DNA of 53,855 nucleotides, taken from an uncultured archaeon. Lineage in GTDB: Archaea > Nanobdellota > Nanobdellia > Pacearchaeales > GW2011-AR1. The DNA is taken from contig CAKZRD010000024.1 of assembly GCA_937143345.1 (NCBI GenBank), positions 1 to 53,855 on the forward strand, written 5' to 3'. Positions within the stretch are counted from its first letter, which is position 1. Each line of letters starts with the position of its first letter. The notes under the pieces are model-generated. The model saw only the letters and a program-made list of their open reading frames with translations, had not been told where the DNA came from and did no database searches. Below, piece by piece: positions 1 through 53,855 of this stretch. The translations under genes were made by a program, and so were the position numbers.

Positions 1-167
1 AGATGAAATCCTGTTGGGCAAGATGTTAAAATACAAGACGAACCATTCCAACTAAAATTCTGCTCACATTTAATACAAGAGTTATTATAAAGATGAAATC
101 CTGTTGGGCAAGATGTTAAAATACAAGACGAACCATTCCAACTAAAATTCTGCTTACATTTAATACA
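1..167. repeat. Tandem direct repeat with a 90-bp period. Two copies are visible and the array may continue beyond the window edge.
   Basis: Bases 1-77 and 91-167 are identical except for one difference (C at 65, T at 155). The repeat lies inside the partial minus-strand surface-protein CDS and encodes 30-aa Cys-rich units. Confidence 0.9.
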
Positions 168-1661
168 TAAATCTCCCTGCCAAGGACAACTCTTTTGGAT
201 ATTCGTTGCATTAGAAGGTAGTGTTGAAACACAAATACCTCCTACAGGAGTACATGTATCTGTTTGCCCTCCCAACTCACAAATACCAGTTTCTTCCCTA
301 CATAAAGTTCCCCCATGACATCTTTCTTCAGTTCCCCAGGTTAAACACGAATTTGAAGAATTATAATATCCGCATGTTTTTTTAGTTGTTCTAGTAACAC
401 AAACTGCTTGTCCAACGAAATTACATTGATCTAAACAAAATCCTTTGTTAATATTAAAATTATAAAAAGCGCTATTATTTAAGTTATCCATAGAACTAAT
501 TAATCTCGCCTCAAGAGTACCATTCATAATTTTTACTCTTAAATCCTTACAAGTTAAGTTAAAAGAAACTCTTCTTTTCAATAAATTTCCTTCTTCTGTC
601 ATTCCAAAATCAAAAGTTCTTTTTATTTTCGTTCCATTAAACAAATTATAATTAATAGTTACATTAAGATTCCTTTTATTTTCTGATAAATCTAATCCAT
701 CTTTTTCTAAAAGAAATTCAAATGGTCCGCAATCTTTTTCACATTCACATTCATCTCTTGCTAAAGAAATTCTCGGTTTTATAAATTCAAACTGATTATT
801 CTTACATCTCCAAGTATTTCTTAATATATCACCGTCTCTCAATTTTGTTGCAAAAGAAGGATTTTCTTGTCCACAATAATACCAGCTATTATTATAACAT
901 AAATAACTATTGTCTCTGCTTTGTATTTCTCTTAAACTGTGCGGATTATTTATTTGCCCAAAAGAAAATTCTTTAATCCCTATTTCCATTTCTTTCCCAA
1001 AATAAAATTTATTGATAGTAGGAAAATATCTTATACATCCAAATTCTTTAGGAAAAAAAATTCCTTTTCCAGATTGATTAAAACATTTGAAGTTCCCAAC
1101 TACATTCTCATTAGAGAGGTTTCTTATAAACGATCTTTCTATGTTATTTGCAGGCACATAACCGCAAGAATAATATTCTCCGTTCAAACAATAAAATCTT
1201 GTATCTTGTTTAAAAACTACGTTTGGATTATTGGTTGTATTTAGATGATAACCAAAAGTATTATTATACGCAAAGTCTCTTGTGTTATTTAAATTATTCC
1301 AATTAAAAACACAACCAGAAGAAGGAACCCAAACTTTTAAATGTTCAGAACATCTCCAATTACCAATTTGTTGATTATGTCTAACATAAGTAATAAGATT
1401 ATTTAAAGAAGGATTATTAAGAACCCCACATCTATATAGGTTTCCTTCAAAACACAAAATTTTAGAATCTGCGCTTGTTAGATTATTTGAAGACGCATTA
1501 TAGAGTATATTGTTAATAGTCCTATTACAATAATGGGGATCCAGTATTACATTCCCAGTTATTTTTCCAAGGAAAGAATTTGGTATAAATAAACTAACAA
1601 AATACAAAATCAGAACAAAAAAAATTAAAATAAAAAACCTGTTCAAAATCTTTCTTTCCAT
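1..1661 (-). CDS. Cysteine-rich secreted or anchored surface protein. Partial: the C-terminal end runs off the window start. Absent from the supplied ORF track.
   Basis: Hand translation of the minus strand from ATG 1661-1659 (MERKILNRFFILIFFVLILYFVSLF...) stays open to base 1, about 553 codons. It has an N-terminal hydrophobic signal/anchor and many Cys and N-x-S/T sequons. The C-terminal repeats C-x2-C..NFSWNGSSC..CPTGFHL resemble furin-like/VSP-type Cys-rich repeats. Confidence 0.7.
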   Translation of the reverse strand, partial: MERKILNRFFILIFFVLILYFVSLFIPNSFLGKITGNVILDPHYCNRTINNILYNASSNNLTSADSKILCFEGNLYRCGVLNNPSLNNLITYVRHNQQIGNWRCSEHLKVWVPSSGCVFNWNNLNNTRDFAYNNTFGYHLNTTNNPNVVFKQDTRFYCLNGEYYSCGYVPANNIERSFIRNLSNENVVGNFKCFNQSGKGIFFPKEFGCIRYFPTINKFYFGKEMEIGIKEFSFGQINNPHSLREIQSRDNSYLCYNNSWYYCGQENPSFATKLRDGDILRNTWRCKNNQFEFIKPRISLARDECECEKDCGPFEFLLEKDGLDLSENKRNLNVTINYNLFNGTKIKRTFDFGMTEEGNLLKRRVSFNLTCKDLRVKIMNGTLEARLISSMDNLNNSAFYNFNINKGFCLDQCNFVGQAVCVTRTTKKTCGYYNSSNSCLTWGTEERCHGGTLCREETGICELGGQTDTCTPVGGICVSTLPSNATNIQKSCPWQGDLCIKCKQNFSWNGSSCILTSCPTGFHLYNNSCIKCEQNFSWNGSSCILTSCPTGFH

Positions 1662-1725
1662 AAATTTTTATGATCTTTTAAGTTTATAAAGTTTTCTTAT
1701 TTTTTATGTTTTTTAGAATTATAAA

Positions 1726-3108
1726 TCATCTGTTCTTCTCAAAAATCTCTCTAACTTTCTTAAAATCTGCTCTTCTTCCGCTCAAATTCATAACTTGCCC
1801 TATCAAAAAATTTAAACTTTCTTTTTTTCCTTCCTTAAATTCCACAAAAACTTTTTTGTTTTCCTTTATAACTTTTTCAACCAACTTTTTTGTTTCTTCT
1901 TCACTTAATTTTCCTAATTGAATTTTCATATTTTCTTTAACAGAAAAACTCTTTGGAACAAAATTATTCATTATTTGCTTTGCATTTAAAACAGTTAATT
2001 CTCCCTTATCAACCAATTCTAAAAGTTCGACTAAATGTTCCGGTTTTATTTCAACATCTTCGTCGTCAAGTGTTTTTTTGTTATAATTTAAAATTCTTAA
2101 AAGTTCAATTGTAATCCATGAAATGTATTTAGGCAGATTAATTTTTTTTGCAATCTCTTCGGCAAATTCAACAAGGGCCAAATTTTTAACTAAAATTTCA
2201 GCATCTTCCTTTCTAAGAGAGAATTTATCAATAAGTTTTTTTAATTTTTCAGAAGGTAACTCTGGTAAGGATTTTTTAATTTTTTCAATATCTTCTTTTG
2301 AAATATCTAAAGAGGGTAAATCAGGGTCTGGAATAAATCTATAATCTGTCTGACCTTCTTTTTCTCGCATTTTTATTGTTTTTCCTTTTATATCGTCGTA
2401 AGTTAAAGTTTCCTTTTTTATCTCTCTCCCATTTTCATATTCTTCAATTTGTCTTTTTATCTCATATTCTAAAGCTTTTTTTATTTTTTCCAAAGAGTTA
2501 ATATTTTTTATTTCAATTCTTTCACCATATGTAGAAACATTAACGTCTACTTTTATTCCAGCATTTTTTCTTATTACTTTAATATAAGAAAGAGTATTTA
2601 TCAAATTTGATAACCAGGATAAGGTCTGTTCAACACTTTTAAAGTCTGGTTCAGTTACGATCTCTATCAGAGGAATTCCGCTTCTGTTGTAGTTTATTTC
2701 ACCATTTTCAGGATTCCATTGGGCAGGGTCTTCTTCCAAGTGACATTCTCTTATTCTTATTCCATCAAAAACCCCATTTTCAGCACAAGGTGTTGAATGC
2801 GCGCCGGATATTGTGTCTTGATATCCTTTTGGCAAATCAGGCCAATCATAGTGTTTTCTTTGCCATTTCATTTCTCCTTCATAATTTATTCTGCAATTAA
2901 GAATTAAAGAAATTTGAATAATTTTTTTAATTGCTTCTTCGTTAGGAAGCATTGGCTTACTACCTGGTTGCCCTGTACATATTGGACAAATAAAAATGTT
3001 AGGAGTTTTTTTTAAGAAATCTGTCTCACATCTACAAAAAAGTTTTTCTTTTGTATTTAAATAACCGTGTATTTCTAAACCTATTTTTAATGGGTAGTTT
3101 TTCTCCAT
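1726..3108 (-). CDS. gatB: Asp-tRNA(Asn)/Glu-tRNA(Gln) amidotransferase subunit B
   Basis: 460 aa. N-terminus IGLEIHGYLNTKEKLFCRC..PICTGQPGSKPMLP is typical of GatB/GatE. The length and C-terminal GatB/YqeY-like tail fit GatB rather than the longer GatE. Confidence 0.85.
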   Translation of the reverse strand: MEKNYPLKIGLEIHGYLNTKEKLFCRCETDFLKKTPNIFICPICTGQPGSKPMLPNEEAIKKIIQISLILNCRINYEGEMKWQRKHYDWPDLPKGYQDTISGAHSTPCAENGVFDGIRIRECHLEEDPAQWNPENGEINYNRSGIPLIEIVTEPDFKSVEQTLSWLSNLINTLSYIKVIRKNAGIKVDVNVSTYGERIEIKNINSLEKIKKALEYEIKRQIEEYENGREIKKETLTYDDIKGKTIKMREKEGQTDYRFIPDPDLPSLDISKEDIEKIKKSLPELPSEKLKKLIDKFSLRKEDAEILVKNLALVEFAEEIAKKINLPKYISWITIELLRILNYNKKTLDDEDVEIKPEHLVELLELVDKGELTVLNAKQIMNNFVPKSFSVKENMKIQLGKLSEEETKKLVEKVIKENKKVFVEFKEGKKESLNFLIGQVMNLSGRRADFKKVREIFEKNR

Positions 3109-3186
3109 TTAAAAAAAAATTATAAGCTATTTATAAATTATTTGGTATTTACAAAAGTTTAAAAACATACTTTGAATAGTTAATAA

Positions 3187-3438
3187 ATGGAAAAAGAGAT
3201 TGGAAAAATAAAAAAGAATAATAACACTGATATTGTTCTTCGAATAGACGATTTTGGTGGAAAGGTTGGATTGACTATAAGAGAGTTCTCTAACTCTGAA
3301 GGTTATAAAGGTTTCACAAAATCAGGAACGAGAATTCCTTTAGAAAGTTTGGAAGATTTTAAAAAAATGATAAGCGAAATTGACATTGAAGAATTAAAAA
3401 GTTTAGCTCCTGAAAAAAAAGAAGATAATTATCTTTAA
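3187..3438 (+). CDS. PC4/p15-like (YdbC-like) ssDNA-binding small protein
   Basis: 83 aa. The pattern VLRIDDFGGKVGLTIREFSNSEGYKGFTKSGTRIPLESLEDFKKMISEI matches the PC4 fold signature (xF.GK.y.dIRE...g..pTkKGI.L....w..l). A TTTAAAAA box lies about 25 nt upstream. Confidence 0.55.
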   Translation: MEKEIGKIKKNNNTDIVLRIDDFGGKVGLTIREFSNSEGYKGFTKSGTRIPLESLEDFKKMISEIDIEELKSLAPEKKEDNYL

Positions 3439-3461
3439 ATCCTTTTATAAAAAATATTTTA

Positions 3462-4964
3462 TTATTTAACTAACTCTTTTCTTAAAATCTTCCCAGAATT
3501 CCCTTTGGGAAGTTCGTCTATAAATTCAATAATTTTAGGATAAGAATGCCCTGCATAATTTTGTTTTACAAAAAGAGAAATTTCTTCTTTCAATTTTTCA
3601 GATGCTTTGTTTTTATCTACTAAAACGATAAACGCTTTCAAAATTGAACCTCTTTCTTTGTCAGGAATTCCAACAACAGCACATTCTTTTACCCCATTAA
3701 ACTTAATTAAAACATTTTCAATTTCTAAAGGAGAAACTCTCTCTCCAGAAGTTTTTATTATGTCGTCTTTTCTTCCTTCAAAATAAAAATAACCTTCCTC
3801 GTCTTTTTTTGCTAAATCGTTCGTATGAAATAAATTCTTAGAAAAATAACTTTCATACATTTTTTTATTTTTATAAATTCCGACCATCATTGAAGGCCAT
3901 GCTCTCTTTATAACGATCTCTCCATTTTTTAAAGACGCATTAACTCCGATTGGTTTTCCTAGAGCTCCGAGTTTAAAAGGAATGTTTGCAATAACAATAG
4001 AACCAACTTCGGTCTGCCAATATGTATCTATAATTTCGATATTTAATTTTTTGTAAAATTCGACTAAACTTGAAGGCAACGCTTCTCCGACTGAACAAAC
4101 TCTCTCTAAAAAAATTAAATCCTCTTTTTTTATTTTTTCTTTTAGTAACCTAAAAACTGTCGGCACGGAATAAATATTCGAAATTTTATTTTTTTTAATA
4201 AATTCTATCCACTTTTCAGCATTAAACCTTCCTTCTATTGAAAAGACGCTTGCTCCGACGAGAAAAGGTGCTATAACTCCATAAATGCTCCCAGTTACCC
4301 ATCCTGGATGTGCAGAACAAAAATATTTTTTTCCTTCTTTTAAACCTAAAATCTCTTTTGCAGTATAAATCCATTGAACCGCTCCCTCATAAGGAAGCAA
4401 AATTCCGGCGACCGGAGTTCCAGCAGTAGAGGAAGTAAACATCATCAAGCAAGAATCTTTTTCTCTCGGTTTAAAACTTTTTAGAGAAGGTTTTTTTCTC
4501 GATAAATTTAATCTTTCTTTTTGAAGATGTTCAATAAAAAAAATTCTTTTTATTTTTTTATTTTTTTTGTATCTTTTAAAAAGCTCCTTATTTGTTATCA
4601 AAAAAACAGCATCTCCTTTTTTCAAACGCAAATCTAATCCTTCTTTCTGAAATGCTTCAAACAAAGGCATTGATATCGCACCTATTTTAGCAAGTGAAAG
4701 AATACAAAAATAAAATTCTGGGCATTTAGGTAAAAAAATTGCCACTTTTTCTTTCCTTTTAACTTTGTTCCTAATAAAAAAATTTGAATAGATTTTTATT
4801 TTTTCTACAATTTCACCATAAGAGAAATCAACAAATTTTCCATCTTCATATTGAAAGTGTAAAGCAAGTAAAGATGGATTTTTTTCAGCAAAATCCTCTA
4901 TTATATCAATAAAATTTCTTTTTTCCAAAAAATAATCTTTTTTAAGTTTTTTCCAGTTTATCAT
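3462..4964 (-). CDS. AMP-forming acyl-CoA synthetase/ligase (acetyl-CoA synthetase-like)
   Basis: 500 aa. Adenylate-forming motifs are present: FTSSTAGTPVAG, YWQTEVG, GRKDDIIKTSGERVSPLEIE and LPKGNSGKILRKEL. Confidence 0.8.
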   Translation of the reverse strand: MINWKKLKKDYFLEKRNFIDIIEDFAEKNPSLLALHFQYEDGKFVDFSYGEIVEKIKIYSNFFIRNKVKRKEKVAIFLPKCPEFYFCILSLAKIGAISMPLFEAFQKEGLDLRLKKGDAVFLITNKELFKRYKKNKKIKRIFFIEHLQKERLNLSRKKPSLKSFKPREKDSCLMMFTSSTAGTPVAGILLPYEGAVQWIYTAKEILGLKEGKKYFCSAHPGWVTGSIYGVIAPFLVGASVFSIEGRFNAEKWIEFIKKNKISNIYSVPTVFRLLKEKIKKEDLIFLERVCSVGEALPSSLVEFYKKLNIEIIDTYWQTEVGSIVIANIPFKLGALGKPIGVNASLKNGEIVIKRAWPSMMVGIYKNKKMYESYFSKNLFHTNDLAKKDEEGYFYFEGRKDDIIKTSGERVSPLEIENVLIKFNGVKECAVVGIPDKERGSILKAFIVLVDKNKASEKLKEEISLFVKQNYAGHSYPKIIEFIDELPKGNSGKILRKELVK

Positions 4965-5005
4965 CGAAACCTCTTTTCCATTCTTATCTTATTTATTTTT
5001 TCCCT

Positions 5006-5290
5006 TTAATATTTTTCGAATTTTTTTATCTCTACAAAAGCAAATAAAAGAAAGGTTGCGATGCCTTTTCTTTGAAATTTTTTGTTTAGTGCTAAAAAAC
5101 CAATTTCTCCTTTTTTAGTTAGAAAAACACGGGCAACTATTTTTTGTTTTTTTCAAAAACTAATAATAAATCCCCCTCTTGAATCTGTTTTTTAAAATAT
5201 CAAAAAAATTAAATCTTTTTTCATGATAACCTGAAGAAAATTAAATTTTTCTATTTCTTTTAAATCAAATAATCTTGCTTTTCTTAACAT
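5006..5290 (-). pseudogene. Decayed GNAT N-acetyltransferase with two in-frame stops and a truncated C-terminus
   Basis: A single minus-strand frame reads MLRKARLFDLKEIEKFNFLQVIMKKDLIFLIF*KTDSRGGFIISF*KKQKIVARVFLTKKGEIGFLALNKKFQRKGIATFLLFAFVEIKKFEKY*. GNAT motif A (QRKGIAT) is recognisable. The in-frame stops are TAA at 5194-5192 and TGA at 5155-5153. Confidence 0.6.
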
Positions 5291-5739
5291 AAGTTTTTCT
5301 CCATTCTCATCGCTCTTATTGGTTTAGATAATTTTTTCTTCTCAAAGAAACCTATCTTTTTATAAAAATCAACAGATTGCAGAAGAGAACGAACAAACAC
5401 TTTCTTATAATTTTTCTTTTTCGTCAAATAAGTTAAATAGTTTAGAATAAACTTTCCGGCACCTCTTTTTTGAAATTTTGGATCTACATAAACTGTAGCA
5501 ATTTCTTTTTTCTTCGTTAATCTTCCTGTTGCAATTATTCTGCTCTTTAAAAAAACAACAAAAAAATTAGAATTTCCCCCATAAATTTTTAAATTCTTAA
5601 TTGAATATTTTTTTTTAAGAAAACTCTTTTCTTTTCTATTTAGTTTTTTGGCAGTTTCTATACAAGAATAAATTATTTCCTGACATCTTTTAGCAAAATT
5701 TTTTCTAAACTTTCTTATTTGAAATTTTTTCATGAACAA
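5284..5739 (-). CDS. GNAT family N-acetyltransferase
   Basis: 151 aa. Motif A reads VDPKFQKRGAGKFILNYL and a motif B-like sequence reads DFYKKIGF. Confidence 0.75.
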   Translation of the reverse strand: MFMKKFQIRKFRKNFAKRCQEIIYSCIETAKKLNRKEKSFLKKKYSIKNLKIYGGNSNFFVVFLKSRIIATGRLTKKKEIATVYVDPKFQKRGAGKFILNYLTYLTKKKNYKKVFVRSLLQSVDFYKKIGFFEKKKLSKPIRAMRMEKNLC

Positions 5740-6154
5740 TTTTTAAAGCTTTTTTTTGATTTTTATGAGTAAGTTTTTTTATTGCTTCTTCGAAATTAAG
5801 CCAACGATAATAAGAATGCTCTTTTTTATCAAACTTAACATTTCTATTTTTAACTTCTGCTGAAAAAAGAATAAAACTCTGCCCAATAAAACCATTTCTA
5901 TCTTCGAATTTTTTTTTGTATTTATATTTCCCTGAAAAATTATATCTTTTTATTTTAATTGGGAATTGTCCACATTCCTCAAATGTTTCTCTTTTTACAG
6001 CTTTCAATAAATTCTCTTTTTCTTCGATACCCCCTTTAGGAAATTCCCATCCTACCCAGTGTTTTTTTCTTTTAAGGACCAAATAAAATATTTTGTTTTT
6101 TTCATTTCTATAAACAACTATAAAAACTGCTTTTCTATACCTTTCTTCTTTCAT
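5705..6154 (-). CDS. NUDIX hydrolase
   Basis: 149 aa. Nudix box: GWEFPKGGIEEKENLLKAVKRETFEECG. Confidence 0.85.
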   Translation of the reverse strand: MKEERYRKAVFIVVYRNEKNKIFYLVLKRKKHWVGWEFPKGGIEEKENLLKAVKRETFEECGQFPIKIKRYNFSGKYKYKKKFEDRNGFIGQSFILFSAEVKNRNVKFDKKEHSYYRWLNFEEAIKKLTHKNQKKALKIVHEKISNKKV

Positions 6155-6212
6155 AAAGAAATTTAATTAAAAAAGTTTAAATATCTTACTAAATAAAATT
6201 TTAAGAGGTTAA

Positions 6213-7742
6213 ATGAAATACCATATTCTTATTGGAGGAAAAGCTGGGCAGGGCATAAACAAAATTTCTTCTTTTATCTCTAAATTATTTTCTGAAAAAG
6301 GTTATTATATTTTTAATTACAGGGATTATCAATCTTTAATTCGTGGAGGACATAATTTTAACATTATTTGTGTTTCTGAAGGAAAAATTTCTTCATGCGA
6401 GAAAAAAATTGATTTTTTAGTTTGTTTAGACGAAAGAACTAAAGAAATCCATAAAGAAGATTTAAAAAAAAATGCTGTTATTCTTGAAGCAAAAGAATTT
6501 GAAAATCTCAAAATTGATGTAAATATCGCCCTTTCAATAAAATTAGGAAAAATTTTTTCTTTTGAAAAAAAAGACTTCTTAAAAATAGCAGAAAAAGAAT
6601 TTCCGAATAAAAAAGATTTAATTAGTGATTTATATGATAAGATAGAAACGAAAGAAAAACTACCTTTGAAAAAACTGAACAAAAATATTGAATTAATAGA
6701 TGGAAGCAAATCAGTAGCTAAAGGATCTATAGAGAGCGGTTTAAATTTTTATTTAGGTTATCCGATGACGCCTTCAACAAGTTTGTTAAATTATTTTAAA
6801 GAATATGAAAAAGAAAATTCTTTGAGAGTTTTACAACCAGAAAGCGAAATTTCTGTAATAAATACTGCATTAGGAATCTCTTTTAGTGGAAATTTGGTTA
6901 TGGTAGGAACTTCTGGAGGTGGCTTTGATTTGATGACCGAAGGTTTAAGCTTTGCCGGTCAATCAGAAATCCCTCTAGTTATTTATCTTGCTTCTCGTCC
7001 AGGACCAAGCACAGGAGTTCCAACATATACTTCTCAAGGAGACCTAAACTTAGCTTTATTTTCTGGCCATGGTGAATTTCCAAGAATCGTCTTAAGCCCG
7101 GGTTACCCAGAACAAGCAATAAAAAAAATAAATGAATCCTTTTTTTTAGCAGAAAAATTTAGAGTTCCTGTTATTTTTTTGACAGAAAAAAATTTTGCAG
7201 AATCCTTATTTTCGTTAGAAAAATTCCCAAAATTAAAAAAAATAAAAATTGAAAGAGAAATTCCAGGAGAGCAAATAGTAAAAAATTCCAGTTATGAACA
7301 CCTATCAAATGGGGAAACAACAGAAAATGAAGAGCAAATAAAAGAAAATAATAAAAAAAGAATAAAAAAAGAAAAAGAAATTTTAGAAGAAATAGAAAAA
7401 ATGAGCCCTATAGAAATATTCGGAAAAAAAGATTCCAAAAACCTAATTTTTTGTTTTGGCAGCACTGTGAATGTTATAAAAGACATTCTTACTTATGAGA
7501 AAATAGATGCAAAAGTAGTCCAAATAATTTATTTAAAACCTTTCTCAAAAAAGATAAAAGAAGAAATAAAAAAATCTAAAAATATTTTTATAGTAGAACA
7601 AAATGTAACTTCTCAGCTTTCTCGTTTAATTAAAGAAAATACTCTTTATGAAATTCCTGAAAAAAATAGAATATTAAAATACAATGGCAGACCTTTTTTT
7701 TACGATGAACTAAAAGAAGAACTCAAAAAAAGAATAAAATGA
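6213..7742 (+). CDS. 2-oxoacid:ferredoxin oxidoreductase, fused gamma-alpha subunit
   Basis: 509 aa. The N-terminal gamma-type domain reads IGGKAGQGINK...RGGHNF. The alpha domain follows (GYPMTPSTSLL, GTSGGGFDLM). An AAGAGGT Shine-Dalgarno-like sequence lies just upstream. Confidence 0.8.
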   Translation: MKYHILIGGKAGQGINKISSFISKLFSEKGYYIFNYRDYQSLIRGGHNFNIICVSEGKISSCEKKIDFLVCLDERTKEIHKEDLKKNAVILEAKEFENLKIDVNIALSIKLGKIFSFEKKDFLKIAEKEFPNKKDLISDLYDKIETKEKLPLKKLNKNIELIDGSKSVAKGSIESGLNFYLGYPMTPSTSLLNYFKEYEKENSLRVLQPESEISVINTALGISFSGNLVMVGTSGGGFDLMTEGLSFAGQSEIPLVIYLASRPGPSTGVPTYTSQGDLNLALFSGHGEFPRIVLSPGYPEQAIKKINESFFLAEKFRVPVIFLTEKNFAESLFSLEKFPKLKKIKIEREIPGEQIVKNSSYEHLSNGETTENEEQIKENNKKRIKKEKEILEEIEKMSPIEIFGKKDSKNLIFCFGSTVNVIKDILTYEKIDAKVVQIIYLKPFSKKIKEEIKKSKNIFIVEQNVTSQLSRLIKENTLYEIPEKNRILKYNGRPFFYDELKEELKKRIK

Positions 7743-8011
7743 TTTTTCAAAGAATAATCGCAATAATCGGACTTGTTTTTATTGTTTTTGGCAACTTTTT
7801 AATTTCTAGCAAACTTTCAATCAGAAGAAGATATACTTATCCTTTGCTAATAATCGGAGGTATATGTCTTCTCTATTACAGCGTTTATTTAAAAGACAAA
7901 ATTTTCATAATACTTCAATCGATTCTTATCATTACTTCAATAATAGGTTTAATAAGAATAAATAAAAAACATTTAAAAAAAGAGATAAACAAAATTAAAG
8001 GAAAAAAATGA
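7739..8011 (+). CDS. Small 3-TM membrane protein nested in the oxidoreductase operon
   Basis: 90 aa and hydrophobic. ATGA start/stop overlaps occur at both ends (7739-7742 and 8008-8011). Confidence 0.5.
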   Translation: MIFQRIIAIIGLVFIVFGNFLISSKLSIRRRYTYPLLIIGGICLLYYSVYLKDKIFIILQSILIITSIIGLIRINKKHLKKEINKIKGKK

Positions 8012-8757
8012 CAAAAGATATTTCAACAAAATCTCAAATAACGTGGTGTCCTGGTTGTCCAAATTTCCTTATCTTAGAAGCTGTTAAAAGAGTTATAAAT
8101 GAATTGATAAAAGAAGGAAATAAACAAGAAGATTTTTGTATTGTGACAGATATTGGTTGTAACTCAAAAATTTATGATTACCTAAATCTTTCAGGAGTTT
8201 ATGGTTTACATGGGAGAGCAGTCCCTTTAGCCGAAGGAATTAAAATTGGAAACCCTAAATTAAAAGTTTTAGCTTTTCAAGGTGATGGTGGAGCTTATGC
8301 AGAAGGAATAGAACACTTAATTCATGCAATTAGAAAAAATACAGATATCTCTTTAATTATTCACAATAATGAAGCATTCTCTTTAACAACAGGCCAACCA
8401 ACTCCAACCACTCCTTTTGGAAAAAAAATAAAAAACGAAGAAATTAAATTAGAACCTCTAAACCCAATAAAATTAGCTCTTTCTTTAAATGCAAAATTCG
8501 TCGCGCGTTGCAATCCTTATGATATTGAAGACACAAAAAGAATAATAAAAAAATCAATTCTTTTTAAAGGATTTTCTTTTGTTGAGATAATTCAAAAGTG
8601 TTTAATTTTTAGTCCTGAAATGTCTATTTTTGAAAAAAATTTTTATAAAATAGAAGACAATAAAAGATTAGAAAATGCTTGGGAAATTGCTAATCAATGG
8701 AATTATTCTTCAACAGAACAAAAAATTCCAATAGGTATTATTTACGAAAAAAATTAA
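8008..8757 (+). CDS. 2-oxoacid:ferredoxin oxidoreductase, beta (TPP-binding) subunit
   Basis: 249 aa. WCPGCPNF and the TPP motif GDGGAYAEG are present. Confidence 0.85.
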   Translation: MTKDISTKSQITWCPGCPNFLILEAVKRVINELIKEGNKQEDFCIVTDIGCNSKIYDYLNLSGVYGLHGRAVPLAEGIKIGNPKLKVLAFQGDGGAYAEGIEHLIHAIRKNTDISLIIHNNEAFSLTTGQPTPTTPFGKKIKNEEIKLEPLNPIKLALSLNAKFVARCNPYDIEDTKRIIKKSILFKGFSFVEIIQKCLIFSPEMSIFEKNFYKIEDNKRLENAWEIANQWNYSSTEQKIPIGIIYEKN

Positions 8758-9005
8758 TATTTAATCTCGAGACCTTTTGCTTTTGCTTCAATATACAACT
8801 CACGAGGACATTTTGTTTTCGTCTTTGAAAAAGCACATATAACACAACAAGAAGTTATTGGAGTTTTAACTTCATTTTTGCATTTTGGGCAGATATAAGA
8901 TTGTGGAGAGTATTCTATTGAAACTTTCGCTTTAGTTCCTTTTTTACAATGCGGACAAACCAATATTATTGTCTTAGGAATTTTTTGAGTTTTTTTTCTC
9001 GTCAT
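8754..9005 (-). CDS. Zinc-ribbon protein
   Basis: 83 aa with CPHCKK...CPKCKN plus CCVIC...C. Confidence 0.5.
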   Translation of the reverse strand: MTRKKTQKIPKTIILVCPHCKKGTKAKVSIEYSPQSYICPKCKNEVKTPITSCCVICAFSKTKTKCPRELYIEAKAKGLEIKY

Positions 9006-9099
9006 CTTTTTTTTAATAAAGAATGGTTTTTTTATTTTTATTACTTTTAAAAAGTAGTAACAAAAAAAAGCTTATAAAATAAATTCTCACTTAATTTTT

Positions 9100-9804
9100 A
9101 TGGCAGAAAATGAAAAGTGGCTTCTTTGCCCTCTACAAGATGAGAATGTAACAGAACTAGTTCTACCTAGAAGAAATGTTGCATATTTAAGAAAAATCAG
9201 CAAATCCGTGCTAGAAACTACAGGATTACTCTATGGTGTTGTTAAAGGAGAGTCTTTATATTTTTTAGAAGGTACTGTTCTTGGAGTTGGAAGCCCAACC
9301 AGATGCGAATTTGATCCGGCTTATAGAAAATTTCATGATGGGTTTATAAAAAGAGCTTACGAGGTTCAACCAGTTTTAGTTTCAATACTCTACCAATAAT
9401 CATCCAGCCTTAACTATCCAAGCTTATCATGTCGAAACAATAAGAGCCATCCAAGAAGATTTGCAGAATGGAATATATGATTTTCTAAAAGATTATGGCA
9501 TTCAACCGAACTTAGAAGAATCCCTAAAAGAAAAAGGTAGAAATTTATCTGGAGCAGATATTACTACTACTTTAGGCAGATGCGATGTTTTAATCTCAGA
9601 TACAGCAAGATTGGGAGAAGATTTTTCGCACATAAATGCGTAAAAATTAACACAAATGAAATTGATGAAACTGAAAGGGTAATCCCTTTAAACCTATTTA
9701 AGATTGTTCCATTGTCAGCAAAATCTCCCTGAGAGTATGTAGGGGTTATTAGAGAATGTGCTAGGTTAAAAGCGATCTACGATGCCTTAAGAACAGAGTT
9801 TTGA
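9100..9804 (+). pseudogene. Decayed gene, possibly JAB/MPN-like, split over three frames
   Basis: ORFs 9100-9399 and 9461-9643 and a third-frame continuation (KINTNEIDETERVIPLNLFKIVPLSAKSP*EYVGVIRECARLKAIYDALRTEF*) read as one coding region. It is broken by two frameshifts and an in-frame TGA. LETTGLLYGVV resembles the N-terminal JAB motif. G+C looks higher than the flanks by eye. Confidence 0.45.
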
Positions 9805-9977
9805 GGAAGGAAAAAATTGTTTATTTTTTTAAGTGATTTTTCAGAGTTTAGTGAAATGGCGAATAAACTAAATTATATTAATCATTTCTACCCCAATTTA
9901 TGTAACAATTCATTTAATTAAAAAAATATATCTTCTGCTCTATAAATTCTTTTAAAACAAAATGCTTTTTCCTAATC

Positions 9978-11387
9978 ATGATAAAAGTAAGACATAATTG
10001 CGGAATCGCAGTAGCCCACACATTGCATGATGCTTATTCTTTCATAAAATCTTTACAACATCGAGGAAGAGAAGCTTGTGGAATTGCTGCAGTTGGAAAT
10101 TCTATTGATGTTATTAAATGGGTAGGAAATGTTTCCAAGGTTGACCTTGTTGATTTACATAAAATTCTTCCTGCACAAAATTATCAAATGTTTTTAGCTC
10201 ATGTTCGTTACGCAACAAAAGGTAGGGAAGACAGAATTTTACAAGATGCTCATCCACATACTATCGGAGGAAAAGAAATCATCAAAAAAGATCATATAAT
10301 TATAAAAAACTGTAATGCTGCTATAATTCATAATGGACAAGTAGACGCAAAGACATTTTGCAACAAAAACAAAGAAGAATGTGATACAAAAAATATTTTG
10401 AATTTTTATTGGGAAAATGAAAGTCATGAAGTGATTCATAAAATTCCTGGTTCCTATACTTTAGCAATAGCGGACAAAAGAAAGAAAGAAATTATTGTAA
10501 TCCGAGATAGGTATGGTGTCCGACCGGGAGTTCTAGGTTGGAAAGACGGAAAATATTGTGTTGTTTCTGAAGATATCGCTTTAAAAGAAAATGGTGCAAA
10601 ATTTATAGAAGAATTAAGACCTGGCTCGATATATTATCTTTCTTTCGACGGTAGTTTTAGAAGAAGTGATATTTTAAAACCTACACCAAAGCATTGTTTT
10701 TTCGAATGGAATTATATCTCAGATGTTGATTCATTTTTGAATGGGGTTAGTTCAAGAAGATTAAGGGAAGAGTTAGGAAAAGAACTTGCAAAAGAATTCA
10801 ATTTAAAAGAAGTAGATTTAATCACCTTTCTGCCACGTTGTCCCGAGGTTGCCGCAAGAAGTTATGTGAAAGCATTAGGAATGGAATATAAATTCTCCCC
10901 AATATTTTATAAATTACGAGGAGAAAGATCTTTTCAAGGAACAACACAGAATGACAGACAAAATTCAATAAATTCTAATTTGCATATTCTTCCGGGATTT
11001 CAAGATTCTTTAAAAGACAAAAGAGTTGTTTTGATAGATGATAGCACCATTAGGGGAACAAACTCTAATAGAGCAAAGGAACTCTTAATCTCAGCAGGAG
11101 TTAAGGAAATAATTCTACTCAATTACACTCCGAAGATAGGAGTCATAGGAAAAGACGGAAAAAAGAGGGGTTGCTTATTTGGTGTAGACATACCTCCAGG
11201 AGATAATTTCGTTGTTTTAACCTCGGACAAGAAAAGAAACAGAACTGATAAAGAGATTTCAAAAGAACTTGGTTTGAAAATTGGTTTTCTTTCTATCGAA
11301 GGAATGTTCAGAGCATTTGAAAGAGTAGGAATTAAAAGAGAACACTTATGCTATTTTTGTATTGGTGGTAAGCATCCATTTGAATAA
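9978..11387 (+). CDS. purF: Amidophosphoribosyltransferase-like protein (class II glutamine amidotransferase plus PRTase)
   Basis: 469 aa, collinear with PurF. Matching segments are NCGIAV after a short propeptide, LQHRGREACGI, AHVRYATKG, IHNGQV, DKRVVLIDDSTIRGTN and a C-terminal CYFCIGGKHP. Confidence 0.7.
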   Translation: MIKVRHNCGIAVAHTLHDAYSFIKSLQHRGREACGIAAVGNSIDVIKWVGNVSKVDLVDLHKILPAQNYQMFLAHVRYATKGREDRILQDAHPHTIGGKEIIKKDHIIIKNCNAAIIHNGQVDAKTFCNKNKEECDTKNILNFYWENESHEVIHKIPGSYTLAIADKRKKEIIVIRDRYGVRPGVLGWKDGKYCVVSEDIALKENGAKFIEELRPGSIYYLSFDGSFRRSDILKPTPKHCFFEWNYISDVDSFLNGVSSRRLREELGKELAKEFNLKEVDLITFLPRCPEVAARSYVKALGMEYKFSPIFYKLRGERSFQGTTQNDRQNSINSNLHILPGFQDSLKDKRVVLIDDSTIRGTNSNRAKELLISAGVKEIILLNYTPKIGVIGKDGKKRGCLFGVDIPPGDNFVVLTSDKKRNRTDKEISKELGLKIGFLSIEGMFRAFERVGIKREHLCYFCIGGKHPFE

Positions 11388-11573
11388 GATTTAAATTTCC
11401 TTCCAGTCATCTTACAACCTTCAAAATTAAACAAAATATAGTTTTGTAAAATTTTTAAACCTATTTTCTTTTGTATAAGTATGAATAAAACAAGAATTTA
11501 AACCCTAAGAACTTATTTTCTCTTAATTCGTCCTTATTAGTTTTTTATACTTTTTGCGATTATTTTTTCATTT

Positions 11574-13249
11574 TTGAGTGATGTAAGACAATTTTTAGAA
11601 AGATTTTTGTTGAAAATAGGAATAGACAGGGCGACAGAATATTTGGGAAGAAAAATTTCTCTAAATTTTTTAATGGAAAATTTTGGAATTCTTTTGACTA
11701 TTTTTTTCGTAACTGTCTTATTTTCAGCAATTTTTTCTTTTATAGAAATTCATTTAATTAACAAAATAGAAGTAAACGCTACTGCAGATTTAAAAAGAAA
11801 ATATTTTTCCCATTTGATAAATCTTGATTATGAATTTTTTACAAAACACAGAACTGGCTTATTTGTTTCTTGTCTTAGTAGGGACGCCGCTGCAATTGAA
11901 AAAGTGACTGATTCTTTGTTTTTTGAATTTTTTTCTTTAATAATATAACTTTTAATAGCTTTTTTCTCGATTCTTTATTTAGGAAAAACTTTCTCATTTA
12001 TTTTAATAATCTTTACAATTGTTTTTTTAACTTATAGTTTTATTCTTCAAAAAAAAGTTAATCTTTATCATGAAGAGGCAAACAAAAAAGAAGATATTGA
12101 AAAAGGGAATATGGCAGATTTCTTTACAAACATCTATTCCATAAAATATTACGAGAAAGAAGACTTTGTAAAAAACAGATTTTTCAATTTAACAGCAGAA
12201 ACAAAAAAAGCTCAAATAAAATCTTAGAATATGTGAAGATATGTTTCAAGCGGCCAGTTGATAATTCTTTCATTGTGGTCTTTTTTTATTGTTTATTTTT
12301 CTTTTAAAAAATTTCTAAATGGGCAAATAAGCATCTGTGATTTAACTTTCTTTATACAACCTTTTGATGTTTATAAATCCTTTATTTAGTTTCGTTTTTA
12401 ATGTGAGAAATCTTATGCGAGGCCTTATAAACTTAGAAGAACTATTTGAATACGGAAAAATAAATTCAAAAATAGCTAATAACATCGGAGCAAAAGAATT
12501 CAAAATAAAAAGAGGAGAAGTTGCTTTTAAAAAAGTTTCTTTTGGTTATGATGAAAAAAGAAAAATCTTTGAAGATTTTAATCTAAAAATTCCTGCATGG
12601 AAAAAAGTTGCTCTTGTAGGACATTCTGGTTCTGGAAAAACAACCTTAATCAAACTTCTTTATAGATTTTATGATGTCCAAGACTGAAAAATTTTAGTCG
12701 ATGGTCAAAATATAAGAGATATAAGGCAAGAATCTTTAAGAAAAGAAATGGCAATAGTTCCACAAGAATGTGTTCTATTCGATGATAGCATTTTTAATAA
12801 TATTAAATTTTCAAAACCGGACGCAACAAACGAAGAAGTCTGTAAAGCTATAAAATTCGCTAAGCTTGATAAATTTATAGAAAATCTTCCTCAAAAAGAA
12901 AACACAATCGTCGGAGAGATGGGAATTAAACTTTCTGGAGGAGAAAAGAAAAGAGGTTTCTATTGCAAGAGCAATTTTAACAAATAAAAAAATTTTAATT
13001 TTGGATGAAGCAACTTCTTCTCTTGATTCAGAAACTAAGAAAGAAATTCAAGAAGAGATTAAAGAATTAACAAAAAGAAGAACAACAATCATTATCGCTT
13101 ACAAACTTTCTACAATTATGAGTGCGGACATTATTGTTGTTTTAAAGAAAGGAAAAATTGTCCAAATAGGAAAACACAAAGTTTTAATAAATATGAATGA
13201 AGAATATTCTAATTTATGGAGATTACAAAAAGGAGGTTACATTAAATGA
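11574..13249 (+). pseudogene. ABC exporter (TMD-NBD half-transporter, Atm1/MsbA-like), decayed
   Basis: Four track ORFs plus unlisted stretches form one collinear ABC exporter. In-frame stops are TAA at 11946, TAG and TGA near 12225-12235, and TGA at 12685 (the codon after YDVQD). Frameshifts occur near 12360 and inside LSGGEKKR/VSIARAIL near 12955. Walker A (GHSGSGKTT), signature (LSGGEKKR) and Walker B (ILILDEATS) are recognisable. Confidence 0.8.
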
Positions 13250-14115
13250 TAAAAAATGATTTAAAACTTATAGAAAAAAACCTTTCTAAAAAAGAAGAAA
13301 AAAGATTGATAATGCTTGCTCCTTCTTTTTTAACAGATTTTTTTTATCCAGAAATTATATGCCAACTGAGCAACCTTGGTTTTGATGTTATAGTTGAAAT
13401 AACTTTCGGAGCAAAAATGGTTAACCGAGAATATCACCGCCTTTTAAAAGAAAGAAACAAAGAATTGTGGATTTCTTCTACTTGCCCAGGTATTGTAGAA
13501 GGAATAAAAAGAAATGAAAGTTTAAAAGTTTTTGAAAAAAATTTGGCTCCGATAGATTCCCCTATGAAAGCCATGGCAAAAGTTTGTAAAAAACATTATC
13601 CTTTCTATAAAATTTTTTTTCTTTCCCCTTGCCATATGAAAAAAATAGAAGCGGAAAAAATTGAAGAAATAGATTTTGTTATTGATTATCAACAAATGAA
13701 AGAGTTTTTCAAAAAACATAATATTTCTTCTTGCTCAACGAAAAGAAAATTTGACAGATTTTATAATGATTACACAAAAATATATCCTCTTTCTGGAGGT
13801 TTAACAAAAACAGCGCATTTAAAAGGCATTATTAAAAAAAGAGAAGTAATAATAAAAGATGGTTGGGAAAAAGTTAAAAAAATTCTTTATAAACTTAAAA
13901 AAAACCCTGAAAAATATAAAAAAATAAAATTTTTAGATGTTACTTTTTGCAATGGCGGTTGTATCGGAGGCCATTGTACAAATCAAAATATATCTATCCG
14001 AAAAAAGAAAAACCTTGTAAAAGAATATAAAAAATTATCTTTAAAGGAAGCAATTCCTGAAGATAGAATTGGTCTTATAAAAAAAGCTGAAGGGATAAAG
14101 TTTGCATACTTCTAA
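13246..14115 (+). CDS. Minimal [FeFe]-hydrogenase H-cluster-domain-like protein (HydA/Nar1-like)
   Basis: 289 aa. SSTCPG matches L1 TSCCP with one Cys missing. SPCHMKKIE matches L2 PCxxKxxE. FCNGGCIGG matches L3 CxxGCxxGG. Confidence 0.6.
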   Translation: MIKNDLKLIEKNLSKKEEKRLIMLAPSFLTDFFYPEIICQLSNLGFDVIVEITFGAKMVNREYHRLLKERNKELWISSTCPGIVEGIKRNESLKVFEKNLAPIDSPMKAMAKVCKKHYPFYKIFFLSPCHMKKIEAEKIEEIDFVIDYQQMKEFFKKHNISSCSTKRKFDRFYNDYTKIYPLSGGLTKTAHLKGIIKKREVIIKDGWEKVKKILYKLKKNPEKYKKIKFLDVTFCNGGCIGGHCTNQNISIRKKKNLVKEYKKLSLKEAIPEDRIGLIKKAEGIKFAYF

Positions 14116-14203
14116 TTTTTTAAATTTATTCCGAAATCTTAAAATTAAGATAAAAAGCTGACAAAAAAATTATTCATAATTTCGTGCGATTATAAAAATA
14201 TTT

Positions 14204-15259
14204 TTATTTTTCTATCCATTGTATTTCAATAATCTCGTTTCCAAATACAGGTTGTTCTTCTACTCTTGCTATCTTTAAATCTGTTTTTTCATAAACCTCC
14301 GAAACATCTTCCATCTTAATTAAAATCCTTTTTCTTTCTTTGTCAAAAAAAATATTCTTGGTTATTCCTCTTATTTTTTTAATATTTTCTTTCGGATTTT
14401 CAAAAACAACAAAATAAACAACATTTCCATTTTTCAATCGTTTACCGAATGGAAGAATTTTTCTTCTTAAAAAACGATTTCTTAATTGGTATAAATCTTT
14501 TGTTTCCGCACTACAAAGATGAACTCTTAATTTTGTTTTCTTTTTCTCTAAATATTTCAAAATCTTTTTTCCTGTCTCCAGAGAATTTTTTATTGTGTAA
14601 GTGTCCTTATTTAATTTAAATTTATTTTCAATTTTTTTTTGATTCGTTTCTGAAATTTCAAATTCGTTTATATTAACAAATGAAATAAAATCCTCGATTT
14701 TTTGAATAAAACTTATTATAGCTTTTTCTTTATTTGGAAGACAAGGGAGCTCTATACCTATTTTTTTATTAAAAATCATCGAAGCTTTTTTTATTTTTTC
14801 TATTTCATCATTAATAACTTTTTCATCTTTTTTTAGAAAAATCGAAGGATGAAATCTAACTTCGTCAACATAAAAAGAAAGTTTTCTTAATTTTTTCTCT
14901 CTGACGAGATTCAATGGCAAATAAATATGAATATGAAATTTTTTACCAAAATTTTTTCTTAATTCTCTTAAAATTTTTAGTGTCTTATTCAAATTTATTA
15001 ATGGGTCTCCTCCAGTAACTCCAACTCCATTAGAATTACTCTCTTTTATTTCTTCGATAATTTCTTTAATTTTTTTGACTGGTCTCTCATTAATAAAAAT
15101 TTTATTTGTTTTTTTTCTAAAATCACTTAAAGAACAATACCAACAATTTCTTGAACACCTTCCACCTATAAACAAAACAGATTTTTCTCCCCGAACACAA
15201 AGCTTACAACCTTCAGAAATTCCATTTAGTGAATACGAAGAAAATTTTGTTTTTTTCAT
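14204..15259 (-). CDS. Radical SAM protein (PflA-related, COG2108-like)
   Basis: 351 aa. The CSRNCWYC sequence is a Cx3Cx2C motif, preceded by CKLC. Confidence 0.7.
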   Translation of the reverse strand: MKKTKFSSYSLNGISEGCKLCVRGEKSVLFIGGRCSRNCWYCSLSDFRKKTNKIFINERPVKKIKEIIEEIKESNSNGVGVTGGDPLINLNKTLKILRELRKNFGKKFHIHIYLPLNLVREKKLRKLSFYVDEVRFHPSIFLKKDEKVINDEIEKIKKASMIFNKKIGIELPCLPNKEKAIISFIQKIEDFISFVNINEFEISETNQKKIENKFKLNKDTYTIKNSLETGKKILKYLEKKKTKLRVHLCSAETKDLYQLRNRFLRRKILPFGKRLKNGNVVYFVVFENPKENIKKIRGITKNIFFDKERKRILIKMEDVSEVYEKTDLKIARVEEQPVFGNEIIEIQWIEK

Positions 15260-16047
15260 AAACCAAAAAGATCTGTCGCGTTTTTAAAAATTTTTTCTGC
15301 AACTTTTTCTTCTTCAATTTTCTTTATTTTTGCTATTTCTTTTATACTTATTTCAACATTCCAAGGATAATTTATTTCTCCTTTTACCGGGGATAAATAA
15401 GGTGAATCAGTTTCTGTAAGCAAATTCTCTAATGGAACAAGTTCGGCAATTATTTTAAAATGGTTCAACCTTACTAAAACCGGAGGTACAGTTAGAAACC
15501 ACCCATTCCTTACACACTTTTTTATTAAAGATTTTCTTCCATTAAAGCAATGCATCACAACCTTCTTCATCTTAAAATTTTCTAAGATTTCTATACACTC
15601 GAGTTCTGCTTTTCTTGAATGAATTATAACTGGTTTGCCAATTTCTTTCGCAAAATTTAAAATCTTCTCAAAAACTTCTTGTTGTTCTTTTTTATATTCT
15701 ACCGCAATCTGAAAATCCATTCCAATTTCACCTATAGCAACAAATTTTTCCTTATTTTCTTTAACAAAAAGCAATTCTTTCTCAACTGAAAAAGGTTTTA
15801 TTTCTCTTAAATCCTCGTCTCTTTTTATTCTAATTTTTTCTGCAATAGAGTCAAGAGGATAAAAACCTGCCGTCGCTTTAACAAACGGATATTTTTCGGA
15901 GATTTGAAGAACTTTTCTATTTGTTTCAAAGTTTACACCAGAAGAAATAACAACAACATTTTTTTCTTCGCATTTTTTCATGATACTCTCTAAATTTCTA
16001 AAAATTCTTTCATCATCTATATGGGAATGAACATCAATCATTTTCAT
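15256..16047 (-). CDS. tatD: TatD-family metal-dependent hydrolase
   Basis: 263 aa. MIDVHSHID, GEIGMDF and a final TDSPYL are present. Confidence 0.85.
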   Translation of the reverse strand: MKMIDVHSHIDDERIFRNLESIMKKCEEKNVVVISSGVNFETNRKVLQISEKYPFVKATAGFYPLDSIAEKIRIKRDEDLREIKPFSVEKELLFVKENKEKFVAIGEIGMDFQIAVEYKKEQQEVFEKILNFAKEIGKPVIIHSRKAELECIEILENFKMKKVVMHCFNGRKSLIKKCVRNGWFLTVPPVLVRLNHFKIIAELVPLENLLTETDSPYLSPVKGEINYPWNVEISIKEIAKIKKIEEEKVAEKIFKNATDLFGL

Positions 16048-16080
16048 AAAATTTATAAAACAGATAGGATTTAAAAAATT

Positions 16081-16308
16081 ATGGAAAAAATAATTATATT
16101 TTTTATATTGTCTATGCTTTCTGTCTTCTTTGGTTTAATCGGAAAAAAAATAACTTTTTTCGAAAAGAACATCTACAAAAATAAATTTTATTTTCCTTTA
16201 TTTATTTCTATTTTAACTATAACAAATGTTCTATTTCTTTTTATAAATTTAAAAATGTCGATTCTTTTTTTTTCATTTAGTTTAATTGCTTTATCATGGT
16301 ATCTTTAA
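16081..16308 (+). CDS. Small membrane protein
   Basis: 75 aa with two or three hydrophobic helices. No recognisable family. Confidence 0.35.
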   Translation: MEKIIIFFILSMLSVFFGLIGKKITFFEKNIYKNKFYFPLFISILTITNVLFLFINLKMSILFFSFSLIALSWYL

Positions 16309-16309
16309 A

Positions 16310-17023
16310 ATGGTATTTTATCTAATTGGCCTTGGACTTAATAAAGAATCTATCTCAATAGAAGCGAAGAAAGAGTTAGAAAAATGTGAGAAAGTTTATC
16401 TTGAAAAGTATACTGTAGACTTTCCTTATTCTTTAGATGAACTTGAAAAAGCATTAAACAAAAAAATGATCTTTCTGAAAAGAGAAGATGTTGAAAGCGA
16501 AATTTTTATTCTTGAAGCAAAAGAAAAAAATATTGCTCTTTTAGTTTATGGAGATCCATTCACAGCAACCACTCATTCACAATTAATTATCTTTTGCAAA
16601 AGTAAAAAAATTCCATTTAAAATATTTCACAATTCTTCAATAATGAATTCCGTTGGAGAAACTGGCTTGTCCCTTTACAAATTCGGAAAATCTTGCTCTA
16701 TCCCTAAATGGAGTGAAAATTATAAACCAACAAGTTTTATTAATTATTTAAAAGAAAATAAAAAAATTAAGGCACATAGTTTAATTATCGTCGATATAGA
16801 CATAACTTTTAAAGAAGCCATATTTGAATTAGAGGAAGCGTCCAAAAAAGAAAAATTTTCTCTTCCTAAAAAAATTTTAGTTGTTTCAAAAATTGGAACT
16901 GAAAAACAAAAAATAATTTATAAAAAAATAAGCGAAATAAAAAATGAGGAAATAGAAAAACCTTTTTCTTTAATTATTCCCTCGAAAATGCACTATCTTG
17001 AAAGAAAACTATTAAATCAATAA
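16310..17023 (+). CDS. dph5: Diphthine synthase
   Basis: MVFYLIGLGL...VYLEKYT...LVYGDPFTATTH is typical of Dph5. I place the start at ATG 16310 rather than the track's TTG at 16286. Confidence 0.85.
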   Translation: MVFYLIGLGLNKESISIEAKKELEKCEKVYLEKYTVDFPYSLDELEKALNKKMIFLKREDVESEIFILEAKEKNIALLVYGDPFTATTHSQLIIFCKSKKIPFKIFHNSSIMNSVGETGLSLYKFGKSCSIPKWSENYKPTSFINYLKENKKIKAHSLIIVDIDITFKEAIFELEEASKKEKFSLPKKILVVSKIGTEKQKIIYKKISEIKNEEIEKPFSLIIPSKMHYLERKLLNQ

Positions 17024-17403
17024 GGTATTAGGTATTCTTCTGGCATTGCTCCTTTAATTTTTTCTTCTAAAAATCTTTTTTCTTTTTCAGATAGATCACT
17101 TTCATTTACAGAAATTGCATTTCTTCTATTAACTACAACAACATCATAAATTCCTTGGATTCTTCTACCTTCTCTTTTCCATTCTTTATTACTGAATTTT
17201 GTTTCATCAAAAGAAGAAAAATCTCTTAGAGCGTATCTGACTCCATTAACATCATAAAATACAACAATTGGTACATCTTCTCTTTCATTGTTATAACCAC
17301 CATAGCCAACTTTTTCTAATTTAGAAATTTCTTTTCTACAACCACTTCCAACCCCAATAACCAAAGATGCTACAATACTTCTGATTATATTTTTTAATGC
17401 CAT
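17017..17403 (-). CDS. Putative lipoprotein or secreted protein
   Basis: 128 aa. The N-terminal hydrophobic segment ends in GVGSGC, which is lipobox-like. Confidence 0.4.
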   Translation of the reverse strand: MALKNIIRSIVASLVIGVGSGCRKEISKLEKVGYGGYNNEREDVPIVVFYDVNGVRYALRDFSSFDETKFSNKEWKREGRRIQGIYDVVVVNRRNAISVNESDLSEKEKRFLEEKIKGAMPEEYLIPY

Positions 17404-17506
17404 AAAATATTAATGAAAATAGGGTTTTTAAATCTTTCTATTTTGTTACTATTGTTAAAGGACAAAAAATACAAAGATTTATAAATGTAAAAATCATCGG
17501 AAATAA

Positions 17507-17920
17507 ATGGCAGATACTTTATCTTGGGACGATATAAATAAAATAAATGAGGGAAGAGTTAGACAAAGACATGAGGCTCTTTATAGAAAATTATTAGTTG
17601 GGGAAATTGACGAAAGTTATTTGTTGCGTTTAGCAGAAGCTTTCGATCTTTACGATCAATATAGGCAAATACTCCCAAGTAGAACTCGGGAAGAAATTTT
17701 AGAAATGTTAAGAAGAAAAGGTTTGTTAAAAAAGAACGAAGGTGTTTTATTAATGGAGGCCGCTTATAGGATAGTAAATCAAGATGAAAGATATGAAAAA
17801 TATGTGGCAAATAAAAAAGATGTTTCTGTTAGACAAACACAAGAAAAAAATGAAGATGAAAAAAGTAGGCCAAAACAAAGAGAAAATCCCGGACAACTAG
17901 AGCTCAATCTTGATATTTAA
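17507..17920 (+). CDS. Hypothetical protein upstream of ftsZ
   Basis: 137 aa, charged and helical. No family recognised. Confidence 0.4.
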   Translation: MADTLSWDDINKINEGRVRQRHEALYRKLLVGEIDESYLLRLAEAFDLYDQYRQILPSRTREEILEMLRRKGLLKKNEGVLLMEAAYRIVNQDERYEKYVANKKDVSVRQTQEKNEDEKSRPKQRENPGQLELNLDI

Positions 17921-18005
17921 ATCTTATTCTAAAAAACAATAGTATTTTTAAATAGAAGTTTCTTAAAAAAAATAAAATCTGAAAGGAGGTAAATAAAAAA
18001 ACGAG

Positions 18006-19082
18006 ATGGTATTAGATTTTGCAAAAGAGGCAATACAAAATGCAGATAAATATAGCATAAACTTCGACGAACTTAAAGCGGGAAAAGCAAATATAAAAGT
18101 TTTTGGTATGGGTGGTTGCGGTTCAAATATGGTAACTTGGCTTTTCAATAAAGGAATCAGTGGAGCAACAACTTACGCAATAAACACTGATGCATTACAC
18201 CTTTCTATTTCAAAAGCAGACGAAAAAATTCTTATAGGAAAAGAATTAACAAGAGGCCTCGGTTGCGGAGGATATCCTGCTAAGGGAAGAGAGGCAGCGA
18301 AAGAAGCTATCAGCGAGCTAAAAAAGGCTGTATCGGGTTCGGATATGGTTTTTGTTTTAGCTGGTATGGGTGGCGGAACTGGAACTGGCTCGATTCCTGT
18401 ACTTGCACAATTAGCAAAAGAAGCAGGAGCAGTAGTAATTGCAGTAGTTACAATGCCTTTTGAAGCAGAAAAAGCTAGAATTGACAAAGCAGAATTTGGT
18501 TTACAAGAATTAAGAGAAGTTGCTGATACTGTTATTGTCTTAGACAATAATAGGTTAGTTGATGTTGCAGGCCAATTACCTATGGAACAAGCTTTTGCAG
18601 TCGCAAATGAGCTCGTTTCAACAATGATAAAAGGTATTGTAGAAACAATAACATTGCCTTCTTTAATTAACCTTGACTACGCAGATGTCGCAGCAATAAT
18701 GAAAAATGGCGATGTTGCAGTTATAGGTATTGGAGAAGACAACTCAAGCTCTAGAGTAGATACTGCAGTACAACAAGCTTTAACACACCCTCTTTTAGAT
18801 GTAGATTACAGAGGAGCAACAGGTGCTTTAATTCACATAACTTGTGGCCCAGACATGAAATTAGAAGAGTTTGATAATATAGGAAGATTAGTAACAGAAA
18901 ATCTTTCTCCTGAGGCGCAAGTTATTATTGGAGCAAGAATTAACAAAGAGTTCCAAGGGAGAATAAGAGTTATTACAATTATGACCGGAGTTAAATCTCC
19001 TTATATTCTTGGAAAATCCGAATACGAAGAAAAATCTTCAAAATCCTCTGTAAATGACTTTGGTTTAGAAGATTTAAGTTAA
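18006..19082 (+). CDS. ftsZ: Cell division GTPase FtsZ
   Basis: 358 aa. GMGGCGSNMV and the tubulin signature GGGTGTGS are present. Confidence 0.95.
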   Translation: MVLDFAKEAIQNADKYSINFDELKAGKANIKVFGMGGCGSNMVTWLFNKGISGATTYAINTDALHLSISKADEKILIGKELTRGLGCGGYPAKGREAAKEAISELKKAVSGSDMVFVLAGMGGGTGTGSIPVLAQLAKEAGAVVIAVVTMPFEAEKARIDKAEFGLQELREVADTVIVLDNNRLVDVAGQLPMEQAFAVANELVSTMIKGIVETITLPSLINLDYADVAAIMKNGDVAVIGIGEDNSSSRVDTAVQQALTHPLLDVDYRGATGALIHITCGPDMKLEEFDNIGRLVTENLSPEAQVIIGARINKEFQGRIRVITIMTGVKSPYILGKSEYEEKSSKSSVNDFGLEDLS

Positions 19083-19093
19083 ACTCAAATAAT

Positions 19094-19116
19094 GCGCCGC
19101 TCATCGGCGCTTTTTT
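19094..19116 (+). terminator. GC-rich hairpin plus T-run downstream of ftsZ
   Basis: GCGCCG (19094-19099) pairs perfectly with CGGCGC (19105-19110) around a 5-nt loop. It is followed by TTTTTT. Confidence 0.55.
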
Positions 19117-19126
19117 CTTTTTTTAT

Positions 19127-19681
19127 TTAAATTAAAAAAATAAGGATAGTTTCTATTAAAGCGGCAATAAGAAGAAGAGGTATTATAATCAAAACAAAAA
19201 CTTTCAGTGCTTTTTCAAGTTCTTCAATTGTTTTTTTGAAAGAAAACTCTTTTATTAAAATTATTCCTAAATTTAATCCAAGCGCACAAGAAATAAAAAA
19301 AGCAGGTAGTTCAAAAACCCCGTGAGGAAAAAATTTCCATATCTCAAAAAATGATTTTTCTTTTGAAACAAAACGAAAAACAAACCCTGCTAAATATCCA
19401 TTAAAGAATAATATTAACATAGGAATAAATCCTAAAAAAATACCAAGGAATATCGCTAAAAGAGAAATTCTTGAATTATTAAAAAACAACAATAAAAAAG
19501 TTTCGAAAAAATTTTTACCTTCGAAAATTTCAAGAAATTCTTTAATTATCTCTAGAAATTCTTTTTCCATAACGGGAAAGAAAAAGCCTATCAAGAAAGA
19601 AATAATAAAAACTAAAAAGTTTAAATAAAAAAATCTCTTAAATGATTTTAAATAAACTAATTTTTCTTTTATTTCTTTCAT
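19127..19681 (-). CDS. SpoIIM-like (DUF95) membrane protein
   Basis: 184 aa. FFNNSRISLLAIFLG...NGYLAGFV...PHGVFELPAFFIS matches the family pattern. Confidence 0.65.
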   Translation of the reverse strand: MKEIKEKLVYLKSFKRFFYLNFLVFIISFLIGFFFPVMEKEFLEIIKEFLEIFEGKNFFETFLLLFFNNSRISLLAIFLGIFLGFIPMLILFFNGYLAGFVFRFVSKEKSFFEIWKFFPHGVFELPAFFISCALGLNLGIILIKEFSFKKTIEELEKALKVFVLIIIPLLLIAALIETILIFLI

Positions 19682-20424
19682 GAAAAGATTCTTCTTATTA
19701 TTCTAGTTTTATTTGGGAATTTTTTCTTTAAGTAAACTCCATAAAAAAGCCCGAAGAGTAAACCACCGAGATGTGCAGAGTTACCAATAGGAATTCCACC
19801 AATTATTGAAAAAATCCAAAAAAATAAAAGGAGAAAAACTATCCCTATCCAAAGAGGCATAGGTATTATAAAAAAAACTAAAACTTTCATTTTAGGAATT
19901 AAAATTGATAGGAGCCCAGCAAGAGCAAAAATTGCTCCGGATGCTCCAACAGCATAAATTGATGGGCTACCGAATAAGGCTTCGCCTACTTTTCCATAAC
20001 CAAAAAATCCTGCTAATAAAACAAAAAATAAGGCTGCAAAAATACCGCTAAAAAAATAAAACCAAAAATATCTTTTTTTTCCGATAATTTTTTCAACCAA
20101 TATCCCAATTGAAGCAAGAGAAAACATATTCACAAAAAGATGTGTTAATCCGCCATGCATAAAAAAATGCGTAAGAAGAGTCCATATTCTTTTTCCTTCG
20201 AGAATATTACTTGGTTTTATTGCTATATTTTCAATCATTTTACTATAACCAAAAAACAAAGATAAAATATAAAACAAAAGAAAAAAAATAACATTAAAGA
20301 TTATTATCTTCATTGTTAAAGAAAAAGAAAATAATGGTCTTCTTTCGTTTTGGATAACAACATGGCGAATAGGTCTTTTAACTCCCCCATACTTAGAATT
20401 AAATTTATCTTCAAACCAACTCAT
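19678..20424 (-). CDS. Rhomboid-family intramembrane serine protease
   Basis: 248 aa. HGGLTHLFVNM, GASGAIFAL and AHLGGLLFG are present. Confidence 0.85.
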   Translation of the reverse strand: MSWFEDKFNSKYGGVKRPIRHVVIQNERRPLFSFSLTMKIIIFNVIFFLLFYILSLFFGYSKMIENIAIKPSNILEGKRIWTLLTHFFMHGGLTHLFVNMFSLASIGILVEKIIGKKRYFWFYFFSGIFAALFFVLLAGFFGYGKVGEALFGSPSIYAVGASGAIFALAGLLSILIPKMKVLVFFIIPMPLWIGIVFLLLFFWIFSIIGGIPIGNSAHLGGLLFGLFYGVYLKKKFPNKTRIIRRIFS

Positions 20425-21008
20425 TTTTTCTTTCTAATACTTCTTTTTGTTTGCTTCTTCTTTTTTGTTTTTCTTTTATTTTTACTTTCTAAAATTTCTA
20501 TCTCTTTCCTAACTTCTATAAGATTTTTTTCTTTTCTTTGAATATTTTTGTTTAATTCCTCTATTATTTTATCGTTATTTACTAAAGAATAGGGAGAATT
20601 GCACTCTTGGCACACAAACTCTTGTTCTAAACCTGTTTCTTCATCAATTTCATTTTTACAAATAGGACAAAAATAATTCCTTCCTTTTTTTCTTTTTTCT
20701 AAACTCGCTTTCAATTCTTCTATTTCTTTTATTATTTCTGATTCTATTTTTAGAAGTGCTTTTTCTTGATTAAGAGACCAAAAATAAATAAACCAACCTT
20801 TTCTTTTATCCTTTTTTTTATTGAAAAAAACAATCCCTTCTGAAGAAAGTTTGTAAAGAATGTTTCTTATTTCATTAACTGGCATTTTTGTTCTTTTAGA
20901 GAGAATATTTTCACTAACACCTTCTTTTTTTAATAAAAGATTTATTACCTCTACAGATTGTTTTCCACTAATTTTTTCAACAAGGTTTCTTAGAAGATTT
21001 TCCTTCAT
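20421..21008 (-). CDS. tfe: Transcription factor E (TFE alpha)
   Basis: 195 aa. An N-terminal winged helix is followed by a zinc ribbon (CPICKNE...CQECNS) and a Lys-rich tail. Confidence 0.7.
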   Translation of the reverse strand: MKENLLRNLVEKISGKQSVEVINLLLKKEGVSENILSKRTKMPVNEIRNILYKLSSEGIVFFNKKKDKRKGWFIYFWSLNQEKALLKIESEIIKEIEELKASLEKRKKGRNYFCPICKNEIDEETGLEQEFVCQECNSPYSLVNNDKIIEELNKNIQRKEKNLIEVRKEIEILESKNKRKTKKKKQTKRSIRKKK

Positions 21009-21108
21009 AATCTTTTATTTTAATGTTGGTTTTAAAATCTTGCTGTTTTATTTTAATTACTAAAAAATTAAAACAAACTATTAAAAATGCATTTATTTCT
21101 AAACAATT

Positions 21109-21621
21109 ATGGGGATCTTTAAAAAAGAGGAAAAAATTCCTGAATTAGAACCTTATTCCTCTACTTTGGAAAGAAAAATACCTCTTCTTCCATCTATCTC
21201 AAATGAAAGATTAAACCAAACAATAATAAAAAATAGTGTGGAAGAATCAAATGACTATTCAATAGATCAACAAGACGACATAGCAAGATTCAAACCACAA
21301 TCATCTATTCCGGAATTACCTTCTTTAAAAGATATTCAAAATAAAACTGATAGCCCTCATTTTTTTCAGTCAGTCGAAACAAAAAAAGATATTGTGGTTA
21401 AGGGTCCTGAAGAAGTTTTTGTAAAAATGGAAAAATTCAAGCAAGCAAAAAAAGAGATGGAGGAAATAAAAAAAGATTTATATGAGGCAATAGAGTTATT
21501 AAAAAAATTTAAAGATTTGTCTAAAAAAGAGGAAGAGGATGCTAGAGATTTAGATTTAAGTTTAGAATCTGTTAAAAAAAGATTGGACTTTATAGATTCT
21601 TCCATTTTTAATAAATTTTAA
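21109..21621 (+). CDS. Hypothetical protein with a C-terminal coiled coil
   Basis: 170 aa. No family recognised. Confidence 0.4.
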   Translation: MGIFKKEEKIPELEPYSSTLERKIPLLPSISNERLNQTIIKNSVEESNDYSIDQQDDIARFKPQSSIPELPSLKDIQNKTDSPHFFQSVETKKDIVVKGPEEVFVKMEKFKQAKKEMEEIKKDLYEAIELLKKFKDLSKKEEEDARDLDLSLESVKKRLDFIDSSIFNKF

Positions 21622-21622
21622 G

Positions 21623-21997
21623 ATGGCTTCAAATGTTTTTCTAAGATTTGAAAGGGGCTCTTATATAGAATCAAAAAAAGAAATTTTAGGAATAGAAATG
21701 GAGGTTTTAACCTTAAGAAAAAAAATAAACCTTCTTATTTTAAACAGAAAAAAGAAAAATGAAATAAAAAAACAAATAATAGAAAAAGTTATTCAATTAG
21801 AAAAAAAAATTAACAAACTTTCTGATTATATCCCTAAAGAAAAAAAAGAGTTTGAATTGTTTAAAAAGGAAAAAAAGAAAGAAAAAACAGAACTTAAAAA
21901 AGAAGGATTATCCGAAAAAACAACCAAAGATAAAGAAGATATAGAAAATGAACTCCTACTTATAAAAAGAAAAATAGAGGAACTTTCCAATAACTAA
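21623..21997 (+). CDS. Hypothetical K/E-rich coiled-coil protein
   Basis: 124 aa. It starts 2 nt after the preceding ORF ends. Confidence 0.4.
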   Translation: MASNVFLRFERGSYIESKKEILGIEMEVLTLRKKINLLILNRKKKNEIKKQIIEKVIQLEKKINKLSDYIPKEKKEFELFKKEKKKEKTELKKEGLSEKTTKDKEDIENELLLIKRKIEELSNN

Positions 21998-22029
21998 AGT
22001 TTTAAAAAACAAATTTTCATTAAAAAAAT

Positions 22030-22263
22030 ATGAAAAAAGAAGTTCTTTATGTTAAATCAACATTCGAAGTTTTAAAATTAAAAAGAGAACACCCTGAAAA
22101 AATAGATGACGAATTACTTAGGATTCTTTTAAAAAACCCTTCTTTTAAAGAAAAAGAAAAAATTGAAGTAATAAAGGCTGCTAACATGGCTTTAAAGATA
22201 AAAGAAAAAGAAAAACTGACGGATAAAAAAATTGCTCAAAAAGTTTTAGACAATTTGAAATGA
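22030..22263 (+). CDS. Hypothetical small protein
   Basis: 77 aa. No family recognised. Confidence 0.3.
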   Translation: MKKEVLYVKSTFEVLKLKREHPEKIDDELLRILLKNPSFKEKEKIEVIKAANMALKIKEKEKLTDKKIAQKVLDNLK

Positions 22264-23642
22264 TTTTTTGCTTTTTTAAAAAACATTAAAGAAAATTGTT
22301 CTGTATGTTCAAAAAAAGATCTAGGTATAGAGAAAATTTTTGTCGAGAAAAAATGATTTTGATAAGAAAATTTACCTTTTTCTTCTTTTATCTTGTTTAA
22401 TAAAAATAAATAAGTTGTTGCTCTTCCAATGAAAGATATTAAAAAAACAAATAATATTGGATCAATTAAAGAAATATTTTTTGAAACAATATATCCTCCT
22501 AAACTAGCTCCTAAAAAAACAGAAATTCCGTTAAGAATATTTAAATAAGAAGTACAATATACCATTTTTTCTCTACTAACTATTTTAAAAATAAAATTAG
22601 AAGATGCAAGATTAAAACCTCCCCAGCAAAAACCAGAAATAGCTTCTATAAGAAAAATTAAAGAAAAAAATAGTATTTTATTTTCTATAAAGTTTGAAAT
22701 AAGATAAATCAAAGGTATAAAACAAATGCCAATTAGTGTTAATTTAAAAATTTTCAAATTTCCTTTCCTATCGGATATTCTGCCCCAAAAAGACATTGTT
22801 AAAACAGACATTGATGTCATAATTAAAAGAGTTAAAGAATAAAAAGTATAGCTTAGCTGCTTCATCCTCAACAAATAAACGACAAAAAAAGGGCTTGCTA
22901 CAGCAACAAAAAAATTCAATAAAGAGAGAAAAATAACAAATTTTCCAAAGTTATTATAAGGCATATTGTCCAAAAATTGTTTAAAACCGAATTTTTTATC
23001 CTCTTTTATTTTGTATTCTGGTTCATACTTTTTTGTAAAAAGATAGGCAGAAAAAGCTCTTGCCAAAAAAGAAAAGAAAAACAAAATGAAAAAAGCATAA
23101 AGAACATTCCAACGCTTTTTAAAAAAATCTAAGAAAAGTCCAGCTAAAAATGAAGAAATTATTATTAAAATTAAAATGATTTTGTTTCTTTTTGAAAAAT
23201 ATTTTCCAAGCTCTTTTTCTCCCACAATATCTTTCATCCAAGAAGACCAAATCGGCCCACTAAGAGAACCAAAAATTATTAACAAAGTATAAAATAACAA
23301 AAGAATGAAAAAAGATTGCTGAGAAAAATCTCTATTGTAAATAAAAATAAGTCCTGGAACAATTAAAAAAAGCCAGAGTATTGATTGTAAAAAAACAAGT
23401 AATGAAATAGCTTTTTTCCTACTTTTTGTTTTTTTTAAAATAGTGTGACTAAAAAATTGAGATAAGTTTCCGAGTAATGAAGGTATTGAAGTTAACAAAG
23501 AAATTAAACTATCCAATTTAATTAAAATAAGAGCATATGCTGAAATGTTTCTTAAACCAAAACCTTCTGAAAAGGAATACGCAGCGCCTTCATAAATACT
23601 GATTTTTTTTGCTTTTTCTTTAAGTCTTTTTTCAGAAACCAT
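22236..23642 (-). CDS. MFS-type transporter
   Basis: 468 aa with about 12 hydrophobic segments split by a central charged loop. Confidence 0.6.
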   Translation of the reverse strand: MVSEKRLKEKAKKISIYEGAAYSFSEGFGLRNISAYALILIKLDSLISLLTSIPSLLGNLSQFFSHTILKKTKSRKKAISLLVFLQSILWLFLIVPGLIFIYNRDFSQQSFFILLLFYTLLIIFGSLSGPIWSSWMKDIVGEKELGKYFSKRNKIILILIIISSFLAGLFLDFFKKRWNVLYAFFILFFFSFLARAFSAYLFTKKYEPEYKIKEDKKFGFKQFLDNMPYNNFGKFVIFLSLLNFFVAVASPFFVVYLLRMKQLSYTFYSLTLLIMTSMSVLTMSFWGRISDRKGNLKIFKLTLIGICFIPLIYLISNFIENKILFFSLIFLIEAISGFCWGGFNLASSNFIFKIVSREKMVYCTSYLNILNGISVFLGASLGGYIVSKNISLIDPILFVFLISFIGRATTYLFLLNKIKEEKGKFSYQNHFFSTKIFSIPRSFFEHTEQFSLMFFKKAKNHFKLSKTF

Positions 23643-23643
23643 C

Positions 23644-23964
23644 TTAATAAGAAGAATAATTTCCTACACCAAGTTTTCTCTCGAGAAGTTCAATTCTTTG
23701 TTCTAATTTATAAATTTTGTTGTCTAATTCTTCTATTTTCTTATCAATCTCTCTTTTTTTGTAAAAATCATTTGAAACCGCGCTATCTATATTTTTTGAA
23801 GATAGAAAAAGAAAGGGGTCGCTTGAAGAATTGCTTTGGTTTAAAGAAAGGTCTACAAAACCTTCTTTATTTTCTAAGATAGTTTTTTCTTTTTTCGGTG
23901 ATTTAATCACTCCTTTTCTTTGAAGTTCTGTCAAATCTATAACTTTATTTTTTTTAAATAACAT
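23644..23964 (-). CDS. Hypothetical coiled-coil protein
   Basis: 106 aa. C-terminus reads KKIEELDNKIYKLEQRIELLERKLG. Confidence 0.4.
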   Translation of the reverse strand: MLFKKNKVIDLTELQRKGVIKSPKKEKTILENKEGFVDLSLNQSNSSSDPFLFLSSKNIDSAVSNDFYKKREIDKKIEELDNKIYKLEQRIELLERKLGVGNYSSY

Positions 23965-24218
23965 TCTCTTTTTAATAAATGAGGATATTTAAAGTTTTAG
24001 AAAAAGCATTTAAAAGCAAAAGCTAACTCATACTATTTTTCTAAAATTAGTGTGGTTTGTATTTCTTTAATTATTATAATGACTTTTATAACTTAGATGT
24101 ATATTATAACTTTCTAGGGTTTCTCTTAAGGAATTATATTGCCAAAATAAAACCTTATTTTTATTTTATCGTCGGTAAAAGACCAGAAAGATTTAAAAAC
24201 GCTCCTGCTTTCTTCTTA

Positions 24219-26117
24219 ATGAAAATGAGTGAAGAATATTCTGCAAAAGACATAAAAATTCTTGAGGGATTGGAAGGAGTAAGAAAAAGGCCCGCTATGT
24301 ATATTGGAAGTACTGGAAAAGAAGGCCTTCATCATTTAGTTTATGAAATATTAGATAACTCTGTAGATGAATGTCTGGCAGGATTTTGTAATTTGATTAA
24401 AATAAAATTAAATAAAGACGGCTCTGTTTCTGTAGAAGATAATGGAAGGGGCATTCCAGTAGATATTCATCCAGTTTACAAAAAATCTGCGATGGAAATT
24501 ATAGTTACAAAACTTCACGCAGGAGGGAAATTTGATAAGAAAGCTTATCAGGTATCTGGTGGTTTGCACGGCGTAGGTATTTCTGTTGTTGCTGCTCTCT
24601 CAAAAAAAATGATTGTTGAAGTTAAAAGAGATGGAAAGGTTTGGATGCAAAGTTATAAAATTGGTGTTCCGGATGCTCCAGTTAAAGTTATTTGCGAATG
24701 TGAAAAAGGAATTAGTGGAACAAAAGTAACTTTTTTTCCGGATGATACGATTTTTTTAACAACAAAATTTGATTACAATACGTTATTAACAAGATTTAGG
24801 GAAGTTTGTTTTTTGAATCCTGGTTTAAAAATAATATTTGAAGACGAGATAAACAATAAAAAAGAAGAACTTCACTTCCCAGGGGGTTTAGTCGAATTTA
24901 TTAAATGGCTTAACAGAACAAAAGAAGTTTTACACCAGCCAATTTATTTTAAAAAGAAAAATAATGACGACCTTTCTTTAGAAGTTGCTATTCAATATAA
25001 TAATTCTTACAATGATAATATCCAAGGTTTTGTCAATACGATAAACACTATAGAAGGAGGAACACATATTGTAGGCTTCAAAACAGCTTTAACAAGAGTT
25101 ATTAATGATTATGCTGAAAAAAAAGGTTTGTTAAAAAATGGTGGAAAACTTGAGGGAGACGATGTTAGAGAAGGATTAACTGGGATTGTTTCGTTGAGGC
25201 TGAAAGATCCCCAATTTGAAGGCCAAACAAAAACAAAACTTGGAAATTCTGAAATTAAAGGAGTTATAGATTCTATTGTTTCTAATGCACTTACGGAATT
25301 TTTTGAAGAAAATCCCTCTATAGCGAATAAAATAGCACAAAAATCTTTAGAAGCTTATAAAGCAAGAGAAGCCGCAAAAAAAGCAAAAGATTTAGTAAGA
25401 AGAAAAAATGCATTCGGCGGAGGAGGGCTTCCAGGAAAGCTTGCCGATTGTTCTTCAAATAAAAAAGAAAAAACAGAGATTTACATTGTAGAAGGACAAT
25501 CTGCCGGTGGAACAGCAAAGGGAGCAAGGGACAAAGAATTTCAAGCAATTCTTCCCCTCAAGGGTAAAATTTTAAATGTTGAAAAAGCAAGCCCTGTAAA
25601 AGCACTCTCTTCAGAAGAAATTGCAAATTTAATCACGGCAATAGGAACAGGCATAGGAGAAAATTTTGATATAGAAAAATTAAGGTACAACAAAATTATT
25701 ATAATGACCGATGCAGATGTTGATGGCCAACATATTAAAACATTATTATTAACCTTTTTTTATAGATACACTCCGCAATTAATAGAAACAGGACATATTT
25801 TTGTCGCAGTTGCTCCGCTTTACAAAGTAAGAAAAGGACAAAAAGATATTTATGTTTATTCTGATGAAGAGTTAAAAAAAGTTCTTAAAGAAATTGGTGG
25901 GAAACCAGAAGTTTCTAGATTTAAAGGACTTGGGGAGATGAATGATGAACAACTCTGGGATACAACAATGAATCCAAAAACAAGAATTTTAAAAAAGATT
26001 TCAATAGAAGATGCTGTAGAGGCAGATGAAACTTTCTCTATTTTGATGGGTGACGCGGTTGCTCCAAGAAGAAAATTTATAGAAGAAAACGCCAAATACG
26101 CGGAGGTTGACTTATGA
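24219..26117 (+). CDS. gyrB: DNA gyrase subunit B
   Basis: GLEGVRKRPAMYIGS, LHHLVYEILDNSVDE, the Toprim motif EGQSAGG and PLKGKILNVE are present. The start is set at ATG 24219 (MKMSEEYS); the track's TTG at 24057 adds a non-homologous extension. Confidence 0.9.
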   Translation: MKMSEEYSAKDIKILEGLEGVRKRPAMYIGSTGKEGLHHLVYEILDNSVDECLAGFCNLIKIKLNKDGSVSVEDNGRGIPVDIHPVYKKSAMEIIVTKLHAGGKFDKKAYQVSGGLHGVGISVVAALSKKMIVEVKRDGKVWMQSYKIGVPDAPVKVICECEKGISGTKVTFFPDDTIFLTTKFDYNTLLTRFREVCFLNPGLKIIFEDEINNKKEELHFPGGLVEFIKWLNRTKEVLHQPIYFKKKNNDDLSLEVAIQYNNSYNDNIQGFVNTINTIEGGTHIVGFKTALTRVINDYAEKKGLLKNGGKLEGDDVREGLTGIVSLRLKDPQFEGQTKTKLGNSEIKGVIDSIVSNALTEFFEENPSIANKIAQKSLEAYKAREAAKKAKDLVRRKNAFGGGGLPGKLADCSSNKKEKTEIYIVEGQSAGGTAKGARDKEFQAILPLKGKILNVEKASPVKALSSEEIANLITAIGTGIGENFDIEKLRYNKIIIMTDADVDGQHIKTLLLTFFYRYTPQLIETGHIFVAVAPLYKVRKGQKDIYVYSDEELKKVLKEIGGKPEVSRFKGLGEMNDEQLWDTTMNPKTRILKKISIEDAVEADETFSILMGDAVAPRRKFIEENAKYAEVDL

Positions 26118-26536
26118 AAAAGGAAAAAAATAATTTTTGTTTGGGAGAAATTTTAATATTAATATTTGGTTTTATCTTAATTTTATTCAATTTAAGTTTG
26201 TTAATAAACAGCTATCTTAATTTTTTCTTTTTATTTGAGGGTCTTGGTTCTGGTTATCTTTTATTATTTTTAGATTTTATTTCTTCCAGTAATTTTTTTC
26301 TTCTTGTTATTTGGACTTTGTCTTTGCTTTTCCTAAAAAAAATTAAGATTCTTTTTTTTATAGTTGGTTTTTATGTTATTGGTCCTACTTTAATAAATAT
26401 AAATAAATTTGCATATTTTTCTTTATTTGAAAAATTTTTTTTAGCATTTACATTAGTTTATTTTGTTTCATCTTTCGTTTATCTAACTTATAAAAAAATA
26501 AAGGAGAAAAATGAAAAAAATAAAAAACGAATTTAA
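26114..26536 (+). CDS. Small 4-TM membrane protein between gyrB and gyrA
   Basis: 140 aa. ATGA overlap with the gyrB stop. Confidence 0.45.
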   Translation: MKKEKNNFCLGEILILIFGFILILFNLSLLINSYLNFFFLFEGLGSGYLLLFLDFISSSNFFLLVIWTLSLLFLKKIKILFFIVGFYVIGPTLININKFAYFSLFEKFFLAFTLVYFVSSFVYLTYKKIKEKNEKNKKRI

Positions 26537-26909
26537 TTGTTGCGGGGAAGAATTCTGTAAAAAAACAAAAAAAGATTTTGTAGAGGTTTATGTTTGTCCT
26601 AAATGTAGAAGCCTTGATGTAGAGTTTATTTTTTCTTTTAGAAATCTATTTGGAATTATCCCTAAGATGAAATGCAAAAAATGTTTTTATGAATATTTTA
26701 TGTTTCCAAAATGGAAAATATCTAAAAAAGCTCTAAAAGAATTTGAAAAACAGCAAAATAAAAAATCTAAAAAAGCTTCCTATAAAGAAGAAATAAAAGA
26801 GATTTATTGTCCTAAATGCAAGGATTTAGTTAGTGTTGAAATGAAAGACGGAAGTGTTGAAACTTTTATATGTAAAAATTGTAAATTTAAAATAAAAAAG
26901 AAAAGATGA
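26511..26909 (+). CDS. Double zinc-ribbon protein between gyrB and gyrA
   Basis: 132 aa with CPKCRS...CKKC and CPKCKD...CKNC. ATGA overlap with the gyrA start. Confidence 0.5.
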
Positions 26910-29383
26910 TCCTTGAAGAGATTAATCAACATAGAAAAGAAACTAAAGGCGAAGTAGAAGCAAAAGATTTAGTAGACGCAGAAATCTCTGAAGAGATGAG
27001 AAAAGCTTACATAGACTACGCAATGTCAGTTATCGTTTCTAGAGCTTTACCTTCTGCTGAAGATGGTTTAAAACCTGTGCATAGGAGAATTCTTTGGGCT
27101 ATGTATTTAATGGGTTTAGAACATAATAAACAAACAAAAAAATCAGCTAGAATAGTCGGAGACGTCTTAGGTAAATTTCATCCACATGGAGACGTTGCTG
27201 TTTATGAAGCAATGGTAAGAATGGCACAAGAATTTTCTTTGAGATATTCTTTAATAAAGGGGCAAGGAAACTTTGGAAGTATCGATGGGGATCCGCCGGC
27301 AGCAATGAGATACACAGAAGCAAAGATGTCAAAAATTTCAGAAGAACTTCTAAAAGATATTGAAAAAAACACTGTTAAGATGTTACCAAACTTTGATAAC
27401 TCGTTAGAAGAACCAGAACTTCTTCCAGCAAAATTACCGAATTTGTTATTGAACGGTGCTTCCGGCATTGCTGTTGGTATGGCAACAAATATTCCTCCAC
27501 ACAATTTAAATGATGTTTGTGATACAATTCTTACTTACATAAATGATCCCGAAGTCGAATTAGAAAAACTTGCAGAAATAATAAAAGCACCTGATTTTCC
27601 TACTGGTGGTTTTGTCTCTGGTGATCTTAGTGAAATGTATAAAAATGGAAGAGGAAGGTTTATGATACGCGGAAAAACAAAAATAGAAGAAAAAGAAGGA
27701 AAAACAAAAATAGTAATAACTGAAATTCCATATCATATAAGCAAATCTTCTTTAATAGAACAAATTGCAGAGTTGGTTAGTGACAAAAAACTTTTAGATG
27801 TTAGTGATATAAGGGATGAATCGGCAAAAGGAAATATAAGGATTGTTTTAGAATTGAGAAAGGGTGTAGATCCGAAATTTACAATAAATCGTCTTTACAA
27901 ATATACAAACTTACAAATTTTCTTCGATGCTGTTTTTCTTGCTCTTGTAAATGGGGAACCAAAAGAGTTAAACATAAAGCAATTAGTTGAAGTTTATGTA
28001 AACCACAGAAGAAAAGTAATTAGAAAAGCAACAGAATTTGATTTAGACAAGGCTGAAAAAAGATTACATATTGTCAAAGGACTAATTGTCGCACAAAAAA
28101 ATATCAACGAAGTTGTAAAACTTATTAAAAGTTCAAAATCAAAAATTGAGGCTACTGAATCTTTAAAGAAAAATTATGATTTATCAAACGAACAGGTCGA
28201 AGCAATTTTAGAAATGAGATTGCACCAATTAACCTCTTTAGAATATGAAAAATTGAATAACGAAGAAAAAGAACTCAAAGAAATGATTGAAAAATTAAAA
28301 AAAATTCTTGCTGATGAAAAAGAAATTTTAAAGATAATAAAAAAAGATTTGAATGAAATTAAAGAAGAATATGGTGATGAAAGAAAAACTACAATTCTTT
28401 CAAGCGTTAAAGATTTTGAAGAAAAAGATTTGGTTGATAAAAGAGATGTTGTTGTTACAATAACAGACAAAGGTTACATAAAAAGAATTGATTTAAAACA
28501 ATACAAAGAACAAAGAAGGGGTGGAAAAGGAGTAATAGGAAGTGATTTAGTTACTGGAGATTTTGTTAAAGATTTATTGACTTGCTCGACTCACGATTAC
28601 TTATTGGTATTCACAGATAAAGGAAAAGTCCACTGGCTTAAAGCTTACGATGTTCCAGAAGGTTCTAAATATGGAAAAGGAAAAGCAATTGTTAATATTT
28701 TAGAACTAAAAGAAGAAAAAATCTCTTCTATTATCTCAGTTAAAGAATTTAAAGATTATTTAATTATGGCAACAAAAAAAGGTTTTGTTAAAAAAATAGA
28801 ATTAGCTGAATTTAGTAATCCGAGAAAAGGAGGGATAAAAGCAATCGATTTAGAAGGAAAAGATGATTCTTTAATCTCTGTTAAAACACTTAAAGAACAT
28901 CAAGAAATTCTTCTTGTTTCAAAAGAAGGACAAGCATGTAGGTTTAATTCGGACGATATTCGCTCTGTTGGGAGAAATGCATTCGGAGTTACTGGAATAA
29001 GATTAGAAAAAAATGATGAAGTTGTTTCATTAGAAATTTTACCTTTAGAAAATCAAAAGGAATATTCTATCTTAACAATAACTGAAAAAGGATATGGAAA
29101 AAGAAGCGAAATCGAGGATTACAGATTAACTTCTCGTGGAGGAAAAGGCGTCATTAATATAAAAGTTACAGATAAAACAGGCAAGGTTATTACTTCACAA
29201 TGTGTTGTTGAAAAAGATACAATAATTGTTACAACTGCTAAAGGAATTGTTATAAGAACCCCTGTTACAGATATTAGAATTATGGGAAGAGCAACACAAG
29301 GGGTGAGAATTATAAAATTACAAGATTACGATTCAGTTACAGATTTAGCAAGAATTCCAAATATTGAAGAATTTAAAGAATAA
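26906..29383 (+). CDS. gyrA: DNA gyrase subunit A
   Basis: 825 aa. [19 protein letters not shown], the active-site region [10 protein letters not shown] and C-terminal beta-pinwheel repeats are present. Confidence 0.95.
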
Positions 29384-29450
29384 TGTAGTAACTCTGAAAT
29401 TACAAAAAAGCAAAGAATTTATTTATAAACCCTATTTTTATTAATATTTT

Positions 29451-29834
29451 ATGGCGTTAGATGCAAAATTAGGAGGTAATCTCTTTAATAGAGAAGATTT
29501 TTCAGGTTTAGAAATAGCTTTAGGTAAAATTGTTAGTGAAAAAGATATTAATTAAGTTTGTACTACTTTAGGTAGTACTGATGTATATGGAAATGCTAAG
29601 GGAGTTTTTACTGCTTTAGGAAGTAATGATGTAGGGGAAGATGCTAACGGACTAATGTTATCGTTGGTTATTAACAGAGTTAAAAATATATTAAGAGGAG
29701 TTCAATTTTCTTTTTGGTTGAATATTTGTGGAGAAGGAAGTCAGGGAGTTCAAATAGGATTAATTAATTACAGAAGAAATAGTAATAAGTGGACAAGAAT
29801 TATTCCTTTTTTCGCTATTAGAACTGGTAAATAA
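29451..29834 (+). pseudogene. Remnant of a G-V-Q-x-G-L-I-N repeat surface-type protein, with an in-frame stop
   Basis: The frame from ATG 29451 reads 34 aa and then TAA at 29553-29555. It continues open to 29834 (...GVQFSFWLN..GVQIGLINYRRNSNKWTRIIPFFAIRTGK*). Not in the ORF track. Confidence 0.4.
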
Positions 29835-29947
29835 TTCAAACAATCTTTAACATTTATAAAATCTTTTTTCTTTAATTTATGATGATGTTATATTAATCGA
29901 AAATAAAAAAATAAATATTAAAATAAAAATATAAATTGACTATGCAC

Positions 29948-30664
29948 TCATTCATCAGAAAGATTATTAATTATTTTTGAAAAAAAGTTTTTTGATTTCT
30001 TTTTTTCTTCATTCTCATTATTTTTGTTTAATCTTTTTTTTAAGTAAGCTAGTTGTCCTCGTAAAGAAAAAACTTGCTTTTTCCTTTCTTCCTCTATTTC
30101 TTCAATTTTCCTCTTAAAATCATCTATTAAATCTCTTTTCTCTTTTTCAAAATTTTCTTTTTGTTCTTTCAGTTTTTCTTCGACAAAACCTTTTAAAATA
30201 TCAGTTTTTTTCTCGTTTTCTTCGATTTCTTTTCTAAAAGAACTTTTTACCAAAATTAATTCTGATTTTGTTTTTTCAATTTCTTTTTTGAAAAAATTCT
30301 TTTGTTTTGAGAAGTTAAGTTCGATTTTCTTATTAAAAAGATCAAATATTTCTTTTTCTAACTGTTTTTTTATATCGTTCTTTGAAAGCTTTTTTTCTAA
30401 ATCATCTATAATTTTTTCATTATTTTTTATTCTTTCTTCAAAACTCTTTAATTCTTTTTTAGAAGAATCTTCTATTTCTTTTATCTTTTCAAAAATTTTT
30501 TCTTTATTTATTAATTCTTTTAAATTGTTTAGTGAGTTAATTATTTCGAGGTTGTCTTTTTTTATGAGGCTAAAAGATCTTCTTAATTTTTCTTCAATTA
30601 TAAAAACTTGTTTATCTATTATTTTTTTTGCAATTTCTTCAAAATATTCTTTTGTGCTTACCAT
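29948..30664 (-). CDS. K/E-rich coiled-coil protein
   Basis: 238 aa with heptad-like charged repeats. It overlaps the upstream surface-protein gene by 7 nt. Confidence 0.5.
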   Translation of the reverse strand: MVSTKEYFEEIAKKIIDKQVFIIEEKLRRSFSLIKKDNLEIINSLNNLKELINKEKIFEKIKEIEDSSKKELKSFEERIKNNEKIIDDLEKKLSKNDIKKQLEKEIFDLFNKKIELNFSKQKNFFKKEIEKTKSELILVKSSFRKEIEENEKKTDILKGFVEEKLKEQKENFEKEKRDLIDDFKRKIEEIEEERKKQVFSLRGQLAYLKKRLNKNNENEEKKKSKNFFSKIINNLSDE

Positions 30665-32103
30665 TTTAATAATATCAAAATCAATATTATTAAAAGGATT
30701 ATTGCAAACAAAAATATAACAATAAAAAAGGATAGGTAATCAAAACTATCTTTCTTTTCTGAAAATTTTTCATTTAATTCTATCTTTTGTTCTGGTTGGT
30801 AAATCCTATCTGTGTATGAAATATTGTTTTGAATACTATTATAATAAAAATCTTTATTGGTATTTCTTTTTTTTGTTTTAACCTCTTCTAAAATGTTTCT
30901 TCCTTCGTTTTGTTGAGTTAAATTAACATAAAAAATTACAAAATCACATGCAGTCCCATTTTCATTTGTTCCGCAAACAACTAAATTGTGGCTTCCATTT
31001 GTTAAGTTGGTTAAATAATCTCCAGGAAAAAAACTTTTGTTTCCAATATTATCTAAATTATAAACCCAACTAGATATTATTTGGTTTGATGTTGCATTTA
31101 TGACAATAGAGCTGACATTATAAAAAGTATTATTTTGTGGAGAAATTATTTTTACAGAAAGGTTTGTAAAAAACTCTTCGTTGAAAGAACATGGCATTTC
31201 TCTATATTCGTAATAATTTATATTTGGAGCACAAGAATAAGTGTCATAAGATACTAAAATTCTCCCTTGAAGTATTGTATTGTTTGGTCTACAAAAAGTT
31301 ATGTTTTCCCAATTGCTCCAAGTCGTATTTATATAATTTGGACCAACTAAACGATATTCGTAATAAGTTTTATTTTGGAATGTACCACAGTTATTTGTGT
31401 CATACTCAATTCTAAATCTCGACTGATTTCTATATAAATTATTAATACAACCTAAATTTTGCCATTCGCTCCAAGATGTATTTTTTATATCTAGAGCACA
31501 TTGTATTTGGCAATTAGTAATAGCCGGAGTCCCGTCTTCACAATAGACAAGATTTTCATCAGGAATACACGAAGAAACCCTAAAATTAACAGAATTAAAT
31601 GAATTTCCATTTCCTTTTATCCAAATTTGAGAAGATGGATTTCCTGAAAAAGTGTTTTTAAATACACAACTTTTATAACCTCCCCCAAGGTCAGCTCCGT
31701 TTCTACCTCCTACTTCAAATCCATTTGAGATTGCGGCTATAAATGTTTCTCCAGTTTCATACCCTGTATTATCAAAATAATTTTTTATTATTAAATAATA
31801 ATTTCCATTGGTTAAAGGAAAATTCTTTCCTATAGCAGCACCGCCATAAAGCAAACAACCATAAGGTCCAGGAGACTCACCGCATATTAATCCATACCTT
31901 CTAGGAGCATTTGGTATTTCTTTATACCAATCCAATCCTAATAAAGAATTAGAACAAGATCTATAATTCCCCCCACAAACAACATAGTCGTTTTTTGTTC
32001 TCCAATTTTGCCACTCAGAATCATAAGAAGAAACAAAACTAAAAAATAGAAAAATAACTATTAAAAAGCATACTAACAATATTCTATTTTTTTGTAATTT
32101 CAT
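30658..32103 (-). CDS. Cysteine-rich, N-glycosylation-sequon-rich surface protein with a C-terminal TM anchor
   Basis: 481 aa. It has an N-terminal signal peptide, a C-terminal hydrophobic anchor, more than a dozen N-x-S/T sites and two internal WSxW...C repeats. Confidence 0.65.
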   Translation of the reverse strand: MKLQKNRILLVCFLIVIFLFFSFVSSYDSEWQNWRTKNDYVVCGGNYRSCSNSLLGLDWYKEIPNAPRRYGLICGESPGPYGCLLYGGAAIGKNFPLTNGNYYLIIKNYFDNTGYETGETFIAAISNGFEVGGRNGADLGGGYKSCVFKNTFSGNPSSQIWIKGNGNSFNSVNFRVSSCIPDENLVYCEDGTPAITNCQIQCALDIKNTSWSEWQNLGCINNLYRNQSRFRIEYDTNNCGTFQNKTYYEYRLVGPNYINTTWSNWENITFCRPNNTILQGRILVSYDTYSCAPNINYYEYREMPCSFNEEFFTNLSVKIISPQNNTFYNVSSIVINATSNQIISSWVYNLDNIGNKSFFPGDYLTNLTNGSHNLVVCGTNENGTACDFVIFYVNLTQQNEGRNILEEVKTKKRNTNKDFYYNSIQNNISYTDRIYQPEQKIELNEKFSEKKDSFDYLSFFIVIFLFAIILLIILILILLKW

Positions 32104-32224
32104 AGTAATAACTTAAAAAAAAGCTTATTTTTAAATCTTTCTATTTGTAATAACTATTTAATAGCTACATTTTTTAAAAGTAAAAAAGCATTAGATTTAT
32201 AAACAAAAATTTCAAGTTTTTTTT

Positions 32225-32608
32225 ATGGTATTTAAATTTAATGTGTCTCACAAAGGAATTACGAAAAAATACGAAACAGAAAATGAAGAAATTATTGGTT
32301 TGTCTATCGGAGATAAAATTAAAGGAGAAAGTATCTCCTCTGAATTAGATGGATATGAATTAGAAATAACAGGAACATCTGACAAAGCAGGTTTTCCAGG
32401 AATTTCCAATATACAAGGGCCATTTTTGAAAAAAGTTATTCTAAAGAAAGGGAAGGGTATGAAAGATAATTACGAAGGAATAAGGAGAAGAAAAACTGTT
32501 AGGGGAAAAGAAATATCTTTAGAAACTGTTCAGATTAACACAAAAGTTATAAAAGAAGGAAAAAATAAAGCACAAAATCTATTTAAAAAAGAAGAAAAAA
32601 CAAACTAA
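32225..32608 (+). CDS. rps6e: 30S ribosomal protein S6e
   Basis: 127 aa. GYELEITGTSDKAGFPG and RRRKTVRG are present. Confidence 0.9.
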   Translation: MVFKFNVSHKGITKKYETENEEIIGLSIGDKIKGESISSELDGYELEITGTSDKAGFPGISNIQGPFLKKVILKKGKGMKDNYEGIRRRKTVRGKEISLETVQINTKVIKEGKNKAQNLFKKEEKTN

Positions 32609-32718
32609 TTTTTATAAAATTATTATACAAACTCTTAATTTGACTCTCTCTAAATAAATTTTATTTAATAACAATTTAATTAGCAAAAATTTATTAACTC
32701 TTTTTTTTATTTTGTTTT

Positions 32719-33333
32719 ATGGAAATTATAAAAGAAGTTCTAAAAAATTTAAGTGAATTAATTAATAGTCTAAACCCTAACATTTCTTTAATCGTAAAAA
32801 TATTTTTATTATTTCTTTCAATTACTTTTTATGCTGTTTTTGTTTATTTTTCTTGTTTTGTTTTTTCGAGAAAAAATCTTCTTGATTTCAATTTAATGAA
32901 AAAAGCAAGTCAAAATTCTGCTGTTTTATCTTTTTTTAGTTTTTTTCTTTATATTCTTGAATATATGATAATCATCCCAATTTTTGTTTTTTTATGGTTT
33001 TCTTTTTATTCGATAATTCTTTTTTTAGTGTCAAATAATTTATCATCTAATCAAATTCTCCTTATTTCTACAGCACTTATTTCTTCTATAAGAGCAACAT
33101 CCTTTTTTAAAGAAAAAATTTCCGAGGATCTTGCCAGCATTGTCCCAATGTCTTTTTTAGGTTTAATCTTGATTGGTGAAAGATCTCTTTCTTTAAATTT
33201 AATCTTAAATAAAATTTCAGAAGTCCGCGTTTTAATCAGTTTTTTACCAATTTATCTTTTATTTATTTTTTCCTTAGAAATGATTTTCAGACTAATAGAG
33301 GCTTTTAGAATATTTATTTTAAAAATAGAATAG
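32719..33333 (+). CDS. Multi-pass membrane protein
   Basis: 204 aa and hydrophobic. No family recognised. Confidence 0.4.
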   Translation: MEIIKEVLKNLSELINSLNPNISLIVKIFLLFLSITFYAVFVYFSCFVFSRKNLLDFNLMKKASQNSAVLSFFSFFLYILEYMIIIPIFVFLWFSFYSIILFLVSNNLSSNQILLISTALISSIRATSFFKEKISEDLASIVPMSFLGLILIGERSLSLNLILNKISEVRVLISFLPIYLLFIFSLEMIFRLIEAFRIFILKIE

Positions 33334-33362
33334 TTTTTAAACAAACTTTTATTTTATTTTTT

Positions 33363-34568
33363 ATGAAAGAAGATTTAGAGGTAATTAATGTCGGAATTTT
33401 TGGTCATATAGACCACGGAAAAACAACATTACTATATCGTCTCACTGGAAAATGGGCAGATGAACATTCAGAAGAATTGAAAAGAGGAATAACTATCAAA
33501 TTAGGTTATGCAGATGTTATTGTTAAAAAAAAATCTGACGGAAAAATTACTTTAAACATAAATGAAGAAGGCAAACCAATAAGACAAATAACTTTTGTTG
33601 ATGCACCTGGTCACGAAATGTTAATGGCCACAATGCTTTCTGGAGCAGCAATTGTTGATGCAGCAATACTTGTTATTGCAGCAAATGAAGGAATAAAACC
33701 ACAAACAAGAGAGCATTTCCTTGCTTTAGAAGCAAAAAAAGTCCCTTATTTAATAATAGCACAAAATAAAATAGACTTGGTTTCAGAAGAACAAGCCATG
33801 AAAAACTATAATGAAATAAAAGAATTTATTAAAGGGACCTCTTACGAAAATTCTCCAATAATTCCGCTATCTGCTCAGCAAAATATTAATCTTGATGTTT
33901 TAATAGAAGAGATTTGTAAGATAAAAATAAAAGAAAAACTTAAAGAAGAAGACCCTATATTTTTTGTAGCAAGGAGTTTTGATATAAACAAGCCAGGAAC
34001 CCCCTTAAAAAAACTTCATGGTGGTGTTTTAGGCGGAGCCTTAAAAAGAGGAGTTCTGAGGGTTGGGGATACAATCGAAATAAAACCTGGAAGATTAGTT
34101 AAAAAACAAAATAAAAATTTTTACGAAACCATCAATACAAAAATTGTTTCTATAATGAGGGGAAACCTTTCTTTAAAAGAAGCGAGCCCGGGGGGAAGTC
34201 TTTCTCTAGAAACAACCCTTGATCCAATTTTAACAAAATCAGATTCTCTTGTTGGTAGAACGATATCTATCAAGGGAAAATTACCAGAAATTTCCGAGGT
34301 TATTTTTATTAAACCAATTTTGTTTAAAGAAATATATGAAGCAGAAGAAAAAATAATTCCAGAAAAAATAAAAATTGGCGAAATACTAATGTTAAACATT
34401 GATTGTTTGACGACAGTTGGTACCGTTAATCAAATAAAAGAAGATACTCTTTCTATCCAACTGAAAATTCCTGTTGTCCCTTTAAAAGGAGAAACTATTG
34501 GAATAGCCAGGAATATAAAGGGTCACTGGAGATTAATTGGTTATGGGGAGCTAAAAGAAGATTTTTAA
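33363..34568 (+). CDS. eif2g: Translation initiation factor 2 subunit gamma
   Basis: 401 aa. The GTPase motifs GHIDHGKTT, DAPGHE and NKID are present, with a/eIF2-gamma domain architecture. Confidence 0.9.
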   Translation: MKEDLEVINVGIFGHIDHGKTTLLYRLTGKWADEHSEELKRGITIKLGYADVIVKKKSDGKITLNINEEGKPIRQITFVDAPGHEMLMATMLSGAAIVDAAILVIAANEGIKPQTREHFLALEAKKVPYLIIAQNKIDLVSEEQAMKNYNEIKEFIKGTSYENSPIIPLSAQQNINLDVLIEEICKIKIKEKLKEEDPIFFVARSFDINKPGTPLKKLHGGVLGGALKRGVLRVGDTIEIKPGRLVKKQNKNFYETINTKIVSIMRGNLSLKEASPGGSLSLETTLDPILTKSDSLVGRTISIKGKLPEISEVIFIKPILFKEIYEAEEKIIPEKIKIGEILMLNIDCLTTVGTVNQIKEDTLSIQLKIPVVPLKGETIGIARNIKGHWRLIGYGELKEDF

Positions 34569-34590
34569 ACTTAAAAATATAAATAATTTT

Positions 34591-35397
34591 ATGGTTGGTG
34601 ATAATAACTTGAAAGATCAAGAAATCATTCTAAAAAAATACCTTTCTTTTTTTTTCAACAAAAAATCTTATGATGAATTAAAAAAAGAAGTTATAGAAAA
34701 AGGTTATTCTTTAGAGCTTTTTGATAAAACCTACAACGAATTTAAACAATCACGAATTGGAAAAATTCCTTCTTTTGATTTTAACGAAATAAATAAGATA
34801 CAAAATCAACCAAATATTGACAAATCACAAATAAAACAAGATAATCAATCTCAATATCTAAAAAAAATAGACGACCAATTATTAGAAAAAAAACTTTTTT
34901 CTCAGATTAAAGACGGAAAAGAAGTAGTTATGATTCCAGTTGAAAAAAAAGAATTAGAAAGAGTTTTAAAAGAAAAAAGTCCTAAAAATTTTTTTGTACC
35001 TTCTTCTATAATGACTTATGTCTTTTCTTTAATTTTGCTTATTGCTTCTTTTTATTCTTTATATAACAGCTTTTCTTTGAAGAATATAACTTCTCCACCT
35101 GATAGTGGTGTAGAAATTAAATCGTCTTTCTTCGAAATAGGTTATCCTTTAGTTTTTATATCTGTTTCTGCTATAGACGAAAATCCTTTAAAAATAAATT
35201 TTTTTTATTTATTAGTTGATTTTTTTATTTATTTAGTTGTTGCATATATAATTGATATTTCAATTAGGGCATTTATTTTTTCAATAAAAGAAAATATAAA
35301 AGCGGTTAACAAAGAAGAAAAAGAAAATTTAAATTTCAATAATTTTCCCTCTAACCCCAACATGAAAGACTTTCGTTTTTCTAAACATAGTTTCTAG
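34591..35397 (+). CDS. Hypothetical membrane-anchored protein
   Basis: 268 aa. The N-terminal half is soluble and the C-terminal part has TM segments. Its 3' end overlaps the convergent gene by 69 nt. Confidence 0.4.
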   Translation: MVGDNNLKDQEIILKKYLSFFFNKKSYDELKKEVIEKGYSLELFDKTYNEFKQSRIGKIPSFDFNEINKIQNQPNIDKSQIKQDNQSQYLKKIDDQLLEKKLFSQIKDGKEVVMIPVEKKELERVLKEKSPKNFFVPSSIMTYVFSLILLIASFYSLYNSFSLKNITSPPDSGVEIKSSFFEIGYPLVFISVSAIDENPLKINFFYLLVDFFIYLVVAYIIDISIRAFIFSIKENIKAVNKEEKENLNFNNFPSNPNMKDFRFSKHSF

Positions 35398-35928
35398 TCC
35401 CTCTGCTTCATGAATGTGGGAACATAAAACAACTTCGGGGGAATATTCTTCAATAATTTTTTTTAAGAGTCCACTTCCTTCTATTCCAGAAAATTCTGCC
35501 GAAGATTTTTTAGGATGCAAATGTGAAACAATAACTTTTTTTGTTTTTCTTTTTTTTATGTTATTTAAAATACTTCTTAAAGAATAAAAGTCCTCTTTTT
35601 TATGGTTAAAATTTAAGTTCGAATTACCAAAACCAACAATATCTAAATTTTCTTTTTTGTGGTATTTTAGATGAATATTTTTTAAAGAATATTCTTCTTC
35701 TAAAAACTTAATGTCTGGATCAAAATCCCAATTTCCTGGGACAAAAACAACTTCAAGTCCTCTTTTTTTAAATGGTGTTATTATACTTTCTTTTCTTAAT
35801 GGGTGAGTTAAATCTCCGCACAAAACAACTAAATCAACTTTATATTTTTCTCCTTTTTTTGCGAGTTCTTCAGCTACATTATTTCTTCCGTGGATATCTC
35901 CTGCTGCTAAAATTTTTATTTTTTTCAT
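35329..35928 (-). CDS. Calcineurin-like metallophosphoesterase (YfcE/MJ0936-like)
   Basis: 199 aa. AAGDIHG, LCGDLTH, PGNWD and CSHIHEA are present. Confidence 0.75.
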   Translation of the reverse strand: MKKIKILAAGDIHGRNNVAEELAKKGEKYKVDLVVLCGDLTHPLRKESIITPFKKRGLEVVFVPGNWDFDPDIKFLEEEYSLKNIHLKYHKKENLDIVGFGNSNLNFNHKKEDFYSLRSILNNIKKRKTKKVIVSHLHPKKSSAEFSGIEGSGLLKKIIEEYSPEVVLCSHIHEAEGLETMFRKTKVFHVGVRGKIIEI

Positions 35929-35962
35929 ATTATTATAAAATTTTTTTTATTTATTAATCTAA

Positions 35963-37162
35963 CTAAACTCGCTTAAAGTTTTCTGTTTTCCATAATTTTG
36001 AATTATCTTTGATAAAAAAAAGGTACTTATTAAAATCCAGTTTTAAATTATTTTTTATTTCACCTAATGCTTCTTTAATATTAGAAAATTTTTTTGGCTC
36101 TCTTTCGAATGCTCTTCTTAAACTCTCTCGTATTATTCCTACACCTAACGGAGCATAATACTCTTCTCTTTCCTCGTGAAAAACAACAACTTTTGCTTGT
36201 TTTCTTATTCTCATTAGATATTCAACGCAAGATAGTCTATCTGCATAATAGGCTCCAATAACATTTTGGCATAGGTTTTTCTTCCGAAAAAAGATTCATG
36301 ATCACTTACAGTTGATGTTTTTGTTCCCCACAAACTACCAGAAAAAGTTGTTTCCATAACCTCAAACTCAAAATAACCAGGTAAAAAAAGAATTCAAACT
36401 GATTTCCATTGTAATACTCTCCGAAAACGAAAAATTCATTTATGCTTGGAAATTCTTTTACTTTTTCTAAAATCTTTTTTCCTATATTATCATCGACAGC
36501 AGTTATTGTTCATCTTATAGGAACAAATTTTCTGTTTTTTTTCATTCCTAAAAGTCCTGTTGAAAAAAGTTTTTGTATATGACTTATTTCTATGTTTGAA
36601 TTATACAATTCTTCTATTGCTTCAGTAGTTTTAACATAATCTTCTGATATAATAGAATCGACTTTTTTTGGAACAATTACATTTTCTTCAATGACTGCTT
36701 TTCTTAATGGAGCAGGATTTGCCATTATTGAAAAAAATTTTGAAGCTGAAAAAGAAATAACTGGCTTATTATAAAGAAAAAACTCTGTCGAAACAGCTTT
36801 ATTTAACGTTGCTAACTCTTGCAAAGTATTTTTTATTCCTTTTTTAAGTTTAATAATATTCTCTTTATTTCTTGCGTAAATCATTTTTGCTCTGTTAGAA
36901 AGAATATTTTTAATAGACATATTTTTTTAACCAATGCTTCTGGCATGGACATTTTTTCTGTTCCTTTTTCTTCATTAGTTGGAAACAAAATTCCGCAAAA
37001 AACATTTGGATAATCATTTCTACCAACGAAAATTTCTGGCGGGCTTTCTCCTGAAAAATGTTCTTTAATTTTTGGAGAAAAATTTTTTATTTTTTCTAGT
37101 ATTCTGCATTTTCCCCTTCCGCATAATCCTTTTCCCCTACATTTTATACATAATTCTTCCAT
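35963..37162 (-). pseudogene. Nre-family (archaeal DNA-repair-associated) gene, fragmented
   Basis: The N-terminal piece (36881-37162) has CIKCRGKGLCGRGKC. The middle piece (36510-36920) ends FVPIR-TGA and then continues in frame as TITAVDDNIG. Further frame changes through 36215-36400 pass LPGYFEFE and then GAYYADRLSCVEYL. The C-terminal piece is 35963-36214. Confidence 0.6.
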
Positions 37163-37698
37163 AACTCAATTTAGAAAAAGAAGTTTATATTGATTATGTT
37201 CTATTCCCAACGAGACAGAAAGTGCTAAAAAATTATATTTCTATTCCAATTTCATAGTGCTTTAATTTATAACCTAATTTTTCATACAAACCAATAGCTT
37301 TTTTGTTTTTTACTCTCACACCCAATCTAATTTTTGTTGTTATTCTCAAGACCAAATTGGAAGCCAAAATATTTTTAATGAAAATGCGAAACCATCTGAT
37401 TATTTATGGCTTGGGGTACAGGACGTAATAAATAAAAAAAATAAGTTTGTTCTTGTCCGGATTATTTTTCTAAGAGATTTATTTGGTGAAGAATTTCATT
37501 TAAGAAGAGAGAGAATAAGTACTAGCGCAGCTTTGGGAGAAATTGGGACAGAAAAGGCATTTAATTCTGTCTTGTTGTTCAGATAACCAAATTCCGTCTT
37601 TCATAATCCACAATAATTTTCTATTATTCCTATCTTGAAATCTTATAATTGAATTTACAACTCTTTAAAGATGAGTATCATGCACAGTTTCGGTTTTT

Positions 37699-38856
37699 CT
37701 ACTCGTTTTTAATTCCTTTACACAAATGTTTAGAATACATTATTGGTTTTGATAGAAATTGGTCAAGAATTTTACCCCATTTTCCTCTTATCTGATTATT
37801 ATATTCATAAGGTATAACTCCTTTATTATGATACTCTTTATCTAAAGGATTCCATTCTCTTAACATCCTTATTCCTTTACTTCCAGGTTTTGAATTAGCC
37901 TCAATTACAACTAAATTGCCATCTTCAGAAAGTACAAAATCTATTCCTATTTCACCCACAGAATAGTCTTTAGAAAAAGCATTAACAACTTTTATTCCTA
38001 ATTTGTTAATATCTCGTTTTATTTTTTTATAATCTTCAAAAACAACATAAGGATCTTGTGGATGACCTTTTTTTCCAATATTTGCTTGTTCGGAATATGG
38101 AGCTCCAACTCTTACATAAAAACAAGTCATTCCTAAATGTCCTTGACTTCCTCTTTGAAATACTGCTCTAAAATCATATACCCGTCCATCAAGACGATCA
38201 ACATGTATACCTTCTTGAACAAGATAATCTTCACCTATATTATATTTAGATAAATAATTTAATACTTGATGTAGACCATTTAACCTCTGTAATTGATTAT
38301 TAGAACTTGAAATAATTAAAAAATCTTCTTTTCCCAATTCTCTTATAACAAATTGGTTTCTCCCTTGTGAGCTGACTCTTTTTTTTACAAATACAAATCC
38401 TTTTCTTTCTAAAAGATCTTCAAGGCATTCTGCTGAAAAAACATGTGTTTCTGGGGTAGATATTCCTCCATTAACAAACACTGAATAAGCCTTAACTTTA
38501 TCTGCACACATTTCTCTAAATTCTGGAGAATTGACAAAAGAAATTCCTGCTTTAGACATAGCATCTACAATTCTAATTCTTCTTTTATCAGAAATATTTA
38601 TTCTATCATATATCACTTGCGGGATTTCACCCAATAGTTCATACATTGATTTGCCATCCCAATATCTAAGATGTACTTTATCCCTGTATGCAATTCGCAA
38701 GTCTAAGTCTTTTTGTAGAACAATCTGAACTAAGCCCACATTTCTTTTTCTTGCTATATCTGCTCTTTCTTTGTATGCTCTCCATGCAGATTCATTTTTT
38801 GCAGATAAAAATCCAACGAAGTTTTCAAAATAACCCTGATCTAACAATTTTACCAT
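37699..38856 (-). CDS. YheC/YheD-type ATP-grasp ligase
   Basis: RVYDFRAVFQRGSQGHLGMTCFYVRVGAP..ANIGKKG and GEIGIDFVLSEDGNLVVIEANSKPG match the YheC/D ATP-grasp pattern. I prefer ATG 38856 (MVKLLDQGYF) over the track's TTG at 38871. Confidence 0.7.
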   Translation of the reverse strand: MVKLLDQGYFENFVGFLSAKNESAWRAYKERADIARKRNVGLVQIVLQKDLDLRIAYRDKVHLRYWDGKSMYELLGEIPQVIYDRINISDKRRIRIVDAMSKAGISFVNSPEFREMCADKVKAYSVFVNGGISTPETHVFSAECLEDLLERKGFVFVKKRVSSQGRNQFVIRELGKEDFLIISSSNNQLQRLNGLHQVLNYLSKYNIGEDYLVQEGIHVDRLDGRVYDFRAVFQRGSQGHLGMTCFYVRVGAPYSEQANIGKKGHPQDPYVVFEDYKKIKRDINKLGIKVVNAFSKDYSVGEIGIDFVLSEDGNLVVIEANSKPGSKGIRMLREWNPLDKEYHNKGVIPYEYNNQIRGKWGKILDQFLSKPIMYSKHLCKGIKNE

Positions 38857-38975
38857 TAATCCCCCATCCAATAATTTGTCTTTTGTCCTGTTGCTTTTCT
38901 GAAAGAATAATTTAAGTCAGAATATTGAATTCTTATATTTCCATCATAATCTTTACCAACTATCATTTTAGCCAT
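38856..38975 (-). CDS. 39-aa small ORF translationally coupled to the ATP-grasp gene (candidate substrate or precursor peptide)
   Basis: Reads MAKMIVGKDYDGNIRIQYSDLNYSFRKATGQKTNYWMGD*. Its TAA shares one base with the ATP-grasp ATG (TAATG). Below the size cut-off of the ORF track. Confidence 0.4.
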   Translation of the reverse strand: MAKMIVGKDYDGNIRIQYSDLNYSFRKATGQKTNYWMGD

Positions 38976-39022
38976 AGATGTCTCATTCTCTCAAAATTCT
39001 TTTTAACATAGTTTGCAATTGT

Positions 39023-39559
39023 TTAATCATCGGTTAAGTCTCCATAAAAATCTGGAACTGAAATAAGAATTCTCACAGATATTATTCTTAGATCTTTTCT
39101 TAAATAAAATATAAAATTTTCTAACTCTCTTTTGAGCTCATTTGCAACTTCTTTTGCCCAATAAGAAGCATCATATCTTTGTAACAACAATCCTATGAAA
39201 TCAGGTCTTTTTTCTCGTTGAACAGAGGCTCTTTTAATATCTCCTATCCATTCTTCAATAGATTGGCTTTTTTGTTCTATTTGATGTAATGAATAATCAA
39301 CAATATAAACTAAATCTCTTATTGATTGTTTGCTATATTGAGTTATTGCTGATCCAAATTTAGAATGATAAGAATAATCTTTCCTTAGAACAGAATCAAT
39401 TCTTTCTTCAAATAACATTAGGTAAATGTGTCTTGATCTATCTCCTGTTTCAAAACAAGGTTGATAATTATAATACTCTGCCATTTCATCTGATATTTGA
39501 TTACAACCGTGATTAGTTTCATTGAAATAACCTATTTCAACTAGTTTTTGTTTTGTCAT
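39023..39559 (-). CDS. Hypothetical protein, cassette member
   Basis: 178 aa. No family recognised. The C-terminus is acidic (DLTDD). ATGA overlap with the upstream gene. Confidence 0.5.
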   Translation of the reverse strand: MTKQKLVEIGYFNETNHGCNQISDEMAEYYNYQPCFETGDRSRHIYLMLFEERIDSVLRKDYSYHSKFGSAITQYSKQSIRDLVYIVDYSLHQIEQKSQSIEEWIGDIKRASVQREKRPDFIGLLLQRYDASYWAKEVANELKRELENFIFYLRKDLRIISVRILISVPDFYGDLTDD

Positions 39560-40929
39560 CTCTTATATTCTCCATCAATAATATTTACCATTTGAACGCT
39601 TGTTGGATAGATAAAAGCATGACTATGTGTCCAAGCAACAGGATTACCCCTTATATAGAAAATATCAAAAGGAATCATTGTCCCTACTGTAAAAGTTTGT
39701 CTTAACTTTTCAGATTTGTGAACATGACCGGTTATGCTTTTTCCAAAATCATTTTCTTTTGAAGTTATATTTCCACGTCCACCATTAGGACCAGTATCTC
39801 CATGATTTCCAAGCTGATATCCTCTAATTTTCAAGTCATCCCATCTCGTCAAAAAAGTTACATTAACAGGCACACCATAAACATACTTAATTCCTTCTTC
39901 AACTGGATTTTTTCCATCTGCATAAGCAGAAGCCATCTTAAATGCAATTCTTGCATTTATCGGATCTTTTATAAACCTTCCTTCATCAAGATATCTATTT
40001 AAAAATTCGAGATGGTTTGATTGAATGATATAAATCTGCCCATTACCTACTTTATTAGCAATTATTTCTAATTCTTTACCACATAAAAGTAACTCCTGCT
40101 CAAGTGAAAGATTTCCTTTATCAGCACCTTCGCGTATCAGTTGATAAATAAACTGTTTTTGCATATGGTGTGAAACACTATAACCATCAAAAAAGTCATG
40201 AAGAATAAGCCTTTCAGGTTCATATTCAGCAATCATATCTAAAGTTGCTTTTCTAACTTTCCTATCAGTATATCCAGTATGCCAATCACCACAAACCATT
40301 GCTAATGGTCTTACATCTCTTAATTTTCTTCCATCATATTCAACTCCTAAATCACTAAATTTTCCATTCTTTTGTGAAACTAAATTTCTCCAATGATACT
40401 TTTTCTCATTAATCACTTCCACAACTATTGCACCATACTCATGATCTCTTAATGCAATATTTCCTAATCTTCTTCTTTCTGCACTGACATCATCACCTGT
40501 TGCATAATTTGGCTCAGTTGAGGAACCTGTTGTAATCAATGCTTTTGGCATCTTACTATTAGAATGAGGGATATATTTCCATCTTTGTTTTGGGCTTGCA
40601 AATATAAGAGACCTTTCTCTTTGGGCAAATCTCTGCAACCCGGTAATTGGATCAATCTGATAAGGTCTAACATTAAACTGTTCAATTCCAATATTCTCAT
40701 TGAGAGGTTTTCTTTCGTATAACAAACCATATTCTAAAATCCTCTCATGAAAATTCTCAGGAACATAATCTTCAGATGCAGAACTGCCAATCATTGGTAG
40801 AATAATAAGTTCGGCATGCATTTTATCTATATAGGATTCTAAAGAATCTAAGAATTGATCGTTAGGTTTTGCCAAAGCTTGTGCACTTGTTATTACATAA
40901 GTCTTTTTTTTATGTTTGACATCCCCCAT
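39556..40929 (-). CDS. Two-domain protein: unknown N-terminal domain plus a C-terminal calcineurin-like/SbcD-like metallophosphoesterase
   Basis: All five phosphoesterase motifs occur in order: CGDWHTG, HDFFDG, QSNHLE, GNHGD and GHVH. The start is placed at ATG 40929 (MGDVKHKKK) because a TATA-like box sits about 25-30 nt upstream. The track start at 41016 adds a hydrophobic low-complexity extension. Confidence 0.6.
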   Translation of the reverse strand: MGDVKHKKKTYVITSAQALAKPNDQFLDSLESYIDKMHAELIILPMIGSSASEDYVPENFHERILEYGLLYERKPLNENIGIEQFNVRPYQIDPITGLQRFAQRERSLIFASPKQRWKYIPHSNSKMPKALITTGSSTEPNYATGDDVSAERRRLGNIALRDHEYGAIVVEVINEKKYHWRNLVSQKNGKFSDLGVEYDGRKLRDVRPLAMVCGDWHTGYTDRKVRKATLDMIAEYEPERLILHDFFDGYSVSHHMQKQFIYQLIREGADKGNLSLEQELLLCGKELEIIANKVGNGQIYIIQSNHLEFLNRYLDEGRFIKDPINARIAFKMASAYADGKNPVEEGIKYVYGVPVNVTFLTRWDDLKIRGYQLGNHGDTGPNGGRGNITSKENDFGKSITGHVHKSEKLRQTFTVGTMIPFDIFYIRGNPVAWTHSHAFIYPTSVQMVNIIDGEYKR

Positions 40930-40950
40930 ACATATTTTAAAGAAAAAGAA

Positions 40951-40961
40951 TAAATATATAC
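40951..40961 (-). promoter_or_regulatory. TATA-like box for the minus-strand cassette
   Basis: On the minus strand TATATATTTA is centred about 27 nt upstream of ATG 40929. This suggests a leaderless or short-leader mRNA. Confidence 0.3.
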
Positions 40962-40993
40962 TTTTAGTGATTAAAGTATATAGCATAGAAAAA

Positions 40994-41000
40994 TTTAAAT
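40994..41000 (+). promoter_or_regulatory. TATA-like box for the divergent AbrB-PhoU regulator
   Basis: TTTAAAT lies about 25-31 nt upstream of ATG 41025. Confidence 0.3.
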
Positions 41001-41024
41001 ACTCTAATATATTCAAGTAATTAT

Positions 41025-41897
41025 ATGAATGAATTCACAAGAAAAATACAAATTGTAGGAAATAGGTCTTATGCTGTTTCTCTTCCAAAAAAGTGGGTCA
41101 TTAAGAATAATCTTGAGAAAAAAGAAATAAATATAATAGAAAAAGAAGGAAATTTAATACTCTCTCCAAAAAAAATTCAAAAAAATACAACAGATAAGGA
41201 CATTCTAGTTGAAAATTTAGAATTAATTCCCAGTATTTTATTGCTATGTTATTCAAGAGCTGTTTCAAAAGTTAGACTAATTTTCAAAAATAAAAATGAT
41301 TATTTATCTGCAAAACCTATAGTGCTTGAGATACTATCACATTTAGAAGGTTTTAAAATAATAAACGATAATGATGATGATAATAATATAACAATTTGTG
41401 ATTCATATGAAAAGACAAACATTTTAATTCGTGATCTAGCAAAAAGAATGGTTATAATCCTAAATAATATGGTTGATTGTATCTTAAATAACAACAGCAA
41501 AACAAAAAATATATTGGAAAATGAATCAGATAGCCTTTATCATTTCTCAAAAAGAATACTTTATGAAAGTAGTCAAAAATTAAATTTAAGAGATGATACT
41601 GTTAATGACATTGAAGAAATATTTTTATGGAGACTAATATTCAAAAAATTGGAAAACATTGGAGACATTTTAGAAAAAACTACTAAAGAATCTTATATAA
41701 AAGAAAATATCCAAGAGGTATTAAATAAACTTAATGATTTTATCATATTACAAAAGAAAATAAGAATAAATGAGATTCAAAAAATTAAAGAGATGAAATT
41801 TAAAAATTTAAATAATGATAAAATCAAGGAATTAGTTATTGATATTTTAAATAACCTCTTGTTAATTGATTTAAATAAAACTTACTTTCCAAACTAA
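41025..41897 (+). CDS. AbrB/SpoVT-domain plus PhoU-like-domain transcriptional regulator
   Basis: 290 aa. The N-terminal IQIVGNRSYAVSLPKKWVIKNNL is an AbrB-type swapped-hairpin motif. The remainder is helical and PhoU-like, an architecture common in archaea. Confidence 0.6.
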   Translation: MNEFTRKIQIVGNRSYAVSLPKKWVIKNNLEKKEINIIEKEGNLILSPKKIQKNTTDKDILVENLELIPSILLLCYSRAVSKVRLIFKNKNDYLSAKPIVLEILSHLEGFKIINDNDDDNNITICDSYEKTNILIRDLAKRMVIILNNMVDCILNNNSKTKNILENESDSLYHFSKRILYESSQKLNLRDDTVNDIEEIFLWRLIFKKLENIGDILEKTTKESYIKENIQEVLNKLNDFIILQKKIRINEIQKIKEMKFKNLNNDKIKELVIDILNNLLLIDLNKTYFPN

Positions 41898-42221
41898 AAA
41901 AAGTAAGCAAAAAACAGAATTCCCTTACGAAACTACGGCGACAAACTCTTAATAATAAAACTAAACTATGAACTTTCTGACAAATTCCAAATTAACTCCG
42001 CGGTTTTTCTTGCGAGAAAAAAATGCTCGATCATGTTGCATTTTTTCATTCTGAAAAACCTCGCATAACACCAATTAGTTTCAATAAGCTAGCGAGTGTT
42101 TTTTACTAAAACTATTTAAACAACCTTCTACAAGAAACATTAATAATAAAATAAATTTATCAAAAAAATAAAAATGAAAGTAGGTGAAAATAGATATTGC
42201 TTCAATAATCCAATATGGTAA

Positions 42222-42575
42222 ATGCAATTATTGGGTTTTTCAATATTTCTTCTATTTATAGCTCTCGCTGTTATTCAAATTATAACTTGGTCTGTAAAAA
42301 GAAAGATTATTGCGGCAAGAAACGAACTTGGAATAAAACAGCCGTTTATTGATAAAAAATTATATAACTTATCGCTGATGAATACTTCTCTTACAAAAGA
42401 AGAAATTGCAAAGTTTCTAAAAGAATTACAGAAATCTTTTGAACTAGCTAGGAAATTAGATTTTGTAAGAATTATATTATTCTTTGTTTTGATTGGTACT
42501 TCTTTTATTTATAACACTATCTCAGACATAACTCTAAATATAGCGGATTCCAACCTGCCATCAACTCCCATATAG
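42222..42575 (+). CDS. Hypothetical 2-TM membrane protein
   Basis: 117 aa. It is the only intact ORF in a 1.4-kb low-coding stretch. Confidence 0.3.
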   Translation: MQLLGFSIFLLFIALAVIQIITWSVKRKIIAARNELGIKQPFIDKKLYNLSLMNTSLTKEEIAKFLKELQKSFELARKLDFVRIILFFVLIGTSFIYNTISDITLNIADSNLPSTPI

Positions 42576-43288
42576 TAGGTAAGGTGTTCCAGACTTAAAT
42601 AATACTTATCGCAAAAATTCTACTCTTCGAAACTCTAAGTTTCTCGTTGTTTCATCTCTATCGGTTCAGCTCTCAAAATGCTTCCGCATTTTAGATGAGC
42701 CTCACGAGGAAACAAGAGCCTAATATGATTAGTTTCAATAAATAGGGGTACACACCTTATGCTCACTTCGTTCGCAAGAGAAAAAATCAATCTACAGCAA
42801 GTGGTGTCGAAATTCTACTTCAGGCTGATTTAAAATATCATCTATGCAACCAATAAAAACAGGTTTTTTCTCAATTCTATCTCTAACCTGTCTAAGAAAA
42901 TTATTCCTTTCATCTCCTGAAGCCACTACTACCTATTTGTATACTACGATTATTGCTCCACCAAAAACCTCTCTAAGAGTATCTTGATTTTGCATTACAT
43001 ACTTACTTTCTTCTTAAAATCCATATTCCATTTTGATTTTTTCTCAGAAACCGCTCTGAGGCACGAACACTTCTTACTTGATAATATGAATAAAAACAAA
43101 AATACACAACAACTTCTATTATTAAAATGGACAGCGTCCAGCCGTCCTAAAGTGTCTCTTTAAATTAATATGGCTCACGACTTTGTTTTTTCCCCGGTAC
43201 CTTACACTAAAAATCAACCCTCATTAGTTTGAGAAAACTAAAAAGACACAAAGATAAACTTTTTAATCTTCCTTAAATTTTTAATTTT

Positions 43289-43951
43289 ATGAAAGTGTGC
43301 ATTCTTTTTTCTGGGGGAAAAGATTCGACTTATGCAGCTTGGCTTGCGAAAAAAGAAAAGTACGACCTTTCTTGCTTAATTTCTATTTTTTCTGAAAACA
43401 AAGAAAGTTATATGTTTCATACTCCTGCGATTGAAATGACAAAAAAACAAGCAAAATTAATGAAAATTCCTCTTTTAATAAAAAAAACAAAAGGAAAAAA
43501 AGAAAAAGAATTGTTAGACTTAAAAAAAGTCATTGAAGAAGCAATAAAAAAATATAGAATAGAAGGTGTTGTTAGCGGAGCAATTGAAAGTGTTTATCAG
43601 GCGTCAAGAATCCAAAGAATTTGTAATGAACAAAAAATAAAGTGTTTTAACCCTCTTTGGCAAAAAAATCAAATTGATTTATTAAAGGAATTAATTGATA
43701 ATAATTTCGAAGTCATTTTATCCTCTGTTGCCGCTTATCCGCTGGATAAAAACTGGATCGGGAAAAAAATCGACGAAAAATTTATAGAAGAAATAAAAGA
43801 ATTGCAAAGAAAATATAAAATAAATCCTGCTGGCGAGGGCGGTGAATACGAAACTTTAGTAATTAACTGTCCTTTATTTAAAAAAAGAGTTAACACTCAT
43901 TTAATAAATATCATCGGTGAAGGAAATTCTTGGAGAGGAATATTCAAATAA
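43289..43951 (+). CDS. Diphthine-ammonia ligase-like ATP pyrophosphatase (MJ0570/Dph6 N-terminal domain family)
   Basis: 220 aa. MKVCILFSGGKDS (PP-loop), ESYMFHT and NPAGEGGEYETLV are collinear with MJ0570-type proteins. Confidence 0.8.
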   Translation: MKVCILFSGGKDSTYAAWLAKKEKYDLSCLISIFSENKESYMFHTPAIEMTKKQAKLMKIPLLIKKTKGKKEKELLDLKKVIEEAIKKYRIEGVVSGAIESVYQASRIQRICNEQKIKCFNPLWQKNQIDLLKELIDNNFEVILSSVAAYPLDKNWIGKKIDEKFIEEIKELQRKYKINPAGEGGEYETLVINCPLFKKRVNTHLINIIGEGNSWRGIFK

Positions 43952-43969
43952 TTTTTTTATTTTAAACAT

Positions 43970-46630
43970 CTATTTAAATTTTTCTTTATGAATAAATTCT
44001 TGCATATCTTCTGTCCAAAGATTTTTCTTTTCATTAATTTTCTTAAGTAAATCAAAAACAATTAATATTGATAAAGAAGCAAAAATAGAAAAAAGAATGT
44101 AAATTGGACTTACTGGAGTTGTTTCAAAGATCTTATTTAATTTATTGTTATAAATAGATAACAATGTAAAGATTATAGCTATTATTGAAGCAAAAAACAA
44201 AGGTTTATTTGTAAAGGGACTTCTATTCAGAGACATTTTTCTAAAAGAGCGAAAATTAAAAGCATTCGTAATTCCAAAAAAAACCATTGTTGAAAAGGCA
44301 ATTGTTCTTGCTACTTTTTCAGAATTTTCTCTTAAAAGAGTATAATAAAAAGCTCCGAGGGAAAATAGTGAAATCATTAATCCAGATATTAATAGCATTA
44401 AGAACAAAGGTTTTGTTATTATTTCAGATTTTTTTCTTGGTTTTTGATTTATGACATCTTTCGAATAAGGATTAAATGCTAAAGTTATTGCGGTCACCTC
44501 GTCGGAAAATAAATTCATGAATAAGATTTGTATAGCAACTAAAGGTATTGGAAAACCAAAAAGAATCGCTAAAAAGATAATCATAACCTGAGCAAAATTT
44601 ATTGATACTTGATATGTTGTAAATTTTTGTATGTTAGAAAAAATAGTTCTTCCTTCCTTTATAGCTTCTATTATTGTAATAAAATTATCATCTTTTAAAG
44701 TAATATCGGCAACTTCTTTTGATACGTCTGTTCCTCTTTTTCCCATTGCAACTCCAATATGTGCTTCTTTTAACGCAGGAGCATCATTAACTCCGTCGCC
44801 AGTCATTGTTACAACTTCCCCATTCATTTTTAACGCCTTTACAATTTTTAACTTATGTTCTGGTTTTACTCTAGCAAAAATAGAAATATCTTCAACAACT
44901 TTAGATAGTTCTTCTTCAGTTATTCTTTCTAAATAATCTCCTTCAACTATTTTTCCTTTCAATCCTATTTGTTTTGCTATTGACAAAGCAGTCTCCTTAT
45001 TATCCCCTGTAATCATTTTAACTTTTATTCCAGTATCATTACAAATCTTTAATGCTTCTCTAACTCCTTCTTTTGGAGGATCTTCTATTACTACAAAACC
45101 AAGAAAAATTAGATCTTTTTCCTCGATTAAATCTGTTTTATTTTTTTTGTATGCTATCCCTATTGTTCTAAATGCGAGAGAATTAAATTTTTTATTTATT
45201 TCTAAAATTTTTCTTTTTTCTTTTTCAGTTAATCTAAATATCCCGTCTTTTCTTTCTACAAATGAACATTTTTCTATTAAAATTTCGACGGCCCCTTTTG
45301 AATAAACTTTTTTTTCTTCCTTTTCCTTACATAAAACTGACATGATTTTTCTTTTAGAATCAAAAGGTATTTCTTCTATTCTTTTTTGTTTAAAATCTTC
45401 CTTATACAAATTAATTTTAGAAGCTAAAACAAGAAGAGAGGCCTCTGTAGGCGATCCAATTATTTTAAATTCCCTATCATCACCAGTTCTTTCTATTATT
45501 GCATCATTACATAAAACACTAGCCTCTATTAACTTTAATAAAATCTTCTCCTTTTGAGGGTTTATTTTTTTATTTTTATAATTTTCAACACAAAAAATTT
45601 CTCCATGCCCTTTATATCCTTCTCCAGTAACTTCATAAATTCTTCCGTCTACTAAAATTTTTTTTACTGTCATTTCTCCTTTAGTTATAGTTCCTGTCTT
45701 ATCTGTACAAATAACTGTTGTTTCTCCGAGGGTTTCTATTACTGACATTCTGTTTACTATTGCATTCTTTTTTGCCATTCTATAACAACCTGTCGAAAGA
45801 GCTGTTATCAAAACTACTGGAAAACCTTCTGGGAAAGAAGAAACAGCAACAGCAATTACAATGATAACTGCTTCTATAATAATTTCTTTATTTATTTCCT
45901 GGTTTCTTAAAATAAAAATTAAGCCTATCAAAAGAGAAAAAACAATTCCGAAAAAAGCAAGATATTTTGCTATTTTATTCAATTTTTTTTGTAGTAGCAA
46001 TTCTTTTTCTGTAGACGAAATCAAATCTACTATCTTTCCAAATTTTGTGTTCATTCCGGTATGAATTACTTTTGCAATACATTTCCCTTGAATAACAAAA
46101 GATCCCATAAACAAGATATTTTCATTAGTATAATCGTCTTCACTTTTAATTTTCTTCTTTGAAACTTCTTTTGACTCTCCTGTTAATATAGATTCATCAA
46201 TAAGAAGATCTTTTTCTTCTAAAACTAAACAATCTGCAGGTATTTTCTCTCCAGTTCTTAATATTATTATATCTCCAGGAACAATTTCTTTTGATGGAAT
46301 TTCCTTTTCCTTTCCATCTCTAATAACGATTGATACTGGAACAAGCATTTCTTTTAAAGCTTTTATTGCTTTTTCCGCCCGGTATTCTTGAATAAAACCT
46401 GTAAATATTACTATGAAAACAACCACTAATATTACATATCCCGTAGTTGTTTTTTCGACTAAAAAAGATAAAATCGTCGCAAATAAAAGAAGATATATGA
46501 CAAAATTATTTTTTATTTGATTAAGAAGAATTTTTAATATTGTCTTTTTATTTTTTTCTTCTATCTCGTTTAATCCATATTTTTCTAAAAGCTCTTTGGA
46601 TTTTTTTGTTGAAAGTCCTTCTTTATCCAT
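43970..46630 (-). CDS. P-type (P2-like, Ca2+/cation) ATPase
   Basis: 886 aa. TGES, PEGFP (TM4), CTDKTGTIT, MITGDN and TGDGVNDAPALK are present. Confidence 0.9.
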   Translation of the reverse strand: MDKEGLSTKKSKELLEKYGLNEIEEKNKKTILKILLNQIKNNFVIYLLLFATILSFLVEKTTTGYVILVVVFIVIFTGFIQEYRAEKAIKALKEMLVPVSIVIRDGKEKEIPSKEIVPGDIIILRTGEKIPADCLVLEEKDLLIDESILTGESKEVSKKKIKSEDDYTNENILFMGSFVIQGKCIAKVIHTGMNTKFGKIVDLISSTEKELLLQKKLNKIAKYLAFFGIVFSLLIGLIFILRNQEINKEIIIEAVIIVIAVAVSSFPEGFPVVLITALSTGCYRMAKKNAIVNRMSVIETLGETTVICTDKTGTITKGEMTVKKILVDGRIYEVTGEGYKGHGEIFCVENYKNKKINPQKEKILLKLIEASVLCNDAIIERTGDDREFKIIGSPTEASLLVLASKINLYKEDFKQKRIEEIPFDSKRKIMSVLCKEKEEKKVYSKGAVEILIEKCSFVERKDGIFRLTEKEKRKILEINKKFNSLAFRTIGIAYKKNKTDLIEEKDLIFLGFVVIEDPPKEGVREALKICNDTGIKVKMITGDNKETALSIAKQIGLKGKIVEGDYLERITEEELSKVVEDISIFARVKPEHKLKIVKALKMNGEVVTMTGDGVNDAPALKEAHIGVAMGKRGTDVSKEVADITLKDDNFITIIEAIKEGRTIFSNIQKFTTYQVSINFAQVMIIFLAILFGFPIPLVAIQILFMNLFSDEVTAITLAFNPYSKDVINQKPRKKSEIITKPLFLMLLISGLMISLFSLGAFYYTLLRENSEKVARTIAFSTMVFFGITNAFNFRSFRKMSLNRSPFTNKPLFFASIIAIIFTLLSIYNNKLNKIFETTPVSPIYILFSIFASLSILIVFDLLKKINEKKNLWTEDMQEFIHKEKFK

Positions 46631-46815
46631 AGATTTTATTTATTTTTTTTATTTAATAAACTTTTGTTAAGTTTAAAAAGAATATTCTTTTATTTAAATT
46701 ATGGTTGTTTTGTTAATATCAACATGTAAAGAAAAGCTTCATAAAAAGAATTTTATGCTTGCCTTTTCCATTCGGAAGTTAGAAATAAAGAAGCCATAAG
46801 AAATTTTTTAGAAAA

Positions 46816-47556
46816 ATGAATGAAGAACTAAACCAGGTTAAAAAAAAGAAAGAGTTTTCTTATTTACCGGATTCTTTAATAGAAAGAGCACTTATTTTGT
46901 CTAAAAAAGATATTAAAAAATGTCGTGCTATTTTAAGAAAATATTTCTTAGTTTTTTCAACTAATAAAGTTCTAAAAATTAACGACGAAAGGATATTAAA
47001 AAGTCATTTTTCTTCTAAAAACAGAGATTATCCTTTTTTCTATAATAAAATATTCGAAAAAAATAAAAACTTCTCAAACATTCTTGATTTAGGTTCTGGG
47101 ATTAATAGTTTTTCATACCTTTTCTTGAAAGAAATTCTCGGAGAAGTTAATTACATCTGTATAGAAGCAGAAGAAAGAATTGTTCAGAAAACAAATGATT
47201 TTTTTAATAAAAAAGGTTTTCTAAAGGCAAGAGCCATACAAGAAGATTTATTTAATCTTGGAAAAATTGAAGAAATAATATCTTCTTTAAATTCACCAAC
47301 TGCAATTTTTTTATTTCAAGTAATAGATGCTTTAGAATTTTTTGAAAGAGATTATTCTAAAAAACTTCTTTTAATGATTAAAAACCAAATAAATGAAAAA
47401 GATCTCATCGTTATTAGCATGCCGACAAAAACAATTTCAAAAAAGAAATCTTTTGAAGCGAAACGCACATGGCTTAAACTTTTTCTAGAAGAAAATTTTT
47501 TTGTCGAAGATTTTTTTCTTGGTGATGAAAGGATATTTAAATGTAGAAAGAAATAA
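46816..47556 (+). CDS. SAM-dependent methyltransferase resembling FmrO/Rmt/ArmA-type 16S rRNA (G1405 N7) methyltransferases
   Basis: 246 aa. LKSHFSSKNRDYPFFYNKIF parallels HxSTxER..FY..IF. ILDLGSGINSF is motif I, paralleling ILDFGCGFNP. ISMPTKTISKKK parallels ISFPIKSLSGKE. Confidence 0.45.
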   Translation: MNEELNQVKKKKEFSYLPDSLIERALILSKKDIKKCRAILRKYFLVFSTNKVLKINDERILKSHFSSKNRDYPFFYNKIFEKNKNFSNILDLGSGINSFSYLFLKEILGEVNYICIEAEERIVQKTNDFFNKKGFLKARAIQEDLFNLGKIEEIISSLNSPTAIFLFQVIDALEFFERDYSKKLLLMIKNQINEKDLIVISMPTKTISKKKSFEAKRTWLKLFLEENFFVEDFFLGDERIFKCRKK

Positions 47557-47580
47557 AAACCTTTCTTATTGATTCTAATT

Positions 47581-48777
47581 ATGGGATTATTTACCAAAAA
47601 AGTTTTTCGCAATGGTTTTACCTTAATCCATGAAAAGAGAGATATCCCCGTAGTTAGTTTAATTATTTCTTCAAGGTTTGGTTCTGCTTTTGAAAACGAA
47701 GAGGAAAAGGGCATAGCACATTTTTTAGAGCATATGTGTTTTAAAGGAACAAAAAAGAGAGATTCAGAACAAATATCTAAAGAAATTGAGATGGTTGGTG
47801 GGATTTTAAACGCGTTTACTCATGAAGAATTTACTTCCTATCATGCAAAAGTTCCAAGTAAATATTTCTTAAATGCTTTAGATGTCTTGTTTGATATTTT
47901 TTTTAATCCTATTTTTCCAGAAGAAGAAATAAAAAAAGAAGCATTAGTAGTTTGTGAAGAAATTAAGATGTATGACGACAATCCAATTTACTTTACACTA
48001 AATAAAATAAAAGAATCACTTTATGAAGCCCCTTTCGGTTTACCAATTTCTGGAAAAGCAGAAAATATTCTTTCCTTTAGAAGAGAAAAGCTTTTAGAAT
48101 TTCATAAAAATTTCTATTCTTCTTCTAATTCTGTCCTCGTTGTAGTTGGGGGTGTCGATTTTCAAGATGTTTTAGATTTTGTTGAAAAAAAACTATCCTT
48201 AGATGAAAAAAAACTTATAAAAAAGATAAATATAAAAAAAAGAATTTCTAACATGTCATTCACGAAAAAAGATTTGAAGCAAGCGAATCTTTGTCTTGGA
48301 TTTCATTTTCCTCTTTCTTCTGAAAAGGAGAGTTATGCTACAAAAGTTTTTAATTCTATACTAGGAGAAGGAATGTCTAGCAAACTTTTTTTAGAGGTGA
48401 GAGAAAAAAAAGGATTGGTCTACACAATAAAAAGTGATTTGGATACGGGAAAAAATTATTCTTATATGTATATTTTTGCAGGTACTGATAAAAAAAATAT
48501 CGAGGAAGTAATATATACATCCCTAAAAGAATTTTCAAAACTCTCAGATTTAACAGAAGAAGAATTAACAAAAATTAAAGAGAAAGTTATAGGAAATTTC
48601 TATCTTGAAAATGAAGATTCTTTAAACGTCGCAACAAATTTGTTAATGTTTGAAATTACAAAAAAAGCAGAGGATTATTATAATTTTGAAGAAAACATAA
48701 AAAAGGTTTCTTTAGATGAAATAAAAAAAATCTCCAAAATAAAAAAATTTTCAAAAGTTGTTTTAAAACCAGAATAA
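47581..48777 (+). CDS. M16-family (pitrilysin/insulinase-like) zinc peptidase
   Basis: The inverted zinc motif HFLEHMCFKGT is present. The start is placed at ATG 47581; the track uses TTG at 47569. Confidence 0.8.
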   Translation: MGLFTKKVFRNGFTLIHEKRDIPVVSLIISSRFGSAFENEEEKGIAHFLEHMCFKGTKKRDSEQISKEIEMVGGILNAFTHEEFTSYHAKVPSKYFLNALDVLFDIFFNPIFPEEEIKKEALVVCEEIKMYDDNPIYFTLNKIKESLYEAPFGLPISGKAENILSFRREKLLEFHKNFYSSSNSVLVVVGGVDFQDVLDFVEKKLSLDEKKLIKKINIKKRISNMSFTKKDLKQANLCLGFHFPLSSEKESYATKVFNSILGEGMSSKLFLEVREKKGLVYTIKSDLDTGKNYSYMYIFAGTDKKNIEEVIYTSLKEFSKLSDLTEEELTKIKEKVIGNFYLENEDSLNVATNLLMFEITKKAEDYYNFEENIKKVSLDEIKKISKIKKFSKVVLKPE

Positions 48778-49455
48778 TTATTTTTCAACGATTTCTTTTA
48801 GTTTTTCTGCTGTTTTATCGTCGAGAATTTTTTCTAAATTTTTCTTCTTTTCCGTAAATATGGATATTAAATTTTGATAGTTCTTTAATAATTCATTTGC
48901 TTTAGCAGGACCTATACCAGGAAAACCCTCTAAAATAAATTTTTTTTGCTCTTCTAAACTTTTTAATTCTTTTTTTATTCTCAAAGAAAAATTTTTTTTA
49001 TTCTTTTTTTCTCTCTTAGTAATTAATATTAGAAATTTAGCGCTATCCTCTTCATCTTTTGTAAAAATTATTGGGATATTATATGAAAGGGCAACACTTA
49101 ACAATGCCCCGCGAATTGCATTTTCGTTTATTCTTGAATTTTTATAGCTTTCAAAACCTTCTACCAATAAAACTTTTCTTTTAGTCTTTCTTAAATTTTC
49201 AAACTGATTTTGAAATCTTTTGTCTATAATACTTGATTGAAAATCAGAAAAAGTTTTTCTTTCTATAATTATATCATTTATTAAATAATCACCTATTTCT
49301 AAGTTTTTCAATTCAAATTTAATTTTATTCTCTATTAAAAATGGAATAATTAAAGAATTTCTTTCCCTGTTATCAACGATTATTTTTGTTTTTATCACTT
49401 CTTTCTTTGTTTTTTCTTCCGAAAAAATGTCTTCTATTTTTTTCATGCTATACAT
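48778..49455 (-). CDS. XPF/ERCC4-type nuclease with a C-terminal (HhH)2 domain (Hef nuclease half)
   Basis: 225 aa. VDNRE...IGDYLIND..IIERKTFSDFQSSIIDKRF is the ERCC4 GDxnERKx3D motif. GFPGIGPAKANELL is the HhH element. Confidence 0.8.
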   Translation of the reverse strand: MYSMKKIEDIFSEEKTKKEVIKTKIIVDNRERNSLIIPFLIENKIKFELKNLEIGDYLINDIIIERKTFSDFQSSIIDKRFQNQFENLRKTKRKVLLVEGFESYKNSRINENAIRGALLSVALSYNIPIIFTKDEEDSAKFLILITKREKKNKKNFSLRIKKELKSLEEQKKFILEGFPGIGPAKANELLKNYQNLISIFTEKKKNLEKILDDKTAEKLKEIVEK

Positions 49456-50995
49456 TAAAAAGATTTTTTTGTTTTTCTTCTGTTTTTTGAGAAAAATTTT
49501 CTTTTAGTTCTTTTATAACTCTGTACATCTTTCTTTCCCTTGATTGGGAAGCATAATGAAAAGATAAATCCCTGGTATTGTTAGTTATTAAAATTTTAAG
49601 ATTTCCTTTCATTAATCTTGCAGTTCTTCCAGCTCTTTGGATTTTTCTTATAGCTGAAGGAACAGGTTCATAAAAAATAACCTCATTAACCTCTGGAATA
49701 TCTAGACCTTCTTCTGCTATAGAAGTTGCAACAAGACAATTTATTTCTCCTCTTGAAAATTCTTCTATGATTTTCCTTTGCTCTTTTTGGTTTAATCCTG
49801 TTTGTTCTTCTCCTTCTCCTTTTTTTGCCTGCCCGACAAAAATTTTTGATTTTATACCATAAATTTTATTTAAGCTATCTGAAATCTTTTTTACACTATC
49901 CCTAAACTGAGAAAAAACGATTATTTTCGCTTTAGGATTTTCTGAAATTGCTTTTTTTATTATTTCAACAGTCTTTTCTAATTTCGGATGCTCAAAATCT
50001 ATATTAAAACTTAAAGTATATGCTTTTAGAAATCTTTTATCATTAACAAGTTTTTGTACGCCCTTAGATTTTTTTTCATCTGCTTGTTTTTTCAATTCTT
50101 TTAAATAATTCGTAAATGAAAGAAATGTTTGAGTTTCTAACAATTCTAGAGCATGTTGAATTTTTATTGCTTGAGAGCAAGAAGACAAAGCTTTAAGATA
50201 ATTACCTTTCTTTTCGTTTTTTAAAAGATTAAATAATCTCTGTTGGCACTTTATTATTTCAATTTTCGTAGGAATAGAATAAAAAATTTTTCTGTTTCTT
50301 AATTCTTCTATCAAATCATTAAAAATTTCTTTTAAAAGCTGCCTTATTTCTTCATATTCTGGGGGAAAATCAACTTTTATTTTTTCAAAAGTGAGTTCTT
50401 GAAGGTATGGTTTAACATCTTCGCTTTCTCTTGTTCTTATTTCAACTTTTTCTACATTTAAATTGTTACAGATTTCAAGAATTTTCTGTTTTTCCGAACC
50501 TGGAGAAGCAGTTAGTCCTAACACTCTTTGATTTTTTCCTTTTTCCTTATAATGATTCGCTATAAAAGTGTATGAATAATTTTTTAAACAGCGATGACAT
50601 TCATCCTCAATTAAAAGAGAAACTTCCGATAAGTCATAAAGATTATTTTTTATATCATTAGCTATACACTGAGGAGTTGAAAAAATAAATTCAGCAGTTT
50701 GCCAAATTTCCTTTCTTTTTTTTGCAGGAGTTTTTCCTGTAAATAACTGCATATCTGCAAAGTTCTCTGGCAGATTTTTTTTAAAATATTCGAGATGTTG
50801 TTCTATCAAGGGTTTTGTCGGAGCTAAAAAAAGAATTTTTTCAGTTTGGAATTTTTTAAATCTTTCAACAGCTAACATTAATGCGATAAGCGTTTTTCCA
50901 GTTCCTGTCGGTAGAATAACTAAACAATTATTTTCCTTACAACTCTCAAAAATTTTTTGCTGATATTCTCTAGGTTTTATATTTAATTCATTCAT
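49448..50995 (-). CDS. Hef/FANCM-type SF2 helicase (Hef helicase half)
   Basis: 515 aa. LPTGTGKT, the DECH box, TASPG and a C-terminal QRAGRTAR are present. It overlaps the nuclease ORF by 8 nt. Confidence 0.8.
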   Translation of the reverse strand: MNELNIKPREYQQKIFESCKENNCLVILPTGTGKTLIALMLAVERFKKFQTEKILFLAPTKPLIEQHLEYFKKNLPENFADMQLFTGKTPAKKRKEIWQTAEFIFSTPQCIANDIKNNLYDLSEVSLLIEDECHRCLKNYSYTFIANHYKEKGKNQRVLGLTASPGSEKQKILEICNNLNVEKVEIRTRESEDVKPYLQELTFEKIKVDFPPEYEEIRQLLKEIFNDLIEELRNRKIFYSIPTKIEIIKCQQRLFNLLKNEKKGNYLKALSSCSQAIKIQHALELLETQTFLSFTNYLKELKKQADEKKSKGVQKLVNDKRFLKAYTLSFNIDFEHPKLEKTVEIIKKAISENPKAKIIVFSQFRDSVKKISDSLNKIYGIKSKIFVGQAKKGEGEEQTGLNQKEQRKIIEEFSRGEINCLVATSIAEEGLDIPEVNEVIFYEPVPSAIRKIQRAGRTARLMKGNLKILITNNTRDLSFHYASQSRERKMYRVIKELKENFSQKTEEKQKNLFNV

Positions 50996-51007
50996 TTTTA
51001 CTATTTT

Positions 51008-51643
51008 TTAAAAACTTAAACTAAACACTATTAAACTGACTAAAATAAGAACACAAGAAAAAACCCAAAGTTTTCTGCTTCCGAATAAAATTTTAGAACC
51101 GTCTAATCTGCTAAAAGGTAATAAAAGCCATATTGAATAAAATAAACTTATTTTTCCTAACTCTATCTGGTTAAAAAATAAAAATATAAAAAACAAAACC
51201 AAATTAGAGAAAAGCCCAAAAAAAGCAATTAAACCGGAATGCCATTCTGTAACAGAAGAAAATCTATAAAGTTCATATCTTTTTGCAACCCTTTCAACTC
51301 TTGCTTTTTCTTCAAACTCCAAGATTGGGAACCATTGTAAAAACCCTCCAGAAAAGATACTTAAAACAATTGGAAGGAAAATCATTGGAAGAGGCTTATT
51401 AAAATGTTTTTTTTCAAGAAAACCATAATAATACACTGACCACCATTTAGTTTCTATGTTAATATCGAGCGTTCTAGCGACGATTTTTTTTGTTATTATG
51501 TTTACTCCTAAAACAAGAATAAACATCCCAAATAATTTCAAAAAAAATTCGTTGGATTCTAAAGATGGATAGATATAAGAAATAGAAAGGATTATACTTG
51601 CTAATAAAATAATTAATATCTCTTTAAAAAAATTTTTTTCCAT
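51008..51643 (-). CDS. Multi-pass membrane protein
   Basis: 211 aa and hydrophobic. No catalytic motif recognised. Confidence 0.4.
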   Translation of the reverse strand: MEKNFFKEILIILLASIILSISYIYPSLESNEFFLKLFGMFILVLGVNIITKKIVARTLDINIETKWWSVYYYGFLEKKHFNKPLPMIFLPIVLSIFSGGFLQWFPILEFEEKARVERVAKRYELYRFSSVTEWHSGLIAFFGLFSNLVLFFIFLFFNQIELGKISLFYSIWLLLPFSRLDGSKILFGSRKLWVFSCVLILVSLIVFSLSF

Positions 51644-51731
51644 TGTATTATTATATTTCTAAGTTTTTTAAGTTTTTGTTTATATTTTTAAGAATAGAAA
51701 TATATTTAAATCTTCTTTTTATTAATTTTTT

Positions 51732-52037
51732 ATGGCAAAAATAAGAAAAATAAGTGAGGTTATAGGGAAAAAAATATATAGTGATAACGGAAATTTGGTT
51801 GGTATCGTCGAAGAAATCAATTTGCTTGATAATAAGGTGGATGGATGGAGAGTTATTGTTTCAAGAAATTCTGAAATAAATAAAACTCTCGGAGGAGCAA
51901 GAGGAGTTATTATCCCCCAAAATTTTATAAAGTCAGTAGGAGATATTGTTTTAATAAGTAAAGAAGCTATTCCAATAAAAGAAGAATTTTCTTTGGAAGA
52001 AGAAACAGCAGAGTCTTCCATTGAGAGTTTAGAGTAA
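51732..52037 (+). CDS. PRC-barrel domain protein
   Basis: 101 aa. VIGKKIYSDNGNLVGIVEEINLLDNKVDGWRVIV is typical of PRC barrels. The antisense ORF 51722-52021 is a shadow. Confidence 0.6.
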   Translation: MAKIRKISEVIGKKIYSDNGNLVGIVEEINLLDNKVDGWRVIVSRNSEINKTLGGARGVIIPQNFIKSVGDIVLISKEAIPIKEEFSLEEETAESSIESLE

Positions 52038-52117
52038 AAATCTGTCTTTTATTAAATCTTGAAAAATTTTAACAAAAAATTAATTAAATTTATAAACTCT
52101 TTTTTCTTTAAAGATTG

Positions 52118-52582
52118 ATGGATTTAACAAAAGTTCCATTTTTGCAGGAGGCTCTTCTTTTTGTTTTAATTTATGTTGTAACATTTGCAATTTTACAGAA
52201 AACAAAAATTTTAGGTGATGGAGTTCATCAAATAAACTCTTTGGTTGCATTAATTATTGCATTTATTTTTGTTAGCTTTTCTTCTATCTCAGGTATTGTT
52301 CAAAAAATTGTTCCTTGGTTTGCCGTCGCTATGACGGTAATTCTTCTATTTTTTTTGTTGGTTGGTTTTGTTCAAGGAGATTTTTCTTCTATAAATCCAA
52401 AGATCAAATGGGTAATTGTTTTTTTGATTTGTGTTTTTATGACTGGATTGGTTTTGTGGGCAACCGGACTTTTAGATAAAATAAAAAGTTCTACTTTTTT
52501 AAATAACTCTTTTTTTTATTCAATAATTGTTTTTGCTCTTGTTATCGCTGCAGTTGTTTACGTTATTGTTAGTTCGAAATAA
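52118..52582 (+). CDS. 4-TM membrane protein, paralogue 1 of 3
   Basis: Shares the N-terminal pattern hydrophobic-helix-LQKTKILG...VALIIA with the next two ORFs. Confidence 0.55.
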   Translation: MDLTKVPFLQEALLFVLIYVVTFAILQKTKILGDGVHQINSLVALIIAFIFVSFSSISGIVQKIVPWFAVAMTVILLFFLLVGFVQGDFSSINPKIKWVIVFLICVFMTGLVLWATGLLDKIKSSTFLNNSFFYSIIVFALVIAAVVYVIVSSK

Positions 52583-52824
52583 CAAATTATTAATGTAAAT
52601 TTTAAGAACGTTTTTCAATTATAATCTTTTTAAGATTCATAGAAAAATATATAAATTCTTTTATTTTTGATTTTATAATAAAAGAGGAAAAAAATGGCAA
52701 CCAAAAAGAAAACGGCAACCAAAAAAAAGAAAAAGAGTTAATTAAACTTTTTCTTTATATTTTTATTTTTTCTTTTTTATTTTTTTAACAAAAACTATTT
52801 AAATAGTGTTTTTCTTTATTTTCT

Positions 52825-53346
52825 ATGGTAACAATAACGGAAATGTTAAACAGGCTTAATGAAATAGGTTTTTTTTCTTATGTTTTACCTTTTTTACTAA
52901 TTTTTGCAGTTGTTTTTGGGCTTTTACAAAAGATTAAAATTTTTGGTGATGAAAATAAAGCTAAAGGCATTAATGTAATCGTCGCTCTTTCTATAGCTGG
53001 AATTTCTCTTCTTTTTGATGTAGTTCCAAGATTTTTTTCAATTATTTTTCCTAAATTTGGTATTGGCTTGGCGGTTTTTCTCGTTTTATTAATAGTTCTT
53101 GGTTTCTTTTATATGGACAAAAACGAAAAACCGGACAATAAATTAAAACCGATTGGTTGGATTGTTGTTTTGGGTGTTGTTATTTGGGCTTTGTCAGAAT
53201 GGGATGAGATTGGTGGTTTTAGTTATGGTAGTATTAATTTAGGTTCTTGGCTTAATGAATATCTCCCATTTATTATTGTCATCGGTTTAATTATTTGGGC
53301 GATAAGTGCTGTTATAAAATCAGGAAATGAAGTAAAGGAGAGATAA
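52825..53346 (+). CDS. 4-TM membrane protein, paralogue 2 of 3
   Basis: YVLPFLLIFAVVFGLLQKIKIFGD...VALSIAG is collinear with its neighbours. Confidence 0.55.
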   Translation: MVTITEMLNRLNEIGFFSYVLPFLLIFAVVFGLLQKIKIFGDENKAKGINVIVALSIAGISLLFDVVPRFFSIIFPKFGIGLAVFLVLLIVLGFFYMDKNEKPDNKLKPIGWIVVLGVVIWALSEWDEIGGFSYGSINLGSWLNEYLPFIIVIGLIIWAISAVIKSGNEVKER

Positions 53347-53820
53347 ATGGCGGCTCAAATTTCTGGAATAAGTTATTTTTTACCAATATTCTCTTTTCTT
53401 TTAGTTTTTATTTTGGTTTTTGCTGTAATAAAAAAATCAAAAATTTTAAATAATGATGCTGTTGCAATTTTTGTTTCTTTAATATTAGCATCATTTTTTA
53501 TTGTTAATACAAAAATGGTTGAATATGTCAGATTTAATGCTACGTGGTTCGCTGTTTTTTTAGTTTGTGTTGTTTTTATTTTGGTTTTTTTGGGTTTTGT
53601 CGGGGAAGATTACTTAAAAGCATTTACTGGAAATAAAATATTTGCTTTTGTTATAGTTGGAATATTAATTACTGCTTTTATTATTTCTGCGGCAAGGATT
53701 TTCAATTTCGTTATTGATAAAGCAAAATTAAAGATGTGGGCACAAAGTGATTGGTTTGGAATGATTTTACTTTTTGTTGTTGCAGGAATTGTTGCTTTTG
53801 TTATTAGTAAGAGCAAATGA
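53347..53820 (+). CDS. 4-TM membrane protein, paralogue 3 of 3
   Basis: YFLPIFSFLLVFILVFAVIKKSKILNN...VSLILAS. It starts immediately after the stop of paralogue 2. Confidence 0.55.
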   Translation: MAAQISGISYFLPIFSFLLVFILVFAVIKKSKILNNDAVAIFVSLILASFFIVNTKMVEYVRFNATWFAVFLVCVVFILVFLGFVGEDYLKAFTGNKIFAFVIVGILITAFIISAARIFNFVIDKAKLKMWAQSDWFGMILLFVVAGIVAFVISKSK

Positions 53821-53855
53821 AGGATTCCAAGAAAATTAATTTTGTTAAATCTTTA

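Follow-up and report, generated by a model that had tools for sequence, protein, structure and literature searches.

The cassette at positions 37,699 to 41,897 of the window, which is the whole 53,855-nt stretch of archaeal DNA analysed here, is a copy, now partly decayed, of an unnamed gene cluster found repeatedly in the tiny symbiotic archaea of the DPANN group. In the intact cluster, the regulator gene diverges from an operon with the order A1-like gene, NDT-like gene (142 aa, present in some copies), 195-aa gene, 205-aa gene, YheC/D-type ATP-grasp gene, and 124-aa gene; the short order seen in intact relatives is A1, 194 aa, 205 aa, and ATP-grasp. The A1-like gene encodes a full-length, 457-aa homologue of the phage T5 protein A1. 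The regulator, A1-like, and ATP-grasp genes of the window are intact and under purifying selection, while a deletion of about 359 nt has fused the 195-aa and 205-aa genes, which then acquired a nonsense codon and a frameshift, and the 124-aa gene is truncated (Table 1). We hold the identities of the parts and this decay history, taken together, with high confidence. An earlier, sequence-only reading had placed all ORFs correctly, but its "four-gene" unit dissolves on comparison with relatives, as its 178-aa and 39-aa ORFs are decay products of the 195-aa and 205-aa gene pair. Its view that the combination is undescribed was sustained: no defence, RiPP, or pathway model in PADLOC, Pfam, or NCBIfam covers the gene set, and the literature searched contains no mention of A1 homologues in archaea.

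Table 1. Features of the cassette and its borders, in window coordinates
Feature	Position	Strand	Basis
Flanking debris outside the cluster: Nre in three ORFs and a GNAT fragment	35963..37367	-	Pfam
Remnant of the cluster's 124-aa-family gene, first ~58 codons	37563..37736	-	tblastn of L014 124-aa protein residues 1-58, 53% identity
YheC/YheD-type ATP-grasp ligase, 385 aa, intact, ATG start at 38856	37699..38856	-	PF14398
39-aa ORF, last 39 codons of a 205-aa-family gene	38856..38975	-	Identity to L014 protein, alignment
178-aa ORF, in-frame deletion fusion (pseudogene product)	39023..39559	-	tblastn and DNA alignment
A1-type metallophosphoesterase (putative DNase), 457 aa, intact	39556..40929	-	phrog_1745, tblastn, predicted fold, motifs
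Divergent promoter spacer, 95 bp	40930..41024		Inverted repeat and TATA-like boxes
AbrB-PhoU-like regulator, 290 aa, intact	41025..41897	+	Pfam, relatives, synteny

Decay products, ligase, and borders

Decay was read from tblastn searches with the genes of locus L014 and from DNA alignment with L111, L068, and L014. In the 178-aa ORF, bases 39559-39175 derive from a 195-aa-family gene, itself lacking 126 nt near its 5' end, and bases 39174-39026 from the middle of a 205-aa-family gene; the fusion junction lies at 39175/39174, and a premature TAA (39023-39025) closes the frame. Its only homologues, P0122/P0123 (194-198 aa) and P0124 (205 aa), each match a different part of it, and what had been described as an orphan is a deletion fusion of two genes. 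The ATGA overlap between the stop of the A1-like gene and the start of this ORF is real (39556-39559). Farther downstream, the 39-aa ORF has been severed from the rest of its gene by the same premature TAA together with the loss of 1 nt at 38979/38978. It shares 74% identity with residues 167-205 of the 205-aa protein encoded at L014, and the same sequence forms the end of a 197-205-aa protein in L014, L068, L111, L113, and L006, identifying it as the C-terminal end of a frameshifted gene and not a separate small-peptide gene. The C-terminal P-E-x-W-D motif of the family, seen in 10 members, reads N-Y-W-M-G-D in the window (W to G), and the dN/dS of the ORF is 0.5-0.6 versus 0.13 for intact copies, a noisy estimate from only 39 codons.

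The stop of the 39-aa ORF and the ATG of the ligase gene share a TAATG overlap, verified at 38854-38858. The YheC/YheD-type ATP-grasp identity of the ligase was confirmed by PF14398 (8.5e-36, 123.9 bits against a cut-off of 26.8), with a dN/dS of 0.18 and an AF2 model of pLDDT 91.1. The best PDB matches of this protein are ArgX-LysW (3vpb, the top match), Ddl, and RimK-RpsF (5zk6), with the graspetide ligases PsnB 7drm and 7mgv ranking below them. Only 18 homologues were found at E<1e-10, and in all contexts examined except L115 the ligase gene adjoins an A1-like gene. The 205-aa gene abuts or overlaps that of the ligase in L014, L068, L111, and L113, and does so as a remnant in the window. 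By comparison with LysW and its EDWGE sequence (PMC10433800), the intact 205-aa protein, with its P-E-x-W-D carboxy-terminus and abutting gene, is a plausible ligase substrate. The pairing is not universal: L114 and L115 carry the ligase without the 205-aa gene, L006 and L042 the reverse, and the L113 member of the 205-aa family ends in HKE rather than W-D.

One of the two readings offered earlier was that the ligase modifies or ligates the 39-aa ORF product as a precursor, in partnership with the phosphoesterase and the product of the 178-aa ORF. The translational coupling of the ORF to the ligase gene and the graspetide ligases among the structural matches are consistent with such a system, and short stand-alone forms of the 205-aa C-terminal domain occur elsewhere (P0157, 43 aa; P0160, 60 aa). 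This reading is nevertheless largely refuted and highly improbable. As stated, it fails because what was read as a peptide gene is a piece of a pseudogene; the sequence is part of a far longer protein in five loci, its terminal W-D is broken, and its dN/dS is raised. The ORF also shows no leader/core architecture and no repeated Thr/Ser-Asp/Glu core, and ArgX, Ddl, and RimK outrank the graspetide ligases. A modified form, with the 205-aa protein in place of the peptide, survives.

The similarity block shared with L111/L112 has its limits at 37561 and 41907 (tblastx). At its left end, what had been taken for a HEAT fragment is a truncated gene, the one that follows the ligase gene in the cluster; its similarity to relatives stops at about 37561. 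Its 124-aa family carries a PD...E-L-K motif, read from the sequence, and the L113 member gives a weak VRR_NUC match, making a PD-(D/E)xK nuclease probable. Outside the cluster, the Nre and GNAT debris reported before was recovered by Pfam, with Nre split at 35963-37162 (Nre_N 1-70, Nre_N 71-207, and Nre_C) and a 44-aa GNAT C-terminal fragment at 37233-37367; the 1.4-kb low-coding stretch on the other side is also present (41898-43288). The claimed compositional distinctness held only in part. The G+C content of the cassette is raised (31.1% versus 27.6% for the window, a value that 0.7% of equal-sized windows reach), but the GC3 of three of its ORFs (0.19, 0.145, and 0.128) is ordinary against a gene mean of 0.175 +/- 0.026. 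The excess resides in the first and second codon positions, a pattern shared by further conserved genes of the window (for example 18006-19082, at 36.9% G+C), and since GC3 is ordinary it is no sign of foreign origin; GC3 does not indicate recent acquisition.

The T5 A1-type enzyme and its distribution

The 457-aa protein, starting at the ATG at 40929 and not at the TTG at 41016, matched the phrog_1745 "DNA transfer protein" profile (E 1.2e-81, positions 83-538 of 542), and tblastn found matches in 1122 phage records, among them T5-like A1, which aligned along 96% of the length at about 25% identity. Its AF2 model (pLDDT 92.7) shares the predicted fold of phage homologues (TMq 0.92 and 0.88). 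The complete phosphoesterase motif set noted from the sequence was borne out, with D215, H217, D245, N305, H306, H376, H402, and H404 invariant in 53 homologues. The supposed separate N-terminal domain is part of the phage A1 family fold, and the phosphoesterase, previously taken to be of unknown kind, matches a characterised phage family. Chromosome degradation in vivo requires T5 A1, which also suffices for it; expressed alone, the phage protein is toxic and degrades the chromosome (bioRxiv 10.64898/2026.04.02.716235). By analogy with T5 A1, the archaeal protein is a putative DNA-degrading enzyme.

Another explanation is a housekeeping repair or replication nuclease, in which the A1-like protein would act on DNA ends of the cell itself in the manner of Mre11/SbcD or the small subunit of PolD, its gene neighbours being incidental. 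The calcineurin-type C-terminal half, weak structural similarity to, among others, the B-subunit of Pol alpha and the small subunit of Pyrococcus PolD, and strong purifying selection (dN/dS 0.04-0.12, with 0.12 for the window gene) are in line with this, as is an intein (PF14890) in the homologue P0077, since replication and repair genes are favoured intein sites. However, the PDB matches are weak (E at least 3e-3, TMq at most 0.33), sequence and profile searches of the PDB gave none, no partner resembling SbcC/Rad50 is encoded in the vicinity, a core repair function would call for a much less patchy distribution, and the gene has a conserved, divergent repressor dedicated to it, an unusual trait in housekeeping repair genes. 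We consider this explanation improbable.

The A1 family is rare, comprising 411 clusters among 5.8 billion proteins, and a scan limited by its search patterns found 8 loci among 185,579 species genomes. It is dominated by viruses (14 IMG/VR loci), copies 56-65% identical to that of the window sit in genuine viral contigs, and cellular copies are interleaved with viral ones in the tree. Co-localisation was found in other genomes: several DPANN lineages keep the regulator, A1-like, and ATP-grasp genes together (L014/L015, L068, L111/L112, L113, and L114), and the regulator/A1-like pair alone occurs at about 17 further loci. A1 identity is 86-90% in L014/15, L068, and L111/112; in L113 and L114 it is 29-34%, with 50-52% for the regulator and 48-57% for the ligase. 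The regulator/A1 pair appears at no fewer than four places in a neighbour-joining tree of 84 sequences, and the same block stands in unrelated contexts among relatives 83-90% identical. Accessory gene content differs between loci; in some, an NDT-like gene comes directly after the A1-like gene or overlaps it, being of the 142-aa family in L014/15, L006, L030, and L042 and a PF05014 match (1.1e-11) in L016. The L115 ligase homologue adjoins PRPP synthetase, NUDIX, and NrtR-like genes, and around L003 there are integrase, resolvase, and PDDEXK genes.

The second earlier reading, a nuclease-based defence or virus-derived module, is half right, in that the phosphoesterase does come from a nuclease family in which viruses predominate. 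Its viral side, a decaying remnant of an integrated virus or an acquired viral module without current cellular function, draws on the virus-dominated A1 family, the two broken genes and the truncated third, and the pseudogenes next door, but we judge it unlikely. The three largest genes are intact (dN/dS 0.12-0.30), GC3 equals the host background, and the three-gene association persists where the nuclease is so divergent. Among the cluster genes searched, viral homologues are confined to the nuclease: 50,697 phage genomes contain none for the regulator, the ligase, or the 205-aa family, and for the regulator and the ligase, whose alignments were also used to scan IMG/VR by pattern, that scan found none either. 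Nor were viral hallmark genes, tRNA, or flanking repeats found at the cassette. Neighbours of the cluster loci are mostly housekeeping genes, which identifies the cluster as cellular, not proviral.

Regulator and divergent spacer

The regulator combines an N-terminal AbrB/MazE swapped-hairpin DNA-binding domain with a C-terminal helical PhoU-like domain bearing an invariant E210-x3-D214 motif. Of its earlier AbrB-PhoU assignment, the AbrB part is secure (Pfam MazE_antitoxin, 3.8e-7, 30.4 bits, cut-off 24.7), while the PhoU part falls below the Pfam cut-off of 23.5 in the window copy (0.011, 16.5 bits); among 15 relatives, AbrB was matched in all and PhoU in 7, with a best E of 4.6e-5. The dN/dS of the gene is 0.30 versus L111, and it divergently adjoins the A1-like gene in about 20 loci. 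The 95-bp spacer between the two ATG codons (40929 and 41025) was verified, as were TATA-like boxes toward both genes, one about 26-32 nt upstream of the A1-like ATG and a TTTAAATA box about 25 nt upstream of the regulator ATG. Within the spacer lies the inverted repeat TATATAC-N14-GTATATA (40955-40982), unique in the window and found in 0 of 100 shuffles, whose nuclease-proximal arm (40955-40961) overlaps the A1-side TATA-like box. The same repeat recurs in the equivalent spacer of L014/15, L017, L025, and L111/112, and its GCTATATA(C/G) core also in those of L008, L031, L114, L047, L049, and L054; the L113 spacer carries GTTATATAC. This conservation points to a candidate operator.

Possible role of the cluster

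Repressor-gated DNA degradation is, in our assessment, the probable mode of action. The AbrB domain of the regulator would keep the nuclease operon off by binding the inverted repeat that overlaps its TATA box, and the PhoU-like domain, with its ExxxD motif, would lift repression on a signal tied to phosphate or metal. The A1-like enzyme, when produced, would degrade DNA as T5 A1 does in E. coli. In fuller clusters, the translationally coupled NDT-like (nucleoside deoxyribosyltransferase) and PD-(D/E)xK proteins may process the DNA or its products, and the ATP-grasp enzyme may attach a compound bearing an amino group to the 205-aa protein at its acidic carboxy-terminus, as LysX/ArgX do with LysW and RimK with S6, a step probably lost in the window copy.

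As to role, breakdown of acquired DNA for nucleotides and phosphate is a tentative assignment, and the explanation as a whole, from decayed cluster through mechanism to scavenging, falls somewhat short of an even chance. The link to nucleotide metabolism was counted in favour of scavenging: the NDT-like genes, the L115 context, the location of A1 three genes away from the dNMP phosphatase gene dmp in T5-like phages, and the many DPANN genomes without purine and pyrimidine synthesis (PMC6349945). Counted against it were the rarity and patchiness of the A1 family for a metabolic function and the need of a cytoplasmic DNase for imported DNA or self-protection.

A conflict system would account at least equally well for the patchiness, the exchange with viruses, the presence of two nucleases, the variation in accessory genes, and the ease of decay, and NDT-like proteins occur in conflict systems too. 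In an antiviral or abortive-infection role, which we regard as rather unlikely, the repressor would check a toxic DNase, together with the PD-(D/E)xK nuclease in intact copies, and infection would free it to destroy viral and possibly the cell's own DNA. The toxicity of T5 A1 alone, the viral copies interleaved with cellular ones, the occurrence of the block in unrelated contexts, the surroundings of L003, and a window copy decaying beside other pseudogenes argue for such a role. Against it, 5027 PADLOC models match no component (only weakly, PDC-M13B at 0.02 and LmuA at 0.0022, on unrelated stretches), most loci lie between housekeeping genes and not in defence islands, no infection sensor is recognisable, the PhoU-like domain pointing to phosphate or metal status, and the coupling of the NDT-like gene fits salvage too. 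Scavenging is slightly favoured over an antiviral or suicide role.

The interest of the cluster lies in cellular relatives of phage T5 A1, for which the literature searched holds no earlier description. In T5, A1 destroys host DNA; in the window, the A1-like gene belongs to a cellular cluster with its own candidate repressor; the cluster thus joins a relative of a host-DNA-destroying phage enzyme to a repressor of its own and to a protein-ligase-like enzyme.

Gene layout and decay of the locus

The window (27.6% G+C) carries archaeal markers, namely Nre, diphthamide synthase and a P-type ATPase, and the nearest named homologues of its proteins lie in Woesearchaeota, Nanoarchaeota and Pacearchaeota metagenome-assembled genomes; it is therefore a fragment of a DPANN archaeal chromosome. 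Scans of the window for tRNAs and Rfam families found neither. The ATGA overlap, the TAATG overlap and the 95-bp spacer read from the sequence alone were all borne out. The mechanical ORF of the A1-like gene, which encodes a homologue of the putative DNase A1 of phage T5, opens at TTG 41016, and all homologues have the ATG start.

Features of the cluster and of its left flank in the window
Feature	Position	Strand	Basis or remark
Nre (archaeal DNA-repair gene), split	35963-37162	-	Nre_N 1-70, Nre_N 71-207, Nre_C
GNAT C-terminal fragment	37233-37367	-	Pfam
ATP-grasp ligase, 385 aa	37699-38856	-	counted from ATG
39-aa ORF	38856-38975	-	ORF scan
178-aa ORF	39023-39559	-	ORF scan
A1-like gene, 457 aa	39556-40929	-	counted from ATG
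Regulator, 290 aa	41025-41897	+	divergent from the other four ORFs

The sequence-only reading had regarded this cassette as compositionally distinct. Its G+C content (31.1%) did fall within the top 0.7% of equal-size windows, but a foreign signature was rejected because GC3 stood at background (0.19, 0.145 and 0.128 in the three larger cassette ORFs vs 0.175 +/- 0.026 in 48 window ORFs). Codon positions 1 and 2 hold the excess, a pattern that other conserved window genes share; it reflects amino-acid composition, not foreign origin. The ORF with the highest G+C in the window (18006-19082; 36.9%, GC1 51%) lies well over the cluster genes, indicating that high G+C here tracks conserved proteins, not foreign DNA. 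Scanning for sigma-70 promoters and terminators, with bacterial-type models applied to an archaeal host, gave counts equal to those in shuffles.

Alignment with intact relatives revealed that two of the four minus-strand "genes", the 178-aa orphan and the 39-aa ORF, are decay products. Among 5.8 billion proteins searched, the 178-aa product had only four homologue clusters: a 99% identical 177-aa copy, proteins of 194 and 198 aa, which match its first two-thirds, and a 205-aa protein, which matches its last third. Contigs with an 86-90% identical A1-like gene provided the intact gene orders, which were A1, 194 aa, 205 aa and ATP-grasp in L111/L112 and L068 (L numbers denote loci fetched from relatives), and A1, 142 aa, 195 aa, 205 aa, ATP-grasp and 124 aa in L014/L015. 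In a four-way DNA alignment, the 195-family gene of the window displayed a 126-nt in-frame deletion near its 5' end (~39550); a further deletion of ~359 nt took away its 3' end together with ~93 codons at the start of the 205-family gene, and an in-frame junction at 39175/39174, spanning a TATG microhomology, joins the remains of both families. The 205-family remnant contains a GAA-to-TAA nonsense codon (39023-39025) and a 1-nt deletion (38979/38978), after which a conserved internal ATG opens the 39-aa ORF. The 39-aa ORF therefore corresponds to the final 39 codons of the 205-family gene, with 74% identity to its L014 counterpart, and ends NYWMGD, having lost the tryptophan of the P-E-x-W-D motif found at the end of ten family members. 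The 99% identical 177-aa product (P0121) is encoded on an independent 17-kb contig, an argument for the nonsense codon and frameshift being genuine and not errors of assembly.

On the 3' side of the ligase gene, the first 58 codons of a 124-aa family gene survive at 37563-37736, a remnant previously taken for a HEAT fragment, and similarity to relatives ceases at ~37561. The block of similarity to L111/L112 (37561-41907) is nearly the same as the interval first delimited, and its flanks are unrelated. Pairwise dN/dS values of 0.12 for the A1-like gene, 0.18 for the ATP-grasp gene and 0.30 for the regulator revealed purifying selection on the three intact genes. The value for the remnant of the 205-family gene, calculated from few codons (39), was 0.5-0.6, against 0.13 for intact 205-aa genes, a rise that is suggestive. 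The window locus is a degraded example of the cluster with three working and three broken genes, and the 178-aa and 39-aa ORFs should carry pseudogene-fragment annotation.

The debris previously noted at the left border, an Nre pseudogene in three ORFs and a GNAT C-terminal fragment, was confirmed by Pfam matches, and together with the broken cluster genes six decayed genes occupy ~3.5 kb. The cluster is 1.8 kb away from the gene of a second, unrelated small calcineurin-type metallophosphoesterase of 199 aa (35329-35928, minus strand; PF00149, 3.5e-18), the 3' end of which overlaps a convergent 268-aa ORF (34591-35397, plus strand) by 69 nt. The 1.4-kb low-coding stretch on the other side corresponds to 41898-43288, where the sole ORF of more than 100 aa (42222-42575) encodes a probable membrane protein, and where 42500-43250 reaches 35-39% G+C, vs 27.6% for the genome, with a strong negative GC skew. 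The stretch matched neither Rfam (E<=1) nor phage DNA and showed no sign of folding (z -0.54), and Pfam matched none of its short ORFs; it may represent a decayed gene of the minus strand.

An archaeal branch of the phage A1 family

The 457-aa protein had been described as an unknown N-terminal domain joined to SbcD-type motifs, and its profile match, tblastn matches and predicted fold instead place it in one known family, phage A1. When five window proteins were scanned with Pfam, NCBIfam, PADLOC and PHROGs, the nuclease was identified by PHROGs only (phrog_1745, "DNA transfer protein"; E 1.2e-81, profile positions 83-538 of 542), and Pfam, NCBIfam and PADLOC gave no match for the 457-aa, 178-aa and 39-aa products. 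Our tblastn search matched 1122 phage records, 1108 of them with 95-98% query coverage; T5-like phages annotate the matched gene as A1 (~25% identity, 96% of the query covered), and the best phage match was an Ochrobactrum jumbo phage at 34% identity. All five phosphoesterase motifs and the metallophosphatase residues D215, H217, D245, N305, H306, H376, H402 and H404 were invariant across 53 homologues, the window protein included. The AlphaFold2 model built from these homologues (pLDDT 92.7) matched viral proteins in BFVD with the N-terminal half included (TMq 0.92 for A0A6G6XXJ9 and 0.88 for Pseudomonas phage pf16). Its PDB matches by Foldseek were weak, generic metallophosphoesterases and polymerase B/DP1 subunits, and PDB sequence and profile searches with this protein and the regulator gave chance matches only (HIV protease, MMP-12, plasmepsin). 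The A1-like protein has the catalytic superfamily and the C-terminal-half motif set in common with Mre11/SbcD and the PolD small subunit (DP1), but resembles them only weakly in structure (TMq <= 0.33) and differs in its N-terminal half and in having no Rad50/SbcC or polymerase partner.

T5 A1, a long-studied phage protein of unsolved mechanism, drives the destruction of host DNA and is required for second-step DNA transfer. A 2026 preprint describes it as essential and toxic, as necessary and sufficient for chromosome degradation in vivo, and as a predicted metallophosphatase mostly confined to Demerecviridae (bioRxiv 10.64898/2026.04.02.716235). The window protein resembles this pre-early "DNA transfer protein A1" (PHROG 1745, Demerecviridae) in full-length homology, predicted fold and invariant metallophosphatase residues. 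However, it is ~100-130 aa shorter than annotated T5-like A1, its gene is located among housekeeping genes of an archaeal chromosome rather than in a first-step-transfer region, and this gene is paired with a divergent AbrB-PhoU-like regulator and often with an ATP-grasp gene. The window nuclease adds a new branch, cellular and archaeal, to a known phage family. Identification of the downstream genes of the cluster as T5 A2, dmp or other pre-early proteins was rejected, as phmmer found no counterpart of SP15 A2, dmp or their neighbours in the 120 fetched loci or the window region. One A1-like homologue, the 767-aa P0077, contains an intein (PF14890), an element uncommon in genes other than those of replication and repair.

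The 120 loci fetched around homologues comprise ~95 distinct loci, ~20 of which have an AbrB-type regulator divergently upstream of the A1-like gene, at A1 identities from 88% down to 42%. The ligase family comprises 18 clusters at E<1e-10, and all contexts fetched for its homologues lie within an A1-like cluster except L115. Co-localisation of regulator, nuclease and ligase, on which the sequence-only reading had made its proposal depend, recurs even at 29-34% A1 identity, where regulators are 50-52% and ligases 48-57% identical to those of the window: in L113, a divergent regulator precedes an A1-like gene of 516 aa, genes of 138, 201 and 197 aa, and the ligase gene, and in L114, on a 280-kb Pacearchaeota contig, a divergent regulator precedes an A1-like gene of 515 aa that overlaps the ligase gene by 4 nt.

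In a neighbor-joining tree of 84 A1-like proteins, regulator-linked members occupied at least four places, interleaved with copies from contigs encoding major head, portal, terminase or PolB/RadA/RFC/RNR proteins; this crude tree does not settle the number of transfers between viruses and cells. A viral origin of the regulator, the ligase and the 205-aa family was rejected, since none had a homologue in 50,697 GenBank phage genomes and IMG/VR yielded no match to patterns drawn from the alignments of the regulator and the ligase. Neighbors in the cellular loci are housekeeping genes (PFOR, tRNA methyltransferase, Pelota, aminoacyl-tRNA synthetases and polyprenyl synthase), and these flanks, with no viral regulator or ligase, indicate that only the nuclease is common to viruses and that the cluster is cellular. 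A test for a provirus or mobile island returned A1 as the only notable PHROG match among the five cassette proteins, the flanks being covered by Pfam only; no convincing terminal repeats or att-like sites surround the block, and the window contains no tRNA. A reading of the block as a provirus is not supported, given the cellular cluster, background GC3 and no notable PHROG match other than A1 among the cassette proteins. The A1 family is widespread in uncultured viruses and has been taken into DPANN archaeal chromosomes, where it is under strong purifying selection.

Several further A1-like loci displayed other surroundings. A 65% identical gene (L116, 10001-11362; also L117; JGI 3300022868 and 3300025642) lies in a 45-kb viral-type contig with archaeal-type RadA/Rad51, an RFC-like clamp loader, class II ribonucleotide reductase, family B DNA polymerase and many HNH and GIY-YIG homing endonucleases; the contig is probably from an archaeal virus, a likely route of exchange with DPANN cells. 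The CPR-assigned contig L013 (DYGI01000004.1, Candidatus Microgenomatus) carries a 47% identical gene at 7172-8530, and the A1 family therefore crosses the boundary between archaea and bacteria among ultra-small organisms. In a Nanoarchaeota genome (L003/L004/L009, ~1068-12451), an A1-like gene lacking the AbrB regulator is found between an XPD-like helicase and a GTPase, in a region also holding tyrosine integrase, serine resolvase, DUF559 and PDDEXK genes, and this neighborhood looks like a mobile or defence-type one. Loci of a groundwater clade (L047, L049, L051, L053 and L054) have an extra ~227-aa gene with a signal-peptide-like N-terminus between the regulator and A1-like genes, a secreted trypsin-like protease of ~254 aa 3' of the A1-like gene, and a perfect palindrome, GCTATATAGC, in the regulator-side spacer.

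The ligase, its candidate substrate and accessory partners

The ligase matched PF14398 (YheC/YheD) at 123.9 bits against a cut-off of 26.8, and its AlphaFold2 model (pLDDT 91.1) had 717 PDB ATP-grasp matches at E<=1e-3, led by the ArgX-LysW complex (3vpb, E 2.8e-14) and followed by D-Ala-D-Ala ligases, RimK-S6 (5zk6, RimK-RpsF) and graspetide ligases, with RimK and LysX also among the best matches. A test of the Mg/ATP ligands found K158, D306, E319 and N321 invariant. Unlike LysX and RimK, the protein falls far under the cut-offs of both models (33.6 vs 275.6 bits for the LysX model TIGR02144; 53.9 vs 143.4 bits for the RimK model); it is a YheC/D protein by sequence and close to LysX in fold alone. 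It shares PF14398 with the spore-coat-associated ATP-grasp proteins YheC and YheD of Bacillus, but its host is an archaeon that does not sporulate, and its gene shares an operon with that of a nuclease. We know of no identified substrate of YheC or YheD.

The 205-aa family is very rare, with 21 representative clusters in 1.84 billion proteins, and nearly always terminates in W-D behind acidic residues. The C-terminal ~45 residues make up a module also found on other N-terminal regions (proteins P0158 and P0162) or alone (P0157 and P0160). In L014, L068, L111 and L113, the 205-aa gene either adjoins the ligase gene or overlaps it. LysW ends EDWGE, and LysX/ArgX ligate their substrate onto the terminal glutamate (PMC10433800); the conserved acidic, Trp-containing P-E-x-W-D end of a protein encoded just 5' of a ligase gene offers a suggestive parallel. 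The differences are that the putative substrate is 205 aa long and has no zinc-finger cysteines or Cys4 site, and that no locus contains lysine or arginine pathway genes (LysZ/Y/J/K). The pairing is not constant: the ligase occurs without the 205-aa gene in L114 and L115, and the 205-aa gene without the ligase in L006 and L042, and the family member of L113 ends ...HKE, not W-D.

The initial proposal that the ligase modifies a small peptide was rejected as stated, since the 39-aa ORF is, on the alignment, the frameshifted end of a 205-aa gene; a graspetide or other ATP-grasp RiPP system was rejected on the same grounds, with no free-standing precursor gene. In L115 (8001-9155), a ligase homologue without an A1-like gene adjoins an NrtR-like regulator, PRPP synthetase and two NUDIX proteins, and is convergent with a giant 2613-aa ORF (9205-17046).

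In five lineages, the A1-like gene is directly followed or overlapped by a 142-aa weakly NDT-like gene or a clear NDT gene, the L016 copy being a clear nucleoside 2-deoxyribosyltransferase (PF05014, 1.1e-11). The 124-aa family displays a PD...E-L-K motif and a weak VRR-NUC match. Pfam, PHROGs and PADLOC searches with the intact accessory proteins (142, 195, 205, 124, 120, 93, 247 and 228 aa) returned sub-threshold hints only (Nuc_deoxyri_tr2 0.023, DUF7175 7.6e-4, VRR_NUC 0.052, LmuA 0.0022), and PADLOC-DB 2.0 had no significant match for five window proteins and ten proteins of intact relatives. No paper on A1 homologues of DPANN archaea or of archaeal viruses turned up in a literature search. 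The view that no described system combines these parts has therefore held: the ligase and regulator belong to known superfamilies, and the searched libraries and literature describe neither the gene combination nor the 195-, 205- and 124-aa families nor the operator-like repeat.

The divergent regulator and possible roles of the cluster

The regulator matched an AbrB/MazE domain at 30.4 bits (cut-off 24.7), and the domain was present in 15/15 relatives. The regulator's PhoU score fell under the cut-off (16.5 vs 23.5 bits), 7/15 relatives matched PhoU at E<=0.01 (best 4.6e-5), an ExxxD pair (E210, D214) was invariant, and a PDB profile search matched no PhoU structure. This protein resembles the PhoU family of phosphate-signalling proteins, and those archaeal AbrB-PhoU fusions that carry the annotation of phosphate uptake regulator, in its AbrB-type N-terminus, in a putative helical PhoU-like domain and in the ExxxD motif; in contrast to these, the window copy scores below the PhoU cut-off, and its gene is divergently paired with a nuclease operon rather than located beside pst/pho. 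A type II toxin-antitoxin arrangement with a MazE/AbrB antitoxin was rejected, as the regulator is 290 aa long and divergently transcribed in all loci.

The spacer contains an inverted repeat, TATATAC-N14-GTATATA (40955-40982), which occurs once in the window and in 0/100 shuffles. This operator-like repeat is conserved, being present once each at the equivalent position in L014/15, L017, L025 and L111/112; a GCTATATA(C/G) core is present in L008, L031 and L114, the core is seen as the palindrome GCTATATAGC in L047, L049 and L054, and the L113 spacer has a one-mismatch form, GTTATATAC. The nuclease-side arm overlaps a TATA-like box ~26-32 nt upstream of the A1-like ATG, the placement expected for a leaderless archaeal mRNA, and a TTTAAATA box lies ~25 nt upstream of the regulator ATG. 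From this arrangement, we infer that the repeat may be the operator of the regulator and may occlude the nuclease promoter.

In the proposed mechanism, the A1-like nuclease would degrade DNA, by homology with T5 A1, the regulator would repress the nuclease at the spacer repeat, and the ligase might modify the tail of the 205-aa protein. The role we tentatively prefer to defence, at somewhat less than even probability, is the scavenging of DNA for nucleotides and phosphate. In favor of this reading are a putative PhoU-like sensor domain, the translational coupling of NDT-like enzymes to the nuclease, a ligase paralogue that lies beside PRPP synthetase, NUDIX and NrtR-like genes in L115, the closeness of T5 A1 to a dNMP phosphatase gene, the housekeeping surroundings, and the largely missing nucleotide synthesis of DPANN archaea (PMC6349945). 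A defence or suicide role, which we hold only slightly less probable, is favored by the rarity and patchiness of the A1 family and its exchange with viruses, by the toxicity of A1, by a second nuclease and variable accessory genes in the cluster, and by the readiness with which the cluster decays, as in the window. A bolder and improbable reading envisages a DPANN system in which a domesticated T5-A1-type DNase under an AbrB-PhoU-like switch is joined by a new protein C-terminal ligation pair, the P-E-x-W-D 205-aa protein and the YheC/D ATP-grasp enzyme, resembling LysX acting on LysW, which would arm, protect against or carry intermediates for DNA or nucleotide processing. The 39-aa remnant in the window could then persist as a minimal tail module. 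If true, this bolder reading would give the YheC/D family its first assigned substrate type and the A1 family its first cellular role.

Archaeal A1 has a putative dedicated repressor, a conserved operator-like repeat and recurrent partner genes of unknown function. The window protein, as a small, well-predicted, non-phage homologue of A1, offers a handle for biochemistry, as does the P-E-x-W-D tail protein, a candidate substrate for the uncharacterized YheC/D ATP-grasp family. On either of the two main readings, scavenging or defence, the cluster bears on the nucleotide supply or the virus resistance of genome-reduced symbionts.
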